From positions 152,044 through 216,043 of IMG/VR virus record IMGVR_UViG_3300032236_001859: DNA of 64,000 nucleotides. One strand, given 5' to 3'. Shown piece after piece: positions 1 through 64,000 of this stretch. The notes below the pieces were generated by a model. The model saw nothing but the letters and a program-made list of their open reading frames with translations, was not told the DNA's origin and ran no database searches. Both the position numbers and the translations under genes were made by a program. Within the stretch, counting starts at the first letter, position 1; every line of letters begins with the position of its first letter.

Positions 1-48
1 ACGGAGCCCCCACGGATGACACCTGGTGATCCTGGGTTGGAATCCATT

Positions 49-777
49 TCAGTACCTCATCGAGGGTTTGGAGGCATGACGCTTGGCAAGCACGGATGAC
101 AGAATCTTGTTGGTGTTCTGGGATCTCAGTTGATCCGCACGACGCTCCAGCAACCGCTTCTCCACCATGATGCGTTCAATGTCCTCATCGGTTTCGTCTT
201 CACCGAAGATATGACCCATGGTGGTCCCCGCGGTGCCGTAGACCCCAGAGGATACCCCGGCGACCCCCTTGATGGGTGCCGTGATTAAACCTGGATCAAC
301 AAGAAACGACGCGGCTTCTTTGACATGCCCGGTCTTACAGAACCCGGGGTGATCGATGAGCCCAGAGGCCCGGGCACCCTCGAGGTAGCCCAGCTGAACC
401 GCATTGCGGACATCCCGCTCAATTGCGAGTTTGATGAGTTCTGCCGGCGTCATTTTAGCGGCCTCCGTTCCAGTCTTCATGTTGAGGAGAGTACCCAATC
501 CGGCACCAAGAGTCTTCATCGTCGAAGCCGTGGAATCGCTGACCCCGAGCCACTTCGCTGCGATGGCGCCGATGCCGAGACCAACCCCGGCACCAATTGC
601 ACCCTGCATGACCTGAGTTGGAGTCACCCATGGTTTCGATGCCGGCTGCTGGGCAGCGGCGCGATCAATGATCTCAATGCTCTTGACCTTATCCCAAAGA
701 TTCAACGAGGGATCTGTGAACACCCTGTCCTTGGCGTCGCTCACCGCGATCATCGCTGCTGCGGATTCCATGGTCAT
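49..777 (-). CDS. Hypothetical virion protein with glycine-zipper segment and K-x-A motif
   Basis: 242-aa ORF directly downstream of the 1891-aa gene; GAIGAGVGLGIGAIA hydrophobic zipper; KEAA motif; C-terminal coiled coil. Confidence 0.6.
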   Translation of the reverse strand: MTMESAAAMIAVSDAKDRVFTDPSLNLWDKVKSIEIIDRAAAQQPASKPWVTPTQVMQGAIGAGVGLGIGAIAAKWLGVSDSTASTMKTLGAGLGTLLNMKTGTEAAKMTPAELIKLAIERDVRNAVQLGYLEGARASGLIDHPGFCKTGHVKEAASFLVDPGLITAPIKGVAGVSSGVYGTAGTTMGHIFGEDETDEDIERIMVEKRLLERRADQLRSQNTNKILSSVLAKRHASKPSMRY

Positions 778-779
778 GG

Positions 780-3700
780 CTACATCCCCATCTTTGAGCT
801 GGCCAGGTTTTTGGCGAGACCAATACTATCACCCCAGTTCGGCTCCGGTTTCCCGATGCGACCCCCCGTCATGCCTGAGATCATCATCTCGAATTGGTTG
901 TCGTTGAGATCCTTGAAAGCGGGATCCGCGGCTTGAACACGGGACTTCACGAAACTGGGGAGATAGTCATGTGCCATCTTGAGGTTGCCGAAGAACTTTG
1001 CGTTATCTGGGGCTTGCATCCACTGCTGCCATTTGCCTTCATTACTTGACGCGGCACGCATGGCTCCGAGTCTCTGGCTGACCACCTTGGCGCGGTAGTC
1101 ATCCATCTTCTTGGGATCCTTCTGGATCTCGGCGAGGAGGTTGGGGTCCTTCGGCGGCGGGATCTCGCCACCAGCGTTGTTCAGGGACTGATAGCGCTGG
1201 TAGGCGCCATAGGCACCACCACCGAGGACCAGGGCTCCCATGATGGCGCCGGCTTTGCCGCCCATGAGCATGAGCCCAAGCCCCACAGGGATCGCGGCGA
1301 GATCGAGGTTGTACTTCTGCGCCCAGTCCATGCCCTCTTGAGCCTTGGCCTTGGCTTGATCCCACACCGAGGGTTCTTCCTTCTTCACGGCATCAGGATT
1401 GTTTGGAGTCGTCTTCGCTGGTTCCGTGGTCTGTGCTGTCTGTGTGCGTTGCTTCGCCGCATTCGACTTCGCAACGGCGTCTGCCTTTTCCTGTTGAGTC
1501 AACGCAGGAGTCCCCGTGTTGCTCTCAGGGCCTGGAGGAGGGGTCTGTGGGGGTGTTTGTGGGGGTGTCTTAATGGAGTTCGTGTACGTCTTCGCCATGT
1601 CGCCTATGCCGGGGGTCTTCTGTGCCGGTGCTGGTGCTGGTGGCTGATCTGGATTCCCAATCAGATTATTAGCCCAATTCATGACACCTGTAACCGCAGG
1701 CTTGGCACCCTCTGTCAGGGCCTCGCCCATGGCAGCTGCGGCGAGTTTGCAGCCACGTGACCAAATGGCATCGGCACCGATCTTGTTCTGACCGGAAGCA
1801 GGGGGCATCGTCTTGGCAAGAGGTTTCACGGGCTGAATCTCCGTCGGCTTGACATTAGCGGGTTCTTTGGGAAGGGGAACCTCTGGAGTCTTCGCCGGGG
1901 TTGCACCTTTGGTCAGGTTTTTCTGATGGGCTTCATAGGCCTGCATGGCCTTGGCACGATCCCCGCCGGCCTGTGCCAGCCAATACTCGGGGTGGTAACT
2001 TTGTTGTGAGGGATCCCCTGGGGCCACCATGGGAGCCACGTTGCCTCGGAAAGTCTCAGGGAACAGGCCACGATACTTCGCGGGGTTACCCTGGATATGC
2101 GAGACGACATCCTCACGTGTCACCGGGCGTGCGGCATCGCCTTCCCCAATGAATCGAGTCGGGAGTCCGTTGTCGCCAATGATGTAATCCGGGGTGGGTT
2201 CAAATGGATTCGCTGGAGCCCCTGCCTTGGCTTGATGCTGACGCCAGTAAGCCTCCATGTTTTTATATGTGTCGGGGGACTTCGCTGCCCAGTGCTCGGG
2301 GTGCGCGGTTTGGTACCTCGAGATCCCGGAGAGATAGAGCCCTGGGTTGGTAAGTGGAGATTCGACTTGATACCCGCGACGTATGGCCTCTGGGCTCACC
2401 TGGGTGACCCGACCAGTGGTCTTATTGAAAGTCCACGCCGGGGTGTTGTCAGCACGAGGATCCCACTTCGAGGAATCAAACCCGTACTCCTGTGCCTTGA
2501 AGCCCTGAGGGGGCTCCTGGTCGCCGGCGAGATCATGGGCGTTACCCTTGGTGTCGACGTAATACCTTCCCTGTGCAGTCGGGGGTTCAACTTTGTCGAA
2601 CCCATACTTTTCACCCAGTTCCTGCAAGAGTTTCTGGGTCTGCGCGGGGTTCACGAAAGTGTTGTCTTTGAATCTCTCGATCATCCCGGGGCCACCACCG
2701 AGGTGATGACCACCCTGAGAACGCACGTCTTGGTTCAGCGTGTACAAGGAGGCATTGGCTCGTGTCAGCGGTGCCAGGATCTCTTTTGCAGCGTTCTCGG
2801 GGAGTCTTGATACCTTGGTGTTAAAGATGAGTTCAGCGTTGGGATCCTTGGGATCCACGTTGAGACGCTGATACGCCGCTGCCTTCGCGGCTTCTCGGCG
2901 ATCCTCGAGAACGATACGCTGATTCTTCAGGGAGTCGTTTCCAGTGGAATCGAAACCGTACCGAGAGTTCGTGGGATCCCCTGGACCCCCATAGGTCTTG
3001 CCGCCCCATGAATACTTTTCACTGGCGCGATCGCTTCCCCTGTACTCGATGAGGAGATCCCCGAGCCCATTCTTCTTGAGATCATCGATGATCTCCTGCT
3101 TCCGGATCTCGCCACGCTGAAGCATCTTTGGCTTCATGACATCCGTGTAATCCGTGGTCTTCACCCGAGCTTTCGCCATGATCTGTTCGGGGCTCAGCCC
3201 AGTGGTCTCCGTGACCATCTTCGTGATCTCCGGGGATCCCAGCTCCTGGGTGTCCTGGGGGCGCAACAGGGTGCCCAGGATGCCCTGGACCCCTTTGTGA
3301 ATCGCATGCGGGGAGTTCTGGGAGATATCGAAGCGCGGCTTCTCCCCGAACCCCATCCCAGTTGAGAACTCATTGATCTGTTGAGTCGCCGGGGCGAGAG
3401 TTGTTGATACCTGGGATAACGCTGATTTGAGTTCCTCGTGGGACTTCGCGGATTCCATCGAATTGACAATGGAGTCAGTTTGGGATTTCCAGTAATCCTG
3501 GGCTCTCTGAGAAAGCTGGTCCTTGTACTCCGAGGGGAGATGTTGGTACAGCGGGCTAGTATCCAGGGCATCACGAACCGTGGTCCCCACGCGTTCATGG
3601 GTCGCCGCCACAGAGGTCCTCGCGATATCCCTGAGATCGCGATCCCCGAGGACATTAAAGAGCCCCTTGAGCTGGCCTGCAGATTTGTTCTGGCGATCCC

Positions 3701-6455
3701 ATGTGGCGACATCGACTCCCGGAGGTGCATTGCCCTTTGGTTTCGATGTGCCGATTACCGTGGAGATCAGGGAATCAAATGGATTCCCCTCCCCCTTTTC
3801 CAAACTGTCGACATCGATGACACCTGCTTTGAAAGGTTCGGCTTTCTCCTTCATGATGTTAAACGCGCGATCACCAATTGTACTCGCCAACATCAATCTG
3901 AGGTCCGGTGGTAATCCGGCGAATATCGGGTTGTCTTTAACGGTACCATTCGCGAACTCGATTGCGCCCTGCATGAGCTTGGCGTCGACCAGCATCTCGG
4001 CACCTTTTTTGTAACCGGCACCAACTGCGTTCAGCTTGCTTTCATCGCCACCTTGGTTGATGTATGCCGCCTTGCCCTGCCGAACCGCGAAGGCCTGGAG
4101 GGGGCTCAGGGTGGTCCCCCAGAACCCCATACCTTTGCCACCATTAGCGAACGTGTTCTGGGCGACCTCGGCGATCTTGGAGTCATCGTATGACGAGGAC
4201 CCCGAAAGCATGCCGTAGCCCCATCTCCCGATATCCATCGTAGACGAGACGCCCTCCATGATGATCGCACCGGCTGCGGTGTTCACGCTCAGAGCACGAA
4301 CCCCCTTGAGGACTGAACCCAGTTTAACAGCTGCGGAGGCCCCTGTGGCCGCAGGCGCCCCGCCTGGGGTTGACGTGAGCACCCTGGCAGTGGACTTCAT
4401 GCGATCGAGAACACTACCATATGCCTTGGATGCCGCTGCACCGGGATCTGCTACTGTTTTGGCAACACTGCTGCCGGCACGGGCTAGGGCACCACCAGCG
4501 GCCTTTGTGGCCTCAACGGGGTGGGCTACCGAGCTATAGATTTTACTGACTACCTTCAGTGGACTCGCCCCAGGTGGGGTCTGGGCCTGGACAGCGTTCT
4601 GTGTCGCCTTGTCGAGCCCCCGCCACCAGAGTTGCTGGGCACCAAAGTGCGCGGAGGTATCAATGGTCTGCTCCCCGATCTGGAGAGCCGAGCTCTTTAT
4701 CCAATCAGCAACCGGGATGTCTTTGTTTGTGGGGTTGTTCCACCTGTTATAGCAGGCACCGCCGACGCCGGCCAAAGTGGCCATGATGGGGAGCCCGGCG
4801 ATGCTGCCATGCCGGGACATCAGCGCTGATGCCATGAGTCCCGTGTTCTGCGCCGTGTTTCCGAAGTTGTTGTGGTCCCTGAGTTCCCGGTAGAGGTCCG
4901 ACCCCGGTTGGATCTTCTGATCCAGAATGGAGTTCACCCTGGCCTGGGCGGCATCCACGGGTAACCCACGGACTTCTTGGAGTGCGTCTTGGATCTCTCG
5001 AAAATGGTTGTGATAGTTGATTACATTGGGATCACTCCCCACGATCTTCGCACCCTTTTTGTCGATGCGATTCGTGTTGAGATCCTGCGGCATAAAAGGA
5101 GCCGCCGCAGGAGTGCATGACCCAAGTTTCGGTAAGAACAATTCAACGGGGACGTCAAGCCAGTTCGATAGCGACGACGCGGTTTCCGCAGCAGGACGCG
5201 TCCCCGTGCTCACCATGTCGTAGTGGTCACGGACCCTTCGCAGGATATGATCGGCTTCGAGTCCCGCACGGATCCCGGATTCATTCTTAACACGGGTGAA
5301 AACGGATCTCGCGGCATCAACTGCTCGCTCCAGGAACTCTGGGCTCTTCTCGCTCCATTGCTTGATCTCAGCGGGGTTCTCAGGGATCCCCATCTTCAGG
5401 AACTCTGTGGCCATGGCATGCGCGGGATTCAAGGGATCCCCAGCAGCAGCCTTCATACCCGTGACGACATCCGCGATGAATCCAGCGCGAAGACTGGAAC
5501 CGAGCTCACGGGATTCCGGGGAGTCCGGGTTCTCGACAAACGCGGCTAAGGCGGCCTCAGGGTTGATACCCTTCTTCGCGGTATCGACTCGATACGCCTT
5601 CAGGGCCTCGGCGAGATTGGAGGGCTTCCCGGTCCTCTCGGATTCCAGGATCGCAGCATTCGCTGAGGTCAGGAGATCGGGTTTGCCATCCTCTGAGTTC
5701 AAGAGAACAGGGAGTCCAGTTTTCTTGTGGGCGTGGTAGCCCACGGCGAGATCGATGATGTCATGGGAAGCCTTATCCGCGGAGGCCTTGTTCCAGAGAT
5801 CCCCGGTGGCCCCGGTTTCGGCCTGCCATGATCTAATGATTTTATCCGTGGGGGCCCCTGCTGCCCTCCCATTTGCCCAGGCCTGTGCGGCGAAATAACG
5901 CTTGGCCATCCAGTCCTTGGCAGCGGCATCCGGGTTGGGTCCATCCAGTTTTGGGGGTGGTGCCCATCGGGAATCAAACTTGAAGTCGCCATCTTTGGCT
6001 TCGGCATCAGACGACAGCATGTCCACGTATTGATCTCGGACCCCTGGAGACAACGTCTTCGGGATCGAGGTGAGCTCAGGGGCCATCGTGGCGGCGCCAG
6101 CGTTGACCTGTTTGGTGAGCTCCTTCGAGGGAGTCTTTCCACCCGCAATGGTATCAACGAGATCGCTGACCCCAGGGATTCGCATGGCACCAATTGAGGT
6201 CAGGGCTTCGCGGGCCTTATCGGGGTAGTTCTTGATCCAGAGATACCCCGCGGCACCGAGACCACCGATGGCTGCCAACCAGATCCAGGAGTCAGACTTC
6301 TCGTCATCCTCGTCGTCATCAGGGGCCCGTGAATGCGCGGCGAGTTTGCGTGTCTTCCCATGCCCAAAGAAATTGGGGGTGTTGTTGCGGAGTTCCTCAA
6401 TGGGAAAATGAGCACGTCTGGCTTTGACGTGCTTGATTTCCTTCTTGGGCTTCAT
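780..6455 (-). CDS. Very large (1891 aa) putative virion internal/ejection or tape-measure-like protein
   Basis: Ala/Gly-rich helical ORF; ATGA overlap with the portal-like gene; TM-like segments near both ends (WIWLAAIGGLGAAGYLW; AIPVGLGLMLMGGKAGAIMGALVLGGGAYG); two KLAA motifs; Pro-rich linkers. Confidence 0.55.
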   Translation of the reverse strand: MKPKKEIKHVKARRAHFPIEELRNNTPNFFGHGKTRKLAAHSRAPDDDEDDEKSDSWIWLAAIGGLGAAGYLWIKNYPDKAREALTSIGAMRIPGVSDLVDTIAGGKTPSKELTKQVNAGAATMAPELTSIPKTLSPGVRDQYVDMLSSDAEAKDGDFKFDSRWAPPPKLDGPNPDAAAKDWMAKRYFAAQAWANGRAAGAPTDKIIRSWQAETGATGDLWNKASADKASHDIIDLAVGYHAHKKTGLPVLLNSEDGKPDLLTSANAAILESERTGKPSNLAEALKAYRVDTAKKGINPEAALAAFVENPDSPESRELGSSLRAGFIADVVTGMKAAAGDPLNPAHAMATEFLKMGIPENPAEIKQWSEKSPEFLERAVDAARSVFTRVKNESGIRAGLEADHILRRVRDHYDMVSTGTRPAAETASSLSNWLDVPVELFLPKLGSCTPAAAPFMPQDLNTNRIDKKGAKIVGSDPNVINYHNHFREIQDALQEVRGLPVDAAQARVNSILDQKIQPGSDLYRELRDHNNFGNTAQNTGLMASALMSRHGSIAGLPIMATLAGVGGACYNRWNNPTNKDIPVADWIKSSALQIGEQTIDTSAHFGAQQLWWRGLDKATQNAVQAQTPPGASPLKVVSKIYSSVAHPVEATKAAGGALARAGSSVAKTVADPGAAASKAYGSVLDRMKSTARVLTSTPGGAPAATGASAAVKLGSVLKGVRALSVNTAAGAIIMEGVSSTMDIGRWGYGMLSGSSSYDDSKIAEVAQNTFANGGKGMGFWGTTLSPLQAFAVRQGKAAYINQGGDESKLNAVGAGYKKGAEMLVDAKLMQGAIEFANGTVKDNPIFAGLPPDLRLMLASTIGDRAFNIMKEKAEPFKAGVIDVDSLEKGEGNPFDSLISTVIGTSKPKGNAPPGVDVATWDRQNKSAGQLKGLFNVLGDRDLRDIARTSVAATHERVGTTVRDALDTSPLYQHLPSEYKDQLSQRAQDYWKSQTDSIVNSMESAKSHEELKSALSQVSTTLAPATQQINEFSTGMGFGEKPRFDISQNSPHAIHKGVQGILGTLLRPQDTQELGSPEITKMVTETTGLSPEQIMAKARVKTTDYTDVMKPKMLQRGEIRKQEIIDDLKKNGLGDLLIEYRGSDRASEKYSWGGKTYGGPGDPTNSRYGFDSTGNDSLKNQRIVLEDRREAAKAAAYQRLNVDPKDPNAELIFNTKVSRLPENAAKEILAPLTRANASLYTLNQDVRSQGGHHLGGGPGMIERFKDNTFVNPAQTQKLLQELGEKYGFDKVEPPTAQGRYYVDTKGNAHDLAGDQEPPQGFKAQEYGFDSSKWDPRADNTPAWTFNKTTGRVTQVSPEAIRRGYQVESPLTNPGLYLSGISRYQTAHPEHWAAKSPDTYKNMEAYWRQHQAKAGAPANPFEPTPDYIIGDNGLPTRFIGEGDAARPVTREDVVSHIQGNPAKYRGLFPETFRGNVAPMVAPGDPSQQSYHPEYWLAQAGGDRAKAMQAYEAHQKNLTKGATPAKTPEVPLPKEPANVKPTEIQPVKPLAKTMPPASGQNKIGADAIWSRGCKLAAAAMGEALTEGAKPAVTGVMNWANNLIGNPDQPPAPAPAQKTPGIGDMAKTYTNSIKTPPQTPPQTPPPGPESNTGTPALTQQEKADAVAKSNAAKQRTQTAQTTEPAKTTPNNPDAVKKEEPSVWDQAKAKAQEGMDWAQKYNLDLAAIPVGLGLMLMGGKAGAIMGALVLGGGAYGAYQRYQSLNNAGGEIPPPKDPNLLAEIQKDPKKMDDYRAKVVSQRLGAMRAASSNEGKWQQWMQAPDNAKFFGNLKMAHDYLPSFVKSRVQAADPAFKDLNDNQFEMMISGMTGGRIGKPEPNWGDSIGLAKNLASSKMGM

Positions 6456-8332
6456 TGTGGGGCTCCGCCGCCACCGGGTGGCTGGCCTCCCTGACCACCT
6501 TGGAGAATCATCTGCTGGCCCTGTGATGACGCCTGCTGACGGACTTCATCCAGTTTGGCCTTGACGAGGCCGTGGAGATCTTTGTTGCCCTCGCGAAGAG
6601 CCTTGAGTTGTTGTTTGCGGTCGTACTCGGGCATCCCGGCGAGTTGCCCCGCGATCTGCTCGGCTTGGGCAGCCATGCCTCCAAGCGTGCTGGCATTGGC
6701 ACCGCCGCCTGCGGGGATCCCACCCATTGGAGCACCGCCCATTGGGGTTCCCGGTGGAGGTGGTGCACCGGCACCGCCGCCTTGCTGCTGGGCGGCCTGC
6801 TGTTGTTGCAGCATCCCCGACGGGCTCTGGGCTCCGGCGAGGGCGCTGACAGCACCCATCTCCTGATCCTTGGCTGCCTTGTCGTCCTGCTCTTTCTGGA
6901 GTTCCTGGATGAACTCTTGGTGCTTGAAGACCTTTCGGGCTTCATCACCGGCGAGGACCCCAAGGGGTTCCAGGGCAGTCTGGGGACTGATCTGATTAGC
7001 AGCCATGAGCTGCATGAGGATATTCTTGCGTTCCTGGTCATCCGCGATGGTACTGCGTTGGATGCGGACATCGGTTTCCTCGAGACCAAAGTTACGTGCC
7101 GCAACTTTAACGATCCATTGTAGGATCGAGGTGTACATCGCGGGTACCGCTGACCACGCGGATTCAAATAGCCGCAGGGCCATCGGAGCCGCCTGGGCAG
7201 TCAGAGTCATCTGGTGGTACTCAAGCGGAACATTGCACTGATTCAGGGATTCCTGTTGACGAAACTTTAACTTATCCGCGGGGAGGAGATCCTTGCCTTC
7301 ACCACCCAGGAACTGGTAGTTCACGGGGTATGGGGCGGTGTGATACGACATGGGTTCGGCACGATGGGCATTGATGATGCGATTCATGCCGCCAACAAAG
7401 TTATCCATGCCATGTTGGATCATGGGGTCGTTCTGGTTCGCCATCGCCGGCGAAATCAAACGGAGACCCAAGGTGTAATCGGAAGCAATGGCTTGGTCGG
7501 CACGGTTCAGGATCTGCTGCAACCAGAATGTCCGGAAGTTGGAGATCGAGGCGGGTACACCCCAGCCGCGAGTCCGCATCCCTGAGATCACGGGTTCGTC
7601 GACGTGATAGATCATGTCTTCGTCGAAGAGGAGACGCCCATTGACGGCAACGGCTTCGAGGACCTCGATGGGGGTGTCATCAATGAAGATGCGCGCCTTC
7701 GACATGATGTCTTGACGGAAATCGTTGGGGATCCGCCACCAGATATTCTTACGTTGCGACCAAAAGTTCTGGGCGATCTCGATCTCAAAGGGGGAGTAGC
7801 GGAGGACACGGATCCGAGAGATATCGGGGTCCTTGCGATCCCGGAGCACGAAGTCCTGAGTGTTCCCACACTGGGGGCATGGCTTCTTGCGAAGCCAGCG
7901 GACCCCTCGCTGAGAAGTCAAATCAATGGTGTAGTCGACATGCTTGATGGGCTGCTCGAAGTAACAATGCGGGCAGGACAGATTCCGTTTGAATGGTAAG
8001 TAGATCGATAGGAATACGTTGCCGTAGCACAGGAAGTCGGACCCCGCGGCTTTGAGTTCTCTCTGATAATTGAGGTGCTTCTGGAAGAGATCCTTGAACT
8101 CGGACTCCTCGTTCTCGGATAGCGCCGGGAATTGAACACTGGTGATGAAGTGGGCGATCACACGTCCAAAAGCGGAACGATAGTTGCCATCGGTGAGCCA
8201 GAGGTACTGGGCCCACCACATGATGAGCTCATGGTTGGTGGGCATCACCGTGGAGGCATAGTCGAGCCAGGGGACATGGAGCTGACGAACGGCTTGGCCG
8301 CGATCCCCACCATTGACATTGAGATTTGCCAT
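6452..8332 (-). CDS. Probable portal protein with Zn-ribbon insertion and Gln/Gly/Pro-rich tail
   Basis: 626 aa; N-terminus (PWLDYAS..WAQYLWLTDGNYRSAFGRVIAHFIT), GxP.G.P-like mid region and ISPQTAL segment resemble large-phage portals from memory; CPHC...CPQC insertion; lies in head-gene context. Confidence 0.55.
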   Translation of the reverse strand: MANLNVNGGDRGQAVRQLHVPWLDYASTVMPTNHELIMWWAQYLWLTDGNYRSAFGRVIAHFITSVQFPALSENEESEFKDLFQKHLNYQRELKAAGSDFLCYGNVFLSIYLPFKRNLSCPHCYFEQPIKHVDYTIDLTSQRGVRWLRKKPCPQCGNTQDFVLRDRKDPDISRIRVLRYSPFEIEIAQNFWSQRKNIWWRIPNDFRQDIMSKARIFIDDTPIEVLEAVAVNGRLLFDEDMIYHVDEPVISGMRTRGWGVPASISNFRTFWLQQILNRADQAIASDYTLGLRLISPAMANQNDPMIQHGMDNFVGGMNRIINAHRAEPMSYHTAPYPVNYQFLGGEGKDLLPADKLKFRQQESLNQCNVPLEYHQMTLTAQAAPMALRLFESAWSAVPAMYTSILQWIVKVAARNFGLEETDVRIQRSTIADDQERKNILMQLMAANQISPQTALEPLGVLAGDEARKVFKHQEFIQELQKEQDDKAAKDQEMGAVSALAGAQSPSGMLQQQQAAQQQGGGAGAPPPPGTPMGGAPMGGIPAGGGANASTLGGMAAQAEQIAGQLAGMPEYDRKQQLKALREGNKDLHGLVKAKLDEVRQQASSQGQQMILQGGQGGQPPGGGGAPQ

Positions 8333-8344
8333 GGAGTCAGAACC

Positions 8345-8554
8345 TTATCGTGGGCTCGGGTGATAATCGTGTAACAGTGTGGCCTGAGCACACAGGCGCT
8401 GGATGTTCTCGGCGGCGACCTCATCACTTATCCCGACAACGGCGAAAACACGGGAGTTCATGCGAATCGCGGTCTCGGCTCCGGCGTCTTCAGCGATCGC
8501 GGCGAGCACGGGCTCCGTAAAGGCGTCAGCGCAGTGTGGCATAGGAATCCCCAA
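8345..8554 (-). CDS. Small hypothetical protein
   Basis: Fills the gap between two minus-strand genes; weak RBS before the MPHC start. Confidence 0.3.
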   Translation of the reverse strand: MGIPMPHCADAFTEPVLAAIAEDAGAETAIRMNSRVFAVVGISDEVAAENIQRLCAQATLLHDYHPSPR

Positions 8555-8605
8555 TTCAGGTAGCAGCGGTGTCCCAGCGTACCCCGAGGGGCAAACCGGA
8601 CAAGA

Positions 8606-9487
8606 CTACTGGGCGTCAGGAACGATGACGAAAACAAAGTACAGCTTGTTGTCCTTCTCCGCTGACCACCCCCCGTAAATACACTGATACGAGTTCGCAT
8701 CGATCTGGAGCTGCAAGGGGGCCTTGGCCCCCGCGGGGTTGGGTTCGTAGATGGTCTCGGCGTCGGCATCATAGATCAAAATGATGATGCTGGGGCTCAG
8801 GATGATGTCGTCGACCTGGGAGCGCACCTTGCTGCCATCCGCGGGCATGAAGACGACACGACGACGTGGGGGCTTCGGTGGGGGGACGTGAACCGCTGGG
8901 GCCACGGGGGCCGCACGGGGAACCCGCTCAGCCATCACTGGGGCTTCTTCAGCTGTCTTAACCGTAGGAGGCTTGGCACGGACTTCAGCAGCACCATCTA
9001 CAGTCACTGACTTCATCGAGTTAATTCTCTGACCACCCGATGCGGTACCATCTGATGCGAATACCTTCGGCTTGAAACCTTCGGGATCAGCGGGGATCCC
9101 AAACTTATCAACATCAGCATTGGACTGAATCAGAATTGGTCGCTCGGAGAGCCCGAGGTCACGCGAGGACATCACTGCACCCTTGCCACGTTTCGCGGGG
9201 CCGTCCCCACGCTGGACTTCGACGGCACGGGGCTTCATGACCACGGTGGCCCCATCGGGGAGGCCATCCTGGTTAGCGGCGAGGAGAACCTCCTGTGCGG
9301 TGCCCTGGGGATTCGGGGACTGCAGGGTCACGATACCATCGGCATCAGCGCTCTCGGCCACCGATGGTGTCGAGGCCTGGCGATGATCGATGTGCTGGTC
9401 GAGATGGTACTCGACTCGCTCCAGGGGTTCTCGTGTGGTGGGTTGTGGGCTCAGGGAGTCCACGACACCGTCAAATTCTCCAGGCAT
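8606..9487 (-). CDS. Hypothetical protein (293 aa, Pro-rich linker, C-terminal beta domain)
   Basis: AAGGA RBS upstream; promoter-like motif at 9508-9535. Confidence 0.65.
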   Translation of the reverse strand: MPGEFDGVVDSLSPQPTTREPLERVEYHLDQHIDHRQASTPSVAESADADGIVTLQSPNPQGTAQEVLLAANQDGLPDGATVVMKPRAVEVQRGDGPAKRGKGAVMSSRDLGLSERPILIQSNADVDKFGIPADPEGFKPKVFASDGTASGGQRINSMKSVTVDGAAEVRAKPPTVKTAEEAPVMAERVPRAAPVAPAVHVPPPKPPRRRVVFMPADGSKVRSQVDDIILSPSIIILIYDADAETIYEPNPAGAKAPLQLQIDANSYQCIYGGWSAEKDNKLYFVFVIVPDAQ

Positions 9488-9507
9488 GAGTTATTCCTTA
9501 TGCTGGA

Positions 9508-9535
9508 AGTCTCGACGGGGTTCACTGAGCGTCAA
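9508..9535 (-). promoter_or_regulatory. Promoter TTGACG-N16-GAGACT with internal GTGAAC
   Basis: Overlaps the methyltransferase stop codon, upstream of the 293-aa gene. Confidence 0.45.
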
Positions 9536-10385
9536 GCCCTGCGACATAGGCGTCCAGCTCGGGACCTGAGATATCAGTTTGTAACACACGATCCCAGAGC
9601 ACACGTACTCCATGGAGATTCCGCTGCGCCGCCGGGGTTTCCCCCTCGATGTCGGCATGTGGGATAAGGGAGTCGAGGAGCTCTGGGTTTGTCTCCTGCG
9701 TCGAGACTATCCAGTTGTGATTTCCTGCAGTGTTGGTATCAAAGGGATGCAGCAAGGTGTAATCGGCGAAGAACAGACTGCGAGGTGCGACCCCCGCGGT
9801 GCCGAGATCCTGAAGCAAAGTCTTCATGGGATCAATGTTGGGGCGCCCAATGATGTTGATCCAAATGTTCGGGGTAATCGCTGCGCATGCCTTGAAGAAG
9901 TCGACTTGATCTCCGGTGATCAGTGATTTACCATCATAGGCATCGTGAAGAATAAAGTCGTAGTGGTACCTATCACGTGGGCACCTCGCGATAAGGGGAA
10001 TCAAGGCGAGGGCGTCCGCGGTGAAAACACGGAGCCGGCCGGATTCAATGGCGGCGTTGACCTCAGGGAACCCTTGCTTGCACAGGTGTACCGCGACAGG
10101 ATCGATCTCGATGACGTCGAGGCGAACCCCGGGGAAATTGGCGAGTACCGCGATGGCGCCGGCACCACTACCCAGGCCGACCATGAGCCCCCTGCCATTG
10201 TGGTTCATTACCGCTGCGGCCAGCCATCCCGCGGTGTACGGAGACGCCGAGACCACCCCAGGCCCCCCGTGTTCAGATGGGGGCTCCAGAAATGAGGCGC
10301 CCTGGACCTGCCCATTGATTCGGAGCTGCCGGGCACCATGGACGTCGACGACATCGACGACTCCGAACATGCCCTGAGCCATCAT
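9522..10385 (-). CDS. Spermidine-synthase-like SAM-dependent methyltransferase/aminopropyltransferase
   Basis: VGLGSGAG motif I, DVIEIDP motif II, VFTADA, YDFILHDAYDG; N-terminal LRINGQVQGA as in SpeE-like proteins. Confidence 0.75.
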   Translation of the reverse strand: MMAQGMFGVVDVVDVHGARQLRINGQVQGASFLEPPSEHGGPGVVSASPYTAGWLAAAVMNHNGRGLMVGLGSGAGAIAVLANFPGVRLDVIEIDPVAVHLCKQGFPEVNAAIESGRLRVFTADALALIPLIARCPRDRYHYDFILHDAYDGKSLITGDQVDFFKACAAITPNIWINIIGRPNIDPMKTLLQDLGTAGVAPRSLFFADYTLLHPFDTNTAGNHNWIVSTQETNPELLDSLIPHADIEGETPAAQRNLHGVRVLWDRVLQTDISGPELDAYVAGLDAQ

Positions 10386-11677
10386 GCCGGCTGGAGTTCG
10401 GGATGAGAGTGATCTGCAGGGGCATATCGTATGCGTGGCCCTGCACTGCGTGGTGCGCGTGGAGCCCGCGTAGGCGCTGGTGCTTCGTCTTCGTCAGACA
10501 TCGACTTGTACAACAAATAGCCAAGCCCGAGTACGGCGGCACCCCCCGCGCTGTACTTCAGAATCTTCACGGCCTCTGGGGATGTGACGAAATCAGTTAC
10601 CTTCTTGAAGGATTTGGAAATATCGTCGACCGACTTCGCAGTGTCTTTTACGCCGGAACCCAAGTTGGTTACCGCGTCGGATGCCTTGTCAGCAGAGCTG
10701 GTAACTTTAGACACTGAACTATCGATATTCTTCAAAGTGGACCCAGCGTCCTGAGTCAAACTCTGGACACCTCCGAGGGCACCAGTCAATGCCTTCATCG
10801 CCGGAGTGGTTTCATTGGCAGCATTAGCCACAGCACCCGCGCCCTGTTCAACTGACTTCGCAGCACCAGCAGCGGATTGCCCGACCTCGTCCACATTCTT
10901 ACGAAGAGACTTGACCCCCTCGGAGACATCCTGGCCGACCTGCTTAACTGTGCCAGTAGACGTATTGACTACATCCCGAACACCTTGATCAACTGCCGAA
11001 AGTAGACCTGGCTTTCCATCTTTGTCTTGTAGTTTCTCTTTTGTTGTCCCTGCGATGTCGTTCGCCTTGCCTAGTAAACCGGCACCATAACTTGCAGCCT
11101 CTACGCCTGCGGCAGCAGCACCTAACCCTAGTTTTTGCTTGACGACATCATTTATCCACGTGTCCTGGCGGGCACGTGATGCCAGAGGCGACAAGACTGC
11201 GTGGGCAAGCTCTGGGTCTGCAGAGGAAACAGTTTCAACCCTATTAGTGGTGGGGGAGTGAAAACTGAACTCATGTGCACCTGTCTGTGGGTTTAACTTC
11301 CACAGTGGAGATCTTGATAAATCCATTTTGCCCTCAGCGGCATCTCGGAGATGCCGTTGCGCCAACCCAAAATCCTTACCACTCATCCCATGGCGAGTTG
11401 ACTTGGTAGCCAGGGATCCCCCAAGGATCCCTGCTATTCCGGCTTCACTCCCGGCCCCGATTGGATCCTGCCCCGCAGCAGTAGCGCCTGCGTAGGTTGC
11501 ACCGGCTACAGGTAACCCCACTAACAGCGGCGCCGGGGTCCTCCCCACCAATGCACGTGCACCGGTAAGTGCAGGTGATACCCCTGATGACAGCGCATCC
11601 ATTGCTCCGATGAGCCCCCTGCGATCTGCGGCTACCTTTTTAGTCAGATAAAAAAGCATGATCTGAGCTGGACTCAT
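10382..11677 (-). CDS. Putative virion membrane-associated protein with amphipathic helical repeats
   Basis: 431 aa; KVAA at residue ~13-16; Gly/Ala zippers; ~130-aa 11-mer-like repeat region; C-terminal TM (AGGAAVLGLGYLLY). Confidence 0.6.
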   Translation of the reverse strand: MSPAQIMLFYLTKKVAADRRGLIGAMDALSSGVSPALTGARALVGRTPAPLLVGLPVAGATYAGATAAGQDPIGAGSEAGIAGILGGSLATKSTRHGMSGKDFGLAQRHLRDAAEGKMDLSRSPLWKLNPQTGAHEFSFHSPTTNRVETVSSADPELAHAVLSPLASRARQDTWINDVVKQKLGLGAAAAGVEAASYGAGLLGKANDIAGTTKEKLQDKDGKPGLLSAVDQGVRDVVNTSTGTVKQVGQDVSEGVKSLRKNVDEVGQSAAGAAKSVEQGAGAVANAANETTPAMKALTGALGGVQSLTQDAGSTLKNIDSSVSKVTSSADKASDAVTNLGSGVKDTAKSVDDISKSFKKVTDFVTSPEAVKILKYSAGGAAVLGLGYLLYKSMSDEDEAPAPTRAPRAPRSAGPRIRYAPADHSHPELQPA

Positions 11678-13761
11678 GACTGGGACTCCTGTGGAGGCAT
11701 CGGTGCAGTCTGTGCGACTTCTTCTGGGTTCTGGATCTCCGGGGTCTCAGGCTTCGCCGCCTTCGACTTCCGGATCGCACGATGGATCACACGTGCCCTG
11801 GCACGATCAAGATTACGGAATGGCTTATTGATGGCTAGACCCATGGATCCGTAGACCTGTTTGAGGACTTGGTCATGGGGGAGCCACTCACCGGGGAAAT
11901 CCGCGGGTGCCTCGCCTTCACCGAGATGAAAGGCGTAGTCGTAGCCGTGGTACCCAGGCTCCGCGACACCCTCATCAGGAAGAACGCGGACGTTGGATGA
12001 GTAAGGTGCAGGGGCCCCCTTACCCTCGGTGGGGAAATGAAACCGACGGTTGCTGTCACGTCGGACCAATACTTTACCTTCGGGATCCAAATAGACGTAC
12101 TCGGTCTTAGGAAGCAGCGCGGCAGCATCTGCCTGCTTCTTCAATGGCATCTCGGTGTGCGTGGCCAGTACGTCATCTCCGACCCCGCCTGTGAAAAACT
12201 CGGTCTCATCAAAGTAGGTGACCCCTGCGGCTTCAGCGGCACCCTCGTCATCGGGGGAGTTACCAACCATGCAGATCACGGGATCCAGAGAGAACGCTTC
12301 TTCGGCGTATTCGATCATCGCTGGAGACGGCTTCCGGCCGGCGTCGTCTTCATCGGTACAGAACACGATGTCGTCGATCTCGGGGAGGAGCTCAAGGGTT
12401 TCATCATTGAAGTCGAGGACATCGGGGAGCGTGTTCGTCCCCATGACACTGCGGTTGGTTACCCCAACGATGCGGACCCCTGCAGCCTTAAACTTCTTGA
12501 GGAGTTCTTTGACCCCTGGTTTGATCTTCTGGGTGGCCTCGAGGCCGGCGTCGTCATCCCATTCGGCGACAACGGTACCATCGAGGTCAACGAGGAGTCC
12601 TGGTGCCGACTCAGGCGTCTTGTCCTGGAACTTATGGGTTCTCATGGACCCCGAGATCTCCGCGGCATGCTTCTCGGCGAGATTGTTGGTGTGCTTGGCC
12701 ATCGTGAAGTCCCCGTTGGTTGGGGAATCCCCGCTGCGGAGGACAACCAGAACTCTGCCATCCGGGAATCTCCGGACTTCATCGAAGTAGTGGCCATGGG
12801 CGGCCTCGAGATCCTGGAGCGCCTTCACGAAGACCTTGGGGTCCTTGGGGGCATAGATGCGACGAAGACTGTTACGGTACAGTGCCCAGCCGTGATGCTG
12901 CCGGGGCACACTGGCGAGTTTCTTACCCTTGAGCTCGGGATCCTTCTTCGCCATGTCCCTGGCGGCCTCGACGAGTTCGAGGCGGACCTCGTTGGCTCTC
13001 TTGGCCCAGTCGTTCTTAGCAATGAGTTCTTTGAGCCTGGTAATCAGCGTAGCAAAGGGGATCACATCGAAATCCTCCCGATCCGGGTGTGTGGTCCCCA
13101 GTTTGCCGTCATGGACCCCAGTGAAGAAATATGTGCGTTCGCCATCGAATGCGGAGTCATCCCAGAAGTCGTTGACCCCACTTGGCCAAATCGATTCTAC
13201 GATCTCACGAGTCTCCGGAGAAATGATCTTGAGATCGGCTTCCTCGATGGCTTCCCGGATCGCGGCGAGTAACGGGGGTTCGCCGTCATCGATGCCGCCA
13301 CCGGGGAACAGGATGTAGTCGCCCTTGTCGATGCCGACGACGCCATCCTTATCGAAGGCGATGAGTTCGGATCTCGGTCGCAGGAGTTGCGATGGGGAAC
13401 CCTCGTGCTTATCGGGAGTGGGTTCGTTCTCAGCGGCTTTCTTGCCGAGACCCCTGGCGAAGCTGTGATCCCTGCGTTGTTTCGCCAAGGCGGCCTCATC
13501 AGGTTCGACATCCTTGGGTTTCGCCGGCAGCATCTTCTTCGCGTTGGTCCACACCTTCTCCGCAGGAGATGGGAGGTCGTGGTCCTCTGAGGTCCCCCTG
13601 CAGTCGCCACCACTGAACAGTTCAAGAAAGGTTTTGCCCTCGACCATGTGGGCATTGGTTGCCTTGACAGGATTCCCACCCGTTGGCGTCGCCACAGGTG
13701 TGTTGGTCACGGGGCGATCACTACCCCGCCCCGGAGATGGAATCTTGGTCTCCGCTCGCAT
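11674..13761 (-). CDS. Multidomain NUDIX hydrolase + HAD class IIIA (GmhB/HisB-like) phosphatase + degenerate NUDIX-like domain
   Basis: Nudix box GGIDDGEPPLLAAIREAIEEADL; HAD motifs DLDGT, VTNRS, RKPSP, VGNSPDD; C-terminal YLDPEGKVLVRR..FHFP lacks the Nudix box. Confidence 0.8.
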   Translation of the reverse strand: MRAETKIPSPGRGSDRPVTNTPVATPTGGNPVKATNAHMVEGKTFLELFSGGDCRGTSEDHDLPSPAEKVWTNAKKMLPAKPKDVEPDEAALAKQRRDHSFARGLGKKAAENEPTPDKHEGSPSQLLRPRSELIAFDKDGVVGIDKGDYILFPGGGIDDGEPPLLAAIREAIEEADLKIISPETREIVESIWPSGVNDFWDDSAFDGERTYFFTGVHDGKLGTTHPDREDFDVIPFATLITRLKELIAKNDWAKRANEVRLELVEAARDMAKKDPELKGKKLASVPRQHHGWALYRNSLRRIYAPKDPKVFVKALQDLEAAHGHYFDEVRRFPDGRVLVVLRSGDSPTNGDFTMAKHTNNLAEKHAAEISGSMRTHKFQDKTPESAPGLLVDLDGTVVAEWDDDAGLEATQKIKPGVKELLKKFKAAGVRIVGVTNRSVMGTNTLPDVLDFNDETLELLPEIDDIVFCTDEDDAGRKPSPAMIEYAEEAFSLDPVICMVGNSPDDEGAAEAAGVTYFDETEFFTGGVGDDVLATHTEMPLKKQADAAALLPKTEYVYLDPEGKVLVRRDSNRRFHFPTEGKGAPAPYSSNVRVLPDEGVAEPGYHGYDYAFHLGEGEAPADFPGEWLPHDQVLKQVYGSMGLAINKPFRNLDRARARVIHRAIRKSKAAKPETPEIQNPEEVAQTAPMPPQESQS

Positions 13762-14483
13762 CAGATACCTCCGAGATACCGGATCGCATAGGCTCCGAGT
13801 CTGCGGAGTTCAACTGCTGTCTTGGGAAGATTGGGGCCCATGCCATAGCTGGCACCAGTGGACTGGGTTGGCGGGCTACCGGGCTGACCACTGGCCGTGG
13901 ATGTCATGGGCTGCGCCTGGGCGACACCCCCGGTGCCCGTGCCGGGGTTGGATCCCGGGATGCCACCGACTTGACCACCAGGTGGGATAATGGTCTTTGA
14001 GCGATGCTGGGGGTCCACGGCGAGATCACCAGGGCCCTGGTTCTGTTGAACCCCTATGGCACCCGGTGCGGGTCGTGCGCTCACATTGGGAGTCGACGAG
14101 GCCCGGTTGGGGGGTTGTGGGACACCGCCAGCAACCGCCTTCTTCTCCAACTTCTCAGATTCCGTGTAATACCTGGGATTCTTGGCGAGATGATCGATCG
14201 AGAGTTCTTTCCGGGCCTCAAGATTGGGAGTGTGTTCACCCTCTTCCTTGATCCCCTTGGCGAGTTCCTTGACACTCAGCTTGCCATGCGGGGGTGTCGT
14301 GCCCCCAAGGATGGCAGCTGCATGCTTGCCGATGCCGAGCTCCCAGGACTCCTTCTTCCAGTTCTTGTGGTCACGCTTCTGCTTCGCGGCGGTTGCGTAA
14401 AACACGCGTTCGGCCTTTTCCTTACTGCCGTAGGTGTCTTCCATGGAGTTCAGAACTTTCTTGGCATCACCGACAATAGGCAT
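13761..14483 (-). CDS. Hypothetical virion protein with DUF5661-like domain and K-x-A motifs
   Basis: ELAKGIKEEGEHT...IDHLAKNPRYY resembles the DUF5661 pattern as recalled; N-terminal SMEDTYGSKEKAERVFYAT is a common small phage motif; KHAA, KKAV and KTAV motifs. Confidence 0.55.
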   Translation of the reverse strand: MPIVGDAKKVLNSMEDTYGSKEKAERVFYATAAKQKRDHKNWKKESWELGIGKHAAAILGGTTPPHGKLSVKELAKGIKEEGEHTPNLEARKELSIDHLAKNPRYYTESEKLEKKAVAGGVPQPPNRASSTPNVSARPAPGAIGVQQNQGPGDLAVDPQHRSKTIIPPGGQVGGIPGSNPGTGTGGVAQAQPMTSTASGQPGSPPTQSTGASYGMGPNLPKTAVELRRLGAYAIRYLGGI

Positions 14484-14514
14484 CTTGGGCTCCTGCGTGG
14501 ACCACGCGATGAGA

Positions 14515-14925
14515 TCACATCATAACGGACAAAATGCTGAGGACACTGCCGGGGATCGCATTGACGTCGAGTTTGAGATCCTCTTCAGTCAACTTGGTGA
14601 TCGCGACTTCAGTCTCGATGTCCAAGATGGTTTCACGTTCCGCGTTGTACTCAGCCACTTTTTCCTGGGGGATCATTTTGTCAGTGGTGCCCTCTTTGGG
14701 CACCGCGTACTGACGGATTACAGCATCGATAGACTTCTCGACGACTTCGGCGAGGGGGCGTAAGACACTCAGGTTCTTGCCAATCTTGAAACGAGTCGAA
14801 CCCGAGAACTCATAGTTCTTCAGGTAGACTTGAGTTTTACCCTCAACGGTAATAGGGGTCGGGACTCCATCGAGAGCAGTCAGGGCCTGACGGAGTTCGA
14901 CGACTGCACGGTTGGTAAGTTTCAT
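14515..14925 (-). CDS. Hypothetical protein, possible tail-fibre-associated chaperone
   Basis: 136 aa; GAGG RBS; sits downstream of the fibre genes. Confidence 0.55.
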   Translation of the reverse strand: MKLTNRAVVELRQALTALDGVPTPITVEGKTQVYLKNYEFSGSTRFKIGKNLSVLRPLAEVVEKSIDAVIRQYAVPKEGTTDKMIPQEKVAEYNAERETILDIETEVAITKLTEEDLKLDVNAIPGSVLSILSVMM

Positions 14926-14988
14926 ACCGGGATCCTCTTTTCACGCGAGTGAGCTCGCGATCTGGGTGGGTGTTTAAGGCGCAGCAGG

Positions 14989-15015
14989 ATTATGTCGCCG
15001 TGTTGATATGGGCAA
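14989..15015 (-). promoter_or_regulatory. Promoter TTGCCC-N15-CATAAT
   Basis: Intergenic upstream of 14515-14925. Confidence 0.5.
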
Positions 15016-15600
15016 CTAGCCCGTGGGGGCCATGAGGGCCATAAGAGCGTTGGCGAGCCTGTTGGCTTCGGTTTCGAGACGCGAGGCCTCTCCCTCGGCG
15101 ACACGTAGGGCCTCCTCGGCAGCGGCGTGCTCGGGGTCATCGGGTAGACTCTCGAAGACGCTGGTGAGTCGAACGACTTCCGCGGCAGCGGCACGGGAAG
15201 CCTCCGAAGCCGCCTTGAGGGCCTCCGCGGTATTCGCGAGGTCAGCCTTACGGGTCTCGCTGATATCACGGAGTTCCTGCATGTGGCGGGCCAGGCTGTA
15301 GATGTGGGTATGAATGGCCCCCACAGTTGTCATCCCAATGATTGAGTCATCGATCAGACTTCTCAACTTCACGGGCTCATTGGGATCCGTGGGGACATGC
15401 ACCAGTGGGGGGTAGTGGTTGCCAAGTGACTTCTCGACATACTCCCCTTTGACGAGGACCAAGGCGACTTCTTCTTCGTGCATCGTCGCACTAGGCACTC
15501 CATCAACTGGGTTGCTATTATTGTTATGCCAGACCCGTCGGCGTGGCACCCCGGGCTCAGTGTTCGGGGCATAGTTGGGTACCTGATATGATGCTGGCAT
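15016..15600 (-). CDS. Hypothetical protein with C-terminal coiled coil (tail-fibre associated)
   Basis: 194 aa directly after the 1800-aa adhesin; AGGAAG RBS. Confidence 0.6.
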   Translation of the reverse strand: MPASYQVPNYAPNTEPGVPRRRVWHNNNSNPVDGVPSATMHEEEVALVLVKGEYVEKSLGNHYPPLVHVPTDPNEPVKLRSLIDDSIIGMTTVGAIHTHIYSLARHMQELRDISETRKADLANTAEALKAASEASRAAAAEVVRLTSVFESLPDDPEHAAAEEALRVAEGEASRLETEANRLANALMALMAPTG

Positions 15601-15625
15601 GGTATGCTCACTTCCTGTGTTCGGC

Positions 15626-18600
15626 TCATTGTGCAGTCAGGGTGACGTCGTTGCCGTCGCCCCCAACATACGAAATCGTGAAGTTCCGTACAGTGCCTGT
15701 GCTGGCAACGGTGGCTCCTTCGGGGAGCCCGTTGAATACGCCAGTTACTGGTCCCGCGGATTGTCTGTCAATGATCGTGAAGACCTTTCCGACCGCAGGG
15801 GAGTACCCCAACCGAATCGAAAGTGTGGCATTGTTGAGAACAACGCCATCTCCGGTACTCGGGATCACGAGCTGATCATACTGGGTGCCCGCGGCATCCC
15901 CGTTGAGATCCAGGATCACCGTGGCGCCTGAGTTATTCAGATTCAAAGACTTCATGCTGAGTGCTGCAGTGGCCACGGGAGTCCCAGGACTCATGGTCCC
16001 AGAGGTCACGGTGACCACGGAGTTGAGGACCCCGGAACCCCCCAGCGTGGTCCCAGCACCAACATTGAATGCTGCGAAGTCTGGCCTCACGCCTTCATCG
16101 TTGTCATTGTGGTTATACAGTAGAGTGCCCTCGACAAGGCTCCACGTAAATGATCCCCTTGCGGAAGTCCCATCGGTATGCGTGTAATCGGCCTCCGCGA
16201 TGACCAGTGTACCCGCACCAACCTTGATCAGAGTCGTGGCTCCAGTTCTCTTGCGAACCATGGTCAGACAACTCTGACCACCTGAGTCTCCCCATGTCGG
16301 GCAGAAGATGACCTCACGGGTTTCCGTACTCCCCAACACCATGGTATCCCCGGCGTGGCGAACAAACATCTTGAGGACCTGATTGTCGGTGTCTGCATTG
16401 GCGTGGATGTTGATGTCACCACCAAACATTCCTGCCAGGGTTTGTCCCGCTGCGTATTTCGGTGACCCCAGGAGCGTGGCCAAGTTGCTGCCTGATCCGG
16501 CATCGCTGGATGCCCCGAGGACACCACCGATCTGCTTGTTCAATGTGGGGTCCGCGGTACCCAGTGATCCAATGAGGAAACTCTTGCCCTCTGGGATCTG
16601 ATACGTGGTCCCTGCCCCTGAAGTCGCCGTGAGCAGGAACCCAAAATGTGCGGTGTGGTCAACTGTATCCGTGGCACGATGGACTGCGGAGATATACCCG
16701 GGACCCACGGCACCGGGGAGGAAGCTGTTGACTCCTGAGAAACGGATGAACCCAAGGGCGCCTTGCGTGGCTGTACCCACTGGGAGCACTGTGGGGTAGA
16801 CGCCGAAAAGACCAAGGGTCAGACCCCCGTATCCATTGACCAGATTTTGCTTTAGACTGGAAGTCCCATAGTTCGACGCTGCTGTGCCTCCAAAAGGAGC
16901 AGTTGGAATCCCTGACATCGAGTACGTGCCAGATAACACGAGTTCTGTGATCGCGTTATCACCTGTGGCGTAGCCTTGAAATATCACACTACTGCTACCG
17001 ACAAACATGCCTGATAGCGTTGCGCGGGTTCCACCTGATGTACTAAGCCCAGGTCCGAGACTCCAAACCGTGAGACCAAGTGGCCCAAGCAGTGAGAAAT
17101 TATTGGGATACACGGAATCGGAAATCGACGCAGTATCCAGTAAGAGATTTCCCCCCTTACCTCCAGTGACAATGGGGCCGGTCCCCGCGGATGCCCCTTT
17201 TGCCAAGCGAAGATTGATAGCCCCAGCCTGTGCCCCAGACTCCTGTAGGGCGAATCCACCACTCCACGCAGAGTTATCCCCACTAAGAATCAACAGGCTG
17301 TAGTCACCACCTTGACCATAAGAATTGACGTGTCTTATGGAACCTGCTCCACTTATGGTACCAGATAGTTCCACTCTTCCAGTCATATTAACTGGATTAA
17401 CTGCTAAGGGGCCGTGGAGCGTTACGCTGCCCTGTATTACTGCACCGGTTCCCGCAGAGTTGGGTGTTCCGATATACCCCCCTGCAGCACCGACAACGAT
17501 ATTCGTATTGGAATAAATATCCAGTGCATGGCTGAAAAAGAGCACACCTCCCATTAGATAGATTGTGCGGGGGGCAGTGAGACCCCCAAGACTACCACTG
17601 GCGCCTGCCGTCAAGGTTCCAGCAAGAATGTAAATATCCCCTATGGCGTTATTCGCGTTACTTAGGGTAACCGTGTTAGCCAAAAACTTAGTAAATGCGT
17701 AGCCGCCCGTGATCTGTGACGCGATGATAAAACTGTTCTGATGACTCCCCACTATTAGATCCAGTCCGTTGCCTGTTGTAAGTGCTCCGCCCGTGATGGC
17801 TACAACCCCGTTAATCGTACTAGCGATCATGCCACTGGTCACTGTCAAAGTTTTTCCAGTAGCGATTGTTATAGTCCCACTGCCCAGTGTGACTCGAAGA
17901 GAATTGATGGCGACATCATTAGCGATAGTCCCAGTAAGTGTTCCTGCTTTGATGTTTTGGCCTGCGGCCCATAGCGAGCAATCGTTTTGAGACGTGTAGG
18001 CCGGGGGTCCGAAGGTGCCCGATGCCGCGGCGATATAATCACCACCATCAACTCCAGGTACGAAGCCTTGGGTGGCCCCTATCAATAGGGCATTACCTCC
18101 GGCGCCTGAAACACTGCTGCCACCTGCAGTAGTGGGTGCGTTCGTAAAAGAAGGGATAAACCCCGTATTCGTGAATTGGTTGACAACCCCACCAACTGCG
18201 CGAGTGTACCCAGCACCCCCTGCGGTTCCTGTAAATGCCAGATTGACTGATGATGCCTTTATGTTGCTTGAACTAATTGAACTAATCCCGGCCTGGATCG
18301 AAAGACTGTATAGGGTCTGGGAATGCGTGTATGCCCCGGCATCTGGGTAGGGGATGTTGAATGTGCCCCCGCCAGTGGTGCCCCCTAGAATCAGACGCGC
18401 CGATGGATTGATACGATTCGTGACGTTCCTATTGCTCGCCTCGTTATTGGGTATTGTCTCACCACAGTTCAGGGTGCCAGACCCCATGACCGTGATTGGA
18501 AGATTAGCGACTGTTATTCGCCCATAGTTAGCAGCTGTCCCAGGTAACCCTACAGTGGCCCCCAGGTTTATGAGTAGACTGGAAGTCCCTGTTAGGTCTC

Positions 18601-21028
18601 CTTGACTGGCGACACCATTGTTGGTTAAGAATAGGGTGGGGCCAGACACCGAACTGCCCATCAGTGAGTTCGTGGCGACACCTCGAACCACGGTGACCCC
18701 TGAGTAGTCCTGCGAGGCTGCGATGGCGAGAGCCCCAACTGCGGCCATAGCTGAAGTGGGTATCACTGCTCCAGTGGCGACATCTAACGGATTCGCCCCT
18801 GTGAGTGCGTTGACTCCTGAAAGCAACATCGCACCGCCGTTCAGGGAGAAAGGGGGTGCAAACTTGTAACCAACGGTGCTGTTATATGGCGTTATCGACC
18901 CCGCAAAGGTGATAGTGGTATTGTTCGCGGTCGCCATGAATCCAAGACGAACATCCTTATTGAGGCCGGCTGCACTGAGATCAATGTTACCTGTCTTGTT
19001 ATCCAGTGCTAGGATTGATTCAGTCTGTGTCGTGAATCTTGCCAGAACGGCAGCAGTGAATAAAGCATTGCTACCAAACCCGAAAACAATTCCAGCTGGA
19101 ACCGTAATTGGATTTGGGGTAGCCGTGTTCCCACCTGTATTGGAGCCATCTGAGCCCATCGCTGCCAGGGAGTCGAATCGAAAGGCACCCCGACTGGATG
19201 TATCCAGTATGAATCCAGCATCAAATGCGATGTTGGATCCCGCGAGTGCAAAGCGATTAAAATTAGCAGAAACCCCGACACGTAGGACCAGGGGTCCTGC
19301 ACCTCCGACATCCTTGGAGATCGCACCACTGAATATCGTTTCAGAGTTCTGAGATGTATAGCTGCCAAGGGCACCACCTTTGATGCCTATAACAAGTGGA
19401 TCAGTGATTGTAGCAGCACCACTCCGGCTGGCCTGATCGCGGATTCCACCCCCATTGATGAGAACACTGCCGCCTCCAAACATGCGGCCTGAAAGTGCAT
19501 TAGTTAATCCGGTTACCCCGAAAACACCTGAGCTCAGGGTAATCCCGCCTGTGTACCCCGTTGCCGTGTACGCTGCATGGACCTCAGCAGAGGGGGACAT
19601 CGCCACTGTGATGGCCTGTGCGGAGGCCCCTATGGTCCCCAGGTTACCCGCACCCCCACTTGGATACAGTCCGTTGAGCCCCCCATTACCGGATCCCGCG
19701 ATGACAAGATTGGCATTGAGAGTGAGCCCCCCTGTGTACGTGAATGCCCCACCACCGGTCTGATTAAATGCTAGGGTGCGTGGACTCCCATTGATGGAGC
19801 TCAGAGTTGTCGCACTTACGGTGGCGCTTACACCCTGACTACTGCTGCCACCAAACGCCATGGTGCCAGTTAGGGCTGGATACGGGCGCCCAAGTGCCAT
19901 CCCATTACCAGGACTAAAAAATAAGGCACCTGCACTTGGCAGTGACAGACTCGCGACTCCAATGAAATCACCACTTAGAGTGCTTGTTAGACCAGCTAGA
20001 CTGTTGAATGCCCAAGATGCCCCAGTCTGTGCACCGCGAATACCAATGGTCCCGCCCGCATTGATCGTGATACTATTGGTAAGTATTAACGATGGATTGC
20101 TGGCGTTCAGTGATCCCCCGTAATTGACAACATAAGCACCGCTACCCATCGCGGTCTGAGTGTTTGCAGCGAGGTTACCACCAACATTGTTACCCGAGAA
20201 CGTGATACCGTCACCTACGGTAATCGCGCCTGTGTTCGTTGCGGCGTCAACTGTGGAGCCCTGAGTAACGGTTCCGGGGCCACGGTATGTGATCACGTTA
20301 CTACCCCACTGCATCGTGGCATCAAAGGCGACGTTGCTGAGGGCTGTTATGATCACAGGGGCCACAATGGACTGACCGGCTGCGAATGCTAAGGAGCCCG
20401 CCGGGGAGATGTCACCAAGGGTGCATGAGCCTTCAATGCGAATTGTTGCCGTGAATGTACGACCGTTGTTATCCCCCATGCTGAGGCGGCCATTCTTAAT
20501 AGTGATAACCCCTGTACCAAATGAATTAGCATTCGTGGAGAACACCCAAGCAGTGTTCCCATCGATGATGAGTCCTCCGCTACCAACACTGGAGGCACTT
20601 GTGATCGACCATGGCCCCGATTTTACGGTGAGAGTGTTTGTAAAGCGTAGTGCGGTACCCATGGAAACCGCGCCTGCTGTGCTGTTGTCCCACTGTGCCC
20701 CTGGCGCGATTTGTAGATTACCTGATGCAAAGGTGAGTGTGCCATTGCGTACCAATAGATTACGGACTGTCTGGAGGCCATTCACGGTTACCGTATAGGA
20801 TCCAGTTGCATTGCTCCCCGCAGCGAACACGGCATCACTTCCCTGGATCCATGCCCGTGTGGCCAGGAGACCCGCGGGATCCGTGGTCCAATAACTATTG
20901 GTCCCCCATGTCCCCGTCGCAGTCGTCGAGTTCGTGGCGCCGACACTGGTACCATTGGCATCCCAATACAGCGTAATCGGTGCGTACCTGTAGGAGGGGT
21001 AACAGATATTACCGGAGCCGATTGACAT
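15626..21028 (-). CDS. 1800-aa autotransporter-passenger-like beta-helix adhesin / tail spike
   Basis: G/T/S/N-rich beta-helix repeats; YWDANGT..GTW start; passenger-associated repeats (LIKVGAGTLVI, GTTLGGSG); C-terminal DQL...FTIID...GVFNGLPEG...ISYVGGDGNDVTL typical of PVC-bacterial surface proteins; no signal peptide or beta-barrel seen. Confidence 0.75.
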   Translation of the reverse strand: MSIGSGNICYPSYRYAPITLYWDANGTSVGATNSTTATGTWGTNSYWTTDPAGLLATRAWIQGSDAVFAAGSNATGSYTVTVNGLQTVRNLLVRNGTLTFASGNLQIAPGAQWDNSTAGAVSMGTALRFTNTLTVKSGPWSITSASSVGSGGLIIDGNTAWVFSTNANSFGTGVITIKNGRLSMGDNNGRTFTATIRIEGSCTLGDISPAGSLAFAAGQSIVAPVIITALSNVAFDATMQWGSNVITYRGPGTVTQGSTVDAATNTGAITVGDGITFSGNNVGGNLAANTQTAMGSGAYVVNYGGSLNASNPSLILTNSITINAGGTIGIRGAQTGASWAFNSLAGLTSTLSGDFIGVASLSLPSAGALFFSPGNGMALGRPYPALTGTMAFGGSSSQGVSATVSATTLSSINGSPRTLAFNQTGGGAFTYTGGLTLNANLVIAGSGNGGLNGLYPSGGAGNLGTIGASAQAITVAMSPSAEVHAAYTATGYTGGITLSSGVFGVTGLTNALSGRMFGGGSVLINGGGIRDQASRSGAATITDPLVIGIKGGALGSYTSQNSETIFSGAISKDVGGAGPLVLRVGVSANFNRFALAGSNIAFDAGFILDTSSRGAFRFDSLAAMGSDGSNTGGNTATPNPITVPAGIVFGFGSNALFTAAVLARFTTQTESILALDNKTGNIDLSAAGLNKDVRLGFMATANNTTITFAGSITPYNSTVGYKFAPPFSLNGGAMLLSGVNALTGANPLDVATGAVIPTSAMAAVGALAIAASQDYSGVTVVRGVATNSLMGSSVSGPTLFLTNNGVASQGDLTGTSSLLINLGATVGLPGTAANYGRITVANLPITVMGSGTLNCGETIPNNEASNRNVTNRINPSARLILGGTTGGGTFNIPYPDAGAYTHSQTLYSLSIQAGISSISSSNIKASSVNLAFTGTAGGAGYTRAVGGVVNQFTNTGFIPSFTNAPTTAGGSSVSGAGGNALLIGATQGFVPGVDGGDYIAAASGTFGPPAYTSQNDCSLWAAGQNIKAGTLTGTIANDVAINSLRVTLGSGTITIATGKTLTVTSGMIASTINGVVAITGGALTTGNGLDLIVGSHQNSFIIASQITGGYAFTKFLANTVTLSNANNAIGDIYILAGTLTAGASGSLGGLTAPRTIYLMGGVLFFSHALDIYSNTNIVVGAAGGYIGTPNSAGTGAVIQGSVTLHGPLAVNPVNMTGRVELSGTISGAGSIRHVNSYGQGGDYSLLILSGDNSAWSGGFALQESGAQAGAINLRLAKGASAGTGPIVTGGKGGNLLLDTASISDSVYPNNFSLLGPLGLTVWSLGPGLSTSGGTRATLSGMFVGSSSVIFQGYATGDNAITELVLSGTYSMSGIPTAPFGGTAASNYGTSSLKQNLVNGYGGLTLGLFGVYPTVLPVGTATQGALGFIRFSGVNSFLPGAVGPGYISAVHRATDTVDHTAHFGFLLTATSGAGTTYQIPEGKSFLIGSLGTADPTLNKQIGGVLGASSDAGSGSNLATLLGSPKYAAGQTLAGMFGGDINIHANADTDNQVLKMFVRHAGDTMVLGSTETREVIFCPTWGDSGGQSCLTMVRKRTGATTLIKVGAGTLVIAEADYTHTDGTSARGSFTWSLVEGTLLYNHNDNDEGVRPDFAAFNVGAGTTLGGSGVLNSVVTVTSGTMSPGTPVATAALSMKSLNLNNSGATVILDLNGDAAGTQYDQLVIPSTGDGVVLNNATLSIRLGYSPAVGKVFTIIDRQSAGPVTGVFNGLPEGATVASTGTVRNFTISYVGGDGNDVTLTAQ

Positions 21029-21029
21029 A

Positions 21030-24000
21030 TCAGGGCACCTTGGCGTTCAGCGACATCGGGATGGCATCCCAGGTGACGCCGCCATCGAGGGTAGTCATCC
21101 CAATGATGTCGACCCCGGAAGCCGTGAGCACAGCGGCGATACCGCCGGACCAACGTGTATTCGCTGGGAAGTTGAAAGTCTGGGAACCCCCGTTGGTGAT
21201 GTGGAGGACAACCGTCTTGGAAACCCCCGATGCCGGGAGGTTCGAGAACGCCAGGGTCACCGCTCCGGTAACCGTCATGGTGATCCGCGTCGCGGTGAGA
21301 CAGTTAATCGTGATTGTCCCAGCACCCGTGTTACCAATTGCATTCACGGGTTCGTTTACGTTTTTGATAATGAGTGTGCCGCCAACGGAGACGTCTCCGC
21401 CGGCGTATATGGAGCCCAGGAGACCCATGCCACCCGCTGATGTAATGGACCCCGTCAATGTGCTCACCGATGCGGCCGCCGACGTGACTATTAAGGCGCC
21501 TGCCCCTGGGGACGCCGAAAACGCACCACCGATTTGAAGACCACCATCACCCCAGATACGAACCTTCTCAGTGGTCAAGATGGTGCCGGGGGTTGTTGTC
21601 CAGAGGCCGATGCGGGTGCCCTGTGCGGCGTCTGTCCAGTTCTCAGCAGTGAAGATCGAGACGAACCCACGCGCCGCAGATGAGTAACCCGTGGCCCCGT
21701 AACCCCACGCTGAGAGGTTGGTGATTTCATCGCCAGCCTGGAGTGCACTGGGTGCGGTCAGGGTACCCCGACATGCGCGTCCCGCGAATACCGCGTAACC
21801 GCCGCCGATGCCCATGGCGACATCGGCGAGAACACGGGTGACCCCTGCGTTACCATTACCATTGATGACCTGTGCGATTGTACCCGCAGGGGCCGCTGGT
21901 GCCGTGATCCCTGTAGCCAAGACTTTGAGGCCACCAAGGGTGCCCACACCCCCAGCAGTGAGTGCGCCACCGACGTTGAGAGCACCGCCGATGCCGACAC
22001 CACCGGTGACCACAAGGGCGCCATTGGCCGCAGTGGTCGATACCGTGGTATCCCCGAAGCGGACGAGACCCAGACCAGTCTGAATCGCGTAATTGGTTTG
22101 ACCGAAAGTGATGTCCTCGAGGAGGAGCCCATAGGCCGTGGTCAGGGTTCCCGCGGAACCCCCGAGGGATCCATAGAACAATGCCGCAGTGGTACAGGTA
22201 CCCCCCGCGGTGTCCATGTAGAACTCGGAGTCGATGCCATAGAACCCACTAAGGGTCCCCGCCGTCGTCGATACCGTGAGATCCGCACGATACCCGTAAA
22301 TGACTCCGAAGTTATATCCCCCGTACAGACGCTGGGAAACCGTGTCGCCCATGTATCGCCCATTACGGGATACCGTGGGGGTAATGTTGACTTCAAGGTA
22401 GCGTGCCGTGCGGTCCACGGTGGCATTAGGGGCATATGAGATGACTTGCTTGATGCCACCGACCATGTTGAGCGCGGAGACCCCAGTGGCCCCCACGGCA
22501 ACCGAGGTATCCCCAAGGGTGACCAAACCGGTACCCGTGTAGATCGCATAGTTCGTGGTGGCCCCAGTGATACTGGGGAGATAGAGCCCGTATCCTGTGG
22601 TGATGGTGCCCGCGGTGTACGACCAGTTGCCTCTGAACAACGATGCGGCACCAACTGTGGACCCCGCACAGTTGAATGATAACGAGGTCCGGTACCCAAT
22701 AATCGAGTTGACTGTGCCTGCTGTCTTCGTGTCAGTCAGCGTGGTGTTCTCACCCACTGCGATACTGAAGTCCTCGGCTCCCGTGAGTGCAATGGAGTGG
22801 TACTGACTATAGAACGCCCCAATCGAGGAACTCAAGGGGTTCAGGGTCACACTGTCATAGATACCGTAGACGGTCCCCGTGAGATGCCCCAGGGTGCCAT
22901 ACAGGGTACGAATGCTGCCAGTAAGATTCAGGGCACCTGGAGTCGTGCTATCCGTGGTCGCCGTGCTCGTCGAGTTCAGGGTGCCCGCAGCAAAGATGTC
23001 TCCACCGGCGCCGATACCCCCGGCGACCTTCAGCGCACCGGTGACCGCGCTAATTGACGCCGTCGTATTCGCAATGGTGAGACCACCAGTGGCCAGTGTG
23101 CTATTGTATGAGAAATTGGTGGATCCCGTGAGGATGCCGTCACCACCTCCAAACCCGACGAGACCTGTGGCCAGCGCTGCCGTGATCGTGCAACTGAGAA
23201 CCCCAAGTGCGGAGAGGTTGAGCCCAGTCCCGATCGAGATCTCTTCAATCGCACCGGGATCCGCGGAGAACCTGCCAAGGACTCGGGCTGTATTCATGGT
23301 GAGCCCAGAAGACCCCACGGCCCCATTGAGGGCACCATCAGTGATCCCATAACCACTCAGGGTGGTGGGGAGATCCGAACCAATGTGATTCCAGCTCAAC
23401 GAGGGAATATCGGTTTCGACTAGAGCTCGGAACGCAGGGACTGCAGAGGATCCCAGGGGATCACTGGGCCCCGCGAAGACAAGACCCGGGGACTGAACCG
23501 CCCATTCCGCGCTGAGATCCCCTAACGTGGTCACCGGGGAGAACGTGATGCTGAACTCAGGTGGCAACACGAGTCCAACGGAGGTCACCGTACCGGTACC
23601 CAGGATGGGCGCCCATGCCGAACCCGTGTAGTGGACATAGGAATGCGTGGCGCGGTTGAAGACAAAAACGCCTTCAGCTGCTGGGGTGAACACCCAGGCG
23701 CCGTCACGATATGCGGCTAAAGCATTGGGATGCCCGAACCAGGCCCCCGTGGGGAGTGTGCCCGTGATCCAGCGCTGTTCTGCACTCGGGGACCCTGGGG
23801 GTGTATTTGTGATGGCTTGAACGGGGCCACCCCAGAACCCATCAGCGATTCTGCGATCGACGACCTGACGTGTGGTCAAATGGGCATCTGCGGTAGCCGC
23901 GATACCCGCGATATTGGCTACGAAGGGGTGGAGACCGTCGGTGGTGACAACGTCAGTCTCCAGCGTGCTCGTCGCGATAGGATTTGTTGCGGAGACTCGA

Positions 24001-24050
24001 CGCAGCTGCCTGCCGTCAAAGAATACCGGCTTCTGAGGAGTGCTTGGCAT
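21030..24050 (-). CDS. Tail fibre protein (DUF2793-like N-terminal domain)
   Basis: RWITGTLPTGAWFGHPNALAAYRDGAWVFTP pattern; repeated GALxVxGGxGIGG fibre motifs; C-terminal beta-sandwich (LAFSNLP..VVLHITNGG..FPANTRW..VDII). Confidence 0.7.
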   Translation of the reverse strand: MPSTPQKPVFFDGRQLRRVSATNPIATSTLETDVVTTDGLHPFVANIAGIAATADAHLTTRQVVDRRIADGFWGGPVQAITNTPPGSPSAEQRWITGTLPTGAWFGHPNALAAYRDGAWVFTPAAEGVFVFNRATHSYVHYTGSAWAPILGTGTVTSVGLVLPPEFSITFSPVTTLGDLSAEWAVQSPGLVFAGPSDPLGSSAVPAFRALVETDIPSLSWNHIGSDLPTTLSGYGITDGALNGAVGSSGLTMNTARVLGRFSADPGAIEEISIGTGLNLSALGVLSCTITAALATGLVGFGGGDGILTGSTNFSYNSTLATGGLTIANTTASISAVTGALKVAGGIGAGGDIFAAGTLNSTSTATTDSTTPGALNLTGSIRTLYGTLGHLTGTVYGIYDSVTLNPLSSSIGAFYSQYHSIALTGAEDFSIAVGENTTLTDTKTAGTVNSIIGYRTSLSFNCAGSTVGAASLFRGNWSYTAGTITTGYGLYLPSITGATTNYAIYTGTGLVTLGDTSVAVGATGVSALNMVGGIKQVISYAPNATVDRTARYLEVNITPTVSRNGRYMGDTVSQRLYGGYNFGVIYGYRADLTVSTTAGTLSGFYGIDSEFYMDTAGGTCTTAALFYGSLGGSAGTLTTAYGLLLEDITFGQTNYAIQTGLGLVRFGDTTVSTTAANGALVVTGGVGIGGALNVGGALTAGGVGTLGGLKVLATGITAPAAPAGTIAQVINGNGNAGVTRVLADVAMGIGGGYAVFAGRACRGTLTAPSALQAGDEITNLSAWGYGATGYSSAARGFVSIFTAENWTDAAQGTRIGLWTTTPGTILTTEKVRIWGDGGLQIGGAFSASPGAGALIVTSAAASVSTLTGSITSAGGMGLLGSIYAGGDVSVGGTLIIKNVNEPVNAIGNTGAGTITINCLTATRITMTVTGAVTLAFSNLPASGVSKTVVLHITNGGSQTFNFPANTRWSGGIAAVLTASGVDIIGMTTLDGGVTWDAIPMSLNAKVP

Positions 24051-24520
24051 TATTCGTCCTCACTGCTGTCTCGGCTCAGGAACTTGTTAAGAAGATATGC
24101 GGAGCCCAGGCCAAGGCCGGCGCCAGCTGCGGTGCCCCCTGCGGCGATCCCAGTGGTCTCCATGGGGGTGCCTTCGCCATAACGAGCATGCCGTCTCGCG
24201 AGTTCACCACCGAGGCCGGCGCCGAGTTCAGTACCTGCACCACCGAGAACCCCCGTGATCGCACCCTTCATGGTATCCCGAAGTCTGTCACCCTTCTTCG
24301 CAGTCAGGTACTTGTAGGCACCGAGGCCGAGGCCACCGATGAGAGCACCCTTCCATGGCATCCCCATGCCCAGGGATTCCGCGAGACCGACACCTGGTGT
24401 CGGGTTGGGGGTCGGGAGATCATAAACTGGTACGGGTGGGCGAGGTGGTTGTGCCAGCAGTGGAGTCGCCTCTGCGGCGACTTTAACAAGACTGGTGGCC
24501 AGGAAGACGTCAAGTGTCAT
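24050..24520 (-). CDS. Small glycine-zipper virion protein with K-x-A motif
   Basis: 156 aa; VKVAA at residue 12-16; three GxxxG-rich hydrophobic segments. Confidence 0.6.
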   Translation of the reverse strand: MTLDVFLATSLVKVAAEATPLLAQPPRPPVPVYDLPTPNPTPGVGLAESLGMGMPWKGALIGGLGLGAYKYLTAKKGDRLRDTMKGAITGVLGGAGTELGAGLGGELARRHARYGEGTPMETTGIAAGGTAAGAGLGLGSAYLLNKFLSRDSSEDE

Positions 24521-25254
24521 AGTATGACCGCCATGCTGAAGTCGACGAGGGCACTGGTCTCAGTCAGCGCTCTGCACAGGGGAACCGCGACTTCCGCGGC
24601 GACCCCAACAGCATCTGGGTTGAGAACCCAACGCCCCGAGATATTGGAGAGATAGTAAACACGGTTCGGGATCAATGCGGAGACCCCGGTGAGATAACTG
24701 ACCTCGCCTGATGTCAACTCGATGACATGCCCAGGAAGGATAACACCGAAGTCATCTACTGGGGGATTCGGGGCTCCGGGGACCGTGGAACTCAGGAGCC
24801 CCAGGGGTTCATAGAGACCGCCGGCGATGGAACCCGCACCAGCGGTGGCTAACCCAACTTTACCTGTGCTTGATGTCCGCATCGCGGAACCCTTGCGCAG
24901 CGCGATTGAAGCCGGGATGCCAGTGAACTGGGATCCCGCACTACTTCCACTTCCACCGGTATAGTTGTAGGTGACACCCCCGGTGTGATACCGCAGGGAT
25001 ACCACACCACCGTTGTCCAGGATCCAGAAGTCGCCTTCTTGAGGAGACGCGGGATCACTGAGGAACCGTGGGATAACCATGCGGCCGTCACCACGAACCC
25101 CGTGCTTGACTATGCCTTGGTTTTCCCATTGATCCAACATGGAGGCATCGGGAACCACGGTCTCCGTGTTCACTGATGCCGCGGGGCCCACGCCGGGGCG
25201 CAGAATCCTGCGCTCCCCATTGCCGGGGTTATTGACTGAGCGAATGTTCCCCAT
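24517..25254 (-). CDS. Hypothetical virion/tail structural protein
   Basis: ATG at 25254 preferred over the TTG at 25275; P..G.FW motif then beta-rich domain with VYYLS..G. Confidence 0.55.
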   Translation of the reverse strand: MGNIRSVNNPGNGERRILRPGVGPAASVNTETVVPDASMLDQWENQGIVKHGVRGDGRMVIPRFLSDPASPQEGDFWILDNGGVVSLRYHTGGVTYNYTGGSGSSAGSQFTGIPASIALRKGSAMRTSSTGKVGLATAGAGSIAGGLYEPLGLLSSTVPGAPNPPVDDFGVILPGHVIELTSGEVSYLTGVSALIPNRVYYLSNISGRWVLNPDAVGVAAEVAVPLCRALTETSALVDFSMAVIL

Positions 25255-25309
25255 GTGCGCAGCGTAAGGCTTCAAGTCGACGAGGAAAGCCTATGCCCGC
25301 GCCCTGAAC

Positions 25310-25327
25310 AGTCTCGACGTCGAGACT
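25310..25327. repeat. Perfect 18-bp palindrome AGTCTCGACGTCGAGACT
   Basis: Read directly; abuts the XRE gene stop codon. Confidence 0.85.
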
Positions 25328-25571
25328 ATCCGGGGTCTTCAACTGAAATCGCTGACAGGGGATCCGGAGACAGGGCCTCCATCGACCATCCCGTGAGCCC
25401 CGACATCTTACGCAGTAAATCGATCGTGGGGGTCCGACGACTCGACTCGATGAGGCTGAGGTAGGAATCACTGACCCCAAGAGCGGCGGCCATGCGGTCC
25501 TGGGCCAGACCACATTCGAGGCGGGCCTGCTTCCAGGCCTCTCCGAGATTACGGGGCTGTGGCTTGTTCAT
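25326..25571 (-). CDS. XRE-family helix-turn-helix regulator
   Basis: LGEAWKQARLECGLAQDRMAAALGVSDSYLSLIESSRRTPTIDLLRKMS is a canonical HTH_3 pattern. Confidence 0.9.
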   Translation of the reverse strand: MNKPQPRNLGEAWKQARLECGLAQDRMAAALGVSDSYLSLIESSRRTPTIDLLRKMSGLTGWSMEALSPDPLSAISVEDPG

Positions 25572-26347
25572 TGGAGCTTTCCTGACGCGAAGTCACGAAT
25601 GACCTGCTTCGCCATGGGTAAGAAGTTCTGTACTGGGGTGCCCTCGGCGATGTCCACTATGGCCGCGGCGAGTTGAATCAGGCTGGGGGACTTCAGCACC
25701 TGTGGTTCCCATGGTGTCATCACCTGTGGGGCCGTGAACTCAGTGGGTGCCGGGGGGAGATGATCGCCGACCTGGGGGAACGCAGGGGTCTGTACCAGGG
25801 GTACCGCGCTCAGGGGTTGGTTGGTGTTGGCCTGCCCTGGGGTGAACGCAGCACTGGCCCTGCAGGGATCAGTCACGCTGGGGCCAGGTGAAGTCATACC
25901 GTGGGCCACGCCTTGACCACCATCGACACTGTGGGCTTGTTCCGGGGGATTCATGAAGCCATGCTTATTGGTCCCCGCGGCTTCAGCGGCTGCCAGGGTC
26001 TCCGCAACCGTGGGGGCCGCCATGGGCGGTTTCGCCACGTTCTGGTGTGCTGGGCTCACCTGGACCACGGACTCCCCTGCAGCGGCGTGTACCGCGGCCT
26101 GGATCTCGGCAACACGGTTGGGGTTGGCTTCCAGTGTGGTCTCAGGTGTGAAGTCAGGACCGTAGGCATTGGTGAGCATGCAGTCCCTGCGCTCCCCCAC
26201 GATGCCAGGGATCCAGCGCCTGGCCTGCCCAAACATTGGGATACCCTTGGTGCACTTCATGACCACCAGCATCCCAAAGGGATCAATGGCGGCATGTGTG
26301 CACCCCGGAAAGTATCGTTCGAGTTGTTCCCAGTTATAGGATGACAT
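25568..26347 (-). CDS. Hypothetical protein (259 aa, Pro/Ala-rich)
   Basis: ATGA overlap with the XRE gene; promoter-like motif upstream. Confidence 0.6.
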   Translation of the reverse strand: MSSYNWEQLERYFPGCTHAAIDPFGMLVVMKCTKGIPMFGQARRWIPGIVGERRDCMLTNAYGPDFTPETTLEANPNRVAEIQAAVHAAAGESVVQVSPAHQNVAKPPMAAPTVAETLAAAEAAGTNKHGFMNPPEQAHSVDGGQGVAHGMTSPGPSVTDPCRASAAFTPGQANTNQPLSAVPLVQTPAFPQVGDHLPPAPTEFTAPQVMTPWEPQVLKSPSLIQLAAAIVDIAEGTPVQNFLPMAKQVIRDFASGKLQ

Positions 26348-26367
26348 TGCATGCCCTCATGGCGTAC

Positions 26368-26394
26368 AGCCTATGAGGGTTGACTCTCTGTAAA
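26368..26394 (-). promoter_or_regulatory. Promoter TTTACA-N15-TAGGCT with internal GTCAAC
   Basis: Intergenic, upstream of the 259-aa/XRE operon. Confidence 0.55.
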
Positions 26395-26408
26395 GAGACG
26401 AAACGCAT

Positions 26409-26440
26409 CGAGGTCACGTCCCCTAGGAGACGTGACCTCG
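26409..26440 (-). terminator. Hairpin downstream of the 159-aa gene, likely terminator
   Basis: 12-bp inverted repeat CGAGGTCACGTC / GACGTGACCTCG with 8-nt loop; weak U-tract. Confidence 0.55.
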
Positions 26441-26460
26441 GTTCATGCACTCACCTGAGT

Positions 26461-26940
26461 TCAGGGAATGAAGGCGATGGCTTCGACGGCGACATCCCAA
26501 CCCACGGTTTCCGCGGCGGCGCCGGTAACCTTGAGCTTGAGGACGTTGGTGTCGTTGAGCAAGGCAACCACGTAGGCGGCTTCACCGATGTGGTCAACCG
26601 CAGTGGGGGAGCCGGATTCCAGCAGGGTAACAGTGGCGCCGACGACCTTGACGAGGTAACGACGGATCTCAGCGGCGACTTTGGCGCCGTCGGATTTACG
26701 GGCCACAGCTTTGACTTCGATCAAGCTGACGCTGCCATCGGCGAAGATGCCAACGGGGAGGCGTTGGTCACCGTTCTGGAAGAGCTCGGTGGCCGTGGCA
26801 TTGGTGGTGGTGCCGAGGAAGTTGAATTTCTCAACATTGCGGTTTTCCAGGGAGCGCTTGGTCTTGGCGCGGCCTGTACTGCGTTCGCGGGAATCCACGG
26901 GAAGGCGGAGAGCGCCGGCTTCATTGATACCTTTGGTCAT
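26461..26940 (-). CDS. Putative virion decoration/fibre-tip-like beta-sandwich protein
   Basis: 159 aa; AGGAG RBS; C-terminal LKLKVTGAAAETVGWDVAVE resembles fibre C-termini; flanked by hairpins. Confidence 0.55.
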   Translation of the reverse strand: MTKGINEAGALRLPVDSRERSTGRAKTKRSLENRNVEKFNFLGTTTNATATELFQNGDQRLPVGIFADGSVSLIEVKAVARKSDGAKVAAEIRRYLVKVVGATVTLLESGSPTAVDHIGEAAYVVALLNDTNVLKLKVTGAAAETVGWDVAVEAIAFIP

Positions 26941-27030
26941 GGGAAATCTCCTAGAAGAGTTGACGGGGACGTCGGTGAAGCCCCCAGCGTAAGCGAGATA
27001 TCAAGTTGTGGAAGAGGTCATGGTGTCGCC

Positions 27031-27063
27031 AATAAAAAGGGCTCCCAGGTTTCCCTGGGAGCC
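27031..27063 (-). terminator. Rho-independent terminator of nrdJ
   Basis: 10-bp stem GGCTCCCAGG/CCTGGGAGCC, GAAA loop on the minus strand, followed by CTTTTTATT. Confidence 0.85.
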
Positions 27064-27183
27064 ACCTCGGCACTGTTAAGCGCCACACCAATCATCTTCG
27101 TCGTCTGTTGAATCACCCACCCCTGAGGATTTCAGACGACTCTGAGAATCTACCAGGGGTTGGGAATCCGCCAAGGCCTCCGA

Positions 27184-30100
27184 TCAGGCGTGCTGTAAGG
27201 TGCAGGCTCCACCGGCACATGCCATCTCGGGTTGCGCCCCCTTGGTACCATCGGTTTCCTCAACCATCAGGGAGTAATCGACATCGCGCCAGTTCCGGGA
27301 TAGACGTTCCCAGAGATGGAGATTGTTGACTTCCTTGAGGCAATACGTCATCCGCTTCAGAGCAGCGACACGATCTGCATCGGGGGTAGATGTGGTCAGC
27401 AACGCTGGGTACTGGAAGTAATTTGTGGCGAACTGTACGGCCCTGCGGACCCAATCCTTCTTGAGTTCGTGGACATGCTCGTAGGCCTCACGGATGGCAT
27501 CGGGTAGCGCGTTGGGATCCGCGGGATACGGAACTCCGTTGGCAAGAATCGAGGCTTCACCGAGCCCCATCACGGTATCGCATGCCAACCAGAGGTTGTT
27601 ACCGAAGGCGTGGAGCCCATCGACGATGAGACCAGATGCAAAGAAGGCACCGCGGCCATAGCGCTCCAGGATTTCACTCTCGGTACGGACCTCACAGAAC
27701 GGGGCCTGGGGATAATCGAGATCCCCTGAGGTCCCCAGGATACTGACTCCCGTGAAGGACTCCCGGTGCTCGTAGATGTAACGTGCGGCGTCTTCCTCTT
27801 GGTTCTGACGAATCGTGATCGTGTTGGAGACATTGTGGTGCAGCCAGGGCTTCACAGCACGCTCGGGCACACTGCCAGCTGCAACCCAGTTGTCCTGGGT
27901 GAGCTTGACGTACTCGAGCTGCTTGAGCCCATTGACCTCACGCCGCGTCAGGGCTTCATCGGAGGCCTCGATGCAGAACGTGATCACCGCGGTGTTCCCG
28001 TTGGGTTCCCACACCGAGCGTTCAACGGCATCGGGGTTGTGAACCTTGAAGTATTGGAAGGGGGCCTCGTTGACGTTGGCCTGGGCTCTGCGGAAGTACC
28101 GCTTGGCGTGTTGAGCATGGATCCCACTCGATGTCCCGAGAAGGCATGACGTTGATCCCGCGGGTTTAACACAGGTCGCCCGTGCCGTGGGCCGGATACC
28201 CAGCCGGGGTGCCAGATCAGCGTTGACATCGAGGATGAGCTTGGCGAGGTCACGCTGCCGCTGGGGATCAAAGGACTGCGAGGGGTTGTCCATCATCCCA
28301 GTCATGGAGACCCCGAGGAGGGCCTCACGTTTCGCGATACACTCGCTGACATTACCGAGGTAGTCGAACTTGGTATAGCCGGCCTGGAGAGTGCCCAGGA
28401 TCGCCGCTGCGGTGCACGCACGTCCCCAGTCCTTATCGGTACGGCAGGCCTTGGCGTTGACTTCACAGAGATTACAAAAGCTCCACCCTGAGATCTCTAC
28501 GTTTGCATATTCAACGACTTCTACGGAATGTTCCCCGTTGATCTCATCGAGATCTTTGTAGGAAATCGCTGGGTACATCCCGGTCTCCACGCAGTTCGAG
28601 ACACTATGACCTCCTGTCCAGTAAGTGTGACTCTCATTGTCAACTGTGATATCATACACCTCCATATCACCAAGCGAAGTAACTGATCGAATAGCATAGG
28701 TATCCTGCGTGCGCCCTGAAATCCGTATGTCGCATGCAGCTGATAAGCGAGATACCTTGCTAGAGTGGATAAACCCTATCAGTTTTGCGAACTTACAACG
28801 GTCGACGCTGATATTGATGTCGTAGCTTTCTTTGCACTCATACACCCCATTACTAAACTCGACGTCGTGCGCCCTGTTAGTAGTGAAATAGCTGCGAATA
28901 CCGAGAGATGACAACGCAGTCTGTACATCATCTCGCAAACCAGGGCTACACGTCTTCAGCGTAACTCTATTAGCAACGACACTTCCATTTGCAGAGTACA
29001 GCCCACGTAAAACAGAACACAGGATATCCTGCCCAGATTGTAAAAACCGCTGTGGGATCCTACGCGATGGGATGGTTGGCATGTCTTCTTGGGTGAGCAA
29101 CGAGAAGTCTTGAACTTTGAACAGCCTGGTGCTCCCACCGTAACCCTCCCTGGATACCCATGGCATACAGTTGAAAATCTCCTGATCGCCCGCACCTATG
29201 TTGAGGAGTAGACCTCCCCCAGCCTTGTGCCACGTGCCATCGCCAAGCAACAACCCAACCATAATGTTTGCATCGTTATGCACAGGGGCTTCGCCGACAT
29301 CCGCTGTAAGCACGTCTATAGATTCTGCCAACCCAACCTCGACCTTCTCCCCATGCTGCTCCACCCGATGATTAGCCGTACCTACAAATACACCTGCAGA
29401 CGTGCGGTATTCCGATACCGGCTTTATTCCAGTGCTCCATTTCCTCAAAACACGAGTCCAGCCCTCGCGGCTCCAAATCACGCTACCTACATCGATATCT
29501 GCAAAAGTGCGCAAACCATCGGGGGTAAGAACAGTAGCACAGGCGGGTTGACAGGGGTTCACCATGAGCTCGGAGCTATCCGACCACACGAACCCGGGCT
29601 CCCCGTACTGGCGGCGTGCCAGCATGAAGATGTCATGGAAGGCTTCCCAAGTAGTCTCACCCCGGATCAACATCGCCGAGTTATTAGAACGCGCCCGCTG
29701 GGGGTTGTCCTGCATCCAGTTCCCAGTCTTCGCGTTCATCATTTCGGGGTCATCAACACTGAACAAGCAAATCGTGGCGCTACGACGAACCCCACCGGCG
29801 AGGACGGCATCCGAGGCGTGCATGATGATGTCGTAGACATCGATGGGGCGGAGGTGGCAGTCTTCACCATGGCACCGGGTCAACGCGGTATCAAGGACCC
29901 CACGAATCTTTTCCAGGGATGCCGAGAGAGGCCCAGGCCCTGGAGCCTTGCCTGCACCCGTGCTCAGACTCGAGCCCTGGTTACGGATGCGCGAGTAATC
30001 AAAGCTGACATGGCTGCCGACATAATCGGAGAAGAACCCGGGGTGCTGGAAGGACACCTTGGCATCATTGCCTGGTGCGGTTTCTTCGGCGAACTCTTGC

Positions 30101-30606
30101 ATCCCGACACCCAGGCATCCATAGGAGGCCAGGAGAACACCGAGGGCATCAGCCCAGCCTTCAACACTGTCGGCAACCGTGAACACCTTGATCTGGTGTT
30201 TATCCACCGCGATTAACTTGGGCAGCTTGGCGACGTGGTGGCGTTGCACCGAGAACCCGGTGCCGCAACCACAGAGCAGAAGATATAGGCATTCCTGGAA
30301 GAACCGGGGGCGATCCGCATAGGATCCCGAACAATTGAACGCTCTGGCCTCTTTCCTCAAGATAGGGGAACCACCGAATTGAAGTGCTCTCTGGGAGCCC
30401 AGGACCAGGCCATCTTTCATGGCTTCCAGACAGAAACTCAACTCGGCTTCGATATCAAACCCTTTATATTTCGTGCGGTGCATTTCGATGACGCGTTCAA
30501 AACTCTCACTTGGTATTTCGCGTCGATTCAGTTCAGGTAAAAATCGTCCATAAGACGCCGCGAACTTGTATGCTGCTAGTGATTGCGTGGTCATATAACA
30601 CTCCAT
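27184..30606 (-). CDS. nrdJ: Class II (adenosylcobalamin-dependent) ribonucleotide reductase, monomeric RTPR type, intein-containing
   Basis: SQRALQFGG, FNCS, LLCGCGTGFS, GGVRRSA, NP[intein]CVE, CNL, TCVKPAGSTS..SGIH and C-terminal CAGGAC. Confidence 0.92.
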   Translation of the reverse strand: MECYMTTQSLAAYKFAASYGRFLPELNRREIPSESFERVIEMHRTKYKGFDIEAELSFCLEAMKDGLVLGSQRALQFGGSPILRKEARAFNCSGSYADRPRFFQECLYLLLCGCGTGFSVQRHHVAKLPKLIAVDKHQIKVFTVADSVEGWADALGVLLASYGCLGVGMQEFAEETAPGNDAKVSFQHPGFFSDYVGSHVSFDYSRIRNQGSSLSTGAGKAPGPGPLSASLEKIRGVLDTALTRCHGEDCHLRPIDVYDIIMHASDAVLAGGVRRSATICLFSVDDPEMMNAKTGNWMQDNPQRARSNNSAMLIRGETTWEAFHDIFMLARRQYGEPGFVWSDSSELMVNPCQPACATVLTPDGLRTFADIDVGSVIWSREGWTRVLRKWSTGIKPVSEYRTSAGVFVGTANHRVEQHGEKVEVGLAESIDVLTADVGEAPVHNDANIMVGLLLGDGTWHKAGGGLLLNIGAGDQEIFNCMPWVSREGYGGSTRLFKVQDFSLLTQEDMPTIPSRRIPQRFLQSGQDILCSVLRGLYSANGSVVANRVTLKTCSPGLRDDVQTALSSLGIRSYFTTNRAHDVEFSNGVYECKESYDINISVDRCKFAKLIGFIHSSKVSRLSAACDIRISGRTQDTYAIRSVTSLGDMEVYDITVDNESHTYWTGGHSVSNCVETGMYPAISYKDLDEINGEHSVEVVEYANVEISGWSFCNLCEVNAKACRTDKDWGRACTAAAILGTLQAGYTKFDYLGNVSECIAKREALLGVSMTGMMDNPSQSFDPQRQRDLAKLILDVNADLAPRLGIRPTARATCVKPAGSTSCLLGTSSGIHAQHAKRYFRRAQANVNEAPFQYFKVHNPDAVERSVWEPNGNTAVITFCIEASDEALTRREVNGLKQLEYVKLTQDNWVAAGSVPERAVKPWLHHNVSNTITIRQNQEEDAARYIYEHRESFTGVSILGTSGDLDYPQAPFCEVRTESEILERYGRGAFFASGLIVDGLHAFGNNLWLACDTVMGLGEASILANGVPYPADPNALPDAIREAYEHVHELKKDWVRRAVQFATNYFQYPALLTTSTPDADRVAALKRMTYCLKEVNNLHLWERLSRNWRDVDYSLMVEETDGTKGAQPEMACAGGACTLQHA
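28594..29553 (-). mobile_element. 320-aa intein with LAGLIDADG homing endonuclease domain
   Basis: Begins CQPACATVLTPDG, ends YWTGGHSVSN followed by C+1; LLLGDG and GLYSANG motifs; YDITV block F; visibly more AT-rich than the flanks. Confidence 0.9.
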
Positions 30607-30638
30607 GTAGTCGTTGGTTTTTGTGTCACAGGGGTTAC

Positions 30639-30665
30639 ATCCTGTGGGGGTTTACTCTCAGTCAA
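30639..30665 (-). promoter_or_regulatory. Short-spacer promoter TTGACT-N15-CAGGAT with internal GTAAAC, upstream of nrdJ
   Basis: Read from sequence; same architecture at about ten intergenic sites. Confidence 0.6.
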
Positions 30666-30681
30666 GTCCGTTGGTGTCCGC

Positions 30682-30966
30682 CTAGGTGCGACGCCGGGTG
30701 GGTTGAGTTGCCGCGCGTTCTGTTTCCAGAATGGCTACGCGTGTTTTCAAGTCTTCCACTGAATTGAGCAGATCAACACAGAGATCAAGGAAGGGTGCAG
30801 TCTCCTTGAGTTTCTTTTTAATCGGAGTAGACGTCGACGGTGCACCCGGAGCCCGGGTTGCCGGAGTCTTCCTGGCACCGACGCCGCTACTGGCGACCAT
30901 GCGATCGGTGTGTGGTTTGTACTCCGTGGGCTTCCGCCGCGGAGTCTGACTAATCTTTTTTTTCAT
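30682..30966 (-). CDS. Small basic hypothetical protein
   Basis: 94 aa; ATG follows the previous gene's stop by one base; C-terminal coiled coil. Confidence 0.5.
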   Translation of the reverse strand: MKKKISQTPRRKPTEYKPHTDRMVASSGVGARKTPATRAPGAPSTSTPIKKKLKETAPFLDLCVDLLNSVEDLKTRVAILETERAATQPTRRRT

Positions 30967-30969
30967 TGA

Positions 30970-31164
30970 TCACCCGACGGCGGCCAGCGCAGCAGTAAAG
31001 GCTACTCGCGGGAATCTCACCGTGGCGGCATCGAGGCCTCGAAAGCGCACATTCACAAAGTTGGAATCGTCTGCGGGGGCGTACCAAGTGATCTTAGTTA
31101 GATCATAGGCGGGGCCGTTGGCCCCATTGGGATACCAGATTTGTGGGGATGTGACAAGCGCCAT
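30970..31164 (-). CDS. 64-aa stand-alone copy of the repeated beta module
   Basis: YDLTKITWY....VNVRF...VRFPRVAFTAAL matches the modules in 31237-31431 and the 1122-aa C-terminus. Confidence 0.6.
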   Translation of the reverse strand: MALVTSPQIWYPNGANGPAYDLTKITWYAPADDSNFVNVRFRGLDAATVRFPRVAFTAALAAVG

Positions 31165-31202
31165 ATAATTACCTTGATATTATCGGGGTCAAAGATGGCT
31201 GG

Positions 31203-31229
31203 ATTCTGGCAGGGCTTCCCGGGGTGCAA
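31203..31229 (-). promoter_or_regulatory. Promoter TTGCAC-N15-CAGAAT
   Basis: Intergenic between the two 64-aa genes. Confidence 0.55.
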
Positions 31230-31236
31230 GTCGGGC

Positions 31237-31431
31237 TCAGAACCCTGACCCCGCAGCGGCATCCCTTGCCGCTGCCCAGGCCACGGCATCAAAGGTGACC
31301 AGGACATTTGGTTGTGAGGCAAATCTGACTACGACTTTGTCGGTGCCATACGGCATCCACATAATGGCTTCTCGCACGTTATACGTGGAACCACCGACAA
31401 CAGGGGTAAAGAAATTATCTGTGAAAGCCAT
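31237..31431 (-). CDS. 64-aa stand-alone copy of the repeated beta module
   Basis: YNVREAIMW....VVVRF...VTFDAVAWAAA; start overlaps the stop of the 1122-aa gene. Confidence 0.6.
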   Translation of the reverse strand: MAFTDNFFTPVVGGSTYNVREAIMWMPYGTDKVVVRFASQPNVLVTFDAVAWAAARDAAAGSGF

Positions 31432-34400
31432 TATGACCTCGACTTCGACGCCTGCATGGCGGTCTCAAAGGCGTTGAGATCAAACCCGACGTTGACATCT
31501 GCGGCATCGGCGAAGCGAACCAGCGCAGGGGTACTCCGGTTCCATGTCGCCACCCAATCCAAGTTATAGTACACGCTACCACCACCGGGATTCCACCAGG
31601 GCATCCCAGATGGCAGCGCGGCCAGGAAAGTTGCACGCGCAATACGAATAGGCGGATTCACTGCACACTGGGGGTCTTCCGCCATCGCAGAGGACGCCAT
31701 CCAGACATCAACATAACCCAGGGCGGGGTAGTCGACATAGCGCTGAACAAAGATAACATTGAGTGTGGTCTGCCCCACGATTAGATCTGGCAACGCCGCA
31801 GCGATCGCTGGGCTTCCAAGTAAAGTAGGGCTACTTGATCTCGAGAAATCCCATTGGGTCAAGAAAGCGCTGCGACTCAGCGTTATAGGCGAATATGGGC
31901 TTCCGAAGAAAATCGCAGTAATGGTTTGTGTGTCATCTTTGAACGAGACAACCCAACGGAGATCATAGACGGCACCACCACTGGTCTGGAGTTCGTGTGG
32001 GCTCCCAAAGATCACGTTGTGGTTGTCGCCTTTGTCCTTGATGCCACTACGCGCATACACCGGGCTACCCGTGCTTGCATCACACCAGGCCACACCGAGT
32101 GAAGAATTACCCTTGATATAACTACTCGAGCTCGCACCAGACCTACTTACCAGATTCCACACACTCGCAGGCTGGAGATCTACACCTTCAATCTTGATCT
32201 GCCCGCCCCGCAAGGTGGCCCCTGCGAGATGCAGCAGTGCCGCCGATGTCAGGGTGAGCGCACCGTAGGCGTCGAGAACCCCGGCATTGAGGTCCACACT
32301 GGATCCCGCAAGCGCCGTGAAGGCCCCCGTGGTCAAGACGACATCATTGTATAGATCGAGAATCGTGCCGGCGCCAGAAACCAGAATGGAAGGGAATGCA
32401 GCGGGGAGCCCGCCGCTGACTTGAAACTGCTGGCGGACCCCACCAGTGAAATCAACTCTGGGGACCCCATTGGAGACCACGGTGACGTTAGCCCCAATTA
32501 CGAGCTTCCCAGTGAACTTTGCTAGGGATACGCCTACACCAGTGTTGGGTGCAGCCGCGATGCCCCAGCGAGTTGTGCCCCCGGTACGCCCCAGGGTGAC
32601 ATCGCCATAAGTGATATCGACGACATCCGCGTTTCCGACTGGGTAATCAAATAAGTAATCGCTACCAGCTCCGGCGACATACGTGTACGTGAAACTGGAG
32701 ATATTGGCGACGACTCCTCCACGTGCCTGGATCTGAATGACTTTGTTGCCTGATGTCCGCTTGGCAATGAGACCTGCGATATTCACGGTGCCGGGACCAA
32801 CGAACTGACAGTCAAGGTTCGCTGCGGAACCCGTGGATTCAACGGTGAGTCCACCTGCTAAGTTGACGCTCCCATTAAACGTGAGTCTGCATAGATTTGT
32901 CCATATACCCTTGAGAGTCATGGGCGCCGTGAAGACGTGGCCAGAAGGCACGGAATAAAGCGTGTTTCCGCTGGGCCCCTCTCGGAACTCAATTGGGCAC
33001 GTGAACACAACTGCAGTGGGTGCCGGCAACGGAGTCGACTTCAGGGTGTCAAGGATCAATGTGGATGCCCCGGCTATCGTACTCGAATCACCCGATATTA
33101 ACGTGGGATAGCTCGAGCCTCCACCGAGTAATCGTAGATTACCTGAGGCCAGCGTGAGTGTGACATTGGTACCCAAGGTAATACTAAGAAGATTCGTACC
33201 GGGGCCTGCCACTGTGATGGTCATCAGCTTCTCGGTACCGCCCATATTTAACACTGTGGAGTAGTTACATACCAACCGAGATGGGATCTTTTGAGAATCC
33301 GTAGCACTGAAGACTACTGTGGCCCCCACACAATCCACAGTCAGGATACCACCCCAGCTATTACTGACATCGGTCGCAGTAAACTTGGAAAGATCAAACG
33401 TGTAGTTGTCTCTGCGTAGTGTGACGTTCTGACTGGCGAGATTCAGGGTCAACCCAGTTTCAACAACCGTAAGTGTGAATGCCCAGACGAGCGCAGAATC
33501 AACGCGGAGACCGAGAACCTTGGAGCCCAGGGTGAGGTCTCCGGTACCGGTAGGGGAATCGCCGCCGATGGCGAAGTAGTGGTTTGTGTTCAGACCGCTG
33601 GCCGTGAGCCCACCAGCAAACGTGTTGGCCCCGGTGACATGGAATCCATTGGCGGTAGCCAATGTGTTCGCAGTGGGCTGGGATACGCAAGACAGCCCTG
33701 CGGAGTACCCGATCTCGCTGCCAATGATGCCCGACAAGTTGACCCGGCATCCCGCACTGATCGACATGATTCTGAACGTGCGAGTCCCCGCACCATTGAG
33801 CAGAGTTGTCGCACCGGTGAAATTCACCGTGCTCTGACCATTGACGTAGAGGTCAACTGTACCCCCGACTTCAATGGCACCACTGAACGTGAAATTCGTA
33901 TTGACCCCAGCCGGCATCGAGAGCGTGGAGGTCGTGTTCCCGATACCCAGGGCCATATTGGTGGCAAAGGTTCGAGTGGTCCCCGCAGTGATATACCAGT
34001 TGAAATAGGAGCCCTCGTAGAGGGACATCTTTCCGGTTCCAAATGAATGTGTGGTCGTCGCCCCGGAATAACTCAGAGAGAGCTGGACCCCTGCTGCGAC
34101 TATCGTGTTCCGGTGAGCCGGGAACGTCGTCGAGCTCGAATGGGTGTAGGTACCACCGTTGACATAGATGTCGTAGTTTCCAGTGACACTGCCTGTCGTG
34201 GTCAAGAACCCCGAACTCGTATTATCGATCGTAAAGTTTGTCTTGAGACGTAGCGGCGCCGAGATCGTAACAGTGTTTGAACCCGAGACCTGGTAGTAGC
34301 GTGAGATCGAGAGGTTACCCCCATTCGATGTCGCCAGGGTCTTCCCACCACTGGAGTCACTGGTGATAGTCAGGATCGTGGTATCCGCGTAAAACGTGAA

Positions 34401-34799
34401 TACCTTGGTACCCGAGTTGGTGATATGAAGAGTGGTAATGACTTGTTCTGCGAAATTATAGGTCGCCGTGGATTCGATGACCCAGCGCCCCGTGGCACCA
34501 TTTAAGGTCATCTCGTTGGAGAGCGCCAGCGCGGTGACCCCTGAAGCCATGACAGCGAAATCAAATGTGGCCAGACTGAGGGTGCCCGTGTAGCCCGTGA
34601 ACACAGCGGTATTCACGGTGAGGTTCGCACTCAACGTGCACGCCGCGTTGTGACCAGTACCACTGCCATCAAAACGGATGTCGTCGGCGGCTAGAGACCC
34701 CGCGGCAGCCGCAGTGGTCCCCCCGATGTCCGTGGTGTAGTTCTGACGCTTATTCGCGTCGGAGTCACCGACTTTGTTGTGCCAGTAAAGAGTGGCCAT
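31431..34799 (-). CDS. 1122-aa beta-helix virion/tail spike protein with three C-terminal repeat modules
   Basis: MATLYW start, T/G/S-rich parallel beta-helix composition, three ~55-aa modules at the end. Confidence 0.65.
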   Translation of the reverse strand: MATLYWHNKVGDSDANKRQNYTTDIGGTTAAAAGSLAADDIRFDGSGTGHNAACTLSANLTVNTAVFTGYTGTLSLATFDFAVMASGVTALALSNEMTLNGATGRWVIESTATYNFAEQVITTLHITNSGTKVFTFYADTTILTITSDSSGGKTLATSNGGNLSISRYYQVSGSNTVTISAPLRLKTNFTIDNTSSGFLTTTGSVTGNYDIYVNGGTYTHSSSTTFPAHRNTIVAAGVQLSLSYSGATTTHSFGTGKMSLYEGSYFNWYITAGTTRTFATNMALGIGNTTSTLSMPAGVNTNFTFSGAIEVGGTVDLYVNGQSTVNFTGATTLLNGAGTRTFRIMSISAGCRVNLSGIIGSEIGYSAGLSCVSQPTANTLATANGFHVTGANTFAGGLTASGLNTNHYFAIGGDSPTGTGDLTLGSKVLGLRVDSALVWAFTLTVVETGLTLNLASQNVTLRRDNYTFDLSKFTATDVSNSWGGILTVDCVGATVVFSATDSQKIPSRLVCNYSTVLNMGGTEKLMTITVAGPGTNLLSITLGTNVTLTLASGNLRLLGGGSSYPTLISGDSSTIAGASTLILDTLKSTPLPAPTAVVFTCPIEFREGPSGNTLYSVPSGHVFTAPMTLKGIWTNLCRLTFNGSVNLAGGLTVESTGSAANLDCQFVGPGTVNIAGLIAKRTSGNKVIQIQARGGVVANISSFTYTYVAGAGSDYLFDYPVGNADVVDITYGDVTLGRTGGTTRWGIAAAPNTGVGVSLAKFTGKLVIGANVTVVSNGVPRVDFTGGVRQQFQVSGGLPAAFPSILVSGAGTILDLYNDVVLTTGAFTALAGSSVDLNAGVLDAYGALTLTSAALLHLAGATLRGGQIKIEGVDLQPASVWNLVSRSGASSSSYIKGNSSLGVAWCDASTGSPVYARSGIKDKGDNHNVIFGSPHELQTSGGAVYDLRWVVSFKDDTQTITAIFFGSPYSPITLSRSAFLTQWDFSRSSSPTLLGSPAIAAALPDLIVGQTTLNVIFVQRYVDYPALGYVDVWMASSAMAEDPQCAVNPPIRIARATFLAALPSGMPWWNPGGGSVYYNLDWVATWNRSTPALVRFADAADVNVGFDLNAFETAMQASKSRS

Positions 34800-34809
34800 T
34801 GTGCTGGCC

Positions 34810-35436
34810 TCAGAACTTGATCAGACCGGTATGGTACCCGTAGGACTTCGAGGTGTAGTCTCCAAAGCAGCAGAGATGGAAGGCGGTGAGACTATCGAGG
34901 GCATCGGTCCAATCCGACTTCAGCCGCCCGGTTACATCCTCGGTGCCCCCAGATGGAATGCTTTGGATCCAGGACAACAACTTGATGTTGATCTCGGAGC
35001 TCAGGTAATAGGCGTCCTGGCTCAAGGTGACCACTGCGCGTGCAATGGAAAGGGCTTGGGAATTGATCTCATTGGCTGGTGTTGAATTACCGGCATCCAT
35101 CCAAACCGCGCATGTCGTGGCTACTGCTGACTTCGAGGTCTTGGGATCCACTGCTGCAATGGTGGGTGCGGAATCATTGTTGACGGAATAGAGACGCCAG
35201 AGATCGGTGCCCAACTTGTACCATTGATCCACGGTGCGGCCGTCGCCACGCCAGTTCTCATAACGCGCCGGGCGCACCCCAGGGGCGACACCAAGCGCGG
35301 GAGTCATGTCGGCAAGCCAGACATCACGGAATACTCGCCCGATCTGGGCAAGCTCTTTCTGCAAGCGTAGGATATTGCGCGTGGTGTCCTGAATGCGGGA
35401 TTCGGTTTCGCGTACCCGTGTTTCGATGATTGACAT
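34810..35436 (-). CDS. Hypothetical protein with N-terminal coiled coil
   Basis: 208 aa; AGGAG RBS; promoter-like motif at 35460-35486. Confidence 0.6.
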   Translation of the reverse strand: MSIIETRVRETESRIQDTTRNILRLQKELAQIGRVFRDVWLADMTPALGVAPGVRPARYENWRGDGRTVDQWYKLGTDLWRLYSVNNDSAPTIAAVDPKTSKSAVATTCAVWMDAGNSTPANEINSQALSIARAVVTLSQDAYYLSSEINIKLLSWIQSIPSGGTEDVTGRLKSDWTDALDSLTAFHLCCFGDYTSKSYGYHTGLIKF

Positions 35437-35459
35437 AATTGCGCTCCTATCGAGTCGAG

Positions 35460-35486
35460 AGCTTATGACCCCCTGGGCTTCAGCAA
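35460..35486 (-). promoter_or_regulatory. Promoter TTGCTG-N15-TAAGCT
   Basis: Intergenic upstream of 34810-35436. Confidence 0.45.
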
Positions 35487-35492
35487 GGCCGC

Positions 35493-35945
35493 CTACTTGG
35501 TCAGCGCGGTGTCCACGAGGGCATCCATCAGGGAATCCCAGTCGGGGTACTTGATCAGGCTGGGTTCAATGCTGGGGCCTCCAGCGGTCAATGAGGACGC
35601 GGGATCCAGGGAGGCCATGAGATCGAGGCGGACACCCCTGACGTACTCGGCGAGGAAATCGTATTTGTCGACGAGCTCGGCTTCGGCCTGGGCGAGTTCC
35701 CCGACGGCATACCAGGCGTGTCTGGCGTAACCCAGCCTGGCCTCGACGAGGAGGGCGCGTGCACTGCCGACGTGCTTGCGCGCACAGTCCAGGCATGTCG
35801 GCCTATTGGCGAGCTCAGACTTGATCTGCTCGATTCCAGCATCGAAGTCGACGGGGGCTGGCTTGACGCCGAACTCGACCTCCATGGTACGCGTGCGAAG
35901 CAGTGGGGTCGAGTCCTTGGTGGTGTCTGGATCGGTTTGCGACAT
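35493..35945 (-). CDS. Hypothetical CxxC protein
   Basis: TCLDCARKH...LGY..H...AVGELAQAE helical protein; AGGAG RBS. Confidence 0.6.
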   Translation of the reverse strand: MSQTDPDTTKDSTPLLRTRTMEVEFGVKPAPVDFDAGIEQIKSELANRPTCLDCARKHVGSARALLVEARLGYARHAWYAVGELAQAEAELVDKYDFLAEYVRGVRLDLMASLDPASSLTAGGPSIEPSLIKYPDWDSLMDALVDTALTK

Positions 35946-35955
35946 GGGTGGGCTC

Positions 35956-37455
35956 CTAGAATTGTTTCATGCGTGGATTCCTGGCGTGGCAAGCCTTGCA
36001 CACCAGCGGCAACCCTTGGAGGCCGATGGCATCGTAGCCCCCTCTGGCAACCCTCGTCTTATTCACTCGCCAATTCGACAGGATGTCTGCCGGGGTATCC
36101 CTAAGGACATTCCCGGCCTGTATGGTGTTCTTGAAGTCCGCACAGCAATGAATCACGGTGCCATCGTTTCGGACGATTAACTCGTGGTCCTGCCGATGAC
36201 AGATCCCGAAGTCACCTGGACCCACGTTATCGGGGAGATCCTTGTGCTCGCGCCTGAGATCCAACCCAGACTCCCGGATCACGATGTGCGAATAGGTTTT
36301 CCTTAACTCCCGTGCCGCAGCGGCGTCCTCATGTGAGTACGCGCTCCAAACGACCTCATCGAAGTCGGCTAGATAACTTGCCTTCTCTGGATCCCTGGGT
36401 ATCAGCTTACCATTGGTCCACAAGTTGAACTTAACTGGTAGCATGCGTTGCTTAATTTTACCAATGGTCTCCAGTACCTTGTCTAATTCTAACAGGGGTT
36501 CGTTATAGAAGTGAAAGGCGATGTGCCCCCGGAACCCCTGGGTGACCATGTAGGCAGCGAACTCCACAATGCTCTCAGGGGTCAACGCAGTGGCCTGGGG
36601 GTCACGTGGGATCTCATTGATGGGACACCGGGAATGAACCCCTGCGAGATTGCAAGTAGTCCCGACCTCAAAGCACAGGTATCTGATCTCCGCGGGGCTC
36701 CAGAGCTGCCAGCGCCGCCCATTGATCGGTGGCTCGATGACCACTGGTGGCGGAACAGGAAGGAGGTCAACACGGGGGTCATGTTTGATCAAGGGTTCCT
36801 GGGGATGCCACCACATGACCTCTGACCACGTACGCCCAATCGTGGATCTCAGGGTCCCCTGCGCCGCGATGTGCTTGCGGACCCCATAGAACCTATGGGT
36901 ACGGTGGAATCCCCTGAGAACTTGATCTGGACTCCTCGCATTCCGCGTCATCTCGATGTAGATCTCAGCCAACTTGGACACCTTGTAGAGGATGCAATGC
37001 GTTCTCACGGCACCACGGACCACGACGAGGTCGTCAGTGAGCGCTGCAGGTGGTACCTGGTGCTCACCACCACAGTAGAGCCCATAGGCGTCTGAGGGAA
37101 CCCTGGGGAGTACATCTGACAGTACGGTGAGGAAATCCGGGGAGAACACACAGTCATCCTCAATGAGCAGCGCCCACTTGGCATCAGACATCATCATGGA
37201 CTCATACGCCATGAGGTGGCTGACATAGCACCCGAAGTCCCCTGGGCGATTGAACCATTCAGGCGGCAACTTCGGCCGCATCAAGGATTGGTCAAAACCG
37301 TAGAAGGGGGGAAGCCAGTCAGATGGGATGACTGCCTTGTCGGCTTCACGACGGAAAACCTCGAGCCGATCTGGGGTACGCCGCAGCGTCAGGACGCCTC
37401 GCCAACCCACCGCTTGTGTCAAGTAATCCAGGGAACGCTCTGGTGCAGACATCAC
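35956..37455 (-). CDS. GT25-like glycosyltransferase fused to radical-SAM/SPASM-like domain
   Basis: FGCYVSHL and LIEDD (GT25); CNLAGVHSRCP, FYNEPLL, LWTNG (radical-SAM-like); C..LIVRNDG.VIHCC..GNV...CKAC (SPASM). Confidence 0.75.
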   Translation of the reverse strand: MMSAPERSLDYLTQAVGWRGVLTLRRTPDRLEVFRREADKAVIPSDWLPPFYGFDQSLMRPKLPPEWFNRPGDFGCYVSHLMAYESMMMSDAKWALLIEDDCVFSPDFLTVLSDVLPRVPSDAYGLYCGGEHQVPPAALTDDLVVVRGAVRTHCILYKVSKLAEIYIEMTRNARSPDQVLRGFHRTHRFYGVRKHIAAQGTLRSTIGRTWSEVMWWHPQEPLIKHDPRVDLLPVPPPVVIEPPINGRRWQLWSPAEIRYLCFEVGTTCNLAGVHSRCPINEIPRDPQATALTPESIVEFAAYMVTQGFRGHIAFHFYNEPLLELDKVLETIGKIKQRMLPVKFNLWTNGKLIPRDPEKASYLADFDEVVWSAYSHEDAAAARELRKTYSHIVIRESGLDLRREHKDLPDNVGPGDFGICHRQDHELIVRNDGTVIHCCADFKNTIQAGNVLRDTPADILSNWRVNKTRVARGGYDAIGLQGLPLVCKACHARNPRMKQF

Positions 37456-37459
37456 GGGG

Positions 37460-39889
37460 TTACCTCGTCATGAAAGTGTAGGGGCCGACACCATCCCGGA
37501 AGTCCCAGGCCGAGCCGACCAGTGTCATCGTTGGCGGTGTCTTGGGGTCTCCTGCCTCGCGAGCCTTCGCCGCGGGATCAAAGTACCACCAGGGGAGTTC
37601 GACGAAATCTTTGGCGCGGATGTTTCCTGAGAGCACGGAGTCCAGGGCTAGATCAACGGTCTCCTTGGCTTTGATCCTGGCCTTGCAGGAGTCAGCCCAG
37701 GCCTCGATGGTAACTGAGCCATAGGCTGCACCGACAACCCTGGATCGAACCTTACCATCGAAGTCCTTGAATCCAAAGGCACCAGCACCAATGGCGCAGA
37801 GTGCACTGGGGTCACGTATGACTTCGACGTCGGCATCGATGCAGAGGCCCCCGACGCCCATGCGGAGTGCTGCTGGCTTCGCGATCTCGTTGAGGACATC
37901 GTGTGGCAACTCGGCGACAGTGACGCCTAGATCGTCTTCATAAAAACTGGTGACCATCGTGGCGGTCTCCGGGGTGTCCTGCCACAGGTTGACATCCCAG
38001 CCCAGGGACTCCAGCAACTCGATGTTCTTGGCAACCGTGGCGGCGACTTCACCCTCGATCTTGGTGCCGATGGCCATGATGTGGATAATCTTGGGGATCG
38101 TGGCCTCATCTGCAGTCGGGGGATCCAGGGGCTCTAAATCGAAGCCCTCGAGATCGGAGAACCCCCCGGCCTGTTTGAGCAGCCTGAGGTACAAGCGTTC
38201 CTGTGGGGTATAGGTGCCCGTGGCGGGTTCCCCCCAGTACCGAATACGCTTGGGTTCAATCTTGGGTGCGATGTGGGTGTCGATGCCTGTGGTCACAATG
38301 GTATCAGCCCAAGTGCGAGCCCATCGAATGGCCTCGGCTCCAGTGGATAGCCCCCAGGTCTCGTGGACCACCGGGGGTTGCAGGCGACGCTTGGCGTAGG
38401 CGGGATCCCAGACATCTGGCTTGTTCGCACTGATGTGGCGCAGCCGTGAGAGCACCTCGGCGTAGCGGGCACCCTGCGCGGGGTTCTCGAGCACCCTGGG
38501 TTGGATGAGGACGACTCTCCAGGGCTTCAGCATGGCCAGACCGATCTCGAGGTCTTCCAGGGCGCGGGGATGCTGAGGGTTCAGTACCCAGTAGTCGGTG
38601 CGGTCCCCGACGGGGTAGCCATCGAGGCGTGGGAAGTTGATTCGGATGACGACGTCATCGGATCGCATGCCGTCATCCCGCCAGCCCTCACCTGCATTGG
38701 CAGTGGATCCATTGCCAACAATGAATGCACGTCGGCTACCATCATGCTTGTCGGTGTCTATCTTGAGGGGGCGTGTGGTCGCCGGGATATTCCAGGCCCC
38801 ATTACGAGGCGGGATCCCCGCGGCGGCCAGCGCTTTGTCCTCGAGTTCGACGAGGCGTTCAGTGGACTTCCCAGCGGGGGCGACTGCGAGCTCAGCGGTA
38901 TAGGCGTCCCAGGCCGCCTTGACCTCGGCGATACCGAGACCAGCGGAGTAGCCCCAGGCGAGATCCCGCAAAGAATCTGTTAGTATAGGGGGTGCTATTC
39001 GAGGTTGTGTGGGCTTCGCGGGCTCCTTGAAGTGGCCATCATAGAGCCCAGCCGAGGACTCCCTGGGGTTCACCTTGGAGTCATTGGTGGCCTGGGCCCG
39101 GGCATCGATGAAGGACTTATAGGGGAACGCGGTGAGCCCAGAGATCTGGGTGGTATTGAATACCTCGAATCCATGGTGAAGGAACTCGACCTGGAGCTGG
39201 GTGAACAATCCATTGAGGTACTCGAAGAGTGTGTTGTTCTTGTCGGCGACTGTGGCATCGACGACCTGATCATGGTTGTACGCCTTCTTGGGATCCATCT
39301 TGAAGTCAGCACCGATGAGGTAGACCCTCTTGAACCCCAGGATGTAGAGGATCCGCATCGCGGCGACCATGGTGCTCCGACCACCCCTGCGGTGATCATC
39401 GCCTTCCTGGCCCCAGTTGATGGTATCCTCATGTAACCAGGTCTTGGCATCAAACTTGTCATTGCGCCGGATGAACCAGGTGTTCGGGCAATCCTTGGGG
39501 GTCCGCACGGGGTGGTCCCGTAACGGCATGTCCTGATAGGCCAGAGGATAGAACTTCTGGATACCGGGATCCAGCCAGATCGAGTTCAGGAAGCGATGGG
39601 GTTCATCGAGGCCACACCAGAGCTGGGGACGCCAGCCCTGGGCAGCATTGTTGACCGCCATCGTGATGATCCCAGGCGTCGTTGAGAGCGCTTTGAGATC
39701 AATGGCACCTGCGCTGGGGCCGCCACAGACCAAGAATGCAGTGGCGCCAGCGTAGGCGTGTCCCAACCAGGCGTTCTCCATCTGTGATGTAAAGAACACG
39801 GCGGGCTGGGAACGCAGGATGCGCCCAGCCCGGGCTTCAGTTGCCGTGATGATGTTGAAGGCATCGTGACGCCCGGGGTGGGTGGTCAT
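37460..39889 (-). CDS. Triple-domain glycosyltransferase: DUF115/Maf-like + GT29 sialyltransferase-like + GT32 (DxD)
   Basis: FLVCGGPS..TMAVNNA..LGFKRVYLIGAD; AFIVGNG..DVVIRIN...VGDRTD (sialylmotif L-like) and LSTG..TTGID (sialylmotif S-like); IPKIIH..GGLCIDADV. Confidence 0.75.
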   Translation of the reverse strand: MTTHPGRHDAFNIITATEARAGRILRSQPAVFFTSQMENAWLGHAYAGATAFLVCGGPSAGAIDLKALSTTPGIITMAVNNAAQGWRPQLWCGLDEPHRFLNSIWLDPGIQKFYPLAYQDMPLRDHPVRTPKDCPNTWFIRRNDKFDAKTWLHEDTINWGQEGDDHRRGGRSTMVAAMRILYILGFKRVYLIGADFKMDPKKAYNHDQVVDATVADKNNTLFEYLNGLFTQLQVEFLHHGFEVFNTTQISGLTAFPYKSFIDARAQATNDSKVNPRESSAGLYDGHFKEPAKPTQPRIAPPILTDSLRDLAWGYSAGLGIAEVKAAWDAYTAELAVAPAGKSTERLVELEDKALAAAGIPPRNGAWNIPATTRPLKIDTDKHDGSRRAFIVGNGSTANAGEGWRDDGMRSDDVVIRINFPRLDGYPVGDRTDYWVLNPQHPRALEDLEIGLAMLKPWRVVLIQPRVLENPAQGARYAEVLSRLRHISANKPDVWDPAYAKRRLQPPVVHETWGLSTGAEAIRWARTWADTIVTTGIDTHIAPKIEPKRIRYWGEPATGTYTPQERLYLRLLKQAGGFSDLEGFDLEPLDPPTADEATIPKIIHIMAIGTKIEGEVAATVAKNIELLESLGWDVNLWQDTPETATMVTSFYEDDLGVTVAELPHDVLNEIAKPAALRMGVGGLCIDADVEVIRDPSALCAIGAGAFGFKDFDGKVRSRVVGAAYGSVTIEAWADSCKARIKAKETVDLALDSVLSGNIRAKDFVELPWWYFDPAAKAREAGDPKTPPTMTLVGSAWDFRDGVGPYTFMTR

Positions 39890-39891
39890 GC

Positions 39892-40203
39892 TTAACTCCT
39901 GCGAGTCTTTTTCTTCTTGGCGTGCTCACGACGAGCCCGCGCCTTGATGATACCGCTGCGCTCCCTGAGGAGCTTGAGCTGACGGTTCTGCTCAGCGGTA
40001 CGTGCGGCGACAATGCGTTGCCGGCGCAGTGCCCTGGCCTTCTCCAGGGCTTCATCGCGGCTGCCGGGGTGATCCCCTGTGGCCTTCTCATAGGCCATGC
40101 GTTCCTCGGGGGTCAGGATCCCAGGTGTGGCCTCGGGCTTCTCAGGGGTACCGACCACAGATGCCGTCGCGGCATCAATGACTGCTTTGAGATCAGTGCT
40201 CAT
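39892..40203 (-). CDS. Small hypothetical protein with basic C-terminus
   Basis: 103 aa, ATGA coupling. Confidence 0.55.
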   Translation of the reverse strand: MSTDLKAVIDAATASVVGTPEKPEATPGILTPEERMAYEKATGDHPGSRDEALEKARALRRQRIVAARTAEQNRQLKLLRERSGIIKARARREHAKKKKTRRS

Positions 40204-40799
40204 GCCTTCCCTTTCTTCTTCGCCTTGGACTTGGACTTGGACTTCACAGTCTCGACGCTGGAGACTGTCTTGACCTTGGCCTTCAAGGTGCCGCCAGGTG
40301 TGGCCTTTTTCTTCAACACCTTTTTACCCAACTCGGCCTCGCGTGCCTGGAGAGCTGCGATCAACTGGCGTGGGGCAGCAAGAAAGTTGGGGTCATTTAG
40401 ACTCGTAAATGTGTACCCAGCCTCTTTCAGCTTCTCAGATGCAACACGGAATACACGGAAATCCCCCACAACCGCAACATCGATGTCACGTGACAGGCCA
40501 TCACCTGCCTTAACGGTGCGCCACGCTGAAGCCGGGAGAGTACGCGCGCGACGAATGATGGGGTCCCCTTCTTTCACCTCGGGTGCACCGCGTGTACCAA
40601 CTACCACCGGACCCTCACCAGGGATCAGGTACAGAAGGCGAGACTTGGCCTTCTGGAAGACATCCCCAAGACTGTTGGGTGCATTCATATGGGTGATCTC
40701 AAGATTGGCTATCCCCATGACGATGCTGAATAGAGCGTCGATCTCTTTCAGGCGCTCGAAGTTGGCATTGGGGTTGCAGGATTTGGAACATTTCGACAT
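40200..40799 (-). CDS. Hypothetical protein with Lys-rich tail
   Basis: Start re-called at MSKCSK after an AGGAG RBS. Confidence 0.6.
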   Translation of the reverse strand: MSKCSKSCNPNANFERLKEIDALFSIVMGIANLEITHMNAPNSLGDVFQKAKSRLLYLIPGEGPVVVGTRGAPEVKEGDPIIRRARTLPASAWRTVKAGDGLSRDIDVAVVGDFRVFRVASEKLKEAGYTFTSLNDPNFLAAPRQLIAALQAREAELGKKVLKKKATPGGTLKAKVKTVSSVETVKSKSKSKAKKKGKA

Positions 40800-40867
40800 A
40801 TAGTCTCCTCTGGGCGTTAGCCCATGTGGGTGGGTTGACTCACAGTAAACCATGACTCTCAGCGGTG

Positions 40868-41131
40868 TCAAGTCGGATGGGTGTCTGGGATGTCAGCGAT
40901 GGAGGCCTGAGTCCGCGTGATACCGCCAGTGGCCACAACAAACAAGTTCTGGACATATTCAGTGGATGCGCGCTCCTTGAACTCCTGTGGGGTGATCCCT
41001 GAGGTCAACGCGATCTGCAAGATGGTGCTTCGCAATGCAGCGGCGGCCTGAAGCAGCTCAGTCGAGTTGTTGATCACGTTCTGAATCTCTACGGGGAGCT
41101 TGGGTGCCGCGGGTAGTGGTGTGTAATCCAT
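40868..41131 (-). CDS. Small hypothetical protein
   Basis: Start re-called at MDYTPL after an AAGGA RBS. Confidence 0.5.
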   Translation of the reverse strand: MDYTPLPAAPKLPVEIQNVINNSTELLQAAAALRSTILQIALTSGITPQEFKERASTEYVQNLFVVATGGITRTQASIADIPDTHPT

Positions 41132-41141
41132 GGTGGTATCC

Positions 41142-42881
41142 TTAATCGATGGGTTTGAGGTTGAAGCGCTGGAGGACACCCCCAATGCTTGTGGTACGTG
41201 GAACTCTAAGAGCCCAGTACCCGGCGAGAAGGCGCTCCCTGTACCGCAGGGGCTGCACGGCGAGTGGGCACCGCCCCAAGGCCACCACGGGCACCCCAAT
41301 CATGGCGGCTTCGACAAGGGAGGTCGAATTGATGCCGACGACGACTTCACTGATACGCGCGGCTTCATAGAAGTCTTTGATGGTGTCGCGGTTCTCGATG
41401 GTGGCCCGTGCGGACTTCCAGGGTCTCTGGGATCCCGACTTGGGGTGGGGGCGGACCACGATGTCATGGCTGGGATACATCGCGGAGACATGTTCAATAA
41501 ACTCGCCCATGTTGCGGTAAGGGCAATGATACAAGATCTGGGAGTCGTTCTCGATCTGGAGGGGTACGAGGACGCGTCCCTTCTTGGGTTCCAGAGGATA
41601 CTTGGTACGGAGTTCGACAACACCCTCACGGTACGCCTTGAGGTCGGCGTCACCAACCCAGCCCAGTGGTCGCATCAGCATGGAGTCCCCAGCGAAGCCA
41701 TCGAGGTCAACGAGGAATGTTGTCGCCTGGGGGGCCACACCCCACTCGAAGAAGGCATAGGGGATCTTCATGGCCTCACAGAGCGCCTTGGCGTTGCGAC
41801 CATTGTGCTGGGCCCCATTCCAGATGACCACAAACGAGGCCCGCTTGAGATCACCGGCGACCTTGAAGAACTCGGTGTCGATGCCGATGAAGGCGTAGGG
41901 GCGCCCCAGGGACTCCGCCCAGCGCTTCACGAAGCCCTGACACTCACTCCCATTCCACCCGATATAAACAATGGCGCCGTCGTCGGCACGCCTGCCGGGG
42001 GCCTCCTCGGGCTCACAGTCGCCCTGGGGGACCTCGTGGAGGGTTTCCTTGCCCGGCCAGGGATCCATGGGGGCCAAGACGGCATCGGAGGCGCGGACCT
42101 CGTAGCCCAGGGTGGCCCGGGCATACGCCGAGGTGAGTTCGCGCGCAATCCGCTCAGTCCACTTCGAGGCATCGACATCAGCCTGAGTATCCCGGGCATG
42201 GAGAACGGCGATCCCGGCGTGGTGGAGGTAGAACCGCTGCGGTGCCATCCATGGACTCAGGGGTTCCTCGGTGATCCCCGTGGTCTGCCTGCCGAGTTCC
42301 CTGTTGAGATGATTGACCTGGAAGGGGAACTCGGCGAGAACACGCTGGGCAAAGATGACATCATGGTTGCGCATGACGCCCTGGGGATACGTGATATTGG
42401 CATCGACGATGGGGGCCCTGCGGAAGAATGCGGCGTTATACCTGAGAGGAAACTTGCCCTCTAGGGATTGCCGGGTTACCGTGTAGTCACCCCAGGACAC
42501 CGCGTTGCGAGCCACGGCTTCATTAGCCTTGAGTTCATGAGTCCACAGCACGATGTCGGGGTTCTTCTCGGCCTCCTGTTCGAGGACGGCGACACGGACT
42601 TCTTCGGAGAAATCCCTGTCACCGTGCACCAAGATGAAGTCAGCACTTGAGCGTGCGATGAGGAAGTTGAGGGCGGCGCCGGCACCAATACGGTGAGAAC
42701 TCGTGAAGACTTCAATTCGGGAGTCGATCCCGCGCTCCTCCTCGATGAGCTCAGTGGTCTGCGCTGTGGCGGCATCACTGAACACCAAGACGCGGTTGAC
42801 CCCGCGAATCTTGAGTATGTTCTGGAGAGTGGCCTCGATGTGGGGGTTGTCATGTGTAACCAAGACGATGTCAGTGGTCAT
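41142..42881 (-). CDS. GT2-like domain fused to KpsS/KpsC-like (capsule synthesis) domain
   Basis: IVLVTHD..VLVFSDAAT..GAGAALNFLI..ADFILVHGD (GT2 fold); LVPLQIENDSQI, VVRPHP, INSTSLVEAAMIGVPVVALG (KpsS-like). Confidence 0.75.
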   Translation of the reverse strand: MTTDIVLVTHDNPHIEATLQNILKIRGVNRVLVFSDAATAQTTELIEEERGIDSRIEVFTSSHRIGAGAALNFLIARSSADFILVHGDRDFSEEVRVAVLEQEAEKNPDIVLWTHELKANEAVARNAVSWGDYTVTRQSLEGKFPLRYNAAFFRRAPIVDANITYPQGVMRNHDVIFAQRVLAEFPFQVNHLNRELGRQTTGITEEPLSPWMAPQRFYLHHAGIAVLHARDTQADVDASKWTERIARELTSAYARATLGYEVRASDAVLAPMDPWPGKETLHEVPQGDCEPEEAPGRRADDGAIVYIGWNGSECQGFVKRWAESLGRPYAFIGIDTEFFKVAGDLKRASFVVIWNGAQHNGRNAKALCEAMKIPYAFFEWGVAPQATTFLVDLDGFAGDSMLMRPLGWVGDADLKAYREGVVELRTKYPLEPKKGRVLVPLQIENDSQILYHCPYRNMGEFIEHVSAMYPSHDIVVRPHPKSGSQRPWKSARATIENRDTIKDFYEAARISEVVVGINSTSLVEAAMIGVPVVALGRCPLAVQPLRYRERLLAGYWALRVPRTTSIGGVLQRFNLKPID

Positions 42882-43723
42882 ACCAGACCTCCGACGCCGT
42901 AGTCGACCACAGCAAAGTTGATCTCTCCTCGTGGCGCCGTGGTATCGATGCCGACACCGTGCCAGATCTCAGTGGTGACCTCGAAGGTGCCCTTGTCACC
43001 CAAGGTGATCCGTGGCCACACCGCATCAGCGATGACGACGTGGTGGCCACAGGAGGCCCCACGAAGAATGCAGGTCTTATGTGGCAACGCGGAGGCCTTG
43101 GGAGCCCCGACGACAACCCTGACGCCGGCTTCACGTGCCAGTAAAGGATTCGCGGACAGCCGGGCCTTCACGGCAGCGCTGATCATCCAGGCCTCGGGGT
43201 ACACGATGAGATCACATGCCGACTTCATCACCGAGGTGACTTGCTCACCAGGCTTACTCGCATCGAGGAGCGTGGCGCGGGAGATCACGGATTCGAGGAC
43301 CCCGAGCACCCTGGTGTCCACTGCGAAGGCCAGGGGGGTCAAGCACTCCCGGGTGTACCAGTCCCAGAACGATTCCCCCGTTTTCAGGAGATCAGCGATC
43401 GATGACTTCGCGGTCACCGGGGTACGCAGGATCGCAAACTTTACATCTCCCTTTACACCTGGCTCGACAACATTGGCGACCAAGACATCCTTGGGGTTCG
43501 CACTGAAGTGGGCCCTAGCAGCGTCGACATTGGCTGCGGGGGCCTCGAGGGCGACCCCGAAGACCTCGGCGAGGCTGCGACGACTCGGCGGCCACCACTT
43601 CATCGTGGTCGCCACGTTCTCCAACCACTCCAGGGTCCACACCCCAAGGATGGCATTGAAGGCCACGGGATCCGAGTTCACGGAGTCGAGAAGACCAGCG
43701 GGGGCACCAGTGAATGGGGTCAT
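42878..43723 (-). CDS. Divergent HK97-fold major-capsid-like protein (putative)
   Basis: Spine-helix-like VTAKSSIADLLKTGESFWDWYTRECLTPLAFAVDTRVLGVL and C-terminal EIWHGVGI...PRG resemble large-phage major capsid proteins from memory. Confidence 0.5.
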   Translation of the reverse strand: MTPFTGAPAGLLDSVNSDPVAFNAILGVWTLEWLENVATTMKWWPPSRRSLAEVFGVALEAPAANVDAARAHFSANPKDVLVANVVEPGVKGDVKFAILRTPVTAKSSIADLLKTGESFWDWYTRECLTPLAFAVDTRVLGVLESVISRATLLDASKPGEQVTSVMKSACDLIVYPEAWMISAAVKARLSANPLLAREAGVRVVVGAPKASALPHKTCILRGASCGHHVVIADAVWPRITLGDKGTFEVTTEIWHGVGIDTTAPRGEINFAVVDYGVGGLV

Positions 43724-45087
43724 GCGTTCCTCGTCAAACGGAGGCCATGGAAGACGTCAGCGAAATCGATGACGCAGGTGTAACTCAGGGTGACCTCGAG
43801 GATCCCAGACTTCGCCAGCTTGGTCTTCTCAGCCTTGGCAGCCTTGAGTTCTTTTTCCTCGGCGCATGCCTTGAGCACGGCTTCATCGAGTTCCCGTGCC
43901 TTGGCGTCATGTGCCCTGGTGACCTCCTCGGCGAACTCGGGGAGCACGGGTTCCCGTGGGGCCTTCAGGTAATCCTCGAGGGCCTGCTTGGCTGCAGCCA
44001 CAGCTATCACTGCGGTGCCATGTGCCCTCGCGGCTTCATCGGCGGCAATCCTGCCGATGTCCTTGAGACGGATGCCATAGGCCCAATGGTCTTCCTTGAA
44101 GACGCCCCCAGGCTTCTTGAACACTGCGATACCATGCGGAAGTGGCGTAGGATCCTCAACGGCGACCTGGGCTGCCTTCAGGGATTCAATGATCTCCCCG
44201 TTGGCGAGCCCAATGGCCGCGTACATCTTGGAGTCAATGAGCACGGATTCATTGTCTTGAGTCATCGCGACGAGGACGTCATCTGCTGGCTTCACGGCAT
44301 CCTTGAAGGCAATGTGGCCATCCAATGCGATGTCGAGGTAATCCGCTATACCCCTGCAGAGATGGGTAGCAAACCAGTGCCGGAATGTGACACCTTGCTC
44401 CGCGATCTCGCCGAGGTCGACGACAGCCTTGACCACGAAGATCTTAGCGTTGCCTGATGTTTCAGCGATGCCCTCGTGACCATCAATAAAATCGTGTCGT
44501 AACTTAGAAAGTTCTGTAAGAATCTCCTCTTGGATCTCTGGTTTCCAGATACGTTGGAGGCAGGAGTTCTCAAGCATCCACCATGCCGCGAACTCTCTGC
44601 AGGTCTTGAACCCCATGAGGGCGTCTTCGAGAACACTGGCGTAGAATGCAGCATTGAGCTCCCGTGCCCTCTCGGGGCCAGGACTCGCGAGTTCTACTGG
44701 GGGCACATATCGTGGGGGCGCCGAGAGCGAGTCGATGTGGGCACCAATAGCCTTCCAATCCGGTTTGGCCACGATGCCATCGAGCTCGGGATCCTTGACG
44801 TAATCCACTGTGTTAAAGGAGATATGACCATTCGCATTCCGCTTTATCAGGATCTTGCCTGCACTGGCGCGTGCCGCTGCAATGGCCTGCCTGAGTTCCA
44901 TGGTCATCGGGAGACCATCGGGTAGCGAGGCGGGGTCAACGATCTGACCTTTATCGATGACGTGGAGCCCTTTGGCCGCGATATGATTCTGCCGCCACTG
45001 CCCCAGGATCTCATTCCGTTTGTGAGCAAACGAGGACCCTAAATTGATCTCGAATCCGCCTGAGACCATGTCGCCTTCACGCAGCAT
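43720..45087 (-). CDS. Hypothetical protein, paralog of the downstream capsid-like gene
   Basis: Ungapped 37-aa similarity to 42878-43723; C-terminal coiled coil; promoter-like motif upstream. Confidence 0.55.
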   Translation of the reverse strand: MLREGDMVSGGFEINLGSSFAHKRNEILGQWRQNHIAAKGLHVIDKGQIVDPASLPDGLPMTMELRQAIAAARASAGKILIKRNANGHISFNTVDYVKDPELDGIVAKPDWKAIGAHIDSLSAPPRYVPPVELASPGPERARELNAAFYASVLEDALMGFKTCREFAAWWMLENSCLQRIWKPEIQEEILTELSKLRHDFIDGHEGIAETSGNAKIFVVKAVVDLGEIAEQGVTFRHWFATHLCRGIADYLDIALDGHIAFKDAVKPADDVLVAMTQDNESVLIDSKMYAAIGLANGEIIESLKAAQVAVEDPTPLPHGIAVFKKPGGVFKEDHWAYGIRLKDIGRIAADEAARAHGTAVIAVAAAKQALEDYLKAPREPVLPEFAEEVTRAHDAKARELDEAVLKACAEEKELKAAKAEKTKLAKSGILEVTLSYTCVIDFADVFHGLRLTRNA

Positions 45088-45114
45088 AAACGCTCCTGGT
45101 TGGGGTGTGCCCTT

Positions 45115-45142
45115 ACTGTGACCAGGGTTTACTGTGCGTCAA
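45115..45142 (-). promoter_or_regulatory. Promoter TTGACG-N16-CACAGT with internal GTAAAC
   Basis: Intergenic, upstream of the capsid-like paralog pair. Confidence 0.55.
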
Positions 45143-45154
45143 GTCTGCTGGGGG

Positions 45155-45736
45155 TCAGCCTTCTTCGCTGTCGTCTTCCTCGGACTTATCACTCCCCATT
45201 GTCTTGTATAACAAGGCAGCGAGTAGGGCAGCGGCGCCGCCACCAAGGGCAATCTTGTCCCAGGGGAGGCCTTGGTCTGGCTTCGGCTTCCCGAGAACCC
45301 CGGAAGCCCCGGATAACGCGAGATCACGGACACCACGATAGGGGGCACCAGCCCAGGACTTGGCGTCGGGATCCTTGGGATCCCCTGATAACGCATCGGC
45401 GGTGGCCTGGGTGGCCTTGAGTGCTGGTGTCGCCGCGACACCAGCTGCGGTGCCGATGAGTGCATTCTTGGTCGCCGTGGTCTCTTTCGCAGGCGGGCTC
45501 ACCGGTGGTTTGGTGACTTGCCGGTTGGCATGCCAGCGCTTCGCTGCACTACCCAGGTTCAGGGCACCTTGGGTGCCCAGGGCAGTCATCGCCGCTGAAT
45601 TGGCTTCATCGTTGGAGGCCCCGCCGATTTGGTTGGCGGTGTAGGCGATACCCGCGGGAGCCACGGTACGCAGCGCGGTGTTACCCGTGCGCTGCAGGTC
45701 GGCTTGATTCCACCACTTCTTCACTGGGTTTTGCAT
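45155..45736 (-). CDS. Ala/Gly-rich protein with C-terminal TM and acidic tail
   Basis: AGGAG RBS before MQNPVKKWW; IALGGGAAALLAALLYK-acidic end resembles the C-terminus of 10382-11677. Confidence 0.55.
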   Translation of the reverse strand: MQNPVKKWWNQADLQRTGNTALRTVAPAGIAYTANQIGGASNDEANSAAMTALGTQGALNLGSAAKRWHANRQVTKPPVSPPAKETTATKNALIGTAAGVAATPALKATQATADALSGDPKDPDAKSWAGAPYRGVRDLALSGASGVLGKPKPDQGLPWDKIALGGGAAALLAALLYKTMGSDKSEEDDSEEG

Positions 45737-46370
45737 GCCGTGTTCTCCTGCTCCTGAGTCGACGACCATCTGGTCTGTAGAATCTCAGGATATGGTAGAC
45801 ACGCGCCGAGGATAGCCCCGAGGCCTGGGCGACCTTCCTGAGGCTCTTGAGATCCACGTAGAGGGTGTGGACCACCTTGATGTCATCGGCTTCACCGGGG
45901 AGCAGCGCCGGCCTCTTCAGCCCGAACTTCCGGGCGACATAGAAGATCGTTGAGGGTGCCTTGCCCAACTTATCAGCGATGTCCGACAAACGGTCTCCAG
46001 CGTCGAGACGTTCTTGGATCCACTTCAGGATGCCGGGGTCCATGGCACGCTTGGTGAACGCGTACTTGGCATGATACCCTGGGCCATGTTTGTAGTAGGC
46101 TGCACGAACACTGGTGAGCTTGTGCGCTGTTCTCACCGAGATGAGCTCGAGGTTCTGAGTCTTCGCGAACTCCGCAGCCCAGTCCTCTGGGGACATCGGC
46201 TGGGGTCTCGGCCGCTTCGGCTTCATAGGCTTCGATCTCTTGAGCTCACCAGGCAGGGGGCCTGGCTTCGAGAGATCGATGAAACCCTGGGGGAGCCCGG
46301 GGGCAGTGGTCACCGGGGCGTACAGGACCTTGTTGCCCTGTGGGCTCGGCTTACTGAGATCAATGGGCAT
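45681..46370 (-). CDS. DNA-binding protein with two HTH motifs
   Basis: RLSDIADKLGKAPSTIFYVARKFGL and SLRKVAQASGLSSARVYHIL. Confidence 0.65.
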   Translation of the reverse strand: MPIDLSKPSPQGNKVLYAPVTTAPGLPQGFIDLSKPGPLPGELKRSKPMKPKRPRPQPMSPEDWAAEFAKTQNLELISVRTAHKLTSVRAAYYKHGPGYHAKYAFTKRAMDPGILKWIQERLDAGDRLSDIADKLGKAPSTIFYVARKFGLKRPALLPGEADDIKVVHTLYVDLKSLRKVAQASGLSSARVYHILRFYRPDGRRLRSRRTRHAKPSEEVVESSRPAAHG

Positions 46371-46371
46371 C

Positions 46372-46668
46372 TCACCACTTCCCCAGGGGGCACTTGGATT
46401 CAGGGGGTGCTGTGATCTTGGAGACAAACCCATTTGCCTTGGCGCAGCGGCGGGCACGCACTGGGGCGGCAACCGGTGAGGATTCCACGCAGTCCGAACA
46501 TTTGGCGAGGCGGATCAAGATGGTGCCCTGATCGGAGTGACCAGGCCTGGGCGGCACCGGTGCCTGGGGCTGCGGTGCCGCCACCGAGCTCACCGCGATG
46601 ACAGCCTTGGTGATTGGACCGGGGCTAGATGTGCTCTGACCCCAAGGGGGCGGTGTTGTCGCTGGCAT
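46372..46668 (-). CDS. Small Cys-containing protein (RL..CxxC...C...CPLGKW)
   Basis: C-terminal KCPLGKW motif common in phage small Zn-binding proteins. Confidence 0.45.
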   Translation of the reverse strand: MPATTPPPWGQSTSSPGPITKAVIAVSSVAAPQPQAPVPPRPGHSDQGTILIRLAKCSDCVESSPVAAPVRARRCAKANGFVSKITAPPESKCPLGKW

Positions 46669-47002
46669 TGGATTGACCTCTGAGTGGGAGTTGAATCTTC
46701 TGAGCATGTACCTGGGCTGGGTCTGGCTTCAGTCCCTGTGCTAGGGCGGCACCAAATGCCTCATCCAGGGTTGGTAATGGTTTTGATTTCACAGCATTCT
46801 CAGATGCCTTCTCGAGATGCCGGGCGTAGTCCTCGGTGACCTCGATGGCCTTGAGCATGGGATACGTCGCACTGAGATCTCGACCAGCCTTGATGCCGTC
46901 CCCAATGGCCTGCCTGGCCAGGATCAGGAGCATCTGGAACTCCTTGTAGGTCGGAGCACGTGGCGTGGGCATATTGAGGATAGCGGGAGGAGGTGGGATC
47001 AT
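46625..47002 (-). CDS. Hypothetical protein, probably leaderless
   Basis: 125 aa; ATG 7 nt after a -10-like CATCCT; no RBS. Confidence 0.55.
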   Translation of the reverse strand: MIPPPPAILNMPTPRAPTYKEFQMLLILARQAIGDGIKAGRDLSATYPMLKAIEVTEDYARHLEKASENAVKSKPLPTLDEAFGAALAQGLKPDPAQVHAQKIQLPLRGQSNASDNTAPLGSEHI

Positions 47003-47009
47003 GGGCGTA

Positions 47010-47036
47010 AGGATGTCAGGGTTTACTGGGGGTCAA
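47010..47036 (-). promoter_or_regulatory. Short-spacer promoter TTGACC-N15-CATCCT with internal GTAAAC
   Basis: ATG 7 nt downstream. Confidence 0.6.
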
Positions 47037-47049
47037 GTCGGACCACCGC

Positions 47050-48048
47050 CTACAGCGGGGTTATCGAACCCGTGAGACCATCTGCGCTGACAATACACCT
47101 GTATTGGCGTGAGACGCTGCCAGATGGTGGATTCGGAACATTGTAAACCGCTAGGATGTTGCCCTGCGATCCCACCATGACGTCAGCTGAGTACGCAGGT
47201 GGACTGCGCCCACTAATGTGGCTTGTCGCCACCGTTATCGTGACATCTATGGCTATGCCGGGGCGTGTCACTGTATAGCCCACATAACCGTAATGCCGGG
47301 CCAGCGGGCCATTGGCAGCGCTTGGGCACGAGGACCCCACGACATCAAGACCAGTGATCACCTTAGTCGCGGAGTCACAACTAACACTGGACTGGACAGC
47401 GGGGACACGCCCACATCCAGACTCCAGAATCCATGGGGTACCATTGCCGATGTCGTACCTGATCTGCACGGTACCTGGGGTAACCACAAACCTCGTGAAA
47501 AACCTACCATCAACTGTGCGAGTAGTCGATACAGTTAAAGGTGCACCACCATATCCCCACACGCTAAGCGCAGCAGTGGATATCGCCCAGACTTCAACAT
47601 TGTCGCCGGGGCTGGCGTAGAAATTCTGTTCCCATGACGTCCCTGACTTAGTGAACGCCAGAGTACAGGCCTCAATACATTGTGTCGTGAAATCCCACGC
47701 AGTACCCGAGCCGCCCTCACAATTGGGGATCACGATGACACGAATCACTGTGGATCCCCCGGGGACATAGGCGTCCTTGACGAGACCGGTGACCCCAACA
47801 CATCCAGTATCAAAGAGCACGGTTCCCGAGATACCAGATACATCCGGAGAGCATGGCCCCACCGGGTTAGAGGTGACAACCACCCGGTCCTTCTGGGTGT
47901 ACGTGTTAATTGTAAACCGAATGATAGTTCCCGCTGGTGGTGCTGGATAATCCTGGCAGAACCCGGCGTCACCCCCTGACGAGTCCAAGAGGAGATCACA
48001 GATGTTCCCCCCTTTGCAACACGTACATGTCGAGGGCCACTTGATCAT
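47050..48048 (-). CDS. Cys-rich-N-terminus beta-sheet virion/tail protein
   Basis: MIKWPSTCTCCKGG start; ATGA coupling to the 682-aa gene. Confidence 0.55.
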   Translation of the reverse strand: MIKWPSTCTCCKGGNICDLLLDSSGGDAGFCQDYPAPPAGTIIRFTINTYTQKDRVVVTSNPVGPCSPDVSGISGTVLFDTGCVGVTGLVKDAYVPGGSTVIRVIVIPNCEGGSGTAWDFTTQCIEACTLAFTKSGTSWEQNFYASPGDNVEVWAISTAALSVWGYGGAPLTVSTTRTVDGRFFTRFVVTPGTVQIRYDIGNGTPWILESGCGRVPAVQSSVSCDSATKVITGLDVVGSSCPSAANGPLARHYGYVGYTVTRPGIAIDVTITVATSHISGRSPPAYSADVMVGSQGNILAVYNVPNPPSGSVSRQYRCIVSADGLTGSITPL

Positions 48049-50093
48049 GCGTACATCTCCGAGCACAGCACGATGATCTTCTTCACGGAGTCATCGCTGG
48101 AGTCGCAGATCTCGATCTCGCGGAACTTCAGGGGGAGCGAGGCCTCAGCATTGGCGTTGGCATTCAAGATGGCGGTGAGGTCATCGTGATTCAGGATCAG
48201 GGCGTCATCAAAGCTGGCCCCGGAGTCCGTGGTGTATCTCCAGGCCCAGTCATGTGCCTGGTACTCCTGGGCGATATCCCAGACCACCTTGCGGTATCGT
48301 TTGTCGTAGTCTCCGACCCCAGCGGGAGAATGCGATCCAAACTCGGGGCACGTGTACCACTTCATCACTGTGGTGTAGCCGTCCTGGACATTGACGAGGC
48401 CACCAATCATGGTGTTCCCGGGACCGAAATCGTTGCCCTTACTCACCGGGGTCCACGACAAACAGAAGTCCTGGAGTTCAGCGAAGTCGTAGGCATCCCC
48501 GATGCGGGCGTCGTCATCGTAATCCATGTAGAATACGAGCTGCCCAGGCCGGGTCGGCGCCGTGAAGTCGAGTTCAGGGATCGTGGTCTGATCAGGGTTC
48601 CCCGCGATGACGAGGTCGAGGCGCTTCATCACGAAGGCACGGCGTTCATAAAGCTCAGAGGTAAACCAGGCCATGACATCCCAGGCCTCGGGGGCCTGCC
48701 CAAGTGGGGCCTCAGGTGCGGTGCCCTGTTCCCCCGTGGGGAGATCCGCGGGATCCGGCATCACCGAGGGGCGATCACGGAATCTGAGTAATGCGGTGGC
48801 ATTGGTGGGGTCATTGTAGTAGAACCAATCGAATGCGATCTCGGCGAGATTGAAGGCTTCAGGGGATACCCCGGAGTCGACACCGTACCGCCAGGCCATG
48901 GCGTGCTCCACGGTGGGCTCCACCATCGCGCACCACCCCTTGGTGTAGTGGCGGAAGATGGGGCGTGTCATCACGGCGTTACCGGGTTGCTCCGAGGTCC
49001 ACATCCCTGGGCTGTGATCATCGGTGGGACCAGCCTCATAGTTCGCCGCGGGGTCCACGAAGTAAGTGGTGTGATCCTTGAGGGGGTGTGATGCCGGGTT
49101 GATCCAGAAGCGACCAGAGACCACCACGGCGACGTTGCCATCGGCTTCCTGGTCCGACCACAGGGCAACCCCGACTTCCTGCTGGGGATCCCTGACATTG
49201 ACGTTGGCAAACGTGGAGGCATCACAGCTCGCGAGTTCCCATATCGCGGGGACCACATCGGTCCTCCGCGTCATAATCGAGGGTTGCACGATATGGGCTG
49301 GGTTCTCCACATTGTTCACTGAACCCGGCTTCAACCTCAGGATCTTGGCATCAGGAGAACCCGAGGGTTTGATCGCCCAGACCGCGGTGTGATTCGTGGA
49401 TCCCGAGTCGACGTGGTGAATCATGGCGACCACTGGACTCCAGACCTGGAGGGGCGGCGCATGGTAATCATTCCAGCCATCGACGATAACGGGGTCACCC
49501 TCTGGGAAGTCAGTACCATCAGGAGTGAAGGCATCGGGGTAATAGCCCAGGGGCACCCGGGTCCCATCGGTTTCCTCACCCTTGTCGCCATACATGGAAC
49601 CATCGGGGGCAATGAAGGCGAGGCGTGCGTATCGCCCAGGGAAGACAACCCCAGGGCCAGCCTTGTTGGCCACCGCGAAGCTCTGATCGGGGACCACGGC
49701 TCCCGCACCACCACCGCCTAAGCCTAGGACAACTGCGTTAAATGTCGCCGAGGTGGGGATCTCCACACAGGTCACCCCAGTGTAATCCCTGTATAACCTG
49801 ATAACCAGAGAACCGGGTTCCCGGGCATGCGTGGGATCGATCTCATAGGTGCGCCGGCCTTCACCATCGACGCCTACGACGACATCCAGGGTTCCAAAGA
49901 AATAGATCGCGGCGGCATACCAGGGCATCGGGGAGCCCGTGGAGGACGTCACATGTGCGGGGATCCGGGTTGCCGTGAACTCCCCGCTGAGGACCTCGAG
50001 CTCGACCTCACATGGGGGATCGATGCCCACAGGGCTGGGGGCCACGGAATCACGAATCTTACCGGTGAGCCGGCCCAGGTAGACATCAGCCAT
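48045..50093 (-). CDS. Putative tail/baseplate-associated protein (682 aa)
   Basis: Internal duplication (AWRYGVDSG / AWRYTTDSG); C-terminal REIEICD..KKIIVLCS. Confidence 0.5.
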   Translation of the reverse strand: MADVYLGRLTGKIRDSVAPSPVGIDPPCEVELEVLSGEFTATRIPAHVTSSTGSPMPWYAAAIYFFGTLDVVVGVDGEGRRTYEIDPTHAREPGSLVIRLYRDYTGVTCVEIPTSATFNAVVLGLGGGGAGAVVPDQSFAVANKAGPGVVFPGRYARLAFIAPDGSMYGDKGEETDGTRVPLGYYPDAFTPDGTDFPEGDPVIVDGWNDYHAPPLQVWSPVVAMIHHVDSGSTNHTAVWAIKPSGSPDAKILRLKPGSVNNVENPAHIVQPSIMTRRTDVVPAIWELASCDASTFANVNVRDPQQEVGVALWSDQEADGNVAVVVSGRFWINPASHPLKDHTTYFVDPAANYEAGPTDDHSPGMWTSEQPGNAVMTRPIFRHYTKGWCAMVEPTVEHAMAWRYGVDSGVSPEAFNLAEIAFDWFYYNDPTNATALLRFRDRPSVMPDPADLPTGEQGTAPEAPLGQAPEAWDVMAWFTSELYERRAFVMKRLDLVIAGNPDQTTIPELDFTAPTRPGQLVFYMDYDDDARIGDAYDFAELQDFCLSWTPVSKGNDFGPGNTMIGGLVNVQDGYTTVMKWYTCPEFGSHSPAGVGDYDKRYRKVVWDIAQEYQAHDWAWRYTTDSGASFDDALILNHDDLTAILNANANAEASLPLKFREIEICDSSDDSVKKIIVLCSEMYA

Positions 50094-50111
50094 GTGAACC
50101 TCGTGGGGGCA

Positions 50112-51005
50112 TCATGGCGTTGTCTGCGTTGGGGACAACTCGGCGAGGGCAGCGCGGACCTCATCGCCATCCAGTGTAATCTTAATCGTGATGAGATCCT
50201 GGATCCCCGCGATGACATGGTAATCCCCGGTATCGGGGTCAGCCTGAATCCCCATTGGGAATACAACCTGTGCCAACTTCCGGTTCGGAAACGACTCTGG
50301 AGTCAGCTTTGTATTCTCAAATATCGCGGAGTTGTCGATGAACATGGGGGCATGGACCCCACCTGCGTTGTCCACAAACCCTAACCAGGCCTCGTAGACG
50401 AACCCACGGTAGTCAACCATGGTTGTGGTATGAAACGCGGCCAGAGACCAGTGCTCATTGAGCCTAACAGGTACGGAGCCCCCGCGAAGATCGATCTCCA
50501 GGGGTTCAGCGAGACGCACGATGAGATCGGGGTGCTCCCATGTCATGACCTCACGCCTCCCCGGGTGGTAGATGATAACCCTCTCATGAGGTATCAAGTT
50601 CTTGTGGCTGACACCTTCGGGGCGTGGGATCTCCTGAATCCTGCCTATACGTGCCCCCAAGAGATCCAGGGGGGCATAGCGCTGCCCCCAGATCACGTTG
50701 CCACGGGGACCCCGGCGAGTCGCATACGCCCAGATCACGGAGAGGCCATGCTCAGGGTGAATGAATGGTCTGAAGTCATGGGGGCCCATGCCGCCGGCTT
50801 CACCGAGATCGATGACCTTGGGGATCTCGTAGGGTCCGAGGTGACGAGGATGCACCCTGGCGAGGACGAACCCACGAGGTCCGAGCTCGGGGCGCACACG
50901 TGCGGTGACAACACCGGTGCATTCGCCGACCTCGAGGAATCCCATGTTGTACTCGCAGACCCCAGAACGAATCCGCGTCCACCGAGTAGGATTGATGATC
51001 TTCAT
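50112..51005 (-). CDS. GH130-like five-bladed beta-propeller glycosidase/phosphorylase
   Basis: HKN..P, LRGGS.P, LAAFH, VVFPMGI, YHVIAGIQD pattern. Confidence 0.55.
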   Translation of the reverse strand: MKIINPTRWTRIRSGVCEYNMGFLEVGECTGVVTARVRPELGPRGFVLARVHPRHLGPYEIPKVIDLGEAGGMGPHDFRPFIHPEHGLSVIWAYATRRGPRGNVIWGQRYAPLDLLGARIGRIQEIPRPEGVSHKNLIPHERVIIYHPGRREVMTWEHPDLIVRLAEPLEIDLRGGSVPVRLNEHWSLAAFHTTTMVDYRGFVYEAWLGFVDNAGGVHAPMFIDNSAIFENTKLTPESFPNRKLAQVVFPMGIQADPDTGDYHVIAGIQDLITIKITLDGDEVRAALAELSPTQTTP

Positions 51006-51011
51006 GGCGGC

Positions 51012-51200
51012 CTACAGCGGGGTGCCATCAGCGTTGAGGATCTCCATGGCGACGACCACGTAGGAGACGCCATCATGGAACCTGGTGGTGAGTAGGCAAT
51101 CATTGACCACGTAGTCCTCTATGACCGTTATCTTCACTGGTAAGGGGACATGGGTGCTGAAGTCCTGCTGGGTGGACAGGAGAGTGAGCTTGGTCTTCAT
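51012..51200 (-). CDS. Small hypothetical protein
   Basis: 62 aa; AAGGA RBS. Confidence 0.5.
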   Translation of the reverse strand: MKTKLTLLSTQQDFSTHVPLPVKITVIEDYVVNDCLLTTRFHDGVSYVVVAMEILNADGTPL

Positions 51201-51258
51201 GGGTCATCCTTGGGTGGCACGTAAGTCATCCAGTCCCGGTACTTGTCACAGCAGGACT

Positions 51259-51579
51259 TCAGGGCATCTCGCAGTTTGTAGGCGAGGTCGCGGAAGTAGG
51301 CGAGGGCGTCGCAGATGTTGAACATGATTTCTCCTTGGCGTATTTCTTATGGAGGCAGACAAGAGAGATAGCGAGTGCTGCCAGCGCCAGGGACAGGCTG
51401 GCAAGGGCGAGCCCCCTGGCGATCTCAGCGTTCGTATTGAACCAGTGCCCCTTGATCCCCTCGATCTCGAACCAGTGATCGCGACGCCCACAGCGCTGGC
51501 ACTCCCTGTACTTGAGGCGGCATGTCGTGGGTTGGAAGACAACCCAGTCATGACGGCCGAAGAAGCATTTGAGATTCAT
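51259..51579 (-). CDS. Zn-ribbon (C..GxHxW...CxRCG) plus TM protein
   Basis: CFFGRHDW..RECQRCG (DUF1660-like as recalled); hydrophobic C-terminal helix. Confidence 0.6.
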   Translation of the reverse strand: MNLKCFFGRHDWVVFQPTTCRLKYRECQRCGRRDHWFEIEGIKGHWFNTNAEIARGLALASLSLALAALAISLVCLHKKYAKEKSCSTSATPSPTSATSPTNCEMP

Positions 51580-51722
51580 TTTGGCACCTCATCAGTGACC
51601 ACATAACCGATGTGCAGGCGTCCCGTGAGCACCCATCGGGGGACACAGATCAAGGCCTGGTACAGGCGCACCCACAAGGGGCGGTTATCCACCAGGAAGA
51701 ATGGGAAGGTTTTAATTGGCAT
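51576..51722 (-). CDS. Very small hypothetical protein
   Basis: 48 aa from MPIKTF; ATGA coupling downstream. Confidence 0.4.
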   Translation of the reverse strand: MPIKTFPFFLVDNRPLWVRLYQALICVPRWVLTGRLHIGYVVTDEVPK

Positions 51723-51724
51723 GG

Positions 51725-52024
51725 TTACCCCACGAGGTATTCGATGGCGTCCCTGGCGGCTTGTGGCCCCCAGAGGACGAGGTGAAAGAATCCGAAGCCC
51801 AGGGCTCCAGTGCAGGCCAGTGCGGCGCCGAGGTGCCACAGCGGCGCCAGGATGATCTCAGCGGTGGTCGTCGTATTGATGTAGTCCTCGTGGCAAGGTG
51901 GCCCCGTGAAGATCATGAGGCTACGACCACAGGCCACGGCGAAGAAGGCGAGGACAAGCATGGGCCACATCAGGGCGCCCAATATGAACCGTGTGATCCC
52001 CAGGATGAGTTGGTGAGTCGTCAT
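51725..52024 (-). CDS. Small membrane protein
   Basis: Two hydrophobic segments; ATGA coupling at MTTHQL. Confidence 0.55.
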   Translation of the reverse strand: MTTHQLILGITRFILGALMWPMLVLAFFAVACGRSLMIFTGPPCHEDYINTTTTAEIILAPLWHLGAALACTGALGFGFFHLVLWGPQAARDAIEYLVG

Positions 52025-52341
52025 GGCTTCTCTGCCTGCACTGGTTGAGGTTTCGGGGTACTCAAGCACAGGATAGGGGCGATGCAGAGGAAGGCGAAGA
52101 AGGCCAACACGAACACCAGGATCATGATGACCTTCCAGGTCGGGGTCTCATAGCCGACATCACGCCAGCAGCCCAGCTCGGAGCCCCCGTACCCTGGTAA
52201 CCAGGACTGGACACGACCACAGCGCGTGCACACCCGGATAGGGGGATCATATGGCGCCCCGTGGAAGGGAAAACTATCCGCTGCGGTGCGTGGGCGTGAC
52301 TGCTCCCATTTGTGGATGCCGAGGCAACAGAGTAGGCTCAT
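52021..52341 (-). CDS. Zn-ribbon (C..GxHxW...CxRCG) plus TM protein, paralog of 51259-51579
   Basis: CCLGIHKW..RVCTRCG; VIMILVFVLAFFAFLCIAPILC TM. Confidence 0.6.
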   Translation of the reverse strand: MSLLCCLGIHKWEQSRPRTAADSFPFHGAPYDPPIRVCTRCGRVQSWLPGYGGSELGCWRDVGYETPTWKVIMILVFVLAFFAFLCIAPILCLSTPKPQPVQAEKP

Positions 52342-52988
52342 CCCTGGACTCCTTCTGAGGCTTCACGATTCACGAGTTCGGCATTGGAGACCATGGGGAA
52401 CCCTGGGATCACGCTACGACGGCGGGTCACCGCGATGACTTGCCAGGCCACGTTTTCCTCGTTGTTGTAGTCCACCATGATGTAGAGGTGATCTACGGCG
52501 AGGCAGCACCCGATCTCTCTCCAGAACGCATCGATATCTGGAAACATGTCATCAAGTGGAAGCATGTAGGCTTGGGCACGGTTGTTTTCGGTGAGCTGAC
52601 AAAACTCGGATCGTGCCTTTAGGTAGACATTGCTGAAGAAGACCTGCTTGTCCTTGAGGTCGCCTACCAGGAATGGCAACACGACATTCCGGATGTGCTC
52701 GGCGAAACATTGACCGGGGTCCCTGCGCACCTGAATCATGGATGTCGCCGGCGTGAACGCGAATCGCTCCCTCTCCAATAGCAGCGCTTTGTTACGCATG
52801 GCCACCCAGGTGTCCACCAAGGTCTTCTTGTCAGGCGCATGCCGAGTAAATGCCATCTCGAGGGCGTGAAGTTTATGGCAGGAATTGATCGCACCCTCGA
52901 AGCCGAGGTAGCCGCCTCCGCCGTGCCCGGGGTCTGGTCTGTGATCATCGAGGACATTCTTGATGGCAATGTAGAGGTCTGGGGTCAT
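52338..52988 (-). CDS. Hypothetical protein, paralog family A
   Basis: AGGAG RBS at MTPDLY; shared N-terminal module. Confidence 0.6.
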   Translation of the reverse strand: MTPDLYIAIKNVLDDHRPDPGHGGGGYLGFEGAINSCHKLHALEMAFTRHAPDKKTLVDTWVAMRNKALLLERERFAFTPATSMIQVRRDPGQCFAEHIRNVVLPFLVGDLKDKQVFFSNVYLKARSEFCQLTENNRAQAYMLPLDDMFPDIDAFWREIGCCLAVDHLYIMVDYNNEENVAWQVIAVTRRRSVIPGFPMVSNAELVNREASEGVQG

Positions 52989-53761
52989 TTGATATCTCCT
53001 TGGGTGGGGTTGGTGTGTGTCTCGGCGTCTGGGCGTATCCATGAGGAAACCCGACGCACGGTTTCAGGGCTGAAGTTGACCTCGACTTCCGCGGGGGCTT
53101 CACCGTTGATGGTTTGGCAACTCACGTGCACGGGGCGGGTGACAACGGGCACATCCCCGTTAGGGCTAGGGTTTCCGAGATCAGGGGCGACAACGATGCG
53201 CTGAGTGTTCTCAATGACGAGAACGAGGCACCACTGCAGCATCATGGGATTCCTGGGGTCCACAAAGAGAACAGCTTGACGAAGCCTGGTCGGGTACCCA
53301 AGCCTTCCCACCGCAGCGGCGATCTCGGGGGCACACATGGCTACCATCCGGCGTGACATCTCACTGGGGTCATTGGAATCCCAGGGATCCCTGGTGTTCC
53401 AGGTGTCCTTGGCGTAGACCTCAGAGCGCAGTGCACGCGTGAATGGTCTCCCGAGCCCAGAGTAATCCATGCAGAAGGCGTCTACACATGTCCTGATATT
53501 GTGGGGGTTATCGAATGCGGCCTGAGGCATCTCAACAGTGAAATCCTGGAGATCCATGCCAGTATCCTTGAACTCCTTGACGATCCACGCCGACAGGGCC
53601 TCACGGGAAGACCCCAGGTGGTGCCGGTAGGCGTCATGGAGATCGACGAGGAGCCCAACCATGTTGGCGGCCCTGAGCTCTGGGGCCGGGTACACATAGT
53701 TGCCGTGGCTCTTGTGGGCGTTGAGGATGGCTTCGATGGAATCACGGAGGCGGGTACTCAT
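52985..53761 (-). CDS. Hypothetical protein, paralog family A
   Basis: ATGA coupling on both sides; shared N-terminal module. Confidence 0.6.
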   Translation of the reverse strand: MSTRLRDSIEAILNAHKSHGNYVYPAPELRAANMVGLLVDLHDAYRHHLGSSREALSAWIVKEFKDTGMDLQDFTVEMPQAAFDNPHNIRTCVDAFCMDYSGLGRPFTRALRSEVYAKDTWNTRDPWDSNDPSEMSRRMVAMCAPEIAAAVGRLGYPTRLRQAVLFVDPRNPMMLQWCLVLVIENTQRIVVAPDLGNPSPNGDVPVVTRPVHVSCQTINGEAPAEVEVNFSPETVRRVSSWIRPDAETHTNPTQGDIK

Positions 53762-54165
53762 GACTTCGCCTTCCTTTGCTCACGTAGCGCAAAAATAATG
53801 GAATCAAAGTAACCCTTGTTGTTGGCGATGTCCTCGGCCTCAGCCTCTGCGGCTTCCTCGAGACGTGCGAGTAGAACGCGGGTGTCTTCACCACATAGGA
53901 CCTGCTGGGGGCCATGCGAGGTGTCGTTGACCACGAAGCCGGCCAATAAGGCGCTTGACGCCGAGATTAGCGCCTGAAATGTAGGCGTGGTATCTGCGAG
54001 AAGGATGGCTAAATTTACGGCGGTATCCAGGCCATGCAGCCTCGCACATGACTCCGAACCATCCAAGACTTGACCCGGGGCGTCATAGGGCTCCGGGGGC
54101 ATCGTATAGTTCGAGATGACTAAGCTAACTGCCTTGAGCAGGGTTAGGCGGGTATCTAAACTCAT
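53758..54165 (-). CDS. Hypothetical protein, paralog family A (short)
   Basis: Start re-called at MSLDTRL (ATGA overlap). Confidence 0.55.
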   Translation of the reverse strand: MSLDTRLTLLKAVSLVISNYTMPPEPYDAPGQVLDGSESCARLHGLDTAVNLAILLADTTPTFQALISASSALLAGFVVNDTSHGPQQVLCGEDTRVLLARLEEAAEAEAEDIANNKGYFDSIIFALREQRKAKS

Positions 54166-54848
54166 GACTTCTCCTTCAGCTCTGGTTTGCTGCGTTGTTT
54201 CCTCTTGGATTTCGACTTCACCCACTTCGCGGTGACCATGACTACCATGTTCTTCTTGGGATCCCTGAGCAACATGATCTCATTGAGCACGGGGCGGAAC
54301 CCAGGGGCATGGAGTTCACTGAAATACTTGGCGAACCCGGGGAGTGCATAGCTGAGTAAGGCCTGATCCACGTTGGTCTGCGTGAACACGTGATTCGGGG
54401 ATGCCACTAGGTGTCGGGACTCGTAGAGCGGGGAACGCCACACCGTGCAGTCGACATCAACTAGCTCGGTCTGCAGAGCCTTGGCGTCGGCGAGGACATC
54501 CTTGACGACGATGTCAGACCACACCGTGTTCTTATAGGCCAGGCAGCTGATGTGCTGGGCAAGCAAGTATTTCCCGTAGTCGACGACCTCCTTGGAGGTC
54601 AGCGTCTTCGTGGGCTTCCTGGCCTCCCACTTCGCCCTCATGGCATCATGGAGATCTCGGAGATCACGCATGACCCCCATGGATTCCGCCCCTGACAGCA
54701 TCTGCTGGGGGGCCAAGCAGCCCCCGGGAGTCGGGTAGGCCTGGAGTACCGCGGCGACGGCATCGAGGAGATCCCCGGTACACCCCAGGATGTCGTCATC
54801 ACCGGGGGTCAAGGGCGGAGTCGTCGTCATCTTCGGTGAGGAGGTCAT
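54162..54848 (-). CDS. Hypothetical protein, paralog family A
   Basis: DLLDAVAAVLQAYP..LSGAES..LRDLHDA module. Confidence 0.6.
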   Translation of the reverse strand: MTSSPKMTTTPPLTPGDDDILGCTGDLLDAVAAVLQAYPTPGGCLAPQQMLSGAESMGVMRDLRDLHDAMRAKWEARKPTKTLTSKEVVDYGKYLLAQHISCLAYKNTVWSDIVVKDVLADAKALQTELVDVDCTVWRSPLYESRHLVASPNHVFTQTNVDQALLSYALPGFAKYFSELHAPGFRPVLNEIMLLRDPKKNMVVMVTAKWVKSKSKRKQRSKPELKEKS

Positions 54849-55137
54849 CGGGATCCCACTGTCTCGACGCTGGAGACTGTTGATGAGTTGAAGGCCTCAG
54901 AGGGGTCACCGTCTTGGGATCCCCCTTGGGCTCGGGGACATAGGCCTTGTGATGCCCCGAGGATATGATGAGTTTTCCGCTCTTGGTCCGCGCATCGTGC
55001 ACTGTAACCTGCGCTGGTAAAGGTTCGCCTACCCAGTCGTCGAAGAGCCAGTTGAAAGCCTTGGTGTCCTCTAACCCCAACTTGATCGGGGGAGGCAACG
55101 GGGTCTTGCGCTTGCGGACCACGTACCGTATCGCCAT
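54799..55137 (-). CDS. Hypothetical protein, probably leaderless
   Basis: MAIRYVV start 7 nt after a -10-like CATAGT; frame choice uncertain versus 54845-55261. Confidence 0.4.
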   Translation of the reverse strand: MAIRYVVRKRKTPLPPPIKLGLEDTKAFNWLFDDWVGEPLPAQVTVHDARTKSGKLIISSGHHKAYVPEPKGDPKTVTPLRPSTHQQSPASRQWDPDDLLTEDDDDSALDPR

Positions 55138-55144
55138 GGCCGCA

Positions 55145-55171
55145 ACTATGGCTGCACGGGAGCACCAACAA
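55145..55171 (-). promoter_or_regulatory. Promoter TTGTTG-N15-CATAGT
   Basis: ATG 7 nt downstream. Confidence 0.4.
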
Positions 55172-55257
55172 GGCCTCGCCTGGATTACTTGAGGTGAACC
55201 CACGCGGAAAACGCTGGGCATTCTGTATTCGTGAATTTAGAATGGCAAACTTGATTC

Positions 55258-56073
55258 TCACGATTTAGTCTCCACGGGGAGGAAGGTATCGGGCTTGGAG
55301 CCCGGGATCACCTTGGAGTAATCCACTGGGGAATGCCCGGCTTCCTTGCTCCCCCATGCCGCCTTCACCGTCCAGGTATCCGTGGCGACATCGTACTGGA
55401 TCGCAGAGAACACAGCCTTCTTCGCGTACTCCCGGATCGTGCGACCATCAGGACGCCACTTAAAGCTCATCCCTGGGTTATCCTTGAGGTAGGCGCGCTC
55501 CATGGCCACGATGTCCAGGGTACACACGGGGACTCCCATGCGCACCAAGTGCTTGTAGATCACGAGTTCCCTGAACCGGAACTCGGTAAACGTGCGAGGA
55601 GAACTTCGACCTGGAGTCGTATGCACCCTGGCTTCCTCGACCATGAGATGCTTCATGGCCTCCCGCTTCTTGAGACGGTGGACATGGAGGCGCTTCCCTG
55701 GGATGACGTCCACACAGGGGATCTCGACGTGACGGAGGTTGGTATCAATGTTCTCATATCTCTCATAGGTCAGGATAACGCCGACACCACGGAGCCCAGC
55801 GAGATCCTTGACGGCGACATGAGTCCATCCCCTCTTGGGGAAGGCGACATAGACGAGATCATAGACACCCATGCGGACATGCTTCTCGGCCTGGGCGAGT
55901 ACGCCGAGATTCGCGGTGGCCTTGACCTCGATACCGATGAGATCCCCCTGAGGGTTCACCGCGGTGATATCACAGAGCCCACCGAGCTCGGGGTACACGG
56001 TCCAACCCTGGGCGACGAGCTCCCGGGAAACTGTAACAGCGACGCGTTCCTCAGGTGGTATCTTGGTGATCAT
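55258..56073 (-). CDS. PD-(D/E)xK nuclease-family protein
   Basis: YPE...CDITAV...IGIEVKAT..LAQAE..YDLVYVAFP..GVGVI. Confidence 0.75.
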   Translation of the reverse strand: MITKIPPEERVAVTVSRELVAQGWTVYPELGGLCDITAVNPQGDLIGIEVKATANLGVLAQAEKHVRMGVYDLVYVAFPKRGWTHVAVKDLAGLRGVGVILTYERYENIDTNLRHVEIPCVDVIPGKRLHVHRLKKREAMKHLMVEEARVHTTPGRSSPRTFTEFRFRELVIYKHLVRMGVPVCTLDIVAMERAYLKDNPGMSFKWRPDGRTIREYAKKAVFSAIQYDVATDTWTVKAAWGSKEAGHSPVDYSKVIPGSKPDTFLPVETKS

Positions 56074-56202
56074 GTCATCTCTTTCGATTCAAGATTCGTA
56101 GGTCTGTGTGACCCCACTCCAAATAGGGGGTCTTCCGCGTTGTCAGAAATCACTGTAAAACATATAGGAATACACCCGATCCATAAAATCATTTTGGCGA
56201 GT

Positions 56203-56229
56203 ATTATGCTGTGGTTTACTCAGAGTAAT
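56203..56229 (-). promoter_or_regulatory. Promoter ATTACT-N15-CATAAT with internal GTAAAC
   Basis: Immediately after the terminator, upstream of the nuclease gene. Confidence 0.5.
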
Positions 56230-56270
56230 CCCCGTCTACGGAATGCAAGGGGCCTGGATGACCCATAGCT

Positions 56271-56315
56271 AAAGAAAAAGAACAGCCCCGATCCCCTCGC
56301 GGAGACCAGGGCTGT
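56271..56315 (-). terminator. Rho-independent terminator of the GNAT operon
   Basis: 15-bp stem with G-U pairs, GCGA tetraloop, followed by TCTTTTTCTTT on the minus strand. Confidence 0.85.
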
Positions 56316-56346
56316 CCTGTATTGTCCTATGCTGTCATACCGAACA

Positions 56347-57279
56347 CTAAGTCTTGAGACCTTGAACCCCTGATGACTCCTGCCCTGCCAGGGGGACCTC
56401 CTTGCAATCCCCCTCGGCCTGGGACTTCTTGAGGGTGTCCACGATGACATTGATACGTGCCGCCTTCAGCTTCTGAATAGTGCCCTTGGGGAGATCAAGC
56501 CGAGCCTCGACGTTCTCAGAGAGCGTGATCCCGGGGTCTTCGCCCTCAAAGACCTTTAAGAGTACTTCACTGATCATTCGGAAATCGGGTTCAGATCTGC
56601 ACGTGCTCACCGCGAGAGTCCTGACATCCTTGTCCCAGGGATGCAGACGTGGTGGCTTCACGGGATCCAGGTGGCCTGGAGACTTACCTCCAAACATGGC
56701 GCCTGAGGTATACCTGGGGGTCAGGGACATCATGCAGGATGCCACATGGAATCTGCGGAATCCAAAGTCTTCATAGAACTCGTACATGCGGTCCCTGGCG
56801 AGATCTGTGGTCTCCAATGGATTCGAGCATAACCATACCCAGTTGGGACCTATCTGGTTCAGAACAAAACCCAGCAGCTTCCTGCCGATACCATTGTGGC
56901 GAACCCCAGTTTCCACGTAGAGGACATGGACGTAGTGGAAGGCCTCGTTGCATGCCACGGCGAGGTGCGCGGACAAACAGCGGTGAACCCCGTCACCAAG
57001 TGGGCACCCCGCGGACTTCTCGACGTCACCTAGATTCGGCCTATTGAGCCGGATGATATCGCAGATCGCGAGGTCCCCATAGCAGTACCGCTTGACCTCA
57101 TGGGTATCCGTGGTGGACAAGACATCGATCCTAAACCCCGGTGGCTTCTCCTTGGGACCCCCGGATACCCCAAGCCTGGGCTTCTCATGCAAGACATCGA
57201 CGACATCAACGGGGATATCAAATAGAGTCAAGACTCTATTTGATGCGTCTTTCGTGCAAACAACGGTGTCATCTCTCAT
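56347..57279 (-). CDS. GNAT-family acetyltransferase
   Basis: VHVLYVETGVRHNGIGRKLL (motif A) and YEFYEDFGF. Confidence 0.8.
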   Translation of the reverse strand: MRDDTVVCTKDASNRVLTLFDIPVDVVDVLHEKPRLGVSGGPKEKPPGFRIDVLSTTDTHEVKRYCYGDLAICDIIRLNRPNLGDVEKSAGCPLGDGVHRCLSAHLAVACNEAFHYVHVLYVETGVRHNGIGRKLLGFVLNQIGPNWVWLCSNPLETTDLARDRMYEFYEDFGFRRFHVASCMMSLTPRYTSGAMFGGKSPGHLDPVKPPRLHPWDKDVRTLAVSTCRSEPDFRMISEVLLKVFEGEDPGITLSENVEARLDLPKGTIQKLKAARINVIVDTLKKSQAEGDCKEVPLAGQESSGVQGLKT

Positions 57280-57761
57280 GTGTTCTCCTTACTGTTATCC
57301 TGGTTGGTGCGTGGAAACTCCCAGCGCCCGTTCTTAATGGCATCCTTGACGAACTCTTTGGCAGATCGCTTGGGGGGCCCCTCACTATCCGGTGGTAAGA
57401 TTATAGGGAACTCGCTTGGGATAGAGAGCTCCCTCAGCAGAGGTTTGAGATCGGCGTGATTAATCGCGGTCTGGAATGCCTCACGCGCCATGTCGTCGTC
57501 AAATGATTCCTGGAATGGGATATCAAGGCGACCCCCGGGGGGATCGCAGGGCACCCCGGTAACCTTGATGGTGCCGCCATCAACGCGCTCCGCGGGTGCC
57601 CAGTGCTCCATGGGCTTCACTGGACTGGGTCCAGTGTGGACCACGGCGATGTTCACCCAGAGCTGGATGTGCCCGCATCTCGAGCACTGCGTTGTCATGG
57701 TATCAGAGTCCTCCCCGGTTTTGAGGAAGATGGAGTTCTCGCATTTCGTGCAGAGGTTCAT
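57276..57761 (-). CDS. Zn-ribbon protein
   Basis: Start MNLCTKC; second pair CSRC; ATGA coupling. Confidence 0.55.
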   Translation of the reverse strand: MNLCTKCENSIFLKTGEDSDTMTTQCSRCGHIQLWVNIAVVHTGPSPVKPMEHWAPAERVDGGTIKVTGVPCDPPGGRLDIPFQESFDDDMAREAFQTAINHADLKPLLRELSIPSEFPIILPPDSEGPPKRSAKEFVKDAIKNGRWEFPRTNQDNSKENT

Positions 57762-58054
57762 CCTGTGGTCCCCCCATCGATGCGTTCGAGGACCTGGGTG
57801 CGATGCCATCCACTGGGCATATTGTCGGCAAGCCATTGGAGATCTTCGGGCATCATTTCATCCAAGGAGTACACGATGACCCTGAAGGGTTCGTGGTTGT
57901 ATATCTTGGCCATGAGAGCCCTGAACTCAGGCATCGCCCTGAGGGCCTCGAGCATGGGGTTCCTGAAGACTGTCCGGCTCACATAGCTCAGGAAGTAGTC
58001 TTGATCGTATTGGACCTTGTTGGCCTTGTAGGCCTCAACTAATGGGTGACTCAT
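57758..58054 (-). CDS. Hypothetical protein, paralog pair B
   Basis: HPLVEAYKANKVQYD..PEF.ALM..PF..IV..DLQWL. Confidence 0.65.
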   Translation of the reverse strand: MSHPLVEAYKANKVQYDQDYFLSYVSRTVFRNPMLEALRAMPEFRALMAKIYNHEPFRVIVYSLDEMMPEDLQWLADNMPSGWHRTQVLERIDGGTTG

Positions 58055-58159
58055 CTGGGGTCTCCTGACTTGTGATCCTCGGGGTACACCCCCAGGGGTG
58101 TGTGTGGGATGTGGTCATAGGGTTGCTTTCCTTGTATGGGGAACTTGAATCCATAGGCT

Positions 58160-58525
58160 TCACTTTGCCTCGGCACCGGGTTGGCATGCCATCTCCACCA
58201 GCCCCCCGTAAGCACTCCAGATCTCCTTGTTACGGAGAATCACAGGTGAGTACGCCGGCGATGTAATCGGGAGATGCTTCTCCAACCACTGGAGATCGTA
58301 GAGATCGAGATCGGGGACCGCGTCTACAATGGCCTTGAAAGGATCCGGGTTCACCTGGGTCTTCATGAGAGCCACGAACTCAGGGGTATCGAGGACCCCG
58401 AGGAGATCCCCACACTGGGATTCCACCGAAGTGGAGCCCCGGATGAAGTTCAGGTAGTTGTCGATGTCGTATTGTGCCTTGTTCGCCTTGTAGGCGGCAA
58501 CCGCGGGGTGATCAGTGACACTCAT
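58160..58525 (-). CDS. Hypothetical protein, paralog pair B
   Basis: HPAVAAYKANKAQYD..PEFVALM..PFKAIV..DLQWL. Confidence 0.65.
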   Translation of the reverse strand: MSVTDHPAVAAYKANKAQYDIDNYLNFIRGSTSVESQCGDLLGVLDTPEFVALMKTQVNPDPFKAIVDAVPDLDLYDLQWLEKHLPITSPAYSPVILRNKEIWSAYGGLVEMACQPGAEAK

Positions 58526-58526
58526 A

Positions 58527-58781
58527 TCAGCCCTCCTCATCATCATCTCGGAACTGGCTCACAAAAGCCTCGACCTTCTGGGATAACTCGGCGTGCGCCT
58601 TCTCAAACCGCGCACACCGCTCCAAGGCGATGTCCAGGGCCTCGACTAAGGCATCCTGGGCGGTCTTCGCCTTCATGGACAAGTTTTGTTTACCATTGTC
58701 ATCCCAGAGCCAGAAGCCATCTGTGCATTCCGCGAGAGATAGTGTTGGGGTGAGTTTGGTGTTGGAGATAACTTTGCTCAT
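58527..58781 (-). CDS. Small conserved-looking phage protein
   Basis: LTPTLSLAECTDGFWLWD...NLSMKAKT.QDALVEAL resembles small proteins in lytic phages as recalled. Confidence 0.6.
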   Translation of the reverse strand: MSKVISNTKLTPTLSLAECTDGFWLWDDNGKQNLSMKAKTAQDALVEALDIALERCARFEKAHAELSQKVEAFVSQFRDDDEEG

Positions 58782-59308
58782 GTCGGCTCCTTGGGCATCA
58801 AGTGATCAGGTAACTGTTCGTAGTCAGGCCGAAATGCGCTGACGTAACAACGGAGCCCCGCACGGATCAGGGTATCCCCTGAGTACCTGCAGCGCCGTCT
58901 GAGGACCTCATAGGATCGGTAACCATATCGCTTACCACCCACGCAGGTGTACTCGTGCCAGTCGACCCTGCTGCAGTCCCCGGAATCACTGGAAAGCATG
59001 GCGTACCATGTATTCCTGACCACGCGAAAGCCTATCCCGGCTCCCTGTATCAGCTCCAGGGCATACCCGGTATCTCGGCTGGGACGTCTGCTCTCTCCAC
59101 CACGTAAAGCAGTCTTGGCACGCCCACGTTCCGCAGGAGACGCCTGGGATGCCAGGTGGACCTCAATGGCAACATCGAGTTCGTCATCGGTCATCGAGTT
59201 CGTGGGGTGCCCCTGGGTGGGGATCCCCACGGGCTGAAGAGGCCTCGGCTTGGGTTTCACGACTTCTTCCCTACTAAGTCGCCCATGGCCCCCAGTGAAC
59301 CCTTCCAT
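58778..59308 (-). CDS. Hypothetical protein (true start may be 59194)
   Basis: ATGA coupling downstream; protein-like composition from MTDDELD. Confidence 0.5.
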   Translation of the reverse strand: MEGFTGGHGRLSREEVVKPKPRPLQPVGIPTQGHPTNSMTDDELDVAIEVHLASQASPAERGRAKTALRGGESRRPSRDTGYALELIQGAGIGFRVVRNTWYAMLSSDSGDCSRVDWHEYTCVGGKRYGYRSYEVLRRRCRYSGDTLIRAGLRCYVSAFRPDYEQLPDHLMPKEPT

Positions 59309-59778
59309 TTCGACTCAGCGAGGCTAACCGGAAGTGAGGCTACAACCGCGGCTTCCGGTGGTGGTTTCGGGGAAGGTGGTGTAAACGCCGGGGTCCCCAG
59401 CGACACCAAGGTCTCCGCATCGAGTTCGTGGAGGCTGCACCCATAGTAGGTGATCCCGCTATCTAGGAAGACTCCTGGATACGTGAAGGAGACCGCGTCA
59501 CATCTGGCATTCAAAGGGATCAGGTGGTAGCGCTCCGCAGAATACGCGCATAGATAGAGGGTCCCCTTGAGATCAATCCAGAGCTGGCCATGATGGGGCT
59601 GGGGTTGCTCGGCCGCCAAGTCTTTGCAATAGGCGTCATGGGACTCCCGGATTTGTTCGAGATGATACTTCGAGGTCGCCACGCGGTCCCGGAGGGCTTT
59701 GAGATGTGCGACGCGTTCAGCTGGGGTGCCCTGGAATCCACGGTGGACCCCAGGTGATTGGGTAATGGGTTCAGACAT
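59257..59778 (-). CDS. Hypothetical protein with GQxW module
   Basis: AAGGA RBS; coiled coil followed by GQLWID..GTLY. Confidence 0.55.
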   Translation of the reverse strand: MSEPITQSPGVHRGFQGTPAERVAHLKALRDRVATSKYHLEQIRESHDAYCKDLAAEQPQPHHGQLWIDLKGTLYLCAYSAERYHLIPLNARCDAVSFTYPGVFLDSGITYYGCSLHELDAETLVSLGTPAFTPPSPKPPPEAAVVASLPVSLAESKWKGSLGAMGDLVGKKS

Positions 59779-59798
59779 AGAATTTCCTTGTTGTTCGG

Positions 59799-61067
59799 TT
59801 ATCTGATGAATCCTTTTTTCACGGCATCGGCAACACTGCCGACCCAGGCGAACTTCTTCCGAATCGATTCGAGAGGTATGACCATCCCCTCGGCTTTTCC
59901 GTGGATGGCGAGATCTGTGGGCTCCAAGGCATGGAGGCCCACCTTGCGGTCCACTATCGAGGTCACCAAGTAGCAGACCCCTCGGGATCTCCAGACCTGG
60001 GAGATCTCGACGTTATCGGGGCCCTGGTTCTCCATACAGGTCTGCATTCGCAACGAAATCTTCTCGAGGGCATCCAAGGTCTCCTCGGCGGCCACCGGGG
60101 AGGGTAGCAGAACCCCGACACGTCTTGCTATCATCTCGATGAGTTCGAGATCACTGGGCAGCTTGGGGAATGGCTTCTCGGGGCCTGGGGTTACCTGGTC
60201 CTCAAGGGTTACCTTGGCTACGCAGTTGGGGTTGCCGACACCAAGACCACGGGTGACCACTACGCCCTCCCATGGTCTCGGGGTTTCATCGACTTGGACA
60301 AATACAGTGCGGACTACCTTGTTACCCTGGGATGGCCATCCCATGGCATCGAAGATACCATCGAAGATGACCCCCGCTGAACTCGTGATCATGATTTCGC
60401 GAGAGTGCTCAAAGTCAGCACCATCAATGCCTGCAGGGGAATCCGTGACCAACCTGAGCTCGAATCTCTTGATTTCCAAATGATACCTGGACTCCCCGAC
60501 CTTCACGGGATACGGGGTACCATCGGCGGCCACCAAGACCAACTTGTATTCCTTGCCCAGCTCCTTGGGGAGCCCTGGTAACGGAACATCTGGCGTCACC
60601 TGAGCAGGGCGTGGCAGTGCTCCGAGTTCAGCGGGCTTCGCGATCTCAGGGAACACCCGCTCCATTAGGGTTTCATTCATGTGCAGTGGTGTCGGTGTAT
60701 GGAGTAACCCGGGGAACAACTTCTCGAGTAGCGCGGCCCCCGGGGTCTCCCCAGGGAAAATGCGACGTACCACGAGTACATTCGAGATAGGGGAATCTGC
60801 GATGATCTCCATACCATACGCCAACTTTTTGTCGGAGTCATCACGTACCACGATGACATCCCCTAATTCAGGTGCACGTGGCCACTTCTTGAGATCTTCG
60901 ATGTAGACCTCAAAAGTATAGTTTTCCGCTAAATCGTCCCATCTGGGATTCCGGAGTGTGGCGTAGGAGACCACATCAGGTACCAGCCAAGCCGAGACTA
61001 CTAAACCGATTTTGCCTTGCTCGAAGAGCACACTGGCCTTGCAAGGCTTGTTTTCATTTTCTGACAT
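59799..61067 (-). CDS. Hypothetical multidomain protein with QVW module
   Basis: AAGGA RBS before MSENENK. Confidence 0.6.
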   Translation of the reverse strand: MSENENKPCKASVLFEQGKIGLVVSAWLVPDVVSYATLRNPRWDDLAENYTFEVYIEDLKKWPRAPELGDVIVVRDDSDKKLAYGMEIIADSPISNVLVVRRIFPGETPGAALLEKLFPGLLHTPTPLHMNETLMERVFPEIAKPAELGALPRPAQVTPDVPLPGLPKELGKEYKLVLVAADGTPYPVKVGESRYHLEIKRFELRLVTDSPAGIDGADFEHSREIMITSSAGVIFDGIFDAMGWPSQGNKVVRTVFVQVDETPRPWEGVVVTRGLGVGNPNCVAKVTLEDQVTPGPEKPFPKLPSDLELIEMIARRVGVLLPSPVAAEETLDALEKISLRMQTCMENQGPDNVEISQVWRSRGVCYLVTSIVDRKVGLHALEPTDLAIHGKAEGMVIPLESIRKKFAWVGSVADAVKKGFIR

Positions 61068-61192
61068 CGCATGTTCCTTGTGCAAATACGGGCTTACGCC
61101 CTAAGTGATATCACCTTGGTAGATGACTTTGATGTTGTCTTTGAGCCACTTCGCGAATACAGGCGCCAGCGGGGTGCCATTTACTGATCTCC

Positions 61193-61495
61193 TCATCGCC
61201 TGTAGTTGGAAAGGCGTTTCCACCCGATCTGAGCGGTGCCCCATCCCTTGGTGCCGCCACCCATTTCAGCGGGGCAGCGCCCGCCGTCGATGATGAGCTC
61301 CTCTTTGAGGTGCTCCTCGGAGATGAACTTGTAGAGCCAGTACCCGGCGTCCCATCGGCGACCCGCGGAACGAATAGCGATGAGATCCCGGACATCTGCG
61401 GGGAGCTCTTTGTAGATATCTTCGAGGCGCCCGTTGGGCACCTCGGCACGCCCGAAGATGGGCGCCTTGATTTTACGTGGTGGTGGGAATGGCAT
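61193..61495 (-). CDS. Hypothetical protein
   Basis: 100 aa; GAAGG RBS. Confidence 0.5.
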   Translation of the reverse strand: MPFPPPRKIKAPIFGRAEVPNGRLEDIYKELPADVRDLIAIRSAGRRWDAGYWLYKFISEEHLKEELIIDGGRCPAEMGGGTKGWGTAQIGWKRLSNYRR

Positions 61496-61524
61496 ATTTA
61501 GCCTTCTTTCAAATAGGTTGACTT

Positions 61525-62385
61525 TTATTGGGGGTTGATCCCAAGAGCGAGGATACCTGCGTTCACGATTTCATCCAAGTTGCCAAGTCGCTTGTAACAT
61601 GATTCAAGAGTACGCGAGCCCTGAGGACCGACTACTCGACAAAGCATACCAGTTGCGGTGTCGCGCAGTTGGGAGGATTTTCGGACCCCCTGAGCAGATG
61701 GTAGGCGGACGCAATACACCCCTGTTTTAGTGTCAACCCATATTTCCTTAAAGCCTGCTTTTCGCGACGGCTCCGTTGTGGGGGTGTGCGGTGGCGTCCC
61801 ATCTAGGGGGCGGAGTGAAATAAAACCGGCGTGCAGCGCGGCATGCCGACATATCAGTGTACAGCTTAACAGTTTCTTGTCCTGCAAATGGTGCACCTCC
61901 CTGAATGCGTTGTGCCAATCCCCGCTTTTCAGGTCTTTCTGTGATGCCTGGATTAGATCAGCATCTACTGCTGGGCTGAACTCAGGACCTAAACCTATGC
62001 AGAACTCATAAAGCGCTTTCGCCCCACGTGGGATGAATTTTGACTTCGGCAGTGCGGGGTACACGCGCTCAAGCGCTGTGGTGAAATCGTGGCCTGCCTC
62101 AATCTCCCGCTGAATAGCTGGAATAATTGTGCGCATAACCACGGATCCACAGTGGGGGCGGGAGTACACTGGAAGTATGCGCGGGAACTTTTTGTGAACC
62201 TCCTCAATCTCGCGCTTGCACTCCGCGATTCTTTCGGCTTGTTTTGTGTCCAAGTCCCCCCATTTTCGCATCCTTTCGGGGTGATCCCATGACACACTAC
62301 TAAGTGCTTTTTCTCGCCGGGCACCACGCTTCGTCGCATGTGCCTCTGCGATTTCTTTAATAACTTCCAGTGTAGTTTTTAGCAT
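61525..62385 (-). CDS. Hypothetical protein, lower GC
   Basis: 286 aa; strong AAGGAGG RBS; visibly AT-richer codons. Confidence 0.6.
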   Translation of the reverse strand: MLKTTLEVIKEIAEAHATKRGARREKALSSVSWDHPERMRKWGDLDTKQAERIAECKREIEEVHKKFPRILPVYSRPHCGSVVMRTIIPAIQREIEAGHDFTTALERVYPALPKSKFIPRGAKALYEFCIGLGPEFSPAVDADLIQASQKDLKSGDWHNAFREVHHLQDKKLLSCTLICRHAALHAGFISLRPLDGTPPHTPTTEPSRKAGFKEIWVDTKTGVYCVRLPSAQGVRKSSQLRDTATGMLCRVVGPQGSRTLESCYKRLGNLDEIVNAGILALGINPQ

Positions 62386-62423
62386 AGTTTTTCGTTTGCC
62401 TCCTTGGGCACGCTGTGATCGGG

Positions 62424-62633
62424 TTAATCGTCGTCGTCAGGTGGGAACTCGGCGTTGAAGAGCTCAATGGCTTCTTTGGGTTCGTAACCGAAATAGAGCT
62501 TGCTCTCCCGGTGACCCCCACGCATCGCAGAGATCCGCAGGGCTCCAGAGTGTGCAATGGTTTCAACGGAGAGGTCGTCCACTACAGTGGACGCGTTCTC
62601 GGGGTTCTTGAGGTAGGGGCCATCCTCTGTCAT
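62424..62633 (-). CDS. Small hypothetical protein
   Basis: 69 aa; ATGA coupling. Confidence 0.45.
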   Translation of the reverse strand: MTEDGPYLKNPENASTVVDDLSVETIAHSGALRISAMRGGHRESKLYFGYEPKEAIELFNAEFPPDDDD

Positions 62634-63994
62634 ACCGCCGCCTTCTTCAGACCAGGTGCGATCTGATCCAGCATTCCCATGAATAAGTGTTCACGTGCCC
62701 AGTCCTTGGGGATCACACGGAAAACGTATGGCGGCTGCAGGCTCAGGAGGTACAGCATGGACATGTCGTCGATGTGCTTGCAGACCACCCAGCGTTCACC
62801 AAAGACTCCCTCCCAGACCTGCCCAACTGCGGGTTCACCGTTTAGCTCGGACAACTTGTTACCGCAGGCGACCACGGTCCCATTTGACTCAAAAATCTTG
62901 GACACGAGTTCGCGACCATACTTCAGTCGTGCATCCAGTTCTTCGGTGAGATCCTTGGTGGCCTGGTCAACCATGGCACCGACGAGATCAACCCCTGCCA
63001 TCGACTTCTCGAGGTCGACCTCAGGGGGTTGCTTGCCATTGGTGAATTTGATGGGTGGTGGGTTCTCGGTTTCATCGATGACCACCATCGAGGAATCATG
63101 ACCACGAAGAACGCCATCCTCGGGGAAGTCGACTCTTACGGGGTCGTACTTTACAAGACACCGCTCTGATACCTGAACAATATGATTCTGGTTCTTGGTG
63201 AGATCCCCCCATATAACGGTCTCGGGGTCCACGGTAGGGGCAACGAAGACGCACCCAATAGAATTGAGATGACTGCCTTCCCGAGCCAGCTTAATGCTCA
63301 TGACTTTTCCAAAGAAGTCATACAGCGGTGATCTATTATCGGAATGCACGACGAGATCACCGAGTTTGAACTTGGACCCCTGGATGTTGGACCACCCCGA
63401 TACCTCGGGGGGTTGTGGATTAGCTGCCTGGAGTCCGGCGGCCTCACCGGGGGTGAGTGCACACTCGAGATTGGATCCAGCCTGTGACATCCGGCTTTCT
63501 TCCTTAGCAGCCGCGGCGTCCTCCATCACCGATATCGCAGGTGCCGGCGTGGTATCCTTGGGCTTCTTGACCACCGCGGTACCCGCCTTGGGGCCGAGGC
63601 GGCGTGACATCGCCATGAGTTCCTTGACCTGGGCGAGATCCTGGATGTCGATCCCAGGACGATCCGCCTTGCGGGTATCCAAGGTGATCTTTAGGCCCTC
63701 AATGGTGGGTGCCCGGGTGCGCTCACCTGACTTACTGAACTTGGTCTTGAACTCTTCAATTACCGCTGGGATCCGAACATTCTCCAGTGAACGCTGAAGG
63801 AGGTATCTCGCCCCCGAGGCGTTCATCACCGAGGTATCCATCATGCGATGTGCAGTGTACGAGAGGGCCTGGATCGTCAGTCTGGTGGTCTTGCTGCCCA
63901 TGGCTTTGACTGCAGCGGGGACATCAATGATGGCCTTGACGGCGTTACCAACGGCACGTGAGCTGCGCTCAGAGTTGCGGTCGTAGTGACGCAC
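62630..63994 (-). CDS. Hypothetical multidomain protein (SH3/KOW-like FKLGDLV and GQVW modules); start may lie outside the window
   Basis: Long ORF running to the window edge. Confidence 0.55.
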   Translation of the reverse strand: MRHYDRNSERSSRAVGNAVKAIIDVPAAVKAMGSKTTRLTIQALSYTAHRMMDTSVMNASGARYLLQRSLENVRIPAVIEEFKTKFSKSGERTRAPTIEGLKITLDTRKADRPGIDIQDLAQVKELMAMSRRLGPKAGTAVVKKPKDTTPAPAISVMEDAAAAKEESRMSQAGSNLECALTPGEAAGLQAANPQPPEVSGWSNIQGSKFKLGDLVVHSDNRSPLYDFFGKVMSIKLAREGSHLNSIGCVFVAPTVDPETVIWGDLTKNQNHIVQVSERCLVKYDPVRVDFPEDGVLRGHDSSMVVIDETENPPPIKFTNGKQPPEVDLEKSMAGVDLVGAMVDQATKDLTEELDARLKYGRELVSKIFESNGTVVACGNKLSELNGEPAVGQVWEGVFGERWVVCKHIDDMSMLYLLSLQPPYVFRVIPKDWAREHLFMGMLDQIAPGLKKAAV

Positions 63995-64000
63995 GATCTC

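What the first reader, a model, noticed from the sequence alone, without database searches (positions are those of the whole stretch)
35956..42881. Phage glycosylation island of fused transferases enriched for CMP-ulosonic-acid (sialic/pseudaminic/Kdo) type enzymes
Seen: three large fusion genes encode at least six glycosyltransferase-type domains: GT25; DUF115/Maf-like (~39050-39760); GT29-like with sialylmotif L- and S-like segments (~38150-38740); GT32 DxD (~37460-38100); GT2; and KpsS/KpsC-like. Established: GT29 uses CMP-Neu5Ac, Maf proteins transfer pseudaminic/legionaminic acids, and KpsS/KpsC transfer CMP-Kdo. Inference: the phage builds an acidic nonulosonate/Kdo glycan on its virion or on the host surface, as a shield or for superinfection exclusion. 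A GT29-type enzyme in a phage would be unusual.
Basis: partly seen in the sequence, partly recalled or inferred. Interest (0 to 1): 0.8.

Follow-up and report, generated by a model that had tools for sequence, protein, structure and literature searches.

The report
Phage sugar-transferase gene island
A large uncultured soil and freshwater phage carries a conserved block of fused sugar-transferase genes, three of whose domains resemble enzymes that add acidic Kdo or sialic-type sugars, so it probably builds an acidic glycan on a target that is still unknown.

Summary

The best-supported ulosonate-type domain is the C-half of the 579-aa protein. It aligns with the retaining beta-Kdo transferases WbbB and KpsC and keeps the QxxxD nucleophile (D446) and the HP histidine (H479).

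The GT29-like domain is real at fold and motif-L level by four weak but concordant tests. It lacks both canonical GT29 histidines (R550, Y560), so it may be non-canonical or inactive. GT29-annotated phage proteins already exist in databases.

Four related phage contigs keep the same core. Between the 809-aa gene and a conserved 150-aa gene lies a variable slot filled with different tailoring enzymes.

The only GenBank phage relative of the KpsC-like domain lies beside KdsA-, KdsB- and KdsD-type genes. No CMP-sugar synthesis gene was found in 109 kb of this 216-kb phage.

The acceptor is unknown: a virion protein is favoured weakly, and host envelope or DNA are not excluded.

This is a new variant of virus-encoded glycosylation, predicted from sequence only.

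The parts
43720..45087 (-). 455-aa gene of unknown function. It is the conserved upstream neighbour, and its stop overlaps the start of the next gene by 4 nt.
   Evidence: Syntenic in L005, L007, L008 and L010. No Pfam, PHROG or NCBIfam hit. ESM Atlas gave nothing usable.
42878..43723 (-). 281-aa gene, a possible HK97-fold (capsid-like) protein. Its stop overlaps the start of the 579-aa gene by 4 nt. It is not the main capsid protein.
   Evidence: ESM Atlas score 0.96 to Phage_capsid/HK97 clusters. The AF2 model is poor (pLDDT 52). Its top Foldseek hits are HK97 capsids and encapsulins, but E >= 0.13. No PHROG, PDB-sequence or tblastn hit. The orthologue of phage Arash's annotated major capsid protein lies elsewhere, at L014:15093-16031.
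42192..42881 (-). GT2 (GT-A fold) domain, residues 1 to about 230 of the 579-aa protein. The DxD motif is D88-x-D90.
   Evidence: PF00535, E 2.5e-6. The family profile matches TarS (5tze) at E 1.3e-12.
41142..41984 (-). Retaining beta-Kdo-transferase-like domain (KpsC/KpsS/WbbB type), residues about 300-579 of the 579-aa protein. Key residues are Q442...D446 (codon 41544-41546) and H479-P480 (41442-41447).
   Evidence: PF05159, E 2.2e-9. The family profile matches WbbB (5fa0) at E 2.1e-5 and KpsC (6mgd) at E 1e-3. In the alignment Q442/D446/H479 fall on WbbB Q228/D232/H265 with identical 33-residue spacing. These residues are invariant in 8 family members and in the LR756500.1 homologue.
40868..41131 (-). 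87-aa ORF of unknown function, conserved in position.
   Evidence: Gene call in L001. Positional counterparts occur in L005, L007, L008 and L010. No family hit.
40200..40799 (-). 199-aa ORF of unknown function with a Lys-rich C-terminal tail.
   Evidence: Gene call in L001. K+R 37 against D+E 19. No family hit.
39892..40203 (-). 103-aa ORF of unknown function, basic. Best conserved of the three small ORFs.
   Evidence: 88-95% identity to the L007 counterpart in tblastx. K+R 25 of 103 residues. No family hit.
39005..39889 (-). MptE-like/DUF115 (Maf / GT42-like) domain, residues 1-295 of the 809-aa protein. It is the most conserved domain of this protein.
   Evidence: PF01973 hits 10 of 11 family members, best E 8e-7. 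PHROG 4603 'alpha-2,3-sialyltransferase', E 8e-4. The window protein alone scores 16.1 bits against a cut-off of 34.6. The profile against PDB gave only a weak GT42-type sialyltransferase match (9c08, E 0.8).
38120..38773 (-). GT29-like (sialyltransferase-fold) domain, residues 373-590 of the 809-aa protein. Motifs L and S-like, 'YWG' and P562/E564 are present. The canonical histidines are replaced by R550 and Y560.
   Evidence: PF00777 hits 8 of 10 members, best E 3.5e-5. In ESM Atlas, 81 of 100 neighbours are PF00777 clusters. The AF2 model (pLDDT 63) has all of its nine best Foldseek PDB hits in GT29 (E 5e-3, TM 0.42). The BFVD top hits are viral sialyltransferases. The profile aligns motif L with ST3Gal-I. 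The histidine replacements are seen. phmmer against 1.8 billion representative proteins finds only its own family.
37460..38119 (-). GT32-type (Gly_transf_sug, DxD) domain, residues 591-809 of the 809-aa protein. The DxD motif is D685-x-D687. This is the most variable domain and has been swapped among relatives.
   Evidence: 31% identity (E 2e-24) to the PF04488-positive C-terminal domain of P0007. PF04488 hits 5 of 11 members. Against P0007 the identity by domain is 85%, 79%, 92% and 33%.
36802..37455 (-). GT25 domain, residues 1-218 of the 499-aa protein. It carries an EDD motif (E99-D100-D101).
   Evidence: PF01755, E 3.1e-8. PHROG 854 and 2835 'glucosyltransferase'. PDB Mimivirus R655 (9crz), E 0.007. 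49% identity to the GT25 half of a 541-aa protein in L007.
35956..36690 (-). BtrN-like radical-SAM / SPASM-twitch domain, residues 256-499 of the 499-aa protein. The auxiliary-cluster cysteines C419, C437/C438, C486 and C489 are present. The CxxxCxxC motif is absent; the cysteines there are C261, C268 and C277.
   Evidence: PF13186 SPASM, 26 bits against a cut-off of 21.5. PDB BtrN (4m7t), E 1.5e-3 over residues 263-468. Cysteine positions.
35493..35945 (-). 150-aa gene of unknown function. It is the conserved downstream boundary of the variable slot.
   Evidence: Conserved in L005, L007, L008 and L010, while the genes between it and the 809-aa gene differ in every relative.

Best explanation
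**What it is.** The island is a phage-encoded glycan-assembly module, probably cytoplasmic. It is conserved in a lineage of uncultured phages of about 170-216 kb, seen as relatives in soil, wetland and freshwater metagenomes.

**Core.** The core consists of two multidomain enzymes separated by three small basic or unknown ORFs.
- GT2 + retaining beta-Kdo-transferase-like (579 aa).
- Maf/MptE-like + GT29-like + GT32 (809 aa).

**Variable slot.** Downstream, a recombination-prone slot carries a different set of tailoring enzymes in each relative. In this window it holds GT25 fused to a BtrN-like radical-SAM domain.

**Inferred mechanism**
- The GT-A domains (GT2, GT32, GT25) add neutral sugars from UDP-type donors.
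- The KpsC/WbbB-like domain adds Kdo from CMP-Kdo. This is most likely taken from a Gram-negative host, because no synthesis genes were found. The transfer would go through a covalent Asp446 intermediate.
- The Maf-like domain attaches an ulosonic acid. By analogy with flagellin Maf enzymes it may attach it to Ser or Thr of a protein.
- The GT29-like domain lacks the canonical catalytic histidines. It may bind a CMP-sugar or the acceptor, or it may catalyse by another route.
- The product is an acidic heteroglycan whose fine structure differs between related phages.

**Acceptor.** My preferred acceptor, weakly, is a conserved virion protein.

**Shown.** Domain identities, conserved catalytic residues, synteny, the variable slot, and the Kdo-pathway association of the KpsC-like domain in another phage.

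**Inferred.** The donors, the order of steps, the acceptor and the biological role.
For: **Domain identities.**

**Catalytic residues of the KpsC/WbbB-like domain**
- The QxxxD Asp and the HP His align with WbbB D232 and H265. The roles of those residues come from PMC9587256.
- Both are invariant in the family.

**DxD-type motifs.** These are retained in the GT2, GT32 and GT25 domains.

**Synteny**
- The order [455][281][about 580][three small ORFs][about 810] is conserved in relatives with down to 34% identity.
- The slot between the 809-aa gene and the 150-aa gene differs in every relative:
  - L007: DUF5672; GT25 + DUF5672; GT25-like + Radical_SAM.
  - L008: GT29-like + GT32.
  - L010: a protein with a methyltransferase domain.
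  - L005: a pyruvyl-transferase-like protein.
- The GT32 domain itself has been swapped: 33% identity against 85-92% for the rest of the protein.

**Kdo association.** The homologue of the KpsC-like domain in the 462-kb phage LR756500.1 shares all the motifs. It lies beside genes for DAHP_synth_1 (KdsA type), CTP_transf_3 (KdsB type), SIS (KdsD/KpsF type), GT2, a pyruvyl transferase and DegT.

**Location.** No membrane-spanning segment was found in any island protein: the maximum 19-residue Kyte-Doolittle hydropathy mean is 1.6 or less.

**Supporting literature**
- Maf enzymes can transfer Kdo and Neu5Ac to Ser/Thr (bioRxiv 2020.06.03.131540; PMC11339370).
- Phage-encoded virion glycosylation has a precedent in mycobacteriophages (Freeman et al. 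2023, PMC10527164, as cited in PMC12619734).
Against: - No biochemical or expression data exist.
- The MptE-like, GT29-like and GT32 calls are below Pfam thresholds in the window protein itself.
- The GT29-like domain lacks both canonical histidines.
- The radical-SAM part lacks CxxxCxxC.
- No CMP-Kdo or nonulosonate synthesis gene was found in 109 kb of the 216-kb genome. The other half was not examined.
- The acceptor is unknown.
  - The orthologue of the annotated major capsid protein of phage Arash is about 70 kb from the island.
  - The HK97-like call for the adjacent 281-aa protein is weak.
  - The Ser/Thr-rich 1122-aa neighbour is missing or truncated in relatives that keep the island.
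- The island borders nucleotide-metabolism genes (ribonucleotide reductase) rather than a clear structural module.
Confidence: 0.45

Rival explanations
1. **Host-envelope remodelling.** The enzymes act on host lipid-linked or membrane glycoconjugates, as KpsC/KpsS, WbbB, TarS, GT25 and GT32 enzymes do in bacteria. Possible targets are the phosphatidylglycerol-Kdo linker, LPS or LOS core, O-antigen or capsule. The change to the infected cell surface would block superinfection, or would stop progeny from adsorbing to debris.
For: - All characterised relatives of the KpsC/WbbB-like, GT2 (TarS), GT25 and GT32 domains act on envelope glycans (PMC9587256).
- A variable tailoring cassette is typical of O-antigen and capsule loci.
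Against: - No flippase, polymerase, ABC exporter, GtrA/B-type or any other membrane protein lies in or beside the island.
- The phage looks lytic. It carries its own multisubunit RNA polymerase and a ribonucleotide reductase, and no integrase was seen in 109 kb.
- The Maf-like domain points to a protein acceptor.
Confidence: 0.2
2. **DNA hypermodification.** The transferases build a glycan, possibly containing Kdo, on a modified base of the phage DNA to evade restriction. This would resemble the phage 5hmC-glycan gene clusters.
For: - Phage glycosyltransferases related to LPS and teichoic-acid enzymes glycosylate 5hmC. One phage enzyme installed a Kdo-like acid sugar on DNA (bioRxiv 2023.12.21.572611).
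- The island lies near the ribonucleotide reductase gene.
- It contains two small, very basic proteins that could bind DNA.
Against: - No cytosine methyltransferase, TET/5mYOX or thymidylate-synthase-type hydroxymethylase was seen in the Pfam annotation of 109 kb.
- None of the domain families here (Maf, GT29, KpsC-like) is known to act on DNA. The reported Kdo-type DNA enzyme has a T4 beta-GT-like GT-B fold.
Confidence: 0.15
3. **Partly degenerate module.** The GT29-like domain and the radical-SAM-like domain have become non-catalytic scaffolds. The island then makes only a simple neutral glycan, or has some other role.
For: - R550 and Y560 replace the canonical GT29 histidines.
- The CxxxCxxC motif is absent.
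- The Pfam scores are below threshold.
Against: - The GT29-like domain is 74-92% identical among close relatives. It keeps about 18 invariant positions across members that are only about 27% identical, including the motif-L core.
- The KpsC-like catalytic residues are invariant.
- The reading frames are intact in five independent contigs.
Confidence: 0.15

Closest known systems
Retaining beta-Kdo transferases: WbbB N-terminal domain (GT99) and KpsC/KpsS (GT107; Pfam PF05159 Capsule_synth)
   Same: - Pfam PF05159 scores above its threshold.
- The family profile matches WbbB and KpsC.
- The QxxxD nucleophile Asp and the HP His are conserved, with spacing identical to WbbB.
   Different: - It is fused behind a TarS-like GT2 domain and is encoded by a phage.
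- Sequence identity is low.
- The general-base Glu is only inferred (E379).
- The N-terminal reduced Rossmann and helical insertion parts were not modelled.
- No lipid-acceptor or export partners (KpsMTED) are present.
Maf flagellin nonulosonic-acid glycosyltransferases / MptE-like DUF115 (PF01973) and GT42 sialyltransferases
   Same: - PF01973 hits 10 of 11 family members.
- A PHROG annotated as alpha-2,3-sialyltransferase also hits.
- The 'GGPS...NN' and 'GADF' motif regions are present.
   Different: - No flagellin genes and no flagellin-binding flanking domains.
- It sits at the N-terminus of a three-domain enzyme.
- The window protein scores below the Pfam threshold.
GT29 sialyltransferases (eukaryotic and viral; the plant member RCKT1 is a putative CMP-Kdo transferase)
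   Same: - Motif L aligns with ST3Gal-I.
- The S-like motif, 'YWG', and the Pro and Glu of motif VS are present.
- The top Foldseek hits in PDB and BFVD are GT29 enzymes.
   Different: - The His that contacts the phosphate (motif III) and the catalytic-base His (motif VS) are replaced by Arg550 and Tyr560.
- It lacks a signal anchor, so it is probably cytoplasmic.
- All scores are below significance.
- A paralogue in a related phage (L008) keeps both histidines.
Virus-encoded glycosylation clusters: mycobacteriophage virion glycosylation (Freeman et al. 2023), giant-virus fibril and capsid glycan clusters (such as Mimivirus R655), and phage 5hmC-glycan gene clusters (Pyle et al.)
   Same: - The virus carries its own set of several glycosyltransferases and sugar-tailoring enzymes.
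- The GT25 half matches Mimivirus R655 weakly.
- The gene content varies between relatives.
   Different: - It combines three CMP-ulosonate-type transferase-like domains in fused proteins.
- No sugar-nucleotide synthesis genes were found nearby.
- The acceptor is unknown.
- The host is probably Gram-negative and environmental.
Gene cluster in uncultured huge phage LR756500.1 (462 kb), unannotated
   Same: - It has a homologous KpsC-like protein with the same motifs.
- It also carries GT2 and pyruvyl-transferase genes.
   Different: - That cluster also carries KdsA-, KdsB- and KdsD-type genes, DegT and a GT4.
- It lacks the Maf/GT29-like/GT32 fusion protein.
- Its enzymes are separate proteins rather than fusions.

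Membership tests
GT99/GT107 retaining beta-Kdo transferases (PF05159) | Sequence membership: Pfam Capsule_synth score above the gathering threshold. | tested here: met
   37.6 bits against a cut-off of 20, E 2.2e-9. The family profile matches WbbB at E 2.1e-5 and KpsC at E 1e-3.
GT99/GT107 retaining beta-Kdo transferases (PF05159) | Catalytic nucleophile Asp in QxxxD (WbbB D232, KpsC D160) and the HP-motif His (WbbB H265). | tested here: met
   Q442/D446/H479 align with WbbB Q228/D232/H265 (residue roles from PMC9587256). They are invariant in 8 sequences.
GT99/GT107 retaining beta-Kdo transferases (PF05159) | General-base Glu (WbbB E158) and the modified GT-B architecture with a helical insertion. 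| tested here: inconclusive
   An invariant E379 ('EWG') lies 67 residues before D446, against 74 in WbbB, but no alignment covers it. No structure was predicted for this protein.
GT99/GT107 retaining beta-Kdo transferases (PF05159) | Transfers Kdo from CMP-beta-Kdo. | not testable with these tools
   The only evidence is indirect. The LR756500.1 homologue lies beside KdsA-, KdsB- and KdsD-type genes.
GT29 sialyltransferases (PF00777) | Pfam score above the gathering threshold. | tested here: not met
   The window protein scores 13.5 bits, or 15.5 bits for the isolated domain, against a cut-off of 23. The best family member reaches E 3.5e-5.
GT29 sialyltransferases (PF00777) | Sialylmotif L (donor-binding Rossmann segment). 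| tested here: met
   The profile aligns 'RRAxIVGNG...DDVVIRxNFPR...VGxRTDxWVLNP' with ST3Gal-I residues 95-168. The core positions are invariant.
GT29 sialyltransferases (PF00777) | Motif III His and motif VS catalytic His (pig ST3Gal-I H302 and H319; ST6Gal1 H370). | tested here: not met
   The positions hold R550 (Thr in distant members) and Y560 (Asn or Ala in distant members). The L008 paralogue has His at both (residue roles from PMC4202792).
GT29 sialyltransferases (PF00777) | GT-A variant fold shared with solved GT29 structures. | tested here: inconclusive
   The AF2 model has pLDDT 63. The nine best PDB hits are all GT29, but E is 5e-3 and TM 0.42.
Maf / MptE-like (PF01973) | Pfam membership. 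| tested here: inconclusive
   The window protein scores 16.1 bits against a cut-off of 34.6. Ten of 11 family members hit, best E 8e-7, and precomputed PF01973 hits are recorded for P0009, P0010, P0012 and P0022.
Maf / MptE-like (PF01973) | O-glycosylates Ser/Thr of a protein with a nonulosonic acid. | not testable with these tools
   No flagellin gene or other identified acceptor is present in the window.
GT32 (PF04488 Gly_transf_sug) | DxD-containing sugar-binding region. | tested here: met
   D685-x-D687 is invariant. The domain is homologous (E 2e-24) to the PF04488-positive domain of P0007. The window domain itself gets no direct Pfam hit.
GT25 (PF01755) | Pfam score above threshold, and the EDD motif. 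| tested here: met
   34.1 bits against a cut-off of 24. The sequence 'LLIEDDCVF' is present.
GT2 (PF00535) | Pfam score above threshold, and DxD. | tested here: met
   28 bits against a cut-off of 23.3. The profile matches TarS at E 1.3e-12. D88-x-D90 is present.
Radical SAM enzymes with a SPASM/twitch domain (BtrN-like) | CxxxCxxC cluster motif for SAM cleavage. | tested here: not met
   Only C261, C268 and C277 are present, spaced x6 and x8. The middle Cys of BtrN's motif is missing in the alignment.
Radical SAM enzymes with a SPASM/twitch domain (BtrN-like) | Cysteines for the auxiliary [4Fe-4S] cluster. | tested here: met
   PF13186 scores 26 bits against a cut-off of 21.5. C419 and C437/C438 align with BtrN cysteines. 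CxxC is present at C486 and C489.

The most novel reading that the evidence does not exclude
This jumbo-phage lineage would be the first bacteriophages shown to add Kdo or nonulosonic acids to their own particle, or to their DNA. The glycan would be built entirely in the cytoplasm by fused multidomain enzymes. These include a phage version of the covalent-intermediate beta-Kdo transferase and a histidine-less GT29-like domain. A cassette slot would diversify the glycan between related phages, much as O-antigen loci diversify in bacteria.
Probability: 0.3. Interest if true: 0.8.

Novelty: new variant of a known kind. Interest (0 to 1): 0.6.

Why it matters
Virus-encoded glycosylation is well documented for giant viruses, for actinobacteriophage virions and for phage DNA. 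I found no paper describing a phage-encoded Kdo transferase, a phage Maf-type enzyme or a phage GT29-like enzyme.

If the prediction holds, it would matter in four ways.
- It would show that environmental phages of probably Gram-negative hosts make acidic, host-like glycans themselves.
- The variable slot would suggest that some surface interaction drives this diversification, such as host defence, adsorption or grazing.
- It would provide new, compact, soluble multidomain transferases for ulosonic acids.
- It would provide a natural histidine-less GT29 relative, useful for studying how that fold works.

The LR756500.1 cluster suggests that complete Kdo pathways occur in other huge phages and have gone unannotated.

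Tried and rejected
**Searches that found nothing**
- DNA (megablast) search of the island and tblastn of the 809-aa protein against 50,697 GenBank phage records found nothing.
- phmmer of the GT29-like domain against 1.8 billion representative proteins found only its own family.
- The 499-aa protein has no homologue other than itself in the word-indexed search.
- A genome-contig scan with the Maf-like profile found nothing.
- Promoter and terminator scans were at chance level.
- tblastx found no similarity between phage Arash (bases 1-50,000) and the window.

**Ideas rejected**
- *The 281-aa protein as the major capsid protein.* I considered this, which would have made the island a capsid-gene neighbour, and rejected it. 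The orthologue of the annotated major capsid protein of phage Arash lies elsewhere. The 281-aa model is poor. hhalign, PHROGs and PDB sequence searches were all negative.
- *The Ser/Thr-rich 1122-aa neighbour as the acceptor.* I considered this and set it aside, because relatives that keep the island lack or truncate that gene.

**Artefact**
- The matches of residues 364-443 of the 579-aa protein to designer pentatricopeptide proteins are repeat artefacts.

**Failed or incomplete steps**
- One contig look-up failed because of a wrong start codon.
- Walking the contig covered only 109 kb of 216 kb before the look-up cap.

Full report
**Where the window comes from**

The window is the last 64 kb of a 216,043-bp IMG/VR contig, IMGVR_UViG_3300032236_001859 (also Ga0335263_1075550). 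A 180-kb Logan contig carries the same sequence. Sequencing runs that hold partial matches to the island (5-14% of sampled words, so relatives or fragments) come from soil, wetland, lake and freshwater metagenomes.

The genome is that of a tailed phage.
- It has a portal protein 27% identical to that of Salmonella phage Arash.
- It has a DUF2793 tail fibre and a ribonucleotide reductase interrupted by a LAGLIDADG intein.
- Just left of the window lies a fused multisubunit-type RNA polymerase gene.
- All likely genes in the window are on the minus strand.

**The observation**

Public gene calls agree.

Three domain calls pass Pfam's curated thresholds in the window proteins themselves:
- GT25, 34.1 bits;
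- GT2, 28 bits;
- Capsule_synth (KpsC/KpsS type), 37.6 bits.

The three domains of the 809-aa protein fall below threshold in the window protein, but the family supports them.
- PF01973 (MptE-like) hits 10 of 11 members.
- PF00777 (GT29) hits 8 of 11 members.
- PF04488 (GT32) hits 5 of 11 members.
- The window's own C-terminal domain is 31% identical (E 2e-24) to a PF04488-positive homologue.

Residues 256-499 of the 499-aa protein resemble the radical-SAM dehydrogenase BtrN (PDB 4m7t, E 1.5e-3) and pass the SPASM threshold.

**The KpsC/WbbB-like domain**

This is the strongest of the ulosonate-type calls.
- A profile of eight family members matches WbbB (5fa0, GT99) at E 2.1e-5 and KpsC (6mgd, GT107) at E 1e-3.
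- In the residue-level alignment, 'PLQIENDSQ' falls on WbbB 'VLQVEDDSN', and 'VRPHP' falls on 'VRAHP'.
- Q442, D446 and H479 therefore correspond to WbbB Q228, D232 and H265. D232 is the nucleophile that forms the Kdo adduct. H265 is the leaving-group acid (PMC9587256).
- The spacing between Asp and His is the same 33 residues in both proteins.
- All three residues are invariant in the family.

The N-half of the same protein is a GT2 GT-A domain, closest to the teichoic-acid GlcNAc transferase TarS (E 1.3e-12).

**The GT29-like domain**

Four independent tests, each weak, all point to GT29.
- Pfam PF00777 hits 8 of 10 isolated domains, best E 3.5e-5.
- In ESM Atlas, 81 of the 100 nearest clusters carry PF00777, and most of these are Uroviricota.
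- An AF2 model (pLDDT 63) has all of its nine best Foldseek PDB hits in GT29: ST8SiaIII, ST6GalNAc2 and ST6Gal1 (E 5e-3, TM 0.42). Against BFVD the top hits include poxvirus, herpesvirus and giant-virus sialyltransferases.
- A profile search aligns sialylmotif L with ST3Gal-I.

A paralogous domain in the accessory gene of a related contig (L008) is 24% identical (E 2e-8). It carries 'HYWG' and 'HSPSQE', that is, motif III and the H-x4-E of motif VS. At the same columns the conserved 809-aa family has R550 (Thr in distant members) and Y560 (Asn or Ala in distant members). In GT29 enzymes these two histidines contact the CMP phosphate and act as the catalytic base (PMC4202792).

The domain therefore looks like a GT29 relative by motif L and, more weakly, by fold, but it fails a defining catalytic feature. 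It is nevertheless well conserved, which argues against simple decay.

I found no paper on them.

**The other domains**
- The N-terminal MptE-like domain is the most conserved part of the 809-aa protein. It is 85-96% identical among close relatives and about 52% identical in distant ones.
- It also hits a PHROG annotated as alpha-2,3-sialyltransferase.
- The C-terminal GT32 domain keeps D685-x-D687 but has clearly been exchanged. Against P0007 it is 33% identical, while the other three segments are 79-92% identical.
- The GT25 domain carries an EDD motif. It is 49% identical to the GT25 half of an L007 protein that is fused to DUF5672 instead.
- The BtrN-like half keeps the four auxiliary-cluster cysteines: C419, C437/C438, C486 and C489. 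It has C261, C268 and C277 in place of CxxxCxxC. Whether it has radical-SAM chemistry is uncertain.

**Synteny and the variable slot**

Four related contigs share the same gene order. They are L007, L008 and L010, whose 281-aa orthologues are 86-91% identical to the window's, and L005, at 34-35% identity. The order is: 455-aa gene, 281-aa gene, GT2/KpsC-like gene, three small ORFs, then the three-domain gene.

All of them also share the 150-aa gene at 35493-35945. Between that gene and the three-domain gene the content differs in every contig.

| Contig | Content of the variable slot |
|---|---|
| Window | GT25 + BtrN-like |
| L007 | DUF5672; GT25 + DUF5672; GT25-like + Radical_SAM |
| L008 | GT29-like + GT32 |
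| L010 | 825-aa protein with a methyltransferase domain |
| L005 | pyruvyl-transferase-like protein plus others |

A conserved core with a cassette of tailoring enzymes is the pattern seen in loci that make surface glycans.

**The donor sugar**

I found no KdsA, KdsB, KdsD, NeuB-type or DegT gene in the window. None appeared in 109.4 kb of contiguous sequence, either in the precomputed Pfam annotation or by tblastn. About half of the genome was not examined.

The only GenBank phage record with a relative of the KpsC-like domain is the unannotated 462-kb phage LR756500.1.
- Its 332-aa homologue has the same WNG, E-x-G-x-x-PQ, QxxxD, HP and NST motifs.
- It lies in a cluster with DAHP_synth_1 (KdsA type), CTP_transf_3 (KdsB type), SIS (KdsD/KpsF type), GT2, pyruvyl transferase, methyltransferase, DegT and GT4 genes.

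This association supports Kdo as the sugar for the phage family. Two further points keep Kdo plausible for all three ulosonate-type domains. Maf enzymes can use CMP-Kdo and CMP-Neu5Ac. A plant GT29 member is a putative CMP-Kdo transferase (PMC11288761). A Gram-negative host would supply CMP-Kdo.

**The acceptor**

This remains open.
- None of the island proteins has a membrane-spanning segment. No export or flippase genes are present. This favours a cytoplasmic acceptor.
- The adjacent 281-aa protein gave an ESM Atlas score of 0.96 to HK97 capsid clusters. Its model is poor and its Foldseek hits, though mostly capsids, are not significant.
- The orthologue of Arash's annotated major capsid protein is a 312-aa gene about 26 kb left of the window, and so about 70 kb from the island.
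- The Ser/Thr-rich 1122-aa neighbour is missing or truncated in relatives that keep the island.
- The DNA rival gains some weight from a report that a phage GT-B enzyme puts a Kdo-like sugar on 5hmC, and from the two very basic small proteins in the island. No 5hmC-pathway gene was seen.

I rank the candidates as follows.

| Acceptor or reading | Probability |
|---|---|
| Conserved virion protein | about 0.35-0.4 |
| Host envelope | 0.2 |
| Phage DNA | 0.15 |
| Partly degenerate module | 0.15 |

**Verdict**

The enrichment for CMP-ulosonate-type transferase folds is real, and Kdo is the best-supported sugar. The GT29 label needs the caveat about the missing histidines. The biological purpose is unproven.

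Compared with known systems, this is a new variant of virus-encoded glycosylation. It is not a new kind of system.

Noticed in passing
window 27184-30606 (-): The ribonucleotide reductase gene is interrupted by a LAGLIDADG-type intein (1140 aa). The orthologue in relative L007 is 836 aa and lacks the insert. Its match to the window skips 28603-29550.
   Followed up: partly
L004:17613-23468 (about 2-8 kb left of window start): A 1951-aa fused RNA polymerase beta/beta'-like protein carries an intein. A separate 634-aa Rpb1_5 piece lies further left. The arrangement is syntenic with Salmonella phage Arash gp206 and gp216.
   Followed up: partly
window 11674-13761 (-): A 695-aa fusion of a NUDIX domain and a HAD-IIIA phosphatase domain, with GmhB, histidinol-phosphatase and PNK3P-like hits. 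It could act on sugar phosphates or on nucleic-acid ends.
   Followed up: no
window 42878-43723 (-) and L014:15093-16031: The phage may encode two HK97-fold proteins. One is the 312-aa orthologue of Arash's annotated major capsid protein. The other is the 281-aa protein next to the island, which has no detectable sequence similarity to the first.
   Followed up: partly
window 31431-34799 (-): A 1122-aa protein with 22.6% Ser+Thr and a composition rich in Gly, Thr, Asn and Ala. It looks like a beta-helical fibre, judged from composition only. It is present in L010 but reduced to a 185-aa C-terminal remnant in L007.
   Followed up: partly
window 780-6455 (-) and 15626-21028 (-): Two very large proteins (1891 and 1800 aa) have no family hit. 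The first follows the portal gene directly.
   Followed up: no
L016 (GCA_964421275.1, contig CAYQWE010000009.1): A cellular homologue of the Maf-like domain (P0017, 41% identity) lies in a genome with paired tubulin genes and PSCyt/PSD1/DUF1501 genes. This is typical of PVC-group bacteria and gives a possible lead to the host clade.
   Followed up: no
L017 (LR756500.1 127419-144015): An unannotated 462-kb phage carries an apparently near-complete CMP-Kdo pathway (KdsA, KdsB and KdsD/KpsF types). Beside it lie a KpsC-like transferase, GT2, GT4, a pyruvyl transferase, a methyltransferase and a DegT aminotransferase.
   Followed up: partly
window 56347-57279 (-) and 9522-10385 (-): A GNAT acetyltransferase-like protein (310 aa) and a weak spermidine-synthase-like (methyltransferase fold) protein (287 aa). 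Both lie far from the island.
   Followed up: no

What the first reader, a model, noticed from the sequence alone, without database searches (positions are those of the whole stretch)
42878..45087. Two adjacent, highly diverged capsid-fold (HK97-like) paralogs far from the portal
Seen: VKAVVDLGEIAEQGVTFRHWFATHLCRGIADYLD (44325-44433) aligns without gaps to VTAKSSIADLLKTGESFWDWYTRECLTPLAFAVD (43310-43417), with identical V, A, G, F, W, A and D plus conservative pairs. The 281-aa protein ends in GVGI...PRG like large-phage major capsid proteins. Inference: extra capsid-fold genes, next to the glycosyltransferase island and under their own promoter. They could be minor vertex proteins, capsid-size modifiers, decoys or encapsulin-like compartments.
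Basis: inference. Interest (0 to 1): 0.7.

Follow-up and report, generated by a model that had tools for sequence, protein, structure and literature searches.

The report
Extra capsid-fold gene pair with glycosyltransferase
A 216-kb phage carries, besides its normal capsid gene, two fast-evolving extra copies of the capsid-fold gene locked into one operon with a sugar-adding enzyme, a conserved but optional cassette whose role, perhaps a sugar-coated addition to the capsid, is untested.

Summary
The two ORFs are real: A, 42878-43723(-), 281 aa; B, 43720-45087(-), 455 aa.

The genome's true major capsid protein, C (312 aa), lies outside the window at genome 129154-130092(-), near a head-protease-like gene. 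C matches the annotated capsid protein of Salmonella phage Arash (E 9e-19), the solved phage G capsid protein 6wkk (E 2.7e-5) and PF05065 (E 2.3e-5).

B links to C (E 2.8e-4; 0 of 40 decoys) and weakly to PF05065, through the strand plus spine-helix region. So A and B are extra HK97-type paralogs. This rests on transitive homology, not on a confident 3D model.

B, A and a GT2/Capsule_synth glycosyltransferase are translationally coupled and syntenic in 7 lineages. They sit in a ~50-kb variable arm missing from a complete relative, and two complete relatives lack the capsid-fold cores.

dN/dS is 0.13 for A and B against 0.03 for C. The function is inferred: auxiliary, probably glycosylated, capsid-shell proteins.

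The parts
43720..45087 (-). Gene B, 455 aa: an N-terminal ~140-aa domain, then a capsid-fold core (residues ~141-455) with a helical-hairpin insertion
   Evidence: ORF. Family alignment A4. hhalign to the A family E 1e-8, to the true capsid family C E 2.8e-4, and to PF05065 E 0.0017-0.009. dN/dS 0.127.
44668..45087 (-). B N-terminal domain (residues 1-140). It is the most conserved part of the B family, is absent from A and C, and is a separable module.
   Evidence: Invariant residues G10 G11 F12 E13 R24 H42 and others. The same domain alone occurs in a 355-aa ORF of the relative G706 (HMM E 4.8e-7; hhalign 94.3%, E 1e-7), fused there to a non-capsid-like C-terminus.
44299..44448 (-). B residues ~214-263: a beta-strand plus a long helix that align to the HK97 strand after the E-loop and the spine helix.
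   Evidence: hhalign aligns B 211-297 to PF05065 positions 70-181, which map to HK97 gp5 ~180-290. The register is the same in the C-to-B alignment.
43810..44058 (-). Helical-hairpin insertion of ~85 aa in B (residues ~344-426), specific to this clade
   Evidence: It is the only confident part of the AlphaFold model (pLDDT 80-91). It is absent from P0011 and from the B-like genes of L002, L003 and L004. hhalign against the A family skips it.
42878..43723 (-). Gene A, 281 aa: capsid-fold paralog without an N-terminal extension
   Evidence: ORF. Family alignment A3 with 19 invariant columns. ESM Atlas neighbours are PF05065/PF25209 capsid clusters at 0.96. BLASTP to the L002 B-like protein E 5e-6. 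The B-family HMM hits it at E 5e-5. dN/dS 0.125.
43271..43438 (-). A residues ~96-151: strand plus long helix equivalent to B 214-263.
   Evidence: A-to-B hhalign alignment. Secondary structure from the low-confidence model: E96-100, H105-115, H119-128, H137-151.
43720..43723 (-). ATGA overlap of B's stop and A's start, with GAGGA upstream
   Evidence: Sequence read.
42878..42881 (-). ATGA overlap of A's stop and the glycosyltransferase's start, with GGAGG upstream
   Evidence: Sequence read.
41142..42881 (-). Two-domain glycosyltransferase, 579 aa (GT2 N-terminal, Capsule_synth C-terminal), translationally coupled to A
   Evidence: Pfam PF00535 E 2.5e-6 and PF05159 E 2.2e-9. It lies directly downstream of the A-like gene in all 7 lineages. 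dN/dS 0.135.
35956..39889 (-). Two further glycosyltransferases (499 and 809 aa) of the island. The 809-aa family accompanies the cassette in 6 of 7 lineages.
   Evidence: PHROG glucosyltransferase and sialyltransferase hits. BLAST clusters.
45681..50093 (-). Upstream conserved cassette partners: HTH protein (45681-46472), 338-aa protein (47050-48066) and 682-aa protein (48045-50093), all of unknown function
   Evidence: Syntenic homologs in 4 to 6 of 7 lineages. No Pfam or PHROG hits. No paralogs in the head module.
6452..8332 (-). Portal candidate, 626 aa, about 35 kb from the pair
   Evidence: phrog_64 portal E 1.4e-4 and PF05133 SPP1_portal E 9.3e-4, both on the same region. 56% identical homolog in G706.

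Best explanation
SHOWN. A (281 aa) and B (455 aa) are two diverged paralogs of each other. By transitive profile homology they are also related to the phage's own HK97-type major capsid protein, C. C lies outside the window at genome 129154-130092(-), near a head-maturation-protease-like gene.

B is a mosaic of three parts: a conserved ~140-aa N-terminal domain that also occurs in a different protein of a related phage; a capsid-fold core; and, in this clade only, an ~85-aa helical hairpin inserted between two C-terminal strands.

B, A and a two-domain glycosyltransferase (GT2 plus Capsule_synth) overlap by ATGA at both junctions. They keep this order in seven lineages whose A proteins are only 26-34% identical to the window's, always followed by more glycan-building enzymes.

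The cassette sits in a ~50-kb variable arm. Related complete genomes with the same capsid protein lack the capsid-fold cores of A and B. All three genes are under purifying selection, but about four times weaker than on C.

INFERRED. A and B are auxiliary shell proteins made in roughly equal amounts from one message. They join or coat the capsid built by C, for example as special capsomers or a surface layer. The coupled glycosyltransferase, with the downstream island, attaches a phage-made glycan to them. The result would be an optional sugar-coated capsid surface. B's N-terminal domain would act as the docking or targeting module, and its helical hairpin as a surface or cementing projection.
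For: Paralogy:
- hhalign A family vs B family: 94.5%, E 8.4e-8; 95.7%, E 1e-8 with enriched alignments.
- BLASTP of window A vs the L002 B-like protein: E 5e-6.
- The B-family HMM hits the A ORF at E 5e-5.
- A and B form one BLAST cluster across 7 loci.

C is the true capsid protein:
- tblastn to the Arash 'major capsid protein', 96% coverage, E 9e-19.
- The C profile has one PDB hit at E<=1: 6wkk phage G gp27, E 2.7e-5.
- hhalign to PF05065: 76%, E 2.3e-5, 0 of 40 decoys.
- A head-protease-like neighbour, phrog_18299 E 5.5e-7.
- No other PF05065, PF25209 or PF07068 match in the genome.

A/B linked to the capsid fold:
- C vs B: 41%, E 2.8e-4, score 37.8 against decoys 16.3+-2.4, 0 of 40.
- B vs PF05065: E 0.0017, score 31.1 against decoys 14.4+-2.3, 0 of 60, on the strand plus spine-helix region, with a transitively consistent register.
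- ESM Atlas neighbours of A (0.96) and of an insertion-free B-like protein (0.93) are HK97 capsid clusters.

Cassette:
- Synteny.
- ATGA overlaps with Shine-Dalgarno motifs.

Accessory status:
- No A/B core in 5 relatives, with a positive control.
- Arm absent from G706.

Selection: dN/dS for A 0.125, B 0.127, glycosyltransferase 0.135, C 0.030.

Precedent: capsid and tail-tube glycosylation in mycobacteriophages (Freeman 2023), as cited in PMC12619734.
Against: - No confident 3D model: AlphaFold pLDDT was 32 for A and 44 for B, and Foldseek on those models found nothing.
- A alone shows no significant profile match to C or to any capsid family.
- The C-terminal halves of A and B could not be aligned to capsid families, so the P-domain and A-domain are unverified.
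- B vs PF05065 weakens to E 0.009 (and to E 0.12 against a merged reference) with other alignments.
- There is no evidence that A or B is in the virion, that either is glycosylated, or that they bind each other. The complex prediction gave no answer.
- The glycosyltransferase could instead act on host surface polysaccharide, as proposed for jumbo-phage glycosyltransferase clusters (PMC7824862).
- Tight coupling to an enzyme is unusual for a protein needed in many copies.
Confidence: 0.4

Rival explanations
1. Vertex or special-capsomer paralogs in the manner of T4 gp24. A and/or B replace the major capsid protein at pentons or other special lattice positions. The glycosyltransferase next door is functionally unrelated.
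For: A and B are paralogs of the true capsid protein. From established knowledge of T4, gp24 is a diverged paralog of gp23 encoded right after it, and it is dispensable or absent in some relatives. This fits the accessory distribution seen here.
Against: The pair is 65 kb from C and not in the head module. There are always two paralogs, not one. Both ATGA-coupled junctions and the order B, A, glycosyltransferase are kept in 7 lineages, which argues for a functional link to the enzyme. Translational coupling suggests similar amounts of A and B, rather than a rare vertex protein.
Confidence: 0.2
2. A separate shell. A and B assemble together into their own HK97-fold particle or lattice, distinct from the DNA-filled capsid: an encapsulin-like compartment, an outer layer or a decoy. 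It would possibly be glycan-coated and would use B's N-terminal domain as a built-in scaffold.
For: B is sized like HK97 gp5 with its N-terminal scaffolding domain (350-388 aa in most lineages), and A is sized like mature gp5. The cassette is self-contained and optional.
Against: No match to the encapsulin family PF04454 anywhere in the genome. ESM neighbours are phage capsids, not encapsulins. No cargo-like, portal-like or protease-like gene is conserved in the cassette, and its other families have no head-module paralogs. The complex prediction gave no answer on A-B contact.
Confidence: 0.13
3. Exapted non-structural role. The capsid fold has been recruited as a scaffold, chaperone or carrier for the glycan-synthesis machinery, which modifies the host cell surface (superinfection exclusion or receptor masking) rather than the virion.
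For: The cassette heads a polymorphic glycosyltransferase island. Such islands in jumbo phages have been proposed to diversify host surface polysaccharides (PMC7824862). A and B evolve at the same relaxed rate as the glycosyltransferase and not like C.
Against: I know of no precedent for an HK97-fold protein working with glycosyltransferases on the cell envelope. Neither A nor B has an obvious membrane or secretion signal in the sequences read. Keeping two full-length paralogs is easier to explain by lattice formation.
Confidence: 0.15
4. Not capsid-fold at all. A and B are paralogs of each other, but their weak links to capsid families are false positives driven by a shared strand-plus-long-helix pattern.
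For: B vs C reaches only 41% hhalign probability. B vs PF05065 reaches 4-16% and depends on the alignment used. A alone is at the null. Pfam, PHROGs and PDB sequence searches are all empty for A and B. There is no usable 3D model.
Against: Three independent pairwise alignments (B to C, B to PF05065, C to PF05065) agree in register, and each beats all 40-60 decoys by 7-12 standard deviations. The B-to-C alignment also covers the N-terminal helices (C 8-60 against B 141-186). True HK97 families score no better against each other in the same test (PF05065 vs PF25209 E 0.006). ESM features point independently to capsid clusters for both families.
Confidence: 0.1
5. A or B is itself the phage's major capsid protein.
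For: No Pfam capsid family matches anywhere in the genome. A has the size of a mature HK97-type capsid protein.
Against: C is a far better candidate. C is conserved at 71-99% across related phages. The capsid-fold cores of A and B are absent from two complete relatives, and A and B evolve about four times less constrained than C.
Confidence: 0.02

Closest known systems
T4 gp23 / gp24 (major capsid protein and its vertex paralog)
   Same: An extra, strongly diverged paralog of the HK97-fold major capsid protein is encoded in the same genome. The paralogs are adjacent to each other, and they are dispensable or absent in some relatives.
   Different: There are two extra paralogs here rather than one. 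They lie 65 kb from the major capsid gene, outside the head module, in a variable arm, and are translationally coupled to a glycosyltransferase. No sequence match to the Gp23 family PF07068. A vertex location is untested.
HK97 gp5 / Pfam Phage_capsid (PF05065), and the phage G gp27 capsid protein (PDB 6wkk)
   Same: C matches both families. B aligns to the PF05065 strand plus spine-helix segment. A has the length of mature gp5 and of gp27. B-family members of 350-388 aa have the length of gp5 with its N-terminal scaffolding domain.
   Different: A and B do not reach any Pfam, PHROG or PDB threshold by sequence. B's N-terminal domain is highly conserved, has mixed predicted secondary structure, and recurs in a non-capsid protein. 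No S78 protease family match was found in the genome.
Virion glycosylation in mycobacteriophages (Freeman et al. 2023, as cited in PMC12619734) and chlorovirus capsid glycosylation by viral enzymes (PMC9614988, PMC7019647; listed, not read)
   Same: Virus-encoded glycosyltransferases sit next to capsid-type genes and decorate capsid proteins with virus-specified glycans.
   Different: In those systems the main capsid protein is the acceptor. Here the enzyme is coupled to two accessory capsid-fold paralogs, and glycosylation of them is only inferred.
Encapsulins (Linocin_M18, PF04454)
   Same: HK97-fold shell proteins of about 270-300 aa that work outside a virion.
   Different: No PF04454 match in the genome, no cargo gene, a phage genomic context, and nearest language-model neighbours that are phage capsids.

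Membership tests
HK97-fold major capsid protein superfamily (Pfam Phage_capsid PF05065 and relatives) | Significant sequence or profile match to a capsid family | tested here: inconclusive
   Pfam, PHROG and PDB HMM searches are empty for every member of the A and B families. hhalign B vs PF05065 gives E 0.0017-0.009 and beats all 60 decoys. True HK97 families score similarly against each other in this test. A alone is at the null.
HK97-fold major capsid protein superfamily (Pfam Phage_capsid PF05065 and relatives) | Homology to a protein with an experimentally solved HK97 fold | tested here: met
   Met transitively. A to B E 1e-8. B to C E 2.8e-4, 0 of 40 decoys. C profile to 6wkk (phage G gp27) E 2.7e-5. 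The registers are consistent. The weakest link has only 41% hhalign probability.
HK97-fold major capsid protein superfamily (Pfam Phage_capsid PF05065 and relatives) | Spine helix preceded by the strand that leaves the E-loop | tested here: met
   B 211-297 aligns to PF05065 positions 70-181, which map to HK97 gp5 ~180-290. The homologous segments in A (96-151) and C (108-149) are in the same register. This rests on alignment, not on a structure.
HK97-fold major capsid protein superfamily (Pfam Phage_capsid PF05065 and relatives) | P-domain and A-domain beta-sheets in a three-dimensional model | tested here: inconclusive
   AlphaFold models had pLDDT 32 and 44, and Foldseek was uninformative. 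The complex run folded A at pLDDT 77 but returned no searchable model. The C-terminal halves did not align significantly to capsid families.
Functional major capsid protein of this phage | Conserved in related phages, located in the head module, under strong constraint | tested here: not met
   The A/B cores are absent from complete relatives G706 and G708, with a positive control. They lie in a variable arm. dN/dS is 0.13 against 0.03 for C. C meets all three criteria.
T4 gp24-type vertex protein | Paralog of the major capsid protein in the same genome | tested here: met
T4 gp24-type vertex protein | Occupies the pentameric vertices of the capsid | not testable with these tools
   This needs cryo-EM or virion proteomics of a cassette-bearing phage.
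Encapsulin (PF04454) | Match to Linocin_M18, and an adjacent cargo protein with a targeting peptide | tested here: not met
   No PF04454 match in the 216-kb genome at E<=1, while the control genomes ring. The neighbours are glycosyltransferases and unknowns.
Glycosylated virion protein (mycobacteriophage or chlorovirus type) | A glycosyltransferase encoded next to the capsid-type gene | tested here: met
   ATGA-coupled GT2/Capsule_synth enzyme, conserved in 7 of 7 lineages.
Glycosylated virion protein (mycobacteriophage or chlorovirus type) | Glycan demonstrated on the protein | not testable with these tools
   This needs mass spectrometry or glycostaining.

The most novel reading that the evidence does not exclude
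B and A co-assemble, in roughly equal amounts, into a second HK97-fold lattice that is not the DNA-holding capsid. This could be an outer glycan-bearing layer or a free glycan-coated particle. The coupled glycosyltransferase island would build its surface, and B's portable N-terminal domain would serve as the docking or scaffolding module. That would be an optional, horizontally shared 'glyco-shell' cassette of large phages.
Probability: 0.13. Interest if true: 0.85.

Novelty: new variant of a known kind. Interest (0 to 1): 0.62.

Why it matters
Duplicated HK97-fold capsid genes are known mainly from T4 (gp23/gp24), where the copy fills the vertices. Here a pair of capsid-fold paralogs has left the head module. 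One of them has picked up a portable N-terminal domain and a helical projection. The pair has become fixed in an operon with a glycosyltransferase that heads a glycan-synthesis island, and the cassette is shared by distantly related large phages yet missing from close relatives.

If the proteins are capsid add-ons that carry phage-made glycans, this would be a modular way for phages to change their particle surface. It would extend virion glycosylation, so far documented for mycobacteriophage capsid and tail proteins, to dedicated carrier proteins. If they form a separate shell, it would be a new use of the fold.

The result also shows that in very divergent jumbo phages the real capsid gene and its paralogs can escape all standard HMM libraries.

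Tried and rejected
- Direct BLASTP and shallow-profile comparison of A and B found nothing. The paralogy appeared only after distant relatives were found.
- Pfam and PHROG scans of every A and B family member were empty or spurious. The phrog_328 'head maturation protease' hit of B (E 0.046) lies in the helical insertion, and I dismissed it.
- A and B profiles against PDB sequences found nothing.
- AlphaFold2 on shallow alignments failed (pLDDT 32 and 44). Foldseek on those models returned no hit at E<=0.001 and was disregarded.
- Complex prediction for A plus B returned 'no answer', and I use it neither way.
- A merged-profile homology search and scans of IMG/VR and the metagenome collection gave only family members or close relatives.
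- HK97 gp5 relatives from viral contigs were too similar to make a profile.
- A early idea that B is a scaffold or protease and A the major capsid protein was rejected once C was found.
- My claim that relatives lack the family entirely was corrected. G706 holds B's N-terminal domain in another protein, but no capsid-fold core.
- The 'second head module' idea was rejected: the other cassette families have no head-module paralogs.
- No RNA runs were listed for the locus.
- No paper on phage Arash is held, and Freeman 2023 is not held.
- The HTH dN/dS value comes from a bad codon alignment and is ignored.

Full report
**Setting**

The window is the last 64 kb (152044-216043) of a complete 216,043-bp virus record with direct terminal repeats (repeat length 123 bp). 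All long ORFs run on the minus strand. The phage is very divergent. Of the 43 long minus-strand ORFs scanned, 14 had a PHROG hit at the thresholds used, most of them weak. The clearer ones are:
- a portal candidate at 6452-8332 (phrog_64 E 1.4e-4; PF05133 E 9.3e-4);
- tail-fibre-like and tape-measure-like proteins;
- a ribonucleotide reductase;
- several glycosyltransferases.

No annotated phage record matches the region at the DNA level, and none matches protein A by tblastn.

**The observation**

ORF A (42878-43723, minus strand, 281 aa) and ORF B (43720-45087, minus strand, 455 aa) exist. The left coordinates are 6-7 nt off.

The pairing scores 31 with BLOSUM62 and is the best ungapped 34-mer between the two proteins. 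However, 166 of 1000 shuffles do as well. BLASTP sees nothing, and shallow profiles give E 0.16.

**Paralogy is real**

Word-indexed searches found only close relatives of both proteins, plus one 40%-identical relative of B. An exhaustive HMMER search then found five distant A-family members.

Their contigs all carry a B-like gene of 350-388 aa immediately upstream, and a ~600-aa GT2 glycosyltransferase immediately downstream. Most of these B-likes lack an ~85-aa helical insertion that the window's clade carries.

The evidence for paralogy:
- Window A matches the L002 B-like protein by plain BLASTP (E 5e-6, A 79-276 against B-like 193-384).
- Family profiles match at 94.5%, E 8.4e-8.
- Enriched alignments match at 95.7%, E 1e-8, over 216 columns.
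- The B-family HMM finds the A ORF in its own genome at E 5e-5.

**The true capsid gene**

No PF05065, PF25209 or PF07068 match exists anywhere in the genome. Local HMMs flagged a 312-aa ORF outside the window, C, at genome 129154-130092(-), as the top non-self hit of both the B family and my PF05065 model.

The evidence that C is the major capsid protein:
- It matches the annotated major capsid protein of Salmonella phage Arash over 96% of its length (E 9e-19), and also matches three Vibrio phages.
- Its family profile has exactly one PDB hit at E<=1: the phage G capsid protein 6wkk (E 2.7e-5).
- It matches PF05065 by hhalign (76%, E 2.3e-5; 0 of 40 decoys).
- It lies a few genes downstream of a 485-aa protein that hits a head maturation protease family (phrog_18299, E 5.5e-7).
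- It is 71-99% identical across eight IMG/VR contigs.

C is therefore the major capsid protein.

**Linking A and B to the capsid fold**

- The C family matches the B family at 41%, E 2.8e-4 (score 37.8; decoys 16.3 +- 2.4, maximum 24.3; 0 of 40). The match covers the N-terminal helices and the strand plus long helix.
- B matches PF05065 at E 0.0017 (score 31.1; decoys 14.4 +- 2.3; 0 of 60). The matched segment corresponds to HK97 gp5 ~180-290: the strand leaving the E-loop, the spine helix, and the start of the A-domain.
- The three alignments agree in register: C residue 112, B residue ~221 and PF05065 position 79 correspond.
- In the same test, genuine HK97 families barely see each other (PF05065 vs PF25209, E 0.006). 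The test has low power, and the B signal is as good as a true cross-family signal.
- It is also fragile: with other alignments it drops to E 0.009, and to E 0.12 against a merged reference.
- Independently, the nearest ESM Atlas clusters are HK97 capsid families for both A (0.96) and the insertion-free B-like protein of L002 (0.93). Window B itself gave nothing (0.79).

Limits of the fold assignment:
- Both AlphaFold models were poor, and Foldseek on them was uninformative.
- A alone shows no significant link to C or to any capsid family.
- The C-terminal halves could not be aligned to capsid families.

I put the HK97-fold assignment for A and B at about 0.85-0.9.

**Anatomy of B**

- *N-terminal domain.* Residues 1-140 form the most conserved part of the family and have no counterpart in A or C. 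The same domain alone occurs in a 355-aa ORF of the related phage G706 (HMM E 4.8e-7; hhalign 94.3%, E 1e-7). There it is fused to a C-terminal part with no capsid similarity. It is therefore a portable module.
- *Helical insertion.* Residues ~344-426 form a confidently predicted helical hairpin (pLDDT 80-91) found only in this clade. It is inserted between two C-terminal strands. By the non-significant A-to-C alignment, this would be near the loop equivalent to the P-domain tip of HK97. That placement is an inference.

**The cassette**

- *Coupling.* The B/A and A/glycosyltransferase junctions are both ATGA overlaps with internal Shine-Dalgarno motifs. B has an AGGAG site after a 67-nt gap.
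- *Conservation across seven lineages*:
  - B, A and the ~600-aa glycosyltransferase are always together (7 of 7).
  - A second large glycosyltransferase and a ~700-aa unknown protein accompany them in 6 of 7.
  - An HTH protein and a ~420-aa protein accompany them in 5 of 7.
- *Downstream enzymes.* These vary and include Gly_transf_sug/Glyco_transf_29, PS_pyruv_trans, GLF, Glyco_transf_25 and methyltransferases.
- *No second head module.* The other cassette families have no paralogs in the head module.

**Accessory status**

The merged A+B core profile finds nothing in five related genomes that carry C at 73-83% identity. Two of these are complete with terminal repeats. The same profile finds A (E 1e-102) and B (E 3e-61) in the positive control G704.

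Against the complete G706 genome, nearly all of window 14.5-64 kb has no counterpart, while the portal candidate is 56% identical.

**Selection**

Against G704, dN/dS is 0.125 for A, 0.127 for B, 0.135 for the glycosyltransferase and 0.030 for C. A and B are functional genes, but they evolve like the enzyme and not like the capsid protein.

**Interpretation**

Shown:
- two extra capsid-family paralogs;
- one of them a domain mosaic;
- both in a conserved, translationally coupled, optional cassette with a glycosyltransferase.

Inferred: they are auxiliary shell proteins that join or coat the capsid built by C and act as acceptors or carriers of a phage-made glycan.

The precedent is capsid and tail-tube glycosylation in mycobacteriophages (Freeman 2023, cited in PMC12619734). 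The main counter-view is that jumbo-phage glycosyltransferase clusters remodel host surface polysaccharide (PMC7824862).

Rivals:
- gp24-like vertex proteins with no link to the enzyme;
- a separate HK97-fold shell;
- a non-structural exaptation;
- a false-positive fold assignment.

The encapsulin family found no sequence support. The binding prediction gave no answer. No RNA runs were listed for the locus.

**Verdict**

The finding is a new variant of a known kind (capsid-protein paralogy), with an unusual and conserved link to glycosylation. The function remains untested.

Noticed in passing
outside the window: G000:C1:129154-130092(-) = L205:9154-10092(-): The genome's true major capsid protein (312 aa). 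It escapes Pfam and PHROGs but matches phage Arash gp226, phage G gp27 (6wkk) and PF05065 by profile. A head-protease-like gene lies at L205:12783-14237(-).
   Followed up: yes
L205:7172-9018(-) (genome ~127.2-129.0 kb): Two endonuclease genes sit directly downstream of the major capsid gene: an HNH/homing endonuclease (phrog_3339, E 2.6e-41) and an endonuclease VII with an HTH domain (phrog_2633, E 4.7e-43). They look like mobile insertions next to a core gene.
   Followed up: no
G706 39951-41015(-) (L221/L222): A 355-aa ORF in a related complete phage carries only B's ~140-aa N-terminal domain, fused to an unrelated C-terminal part. The function of this portable domain is unknown.
   Followed up: partly
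window 14500-64000: About 50 kb at the right end of the genome has almost no counterpart in the complete relative G706. It includes the ribonucleotide reductase, the 1800-aa and 1006-aa fibre-like proteins and the whole glycosyltransferase region, so it is a large variable arm.
   Followed up: partly
window 27184-30606(-): This ribonucleotide reductase ORF is 1140 aa, but its best match (phrog_367, a 701-position profile) comes in three stretches. It may hold an intein or another insertion.
   Followed up: no
window 45155-45769(-): A 204-aa Ala/Gly/Thr-rich protein lies just upstream of B. It has a hydrophobic stretch near its C-terminus and an acidic tail. In five of the other six lineages this position holds a 350-490-aa protein instead (L003 has a 70-aa ORF there). 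That family is related to the tape-measure-like protein at window 10382-11677 and to genome ORF 142044-143120.
   Followed up: partly
window 780-6455(-) and 15626-21028(-): Two giant ORFs (1891 and 1800 aa) have no family match.
   Followed up: no
genome 63211-65262(+) (L204): A 684-aa ORF, one of the few long ORFs on the plus strand, gives a weak Terminase_6N hit (E 0.009). It is the likely large terminase, far from both the portal candidate and the capsid gene.
   Followed up: no
L141-L170 (prophage loci): Most PF25209 (Phage_capsid_4) matches in Pseudomonadota genomes lie at the end of open frames of roughly 600-790 aa. These capsid domains are therefore mostly fused to a long N-terminal region, which I did not analyse.
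   Followed up: no
L003:13491-16649 and L004:8915-10822: Glycosyltransferases of the island in relatives carry a 'faint' TcdA_TcdB Pfam mark beside Gly_transf_sug. This reflects only the shared glycosyltransferase domain. Nothing suggests a toxin.
   Followed up: no
records carrying the cassette vs relatives without it: Cassette-bearing records are 209.6, 216.0 and 217.0 kb. Complete or near-complete relatives without the A/B cores are 179-192 kb. The sample is too small to interpret, and the extra length partly is the variable arm itself.
   Followed up: no
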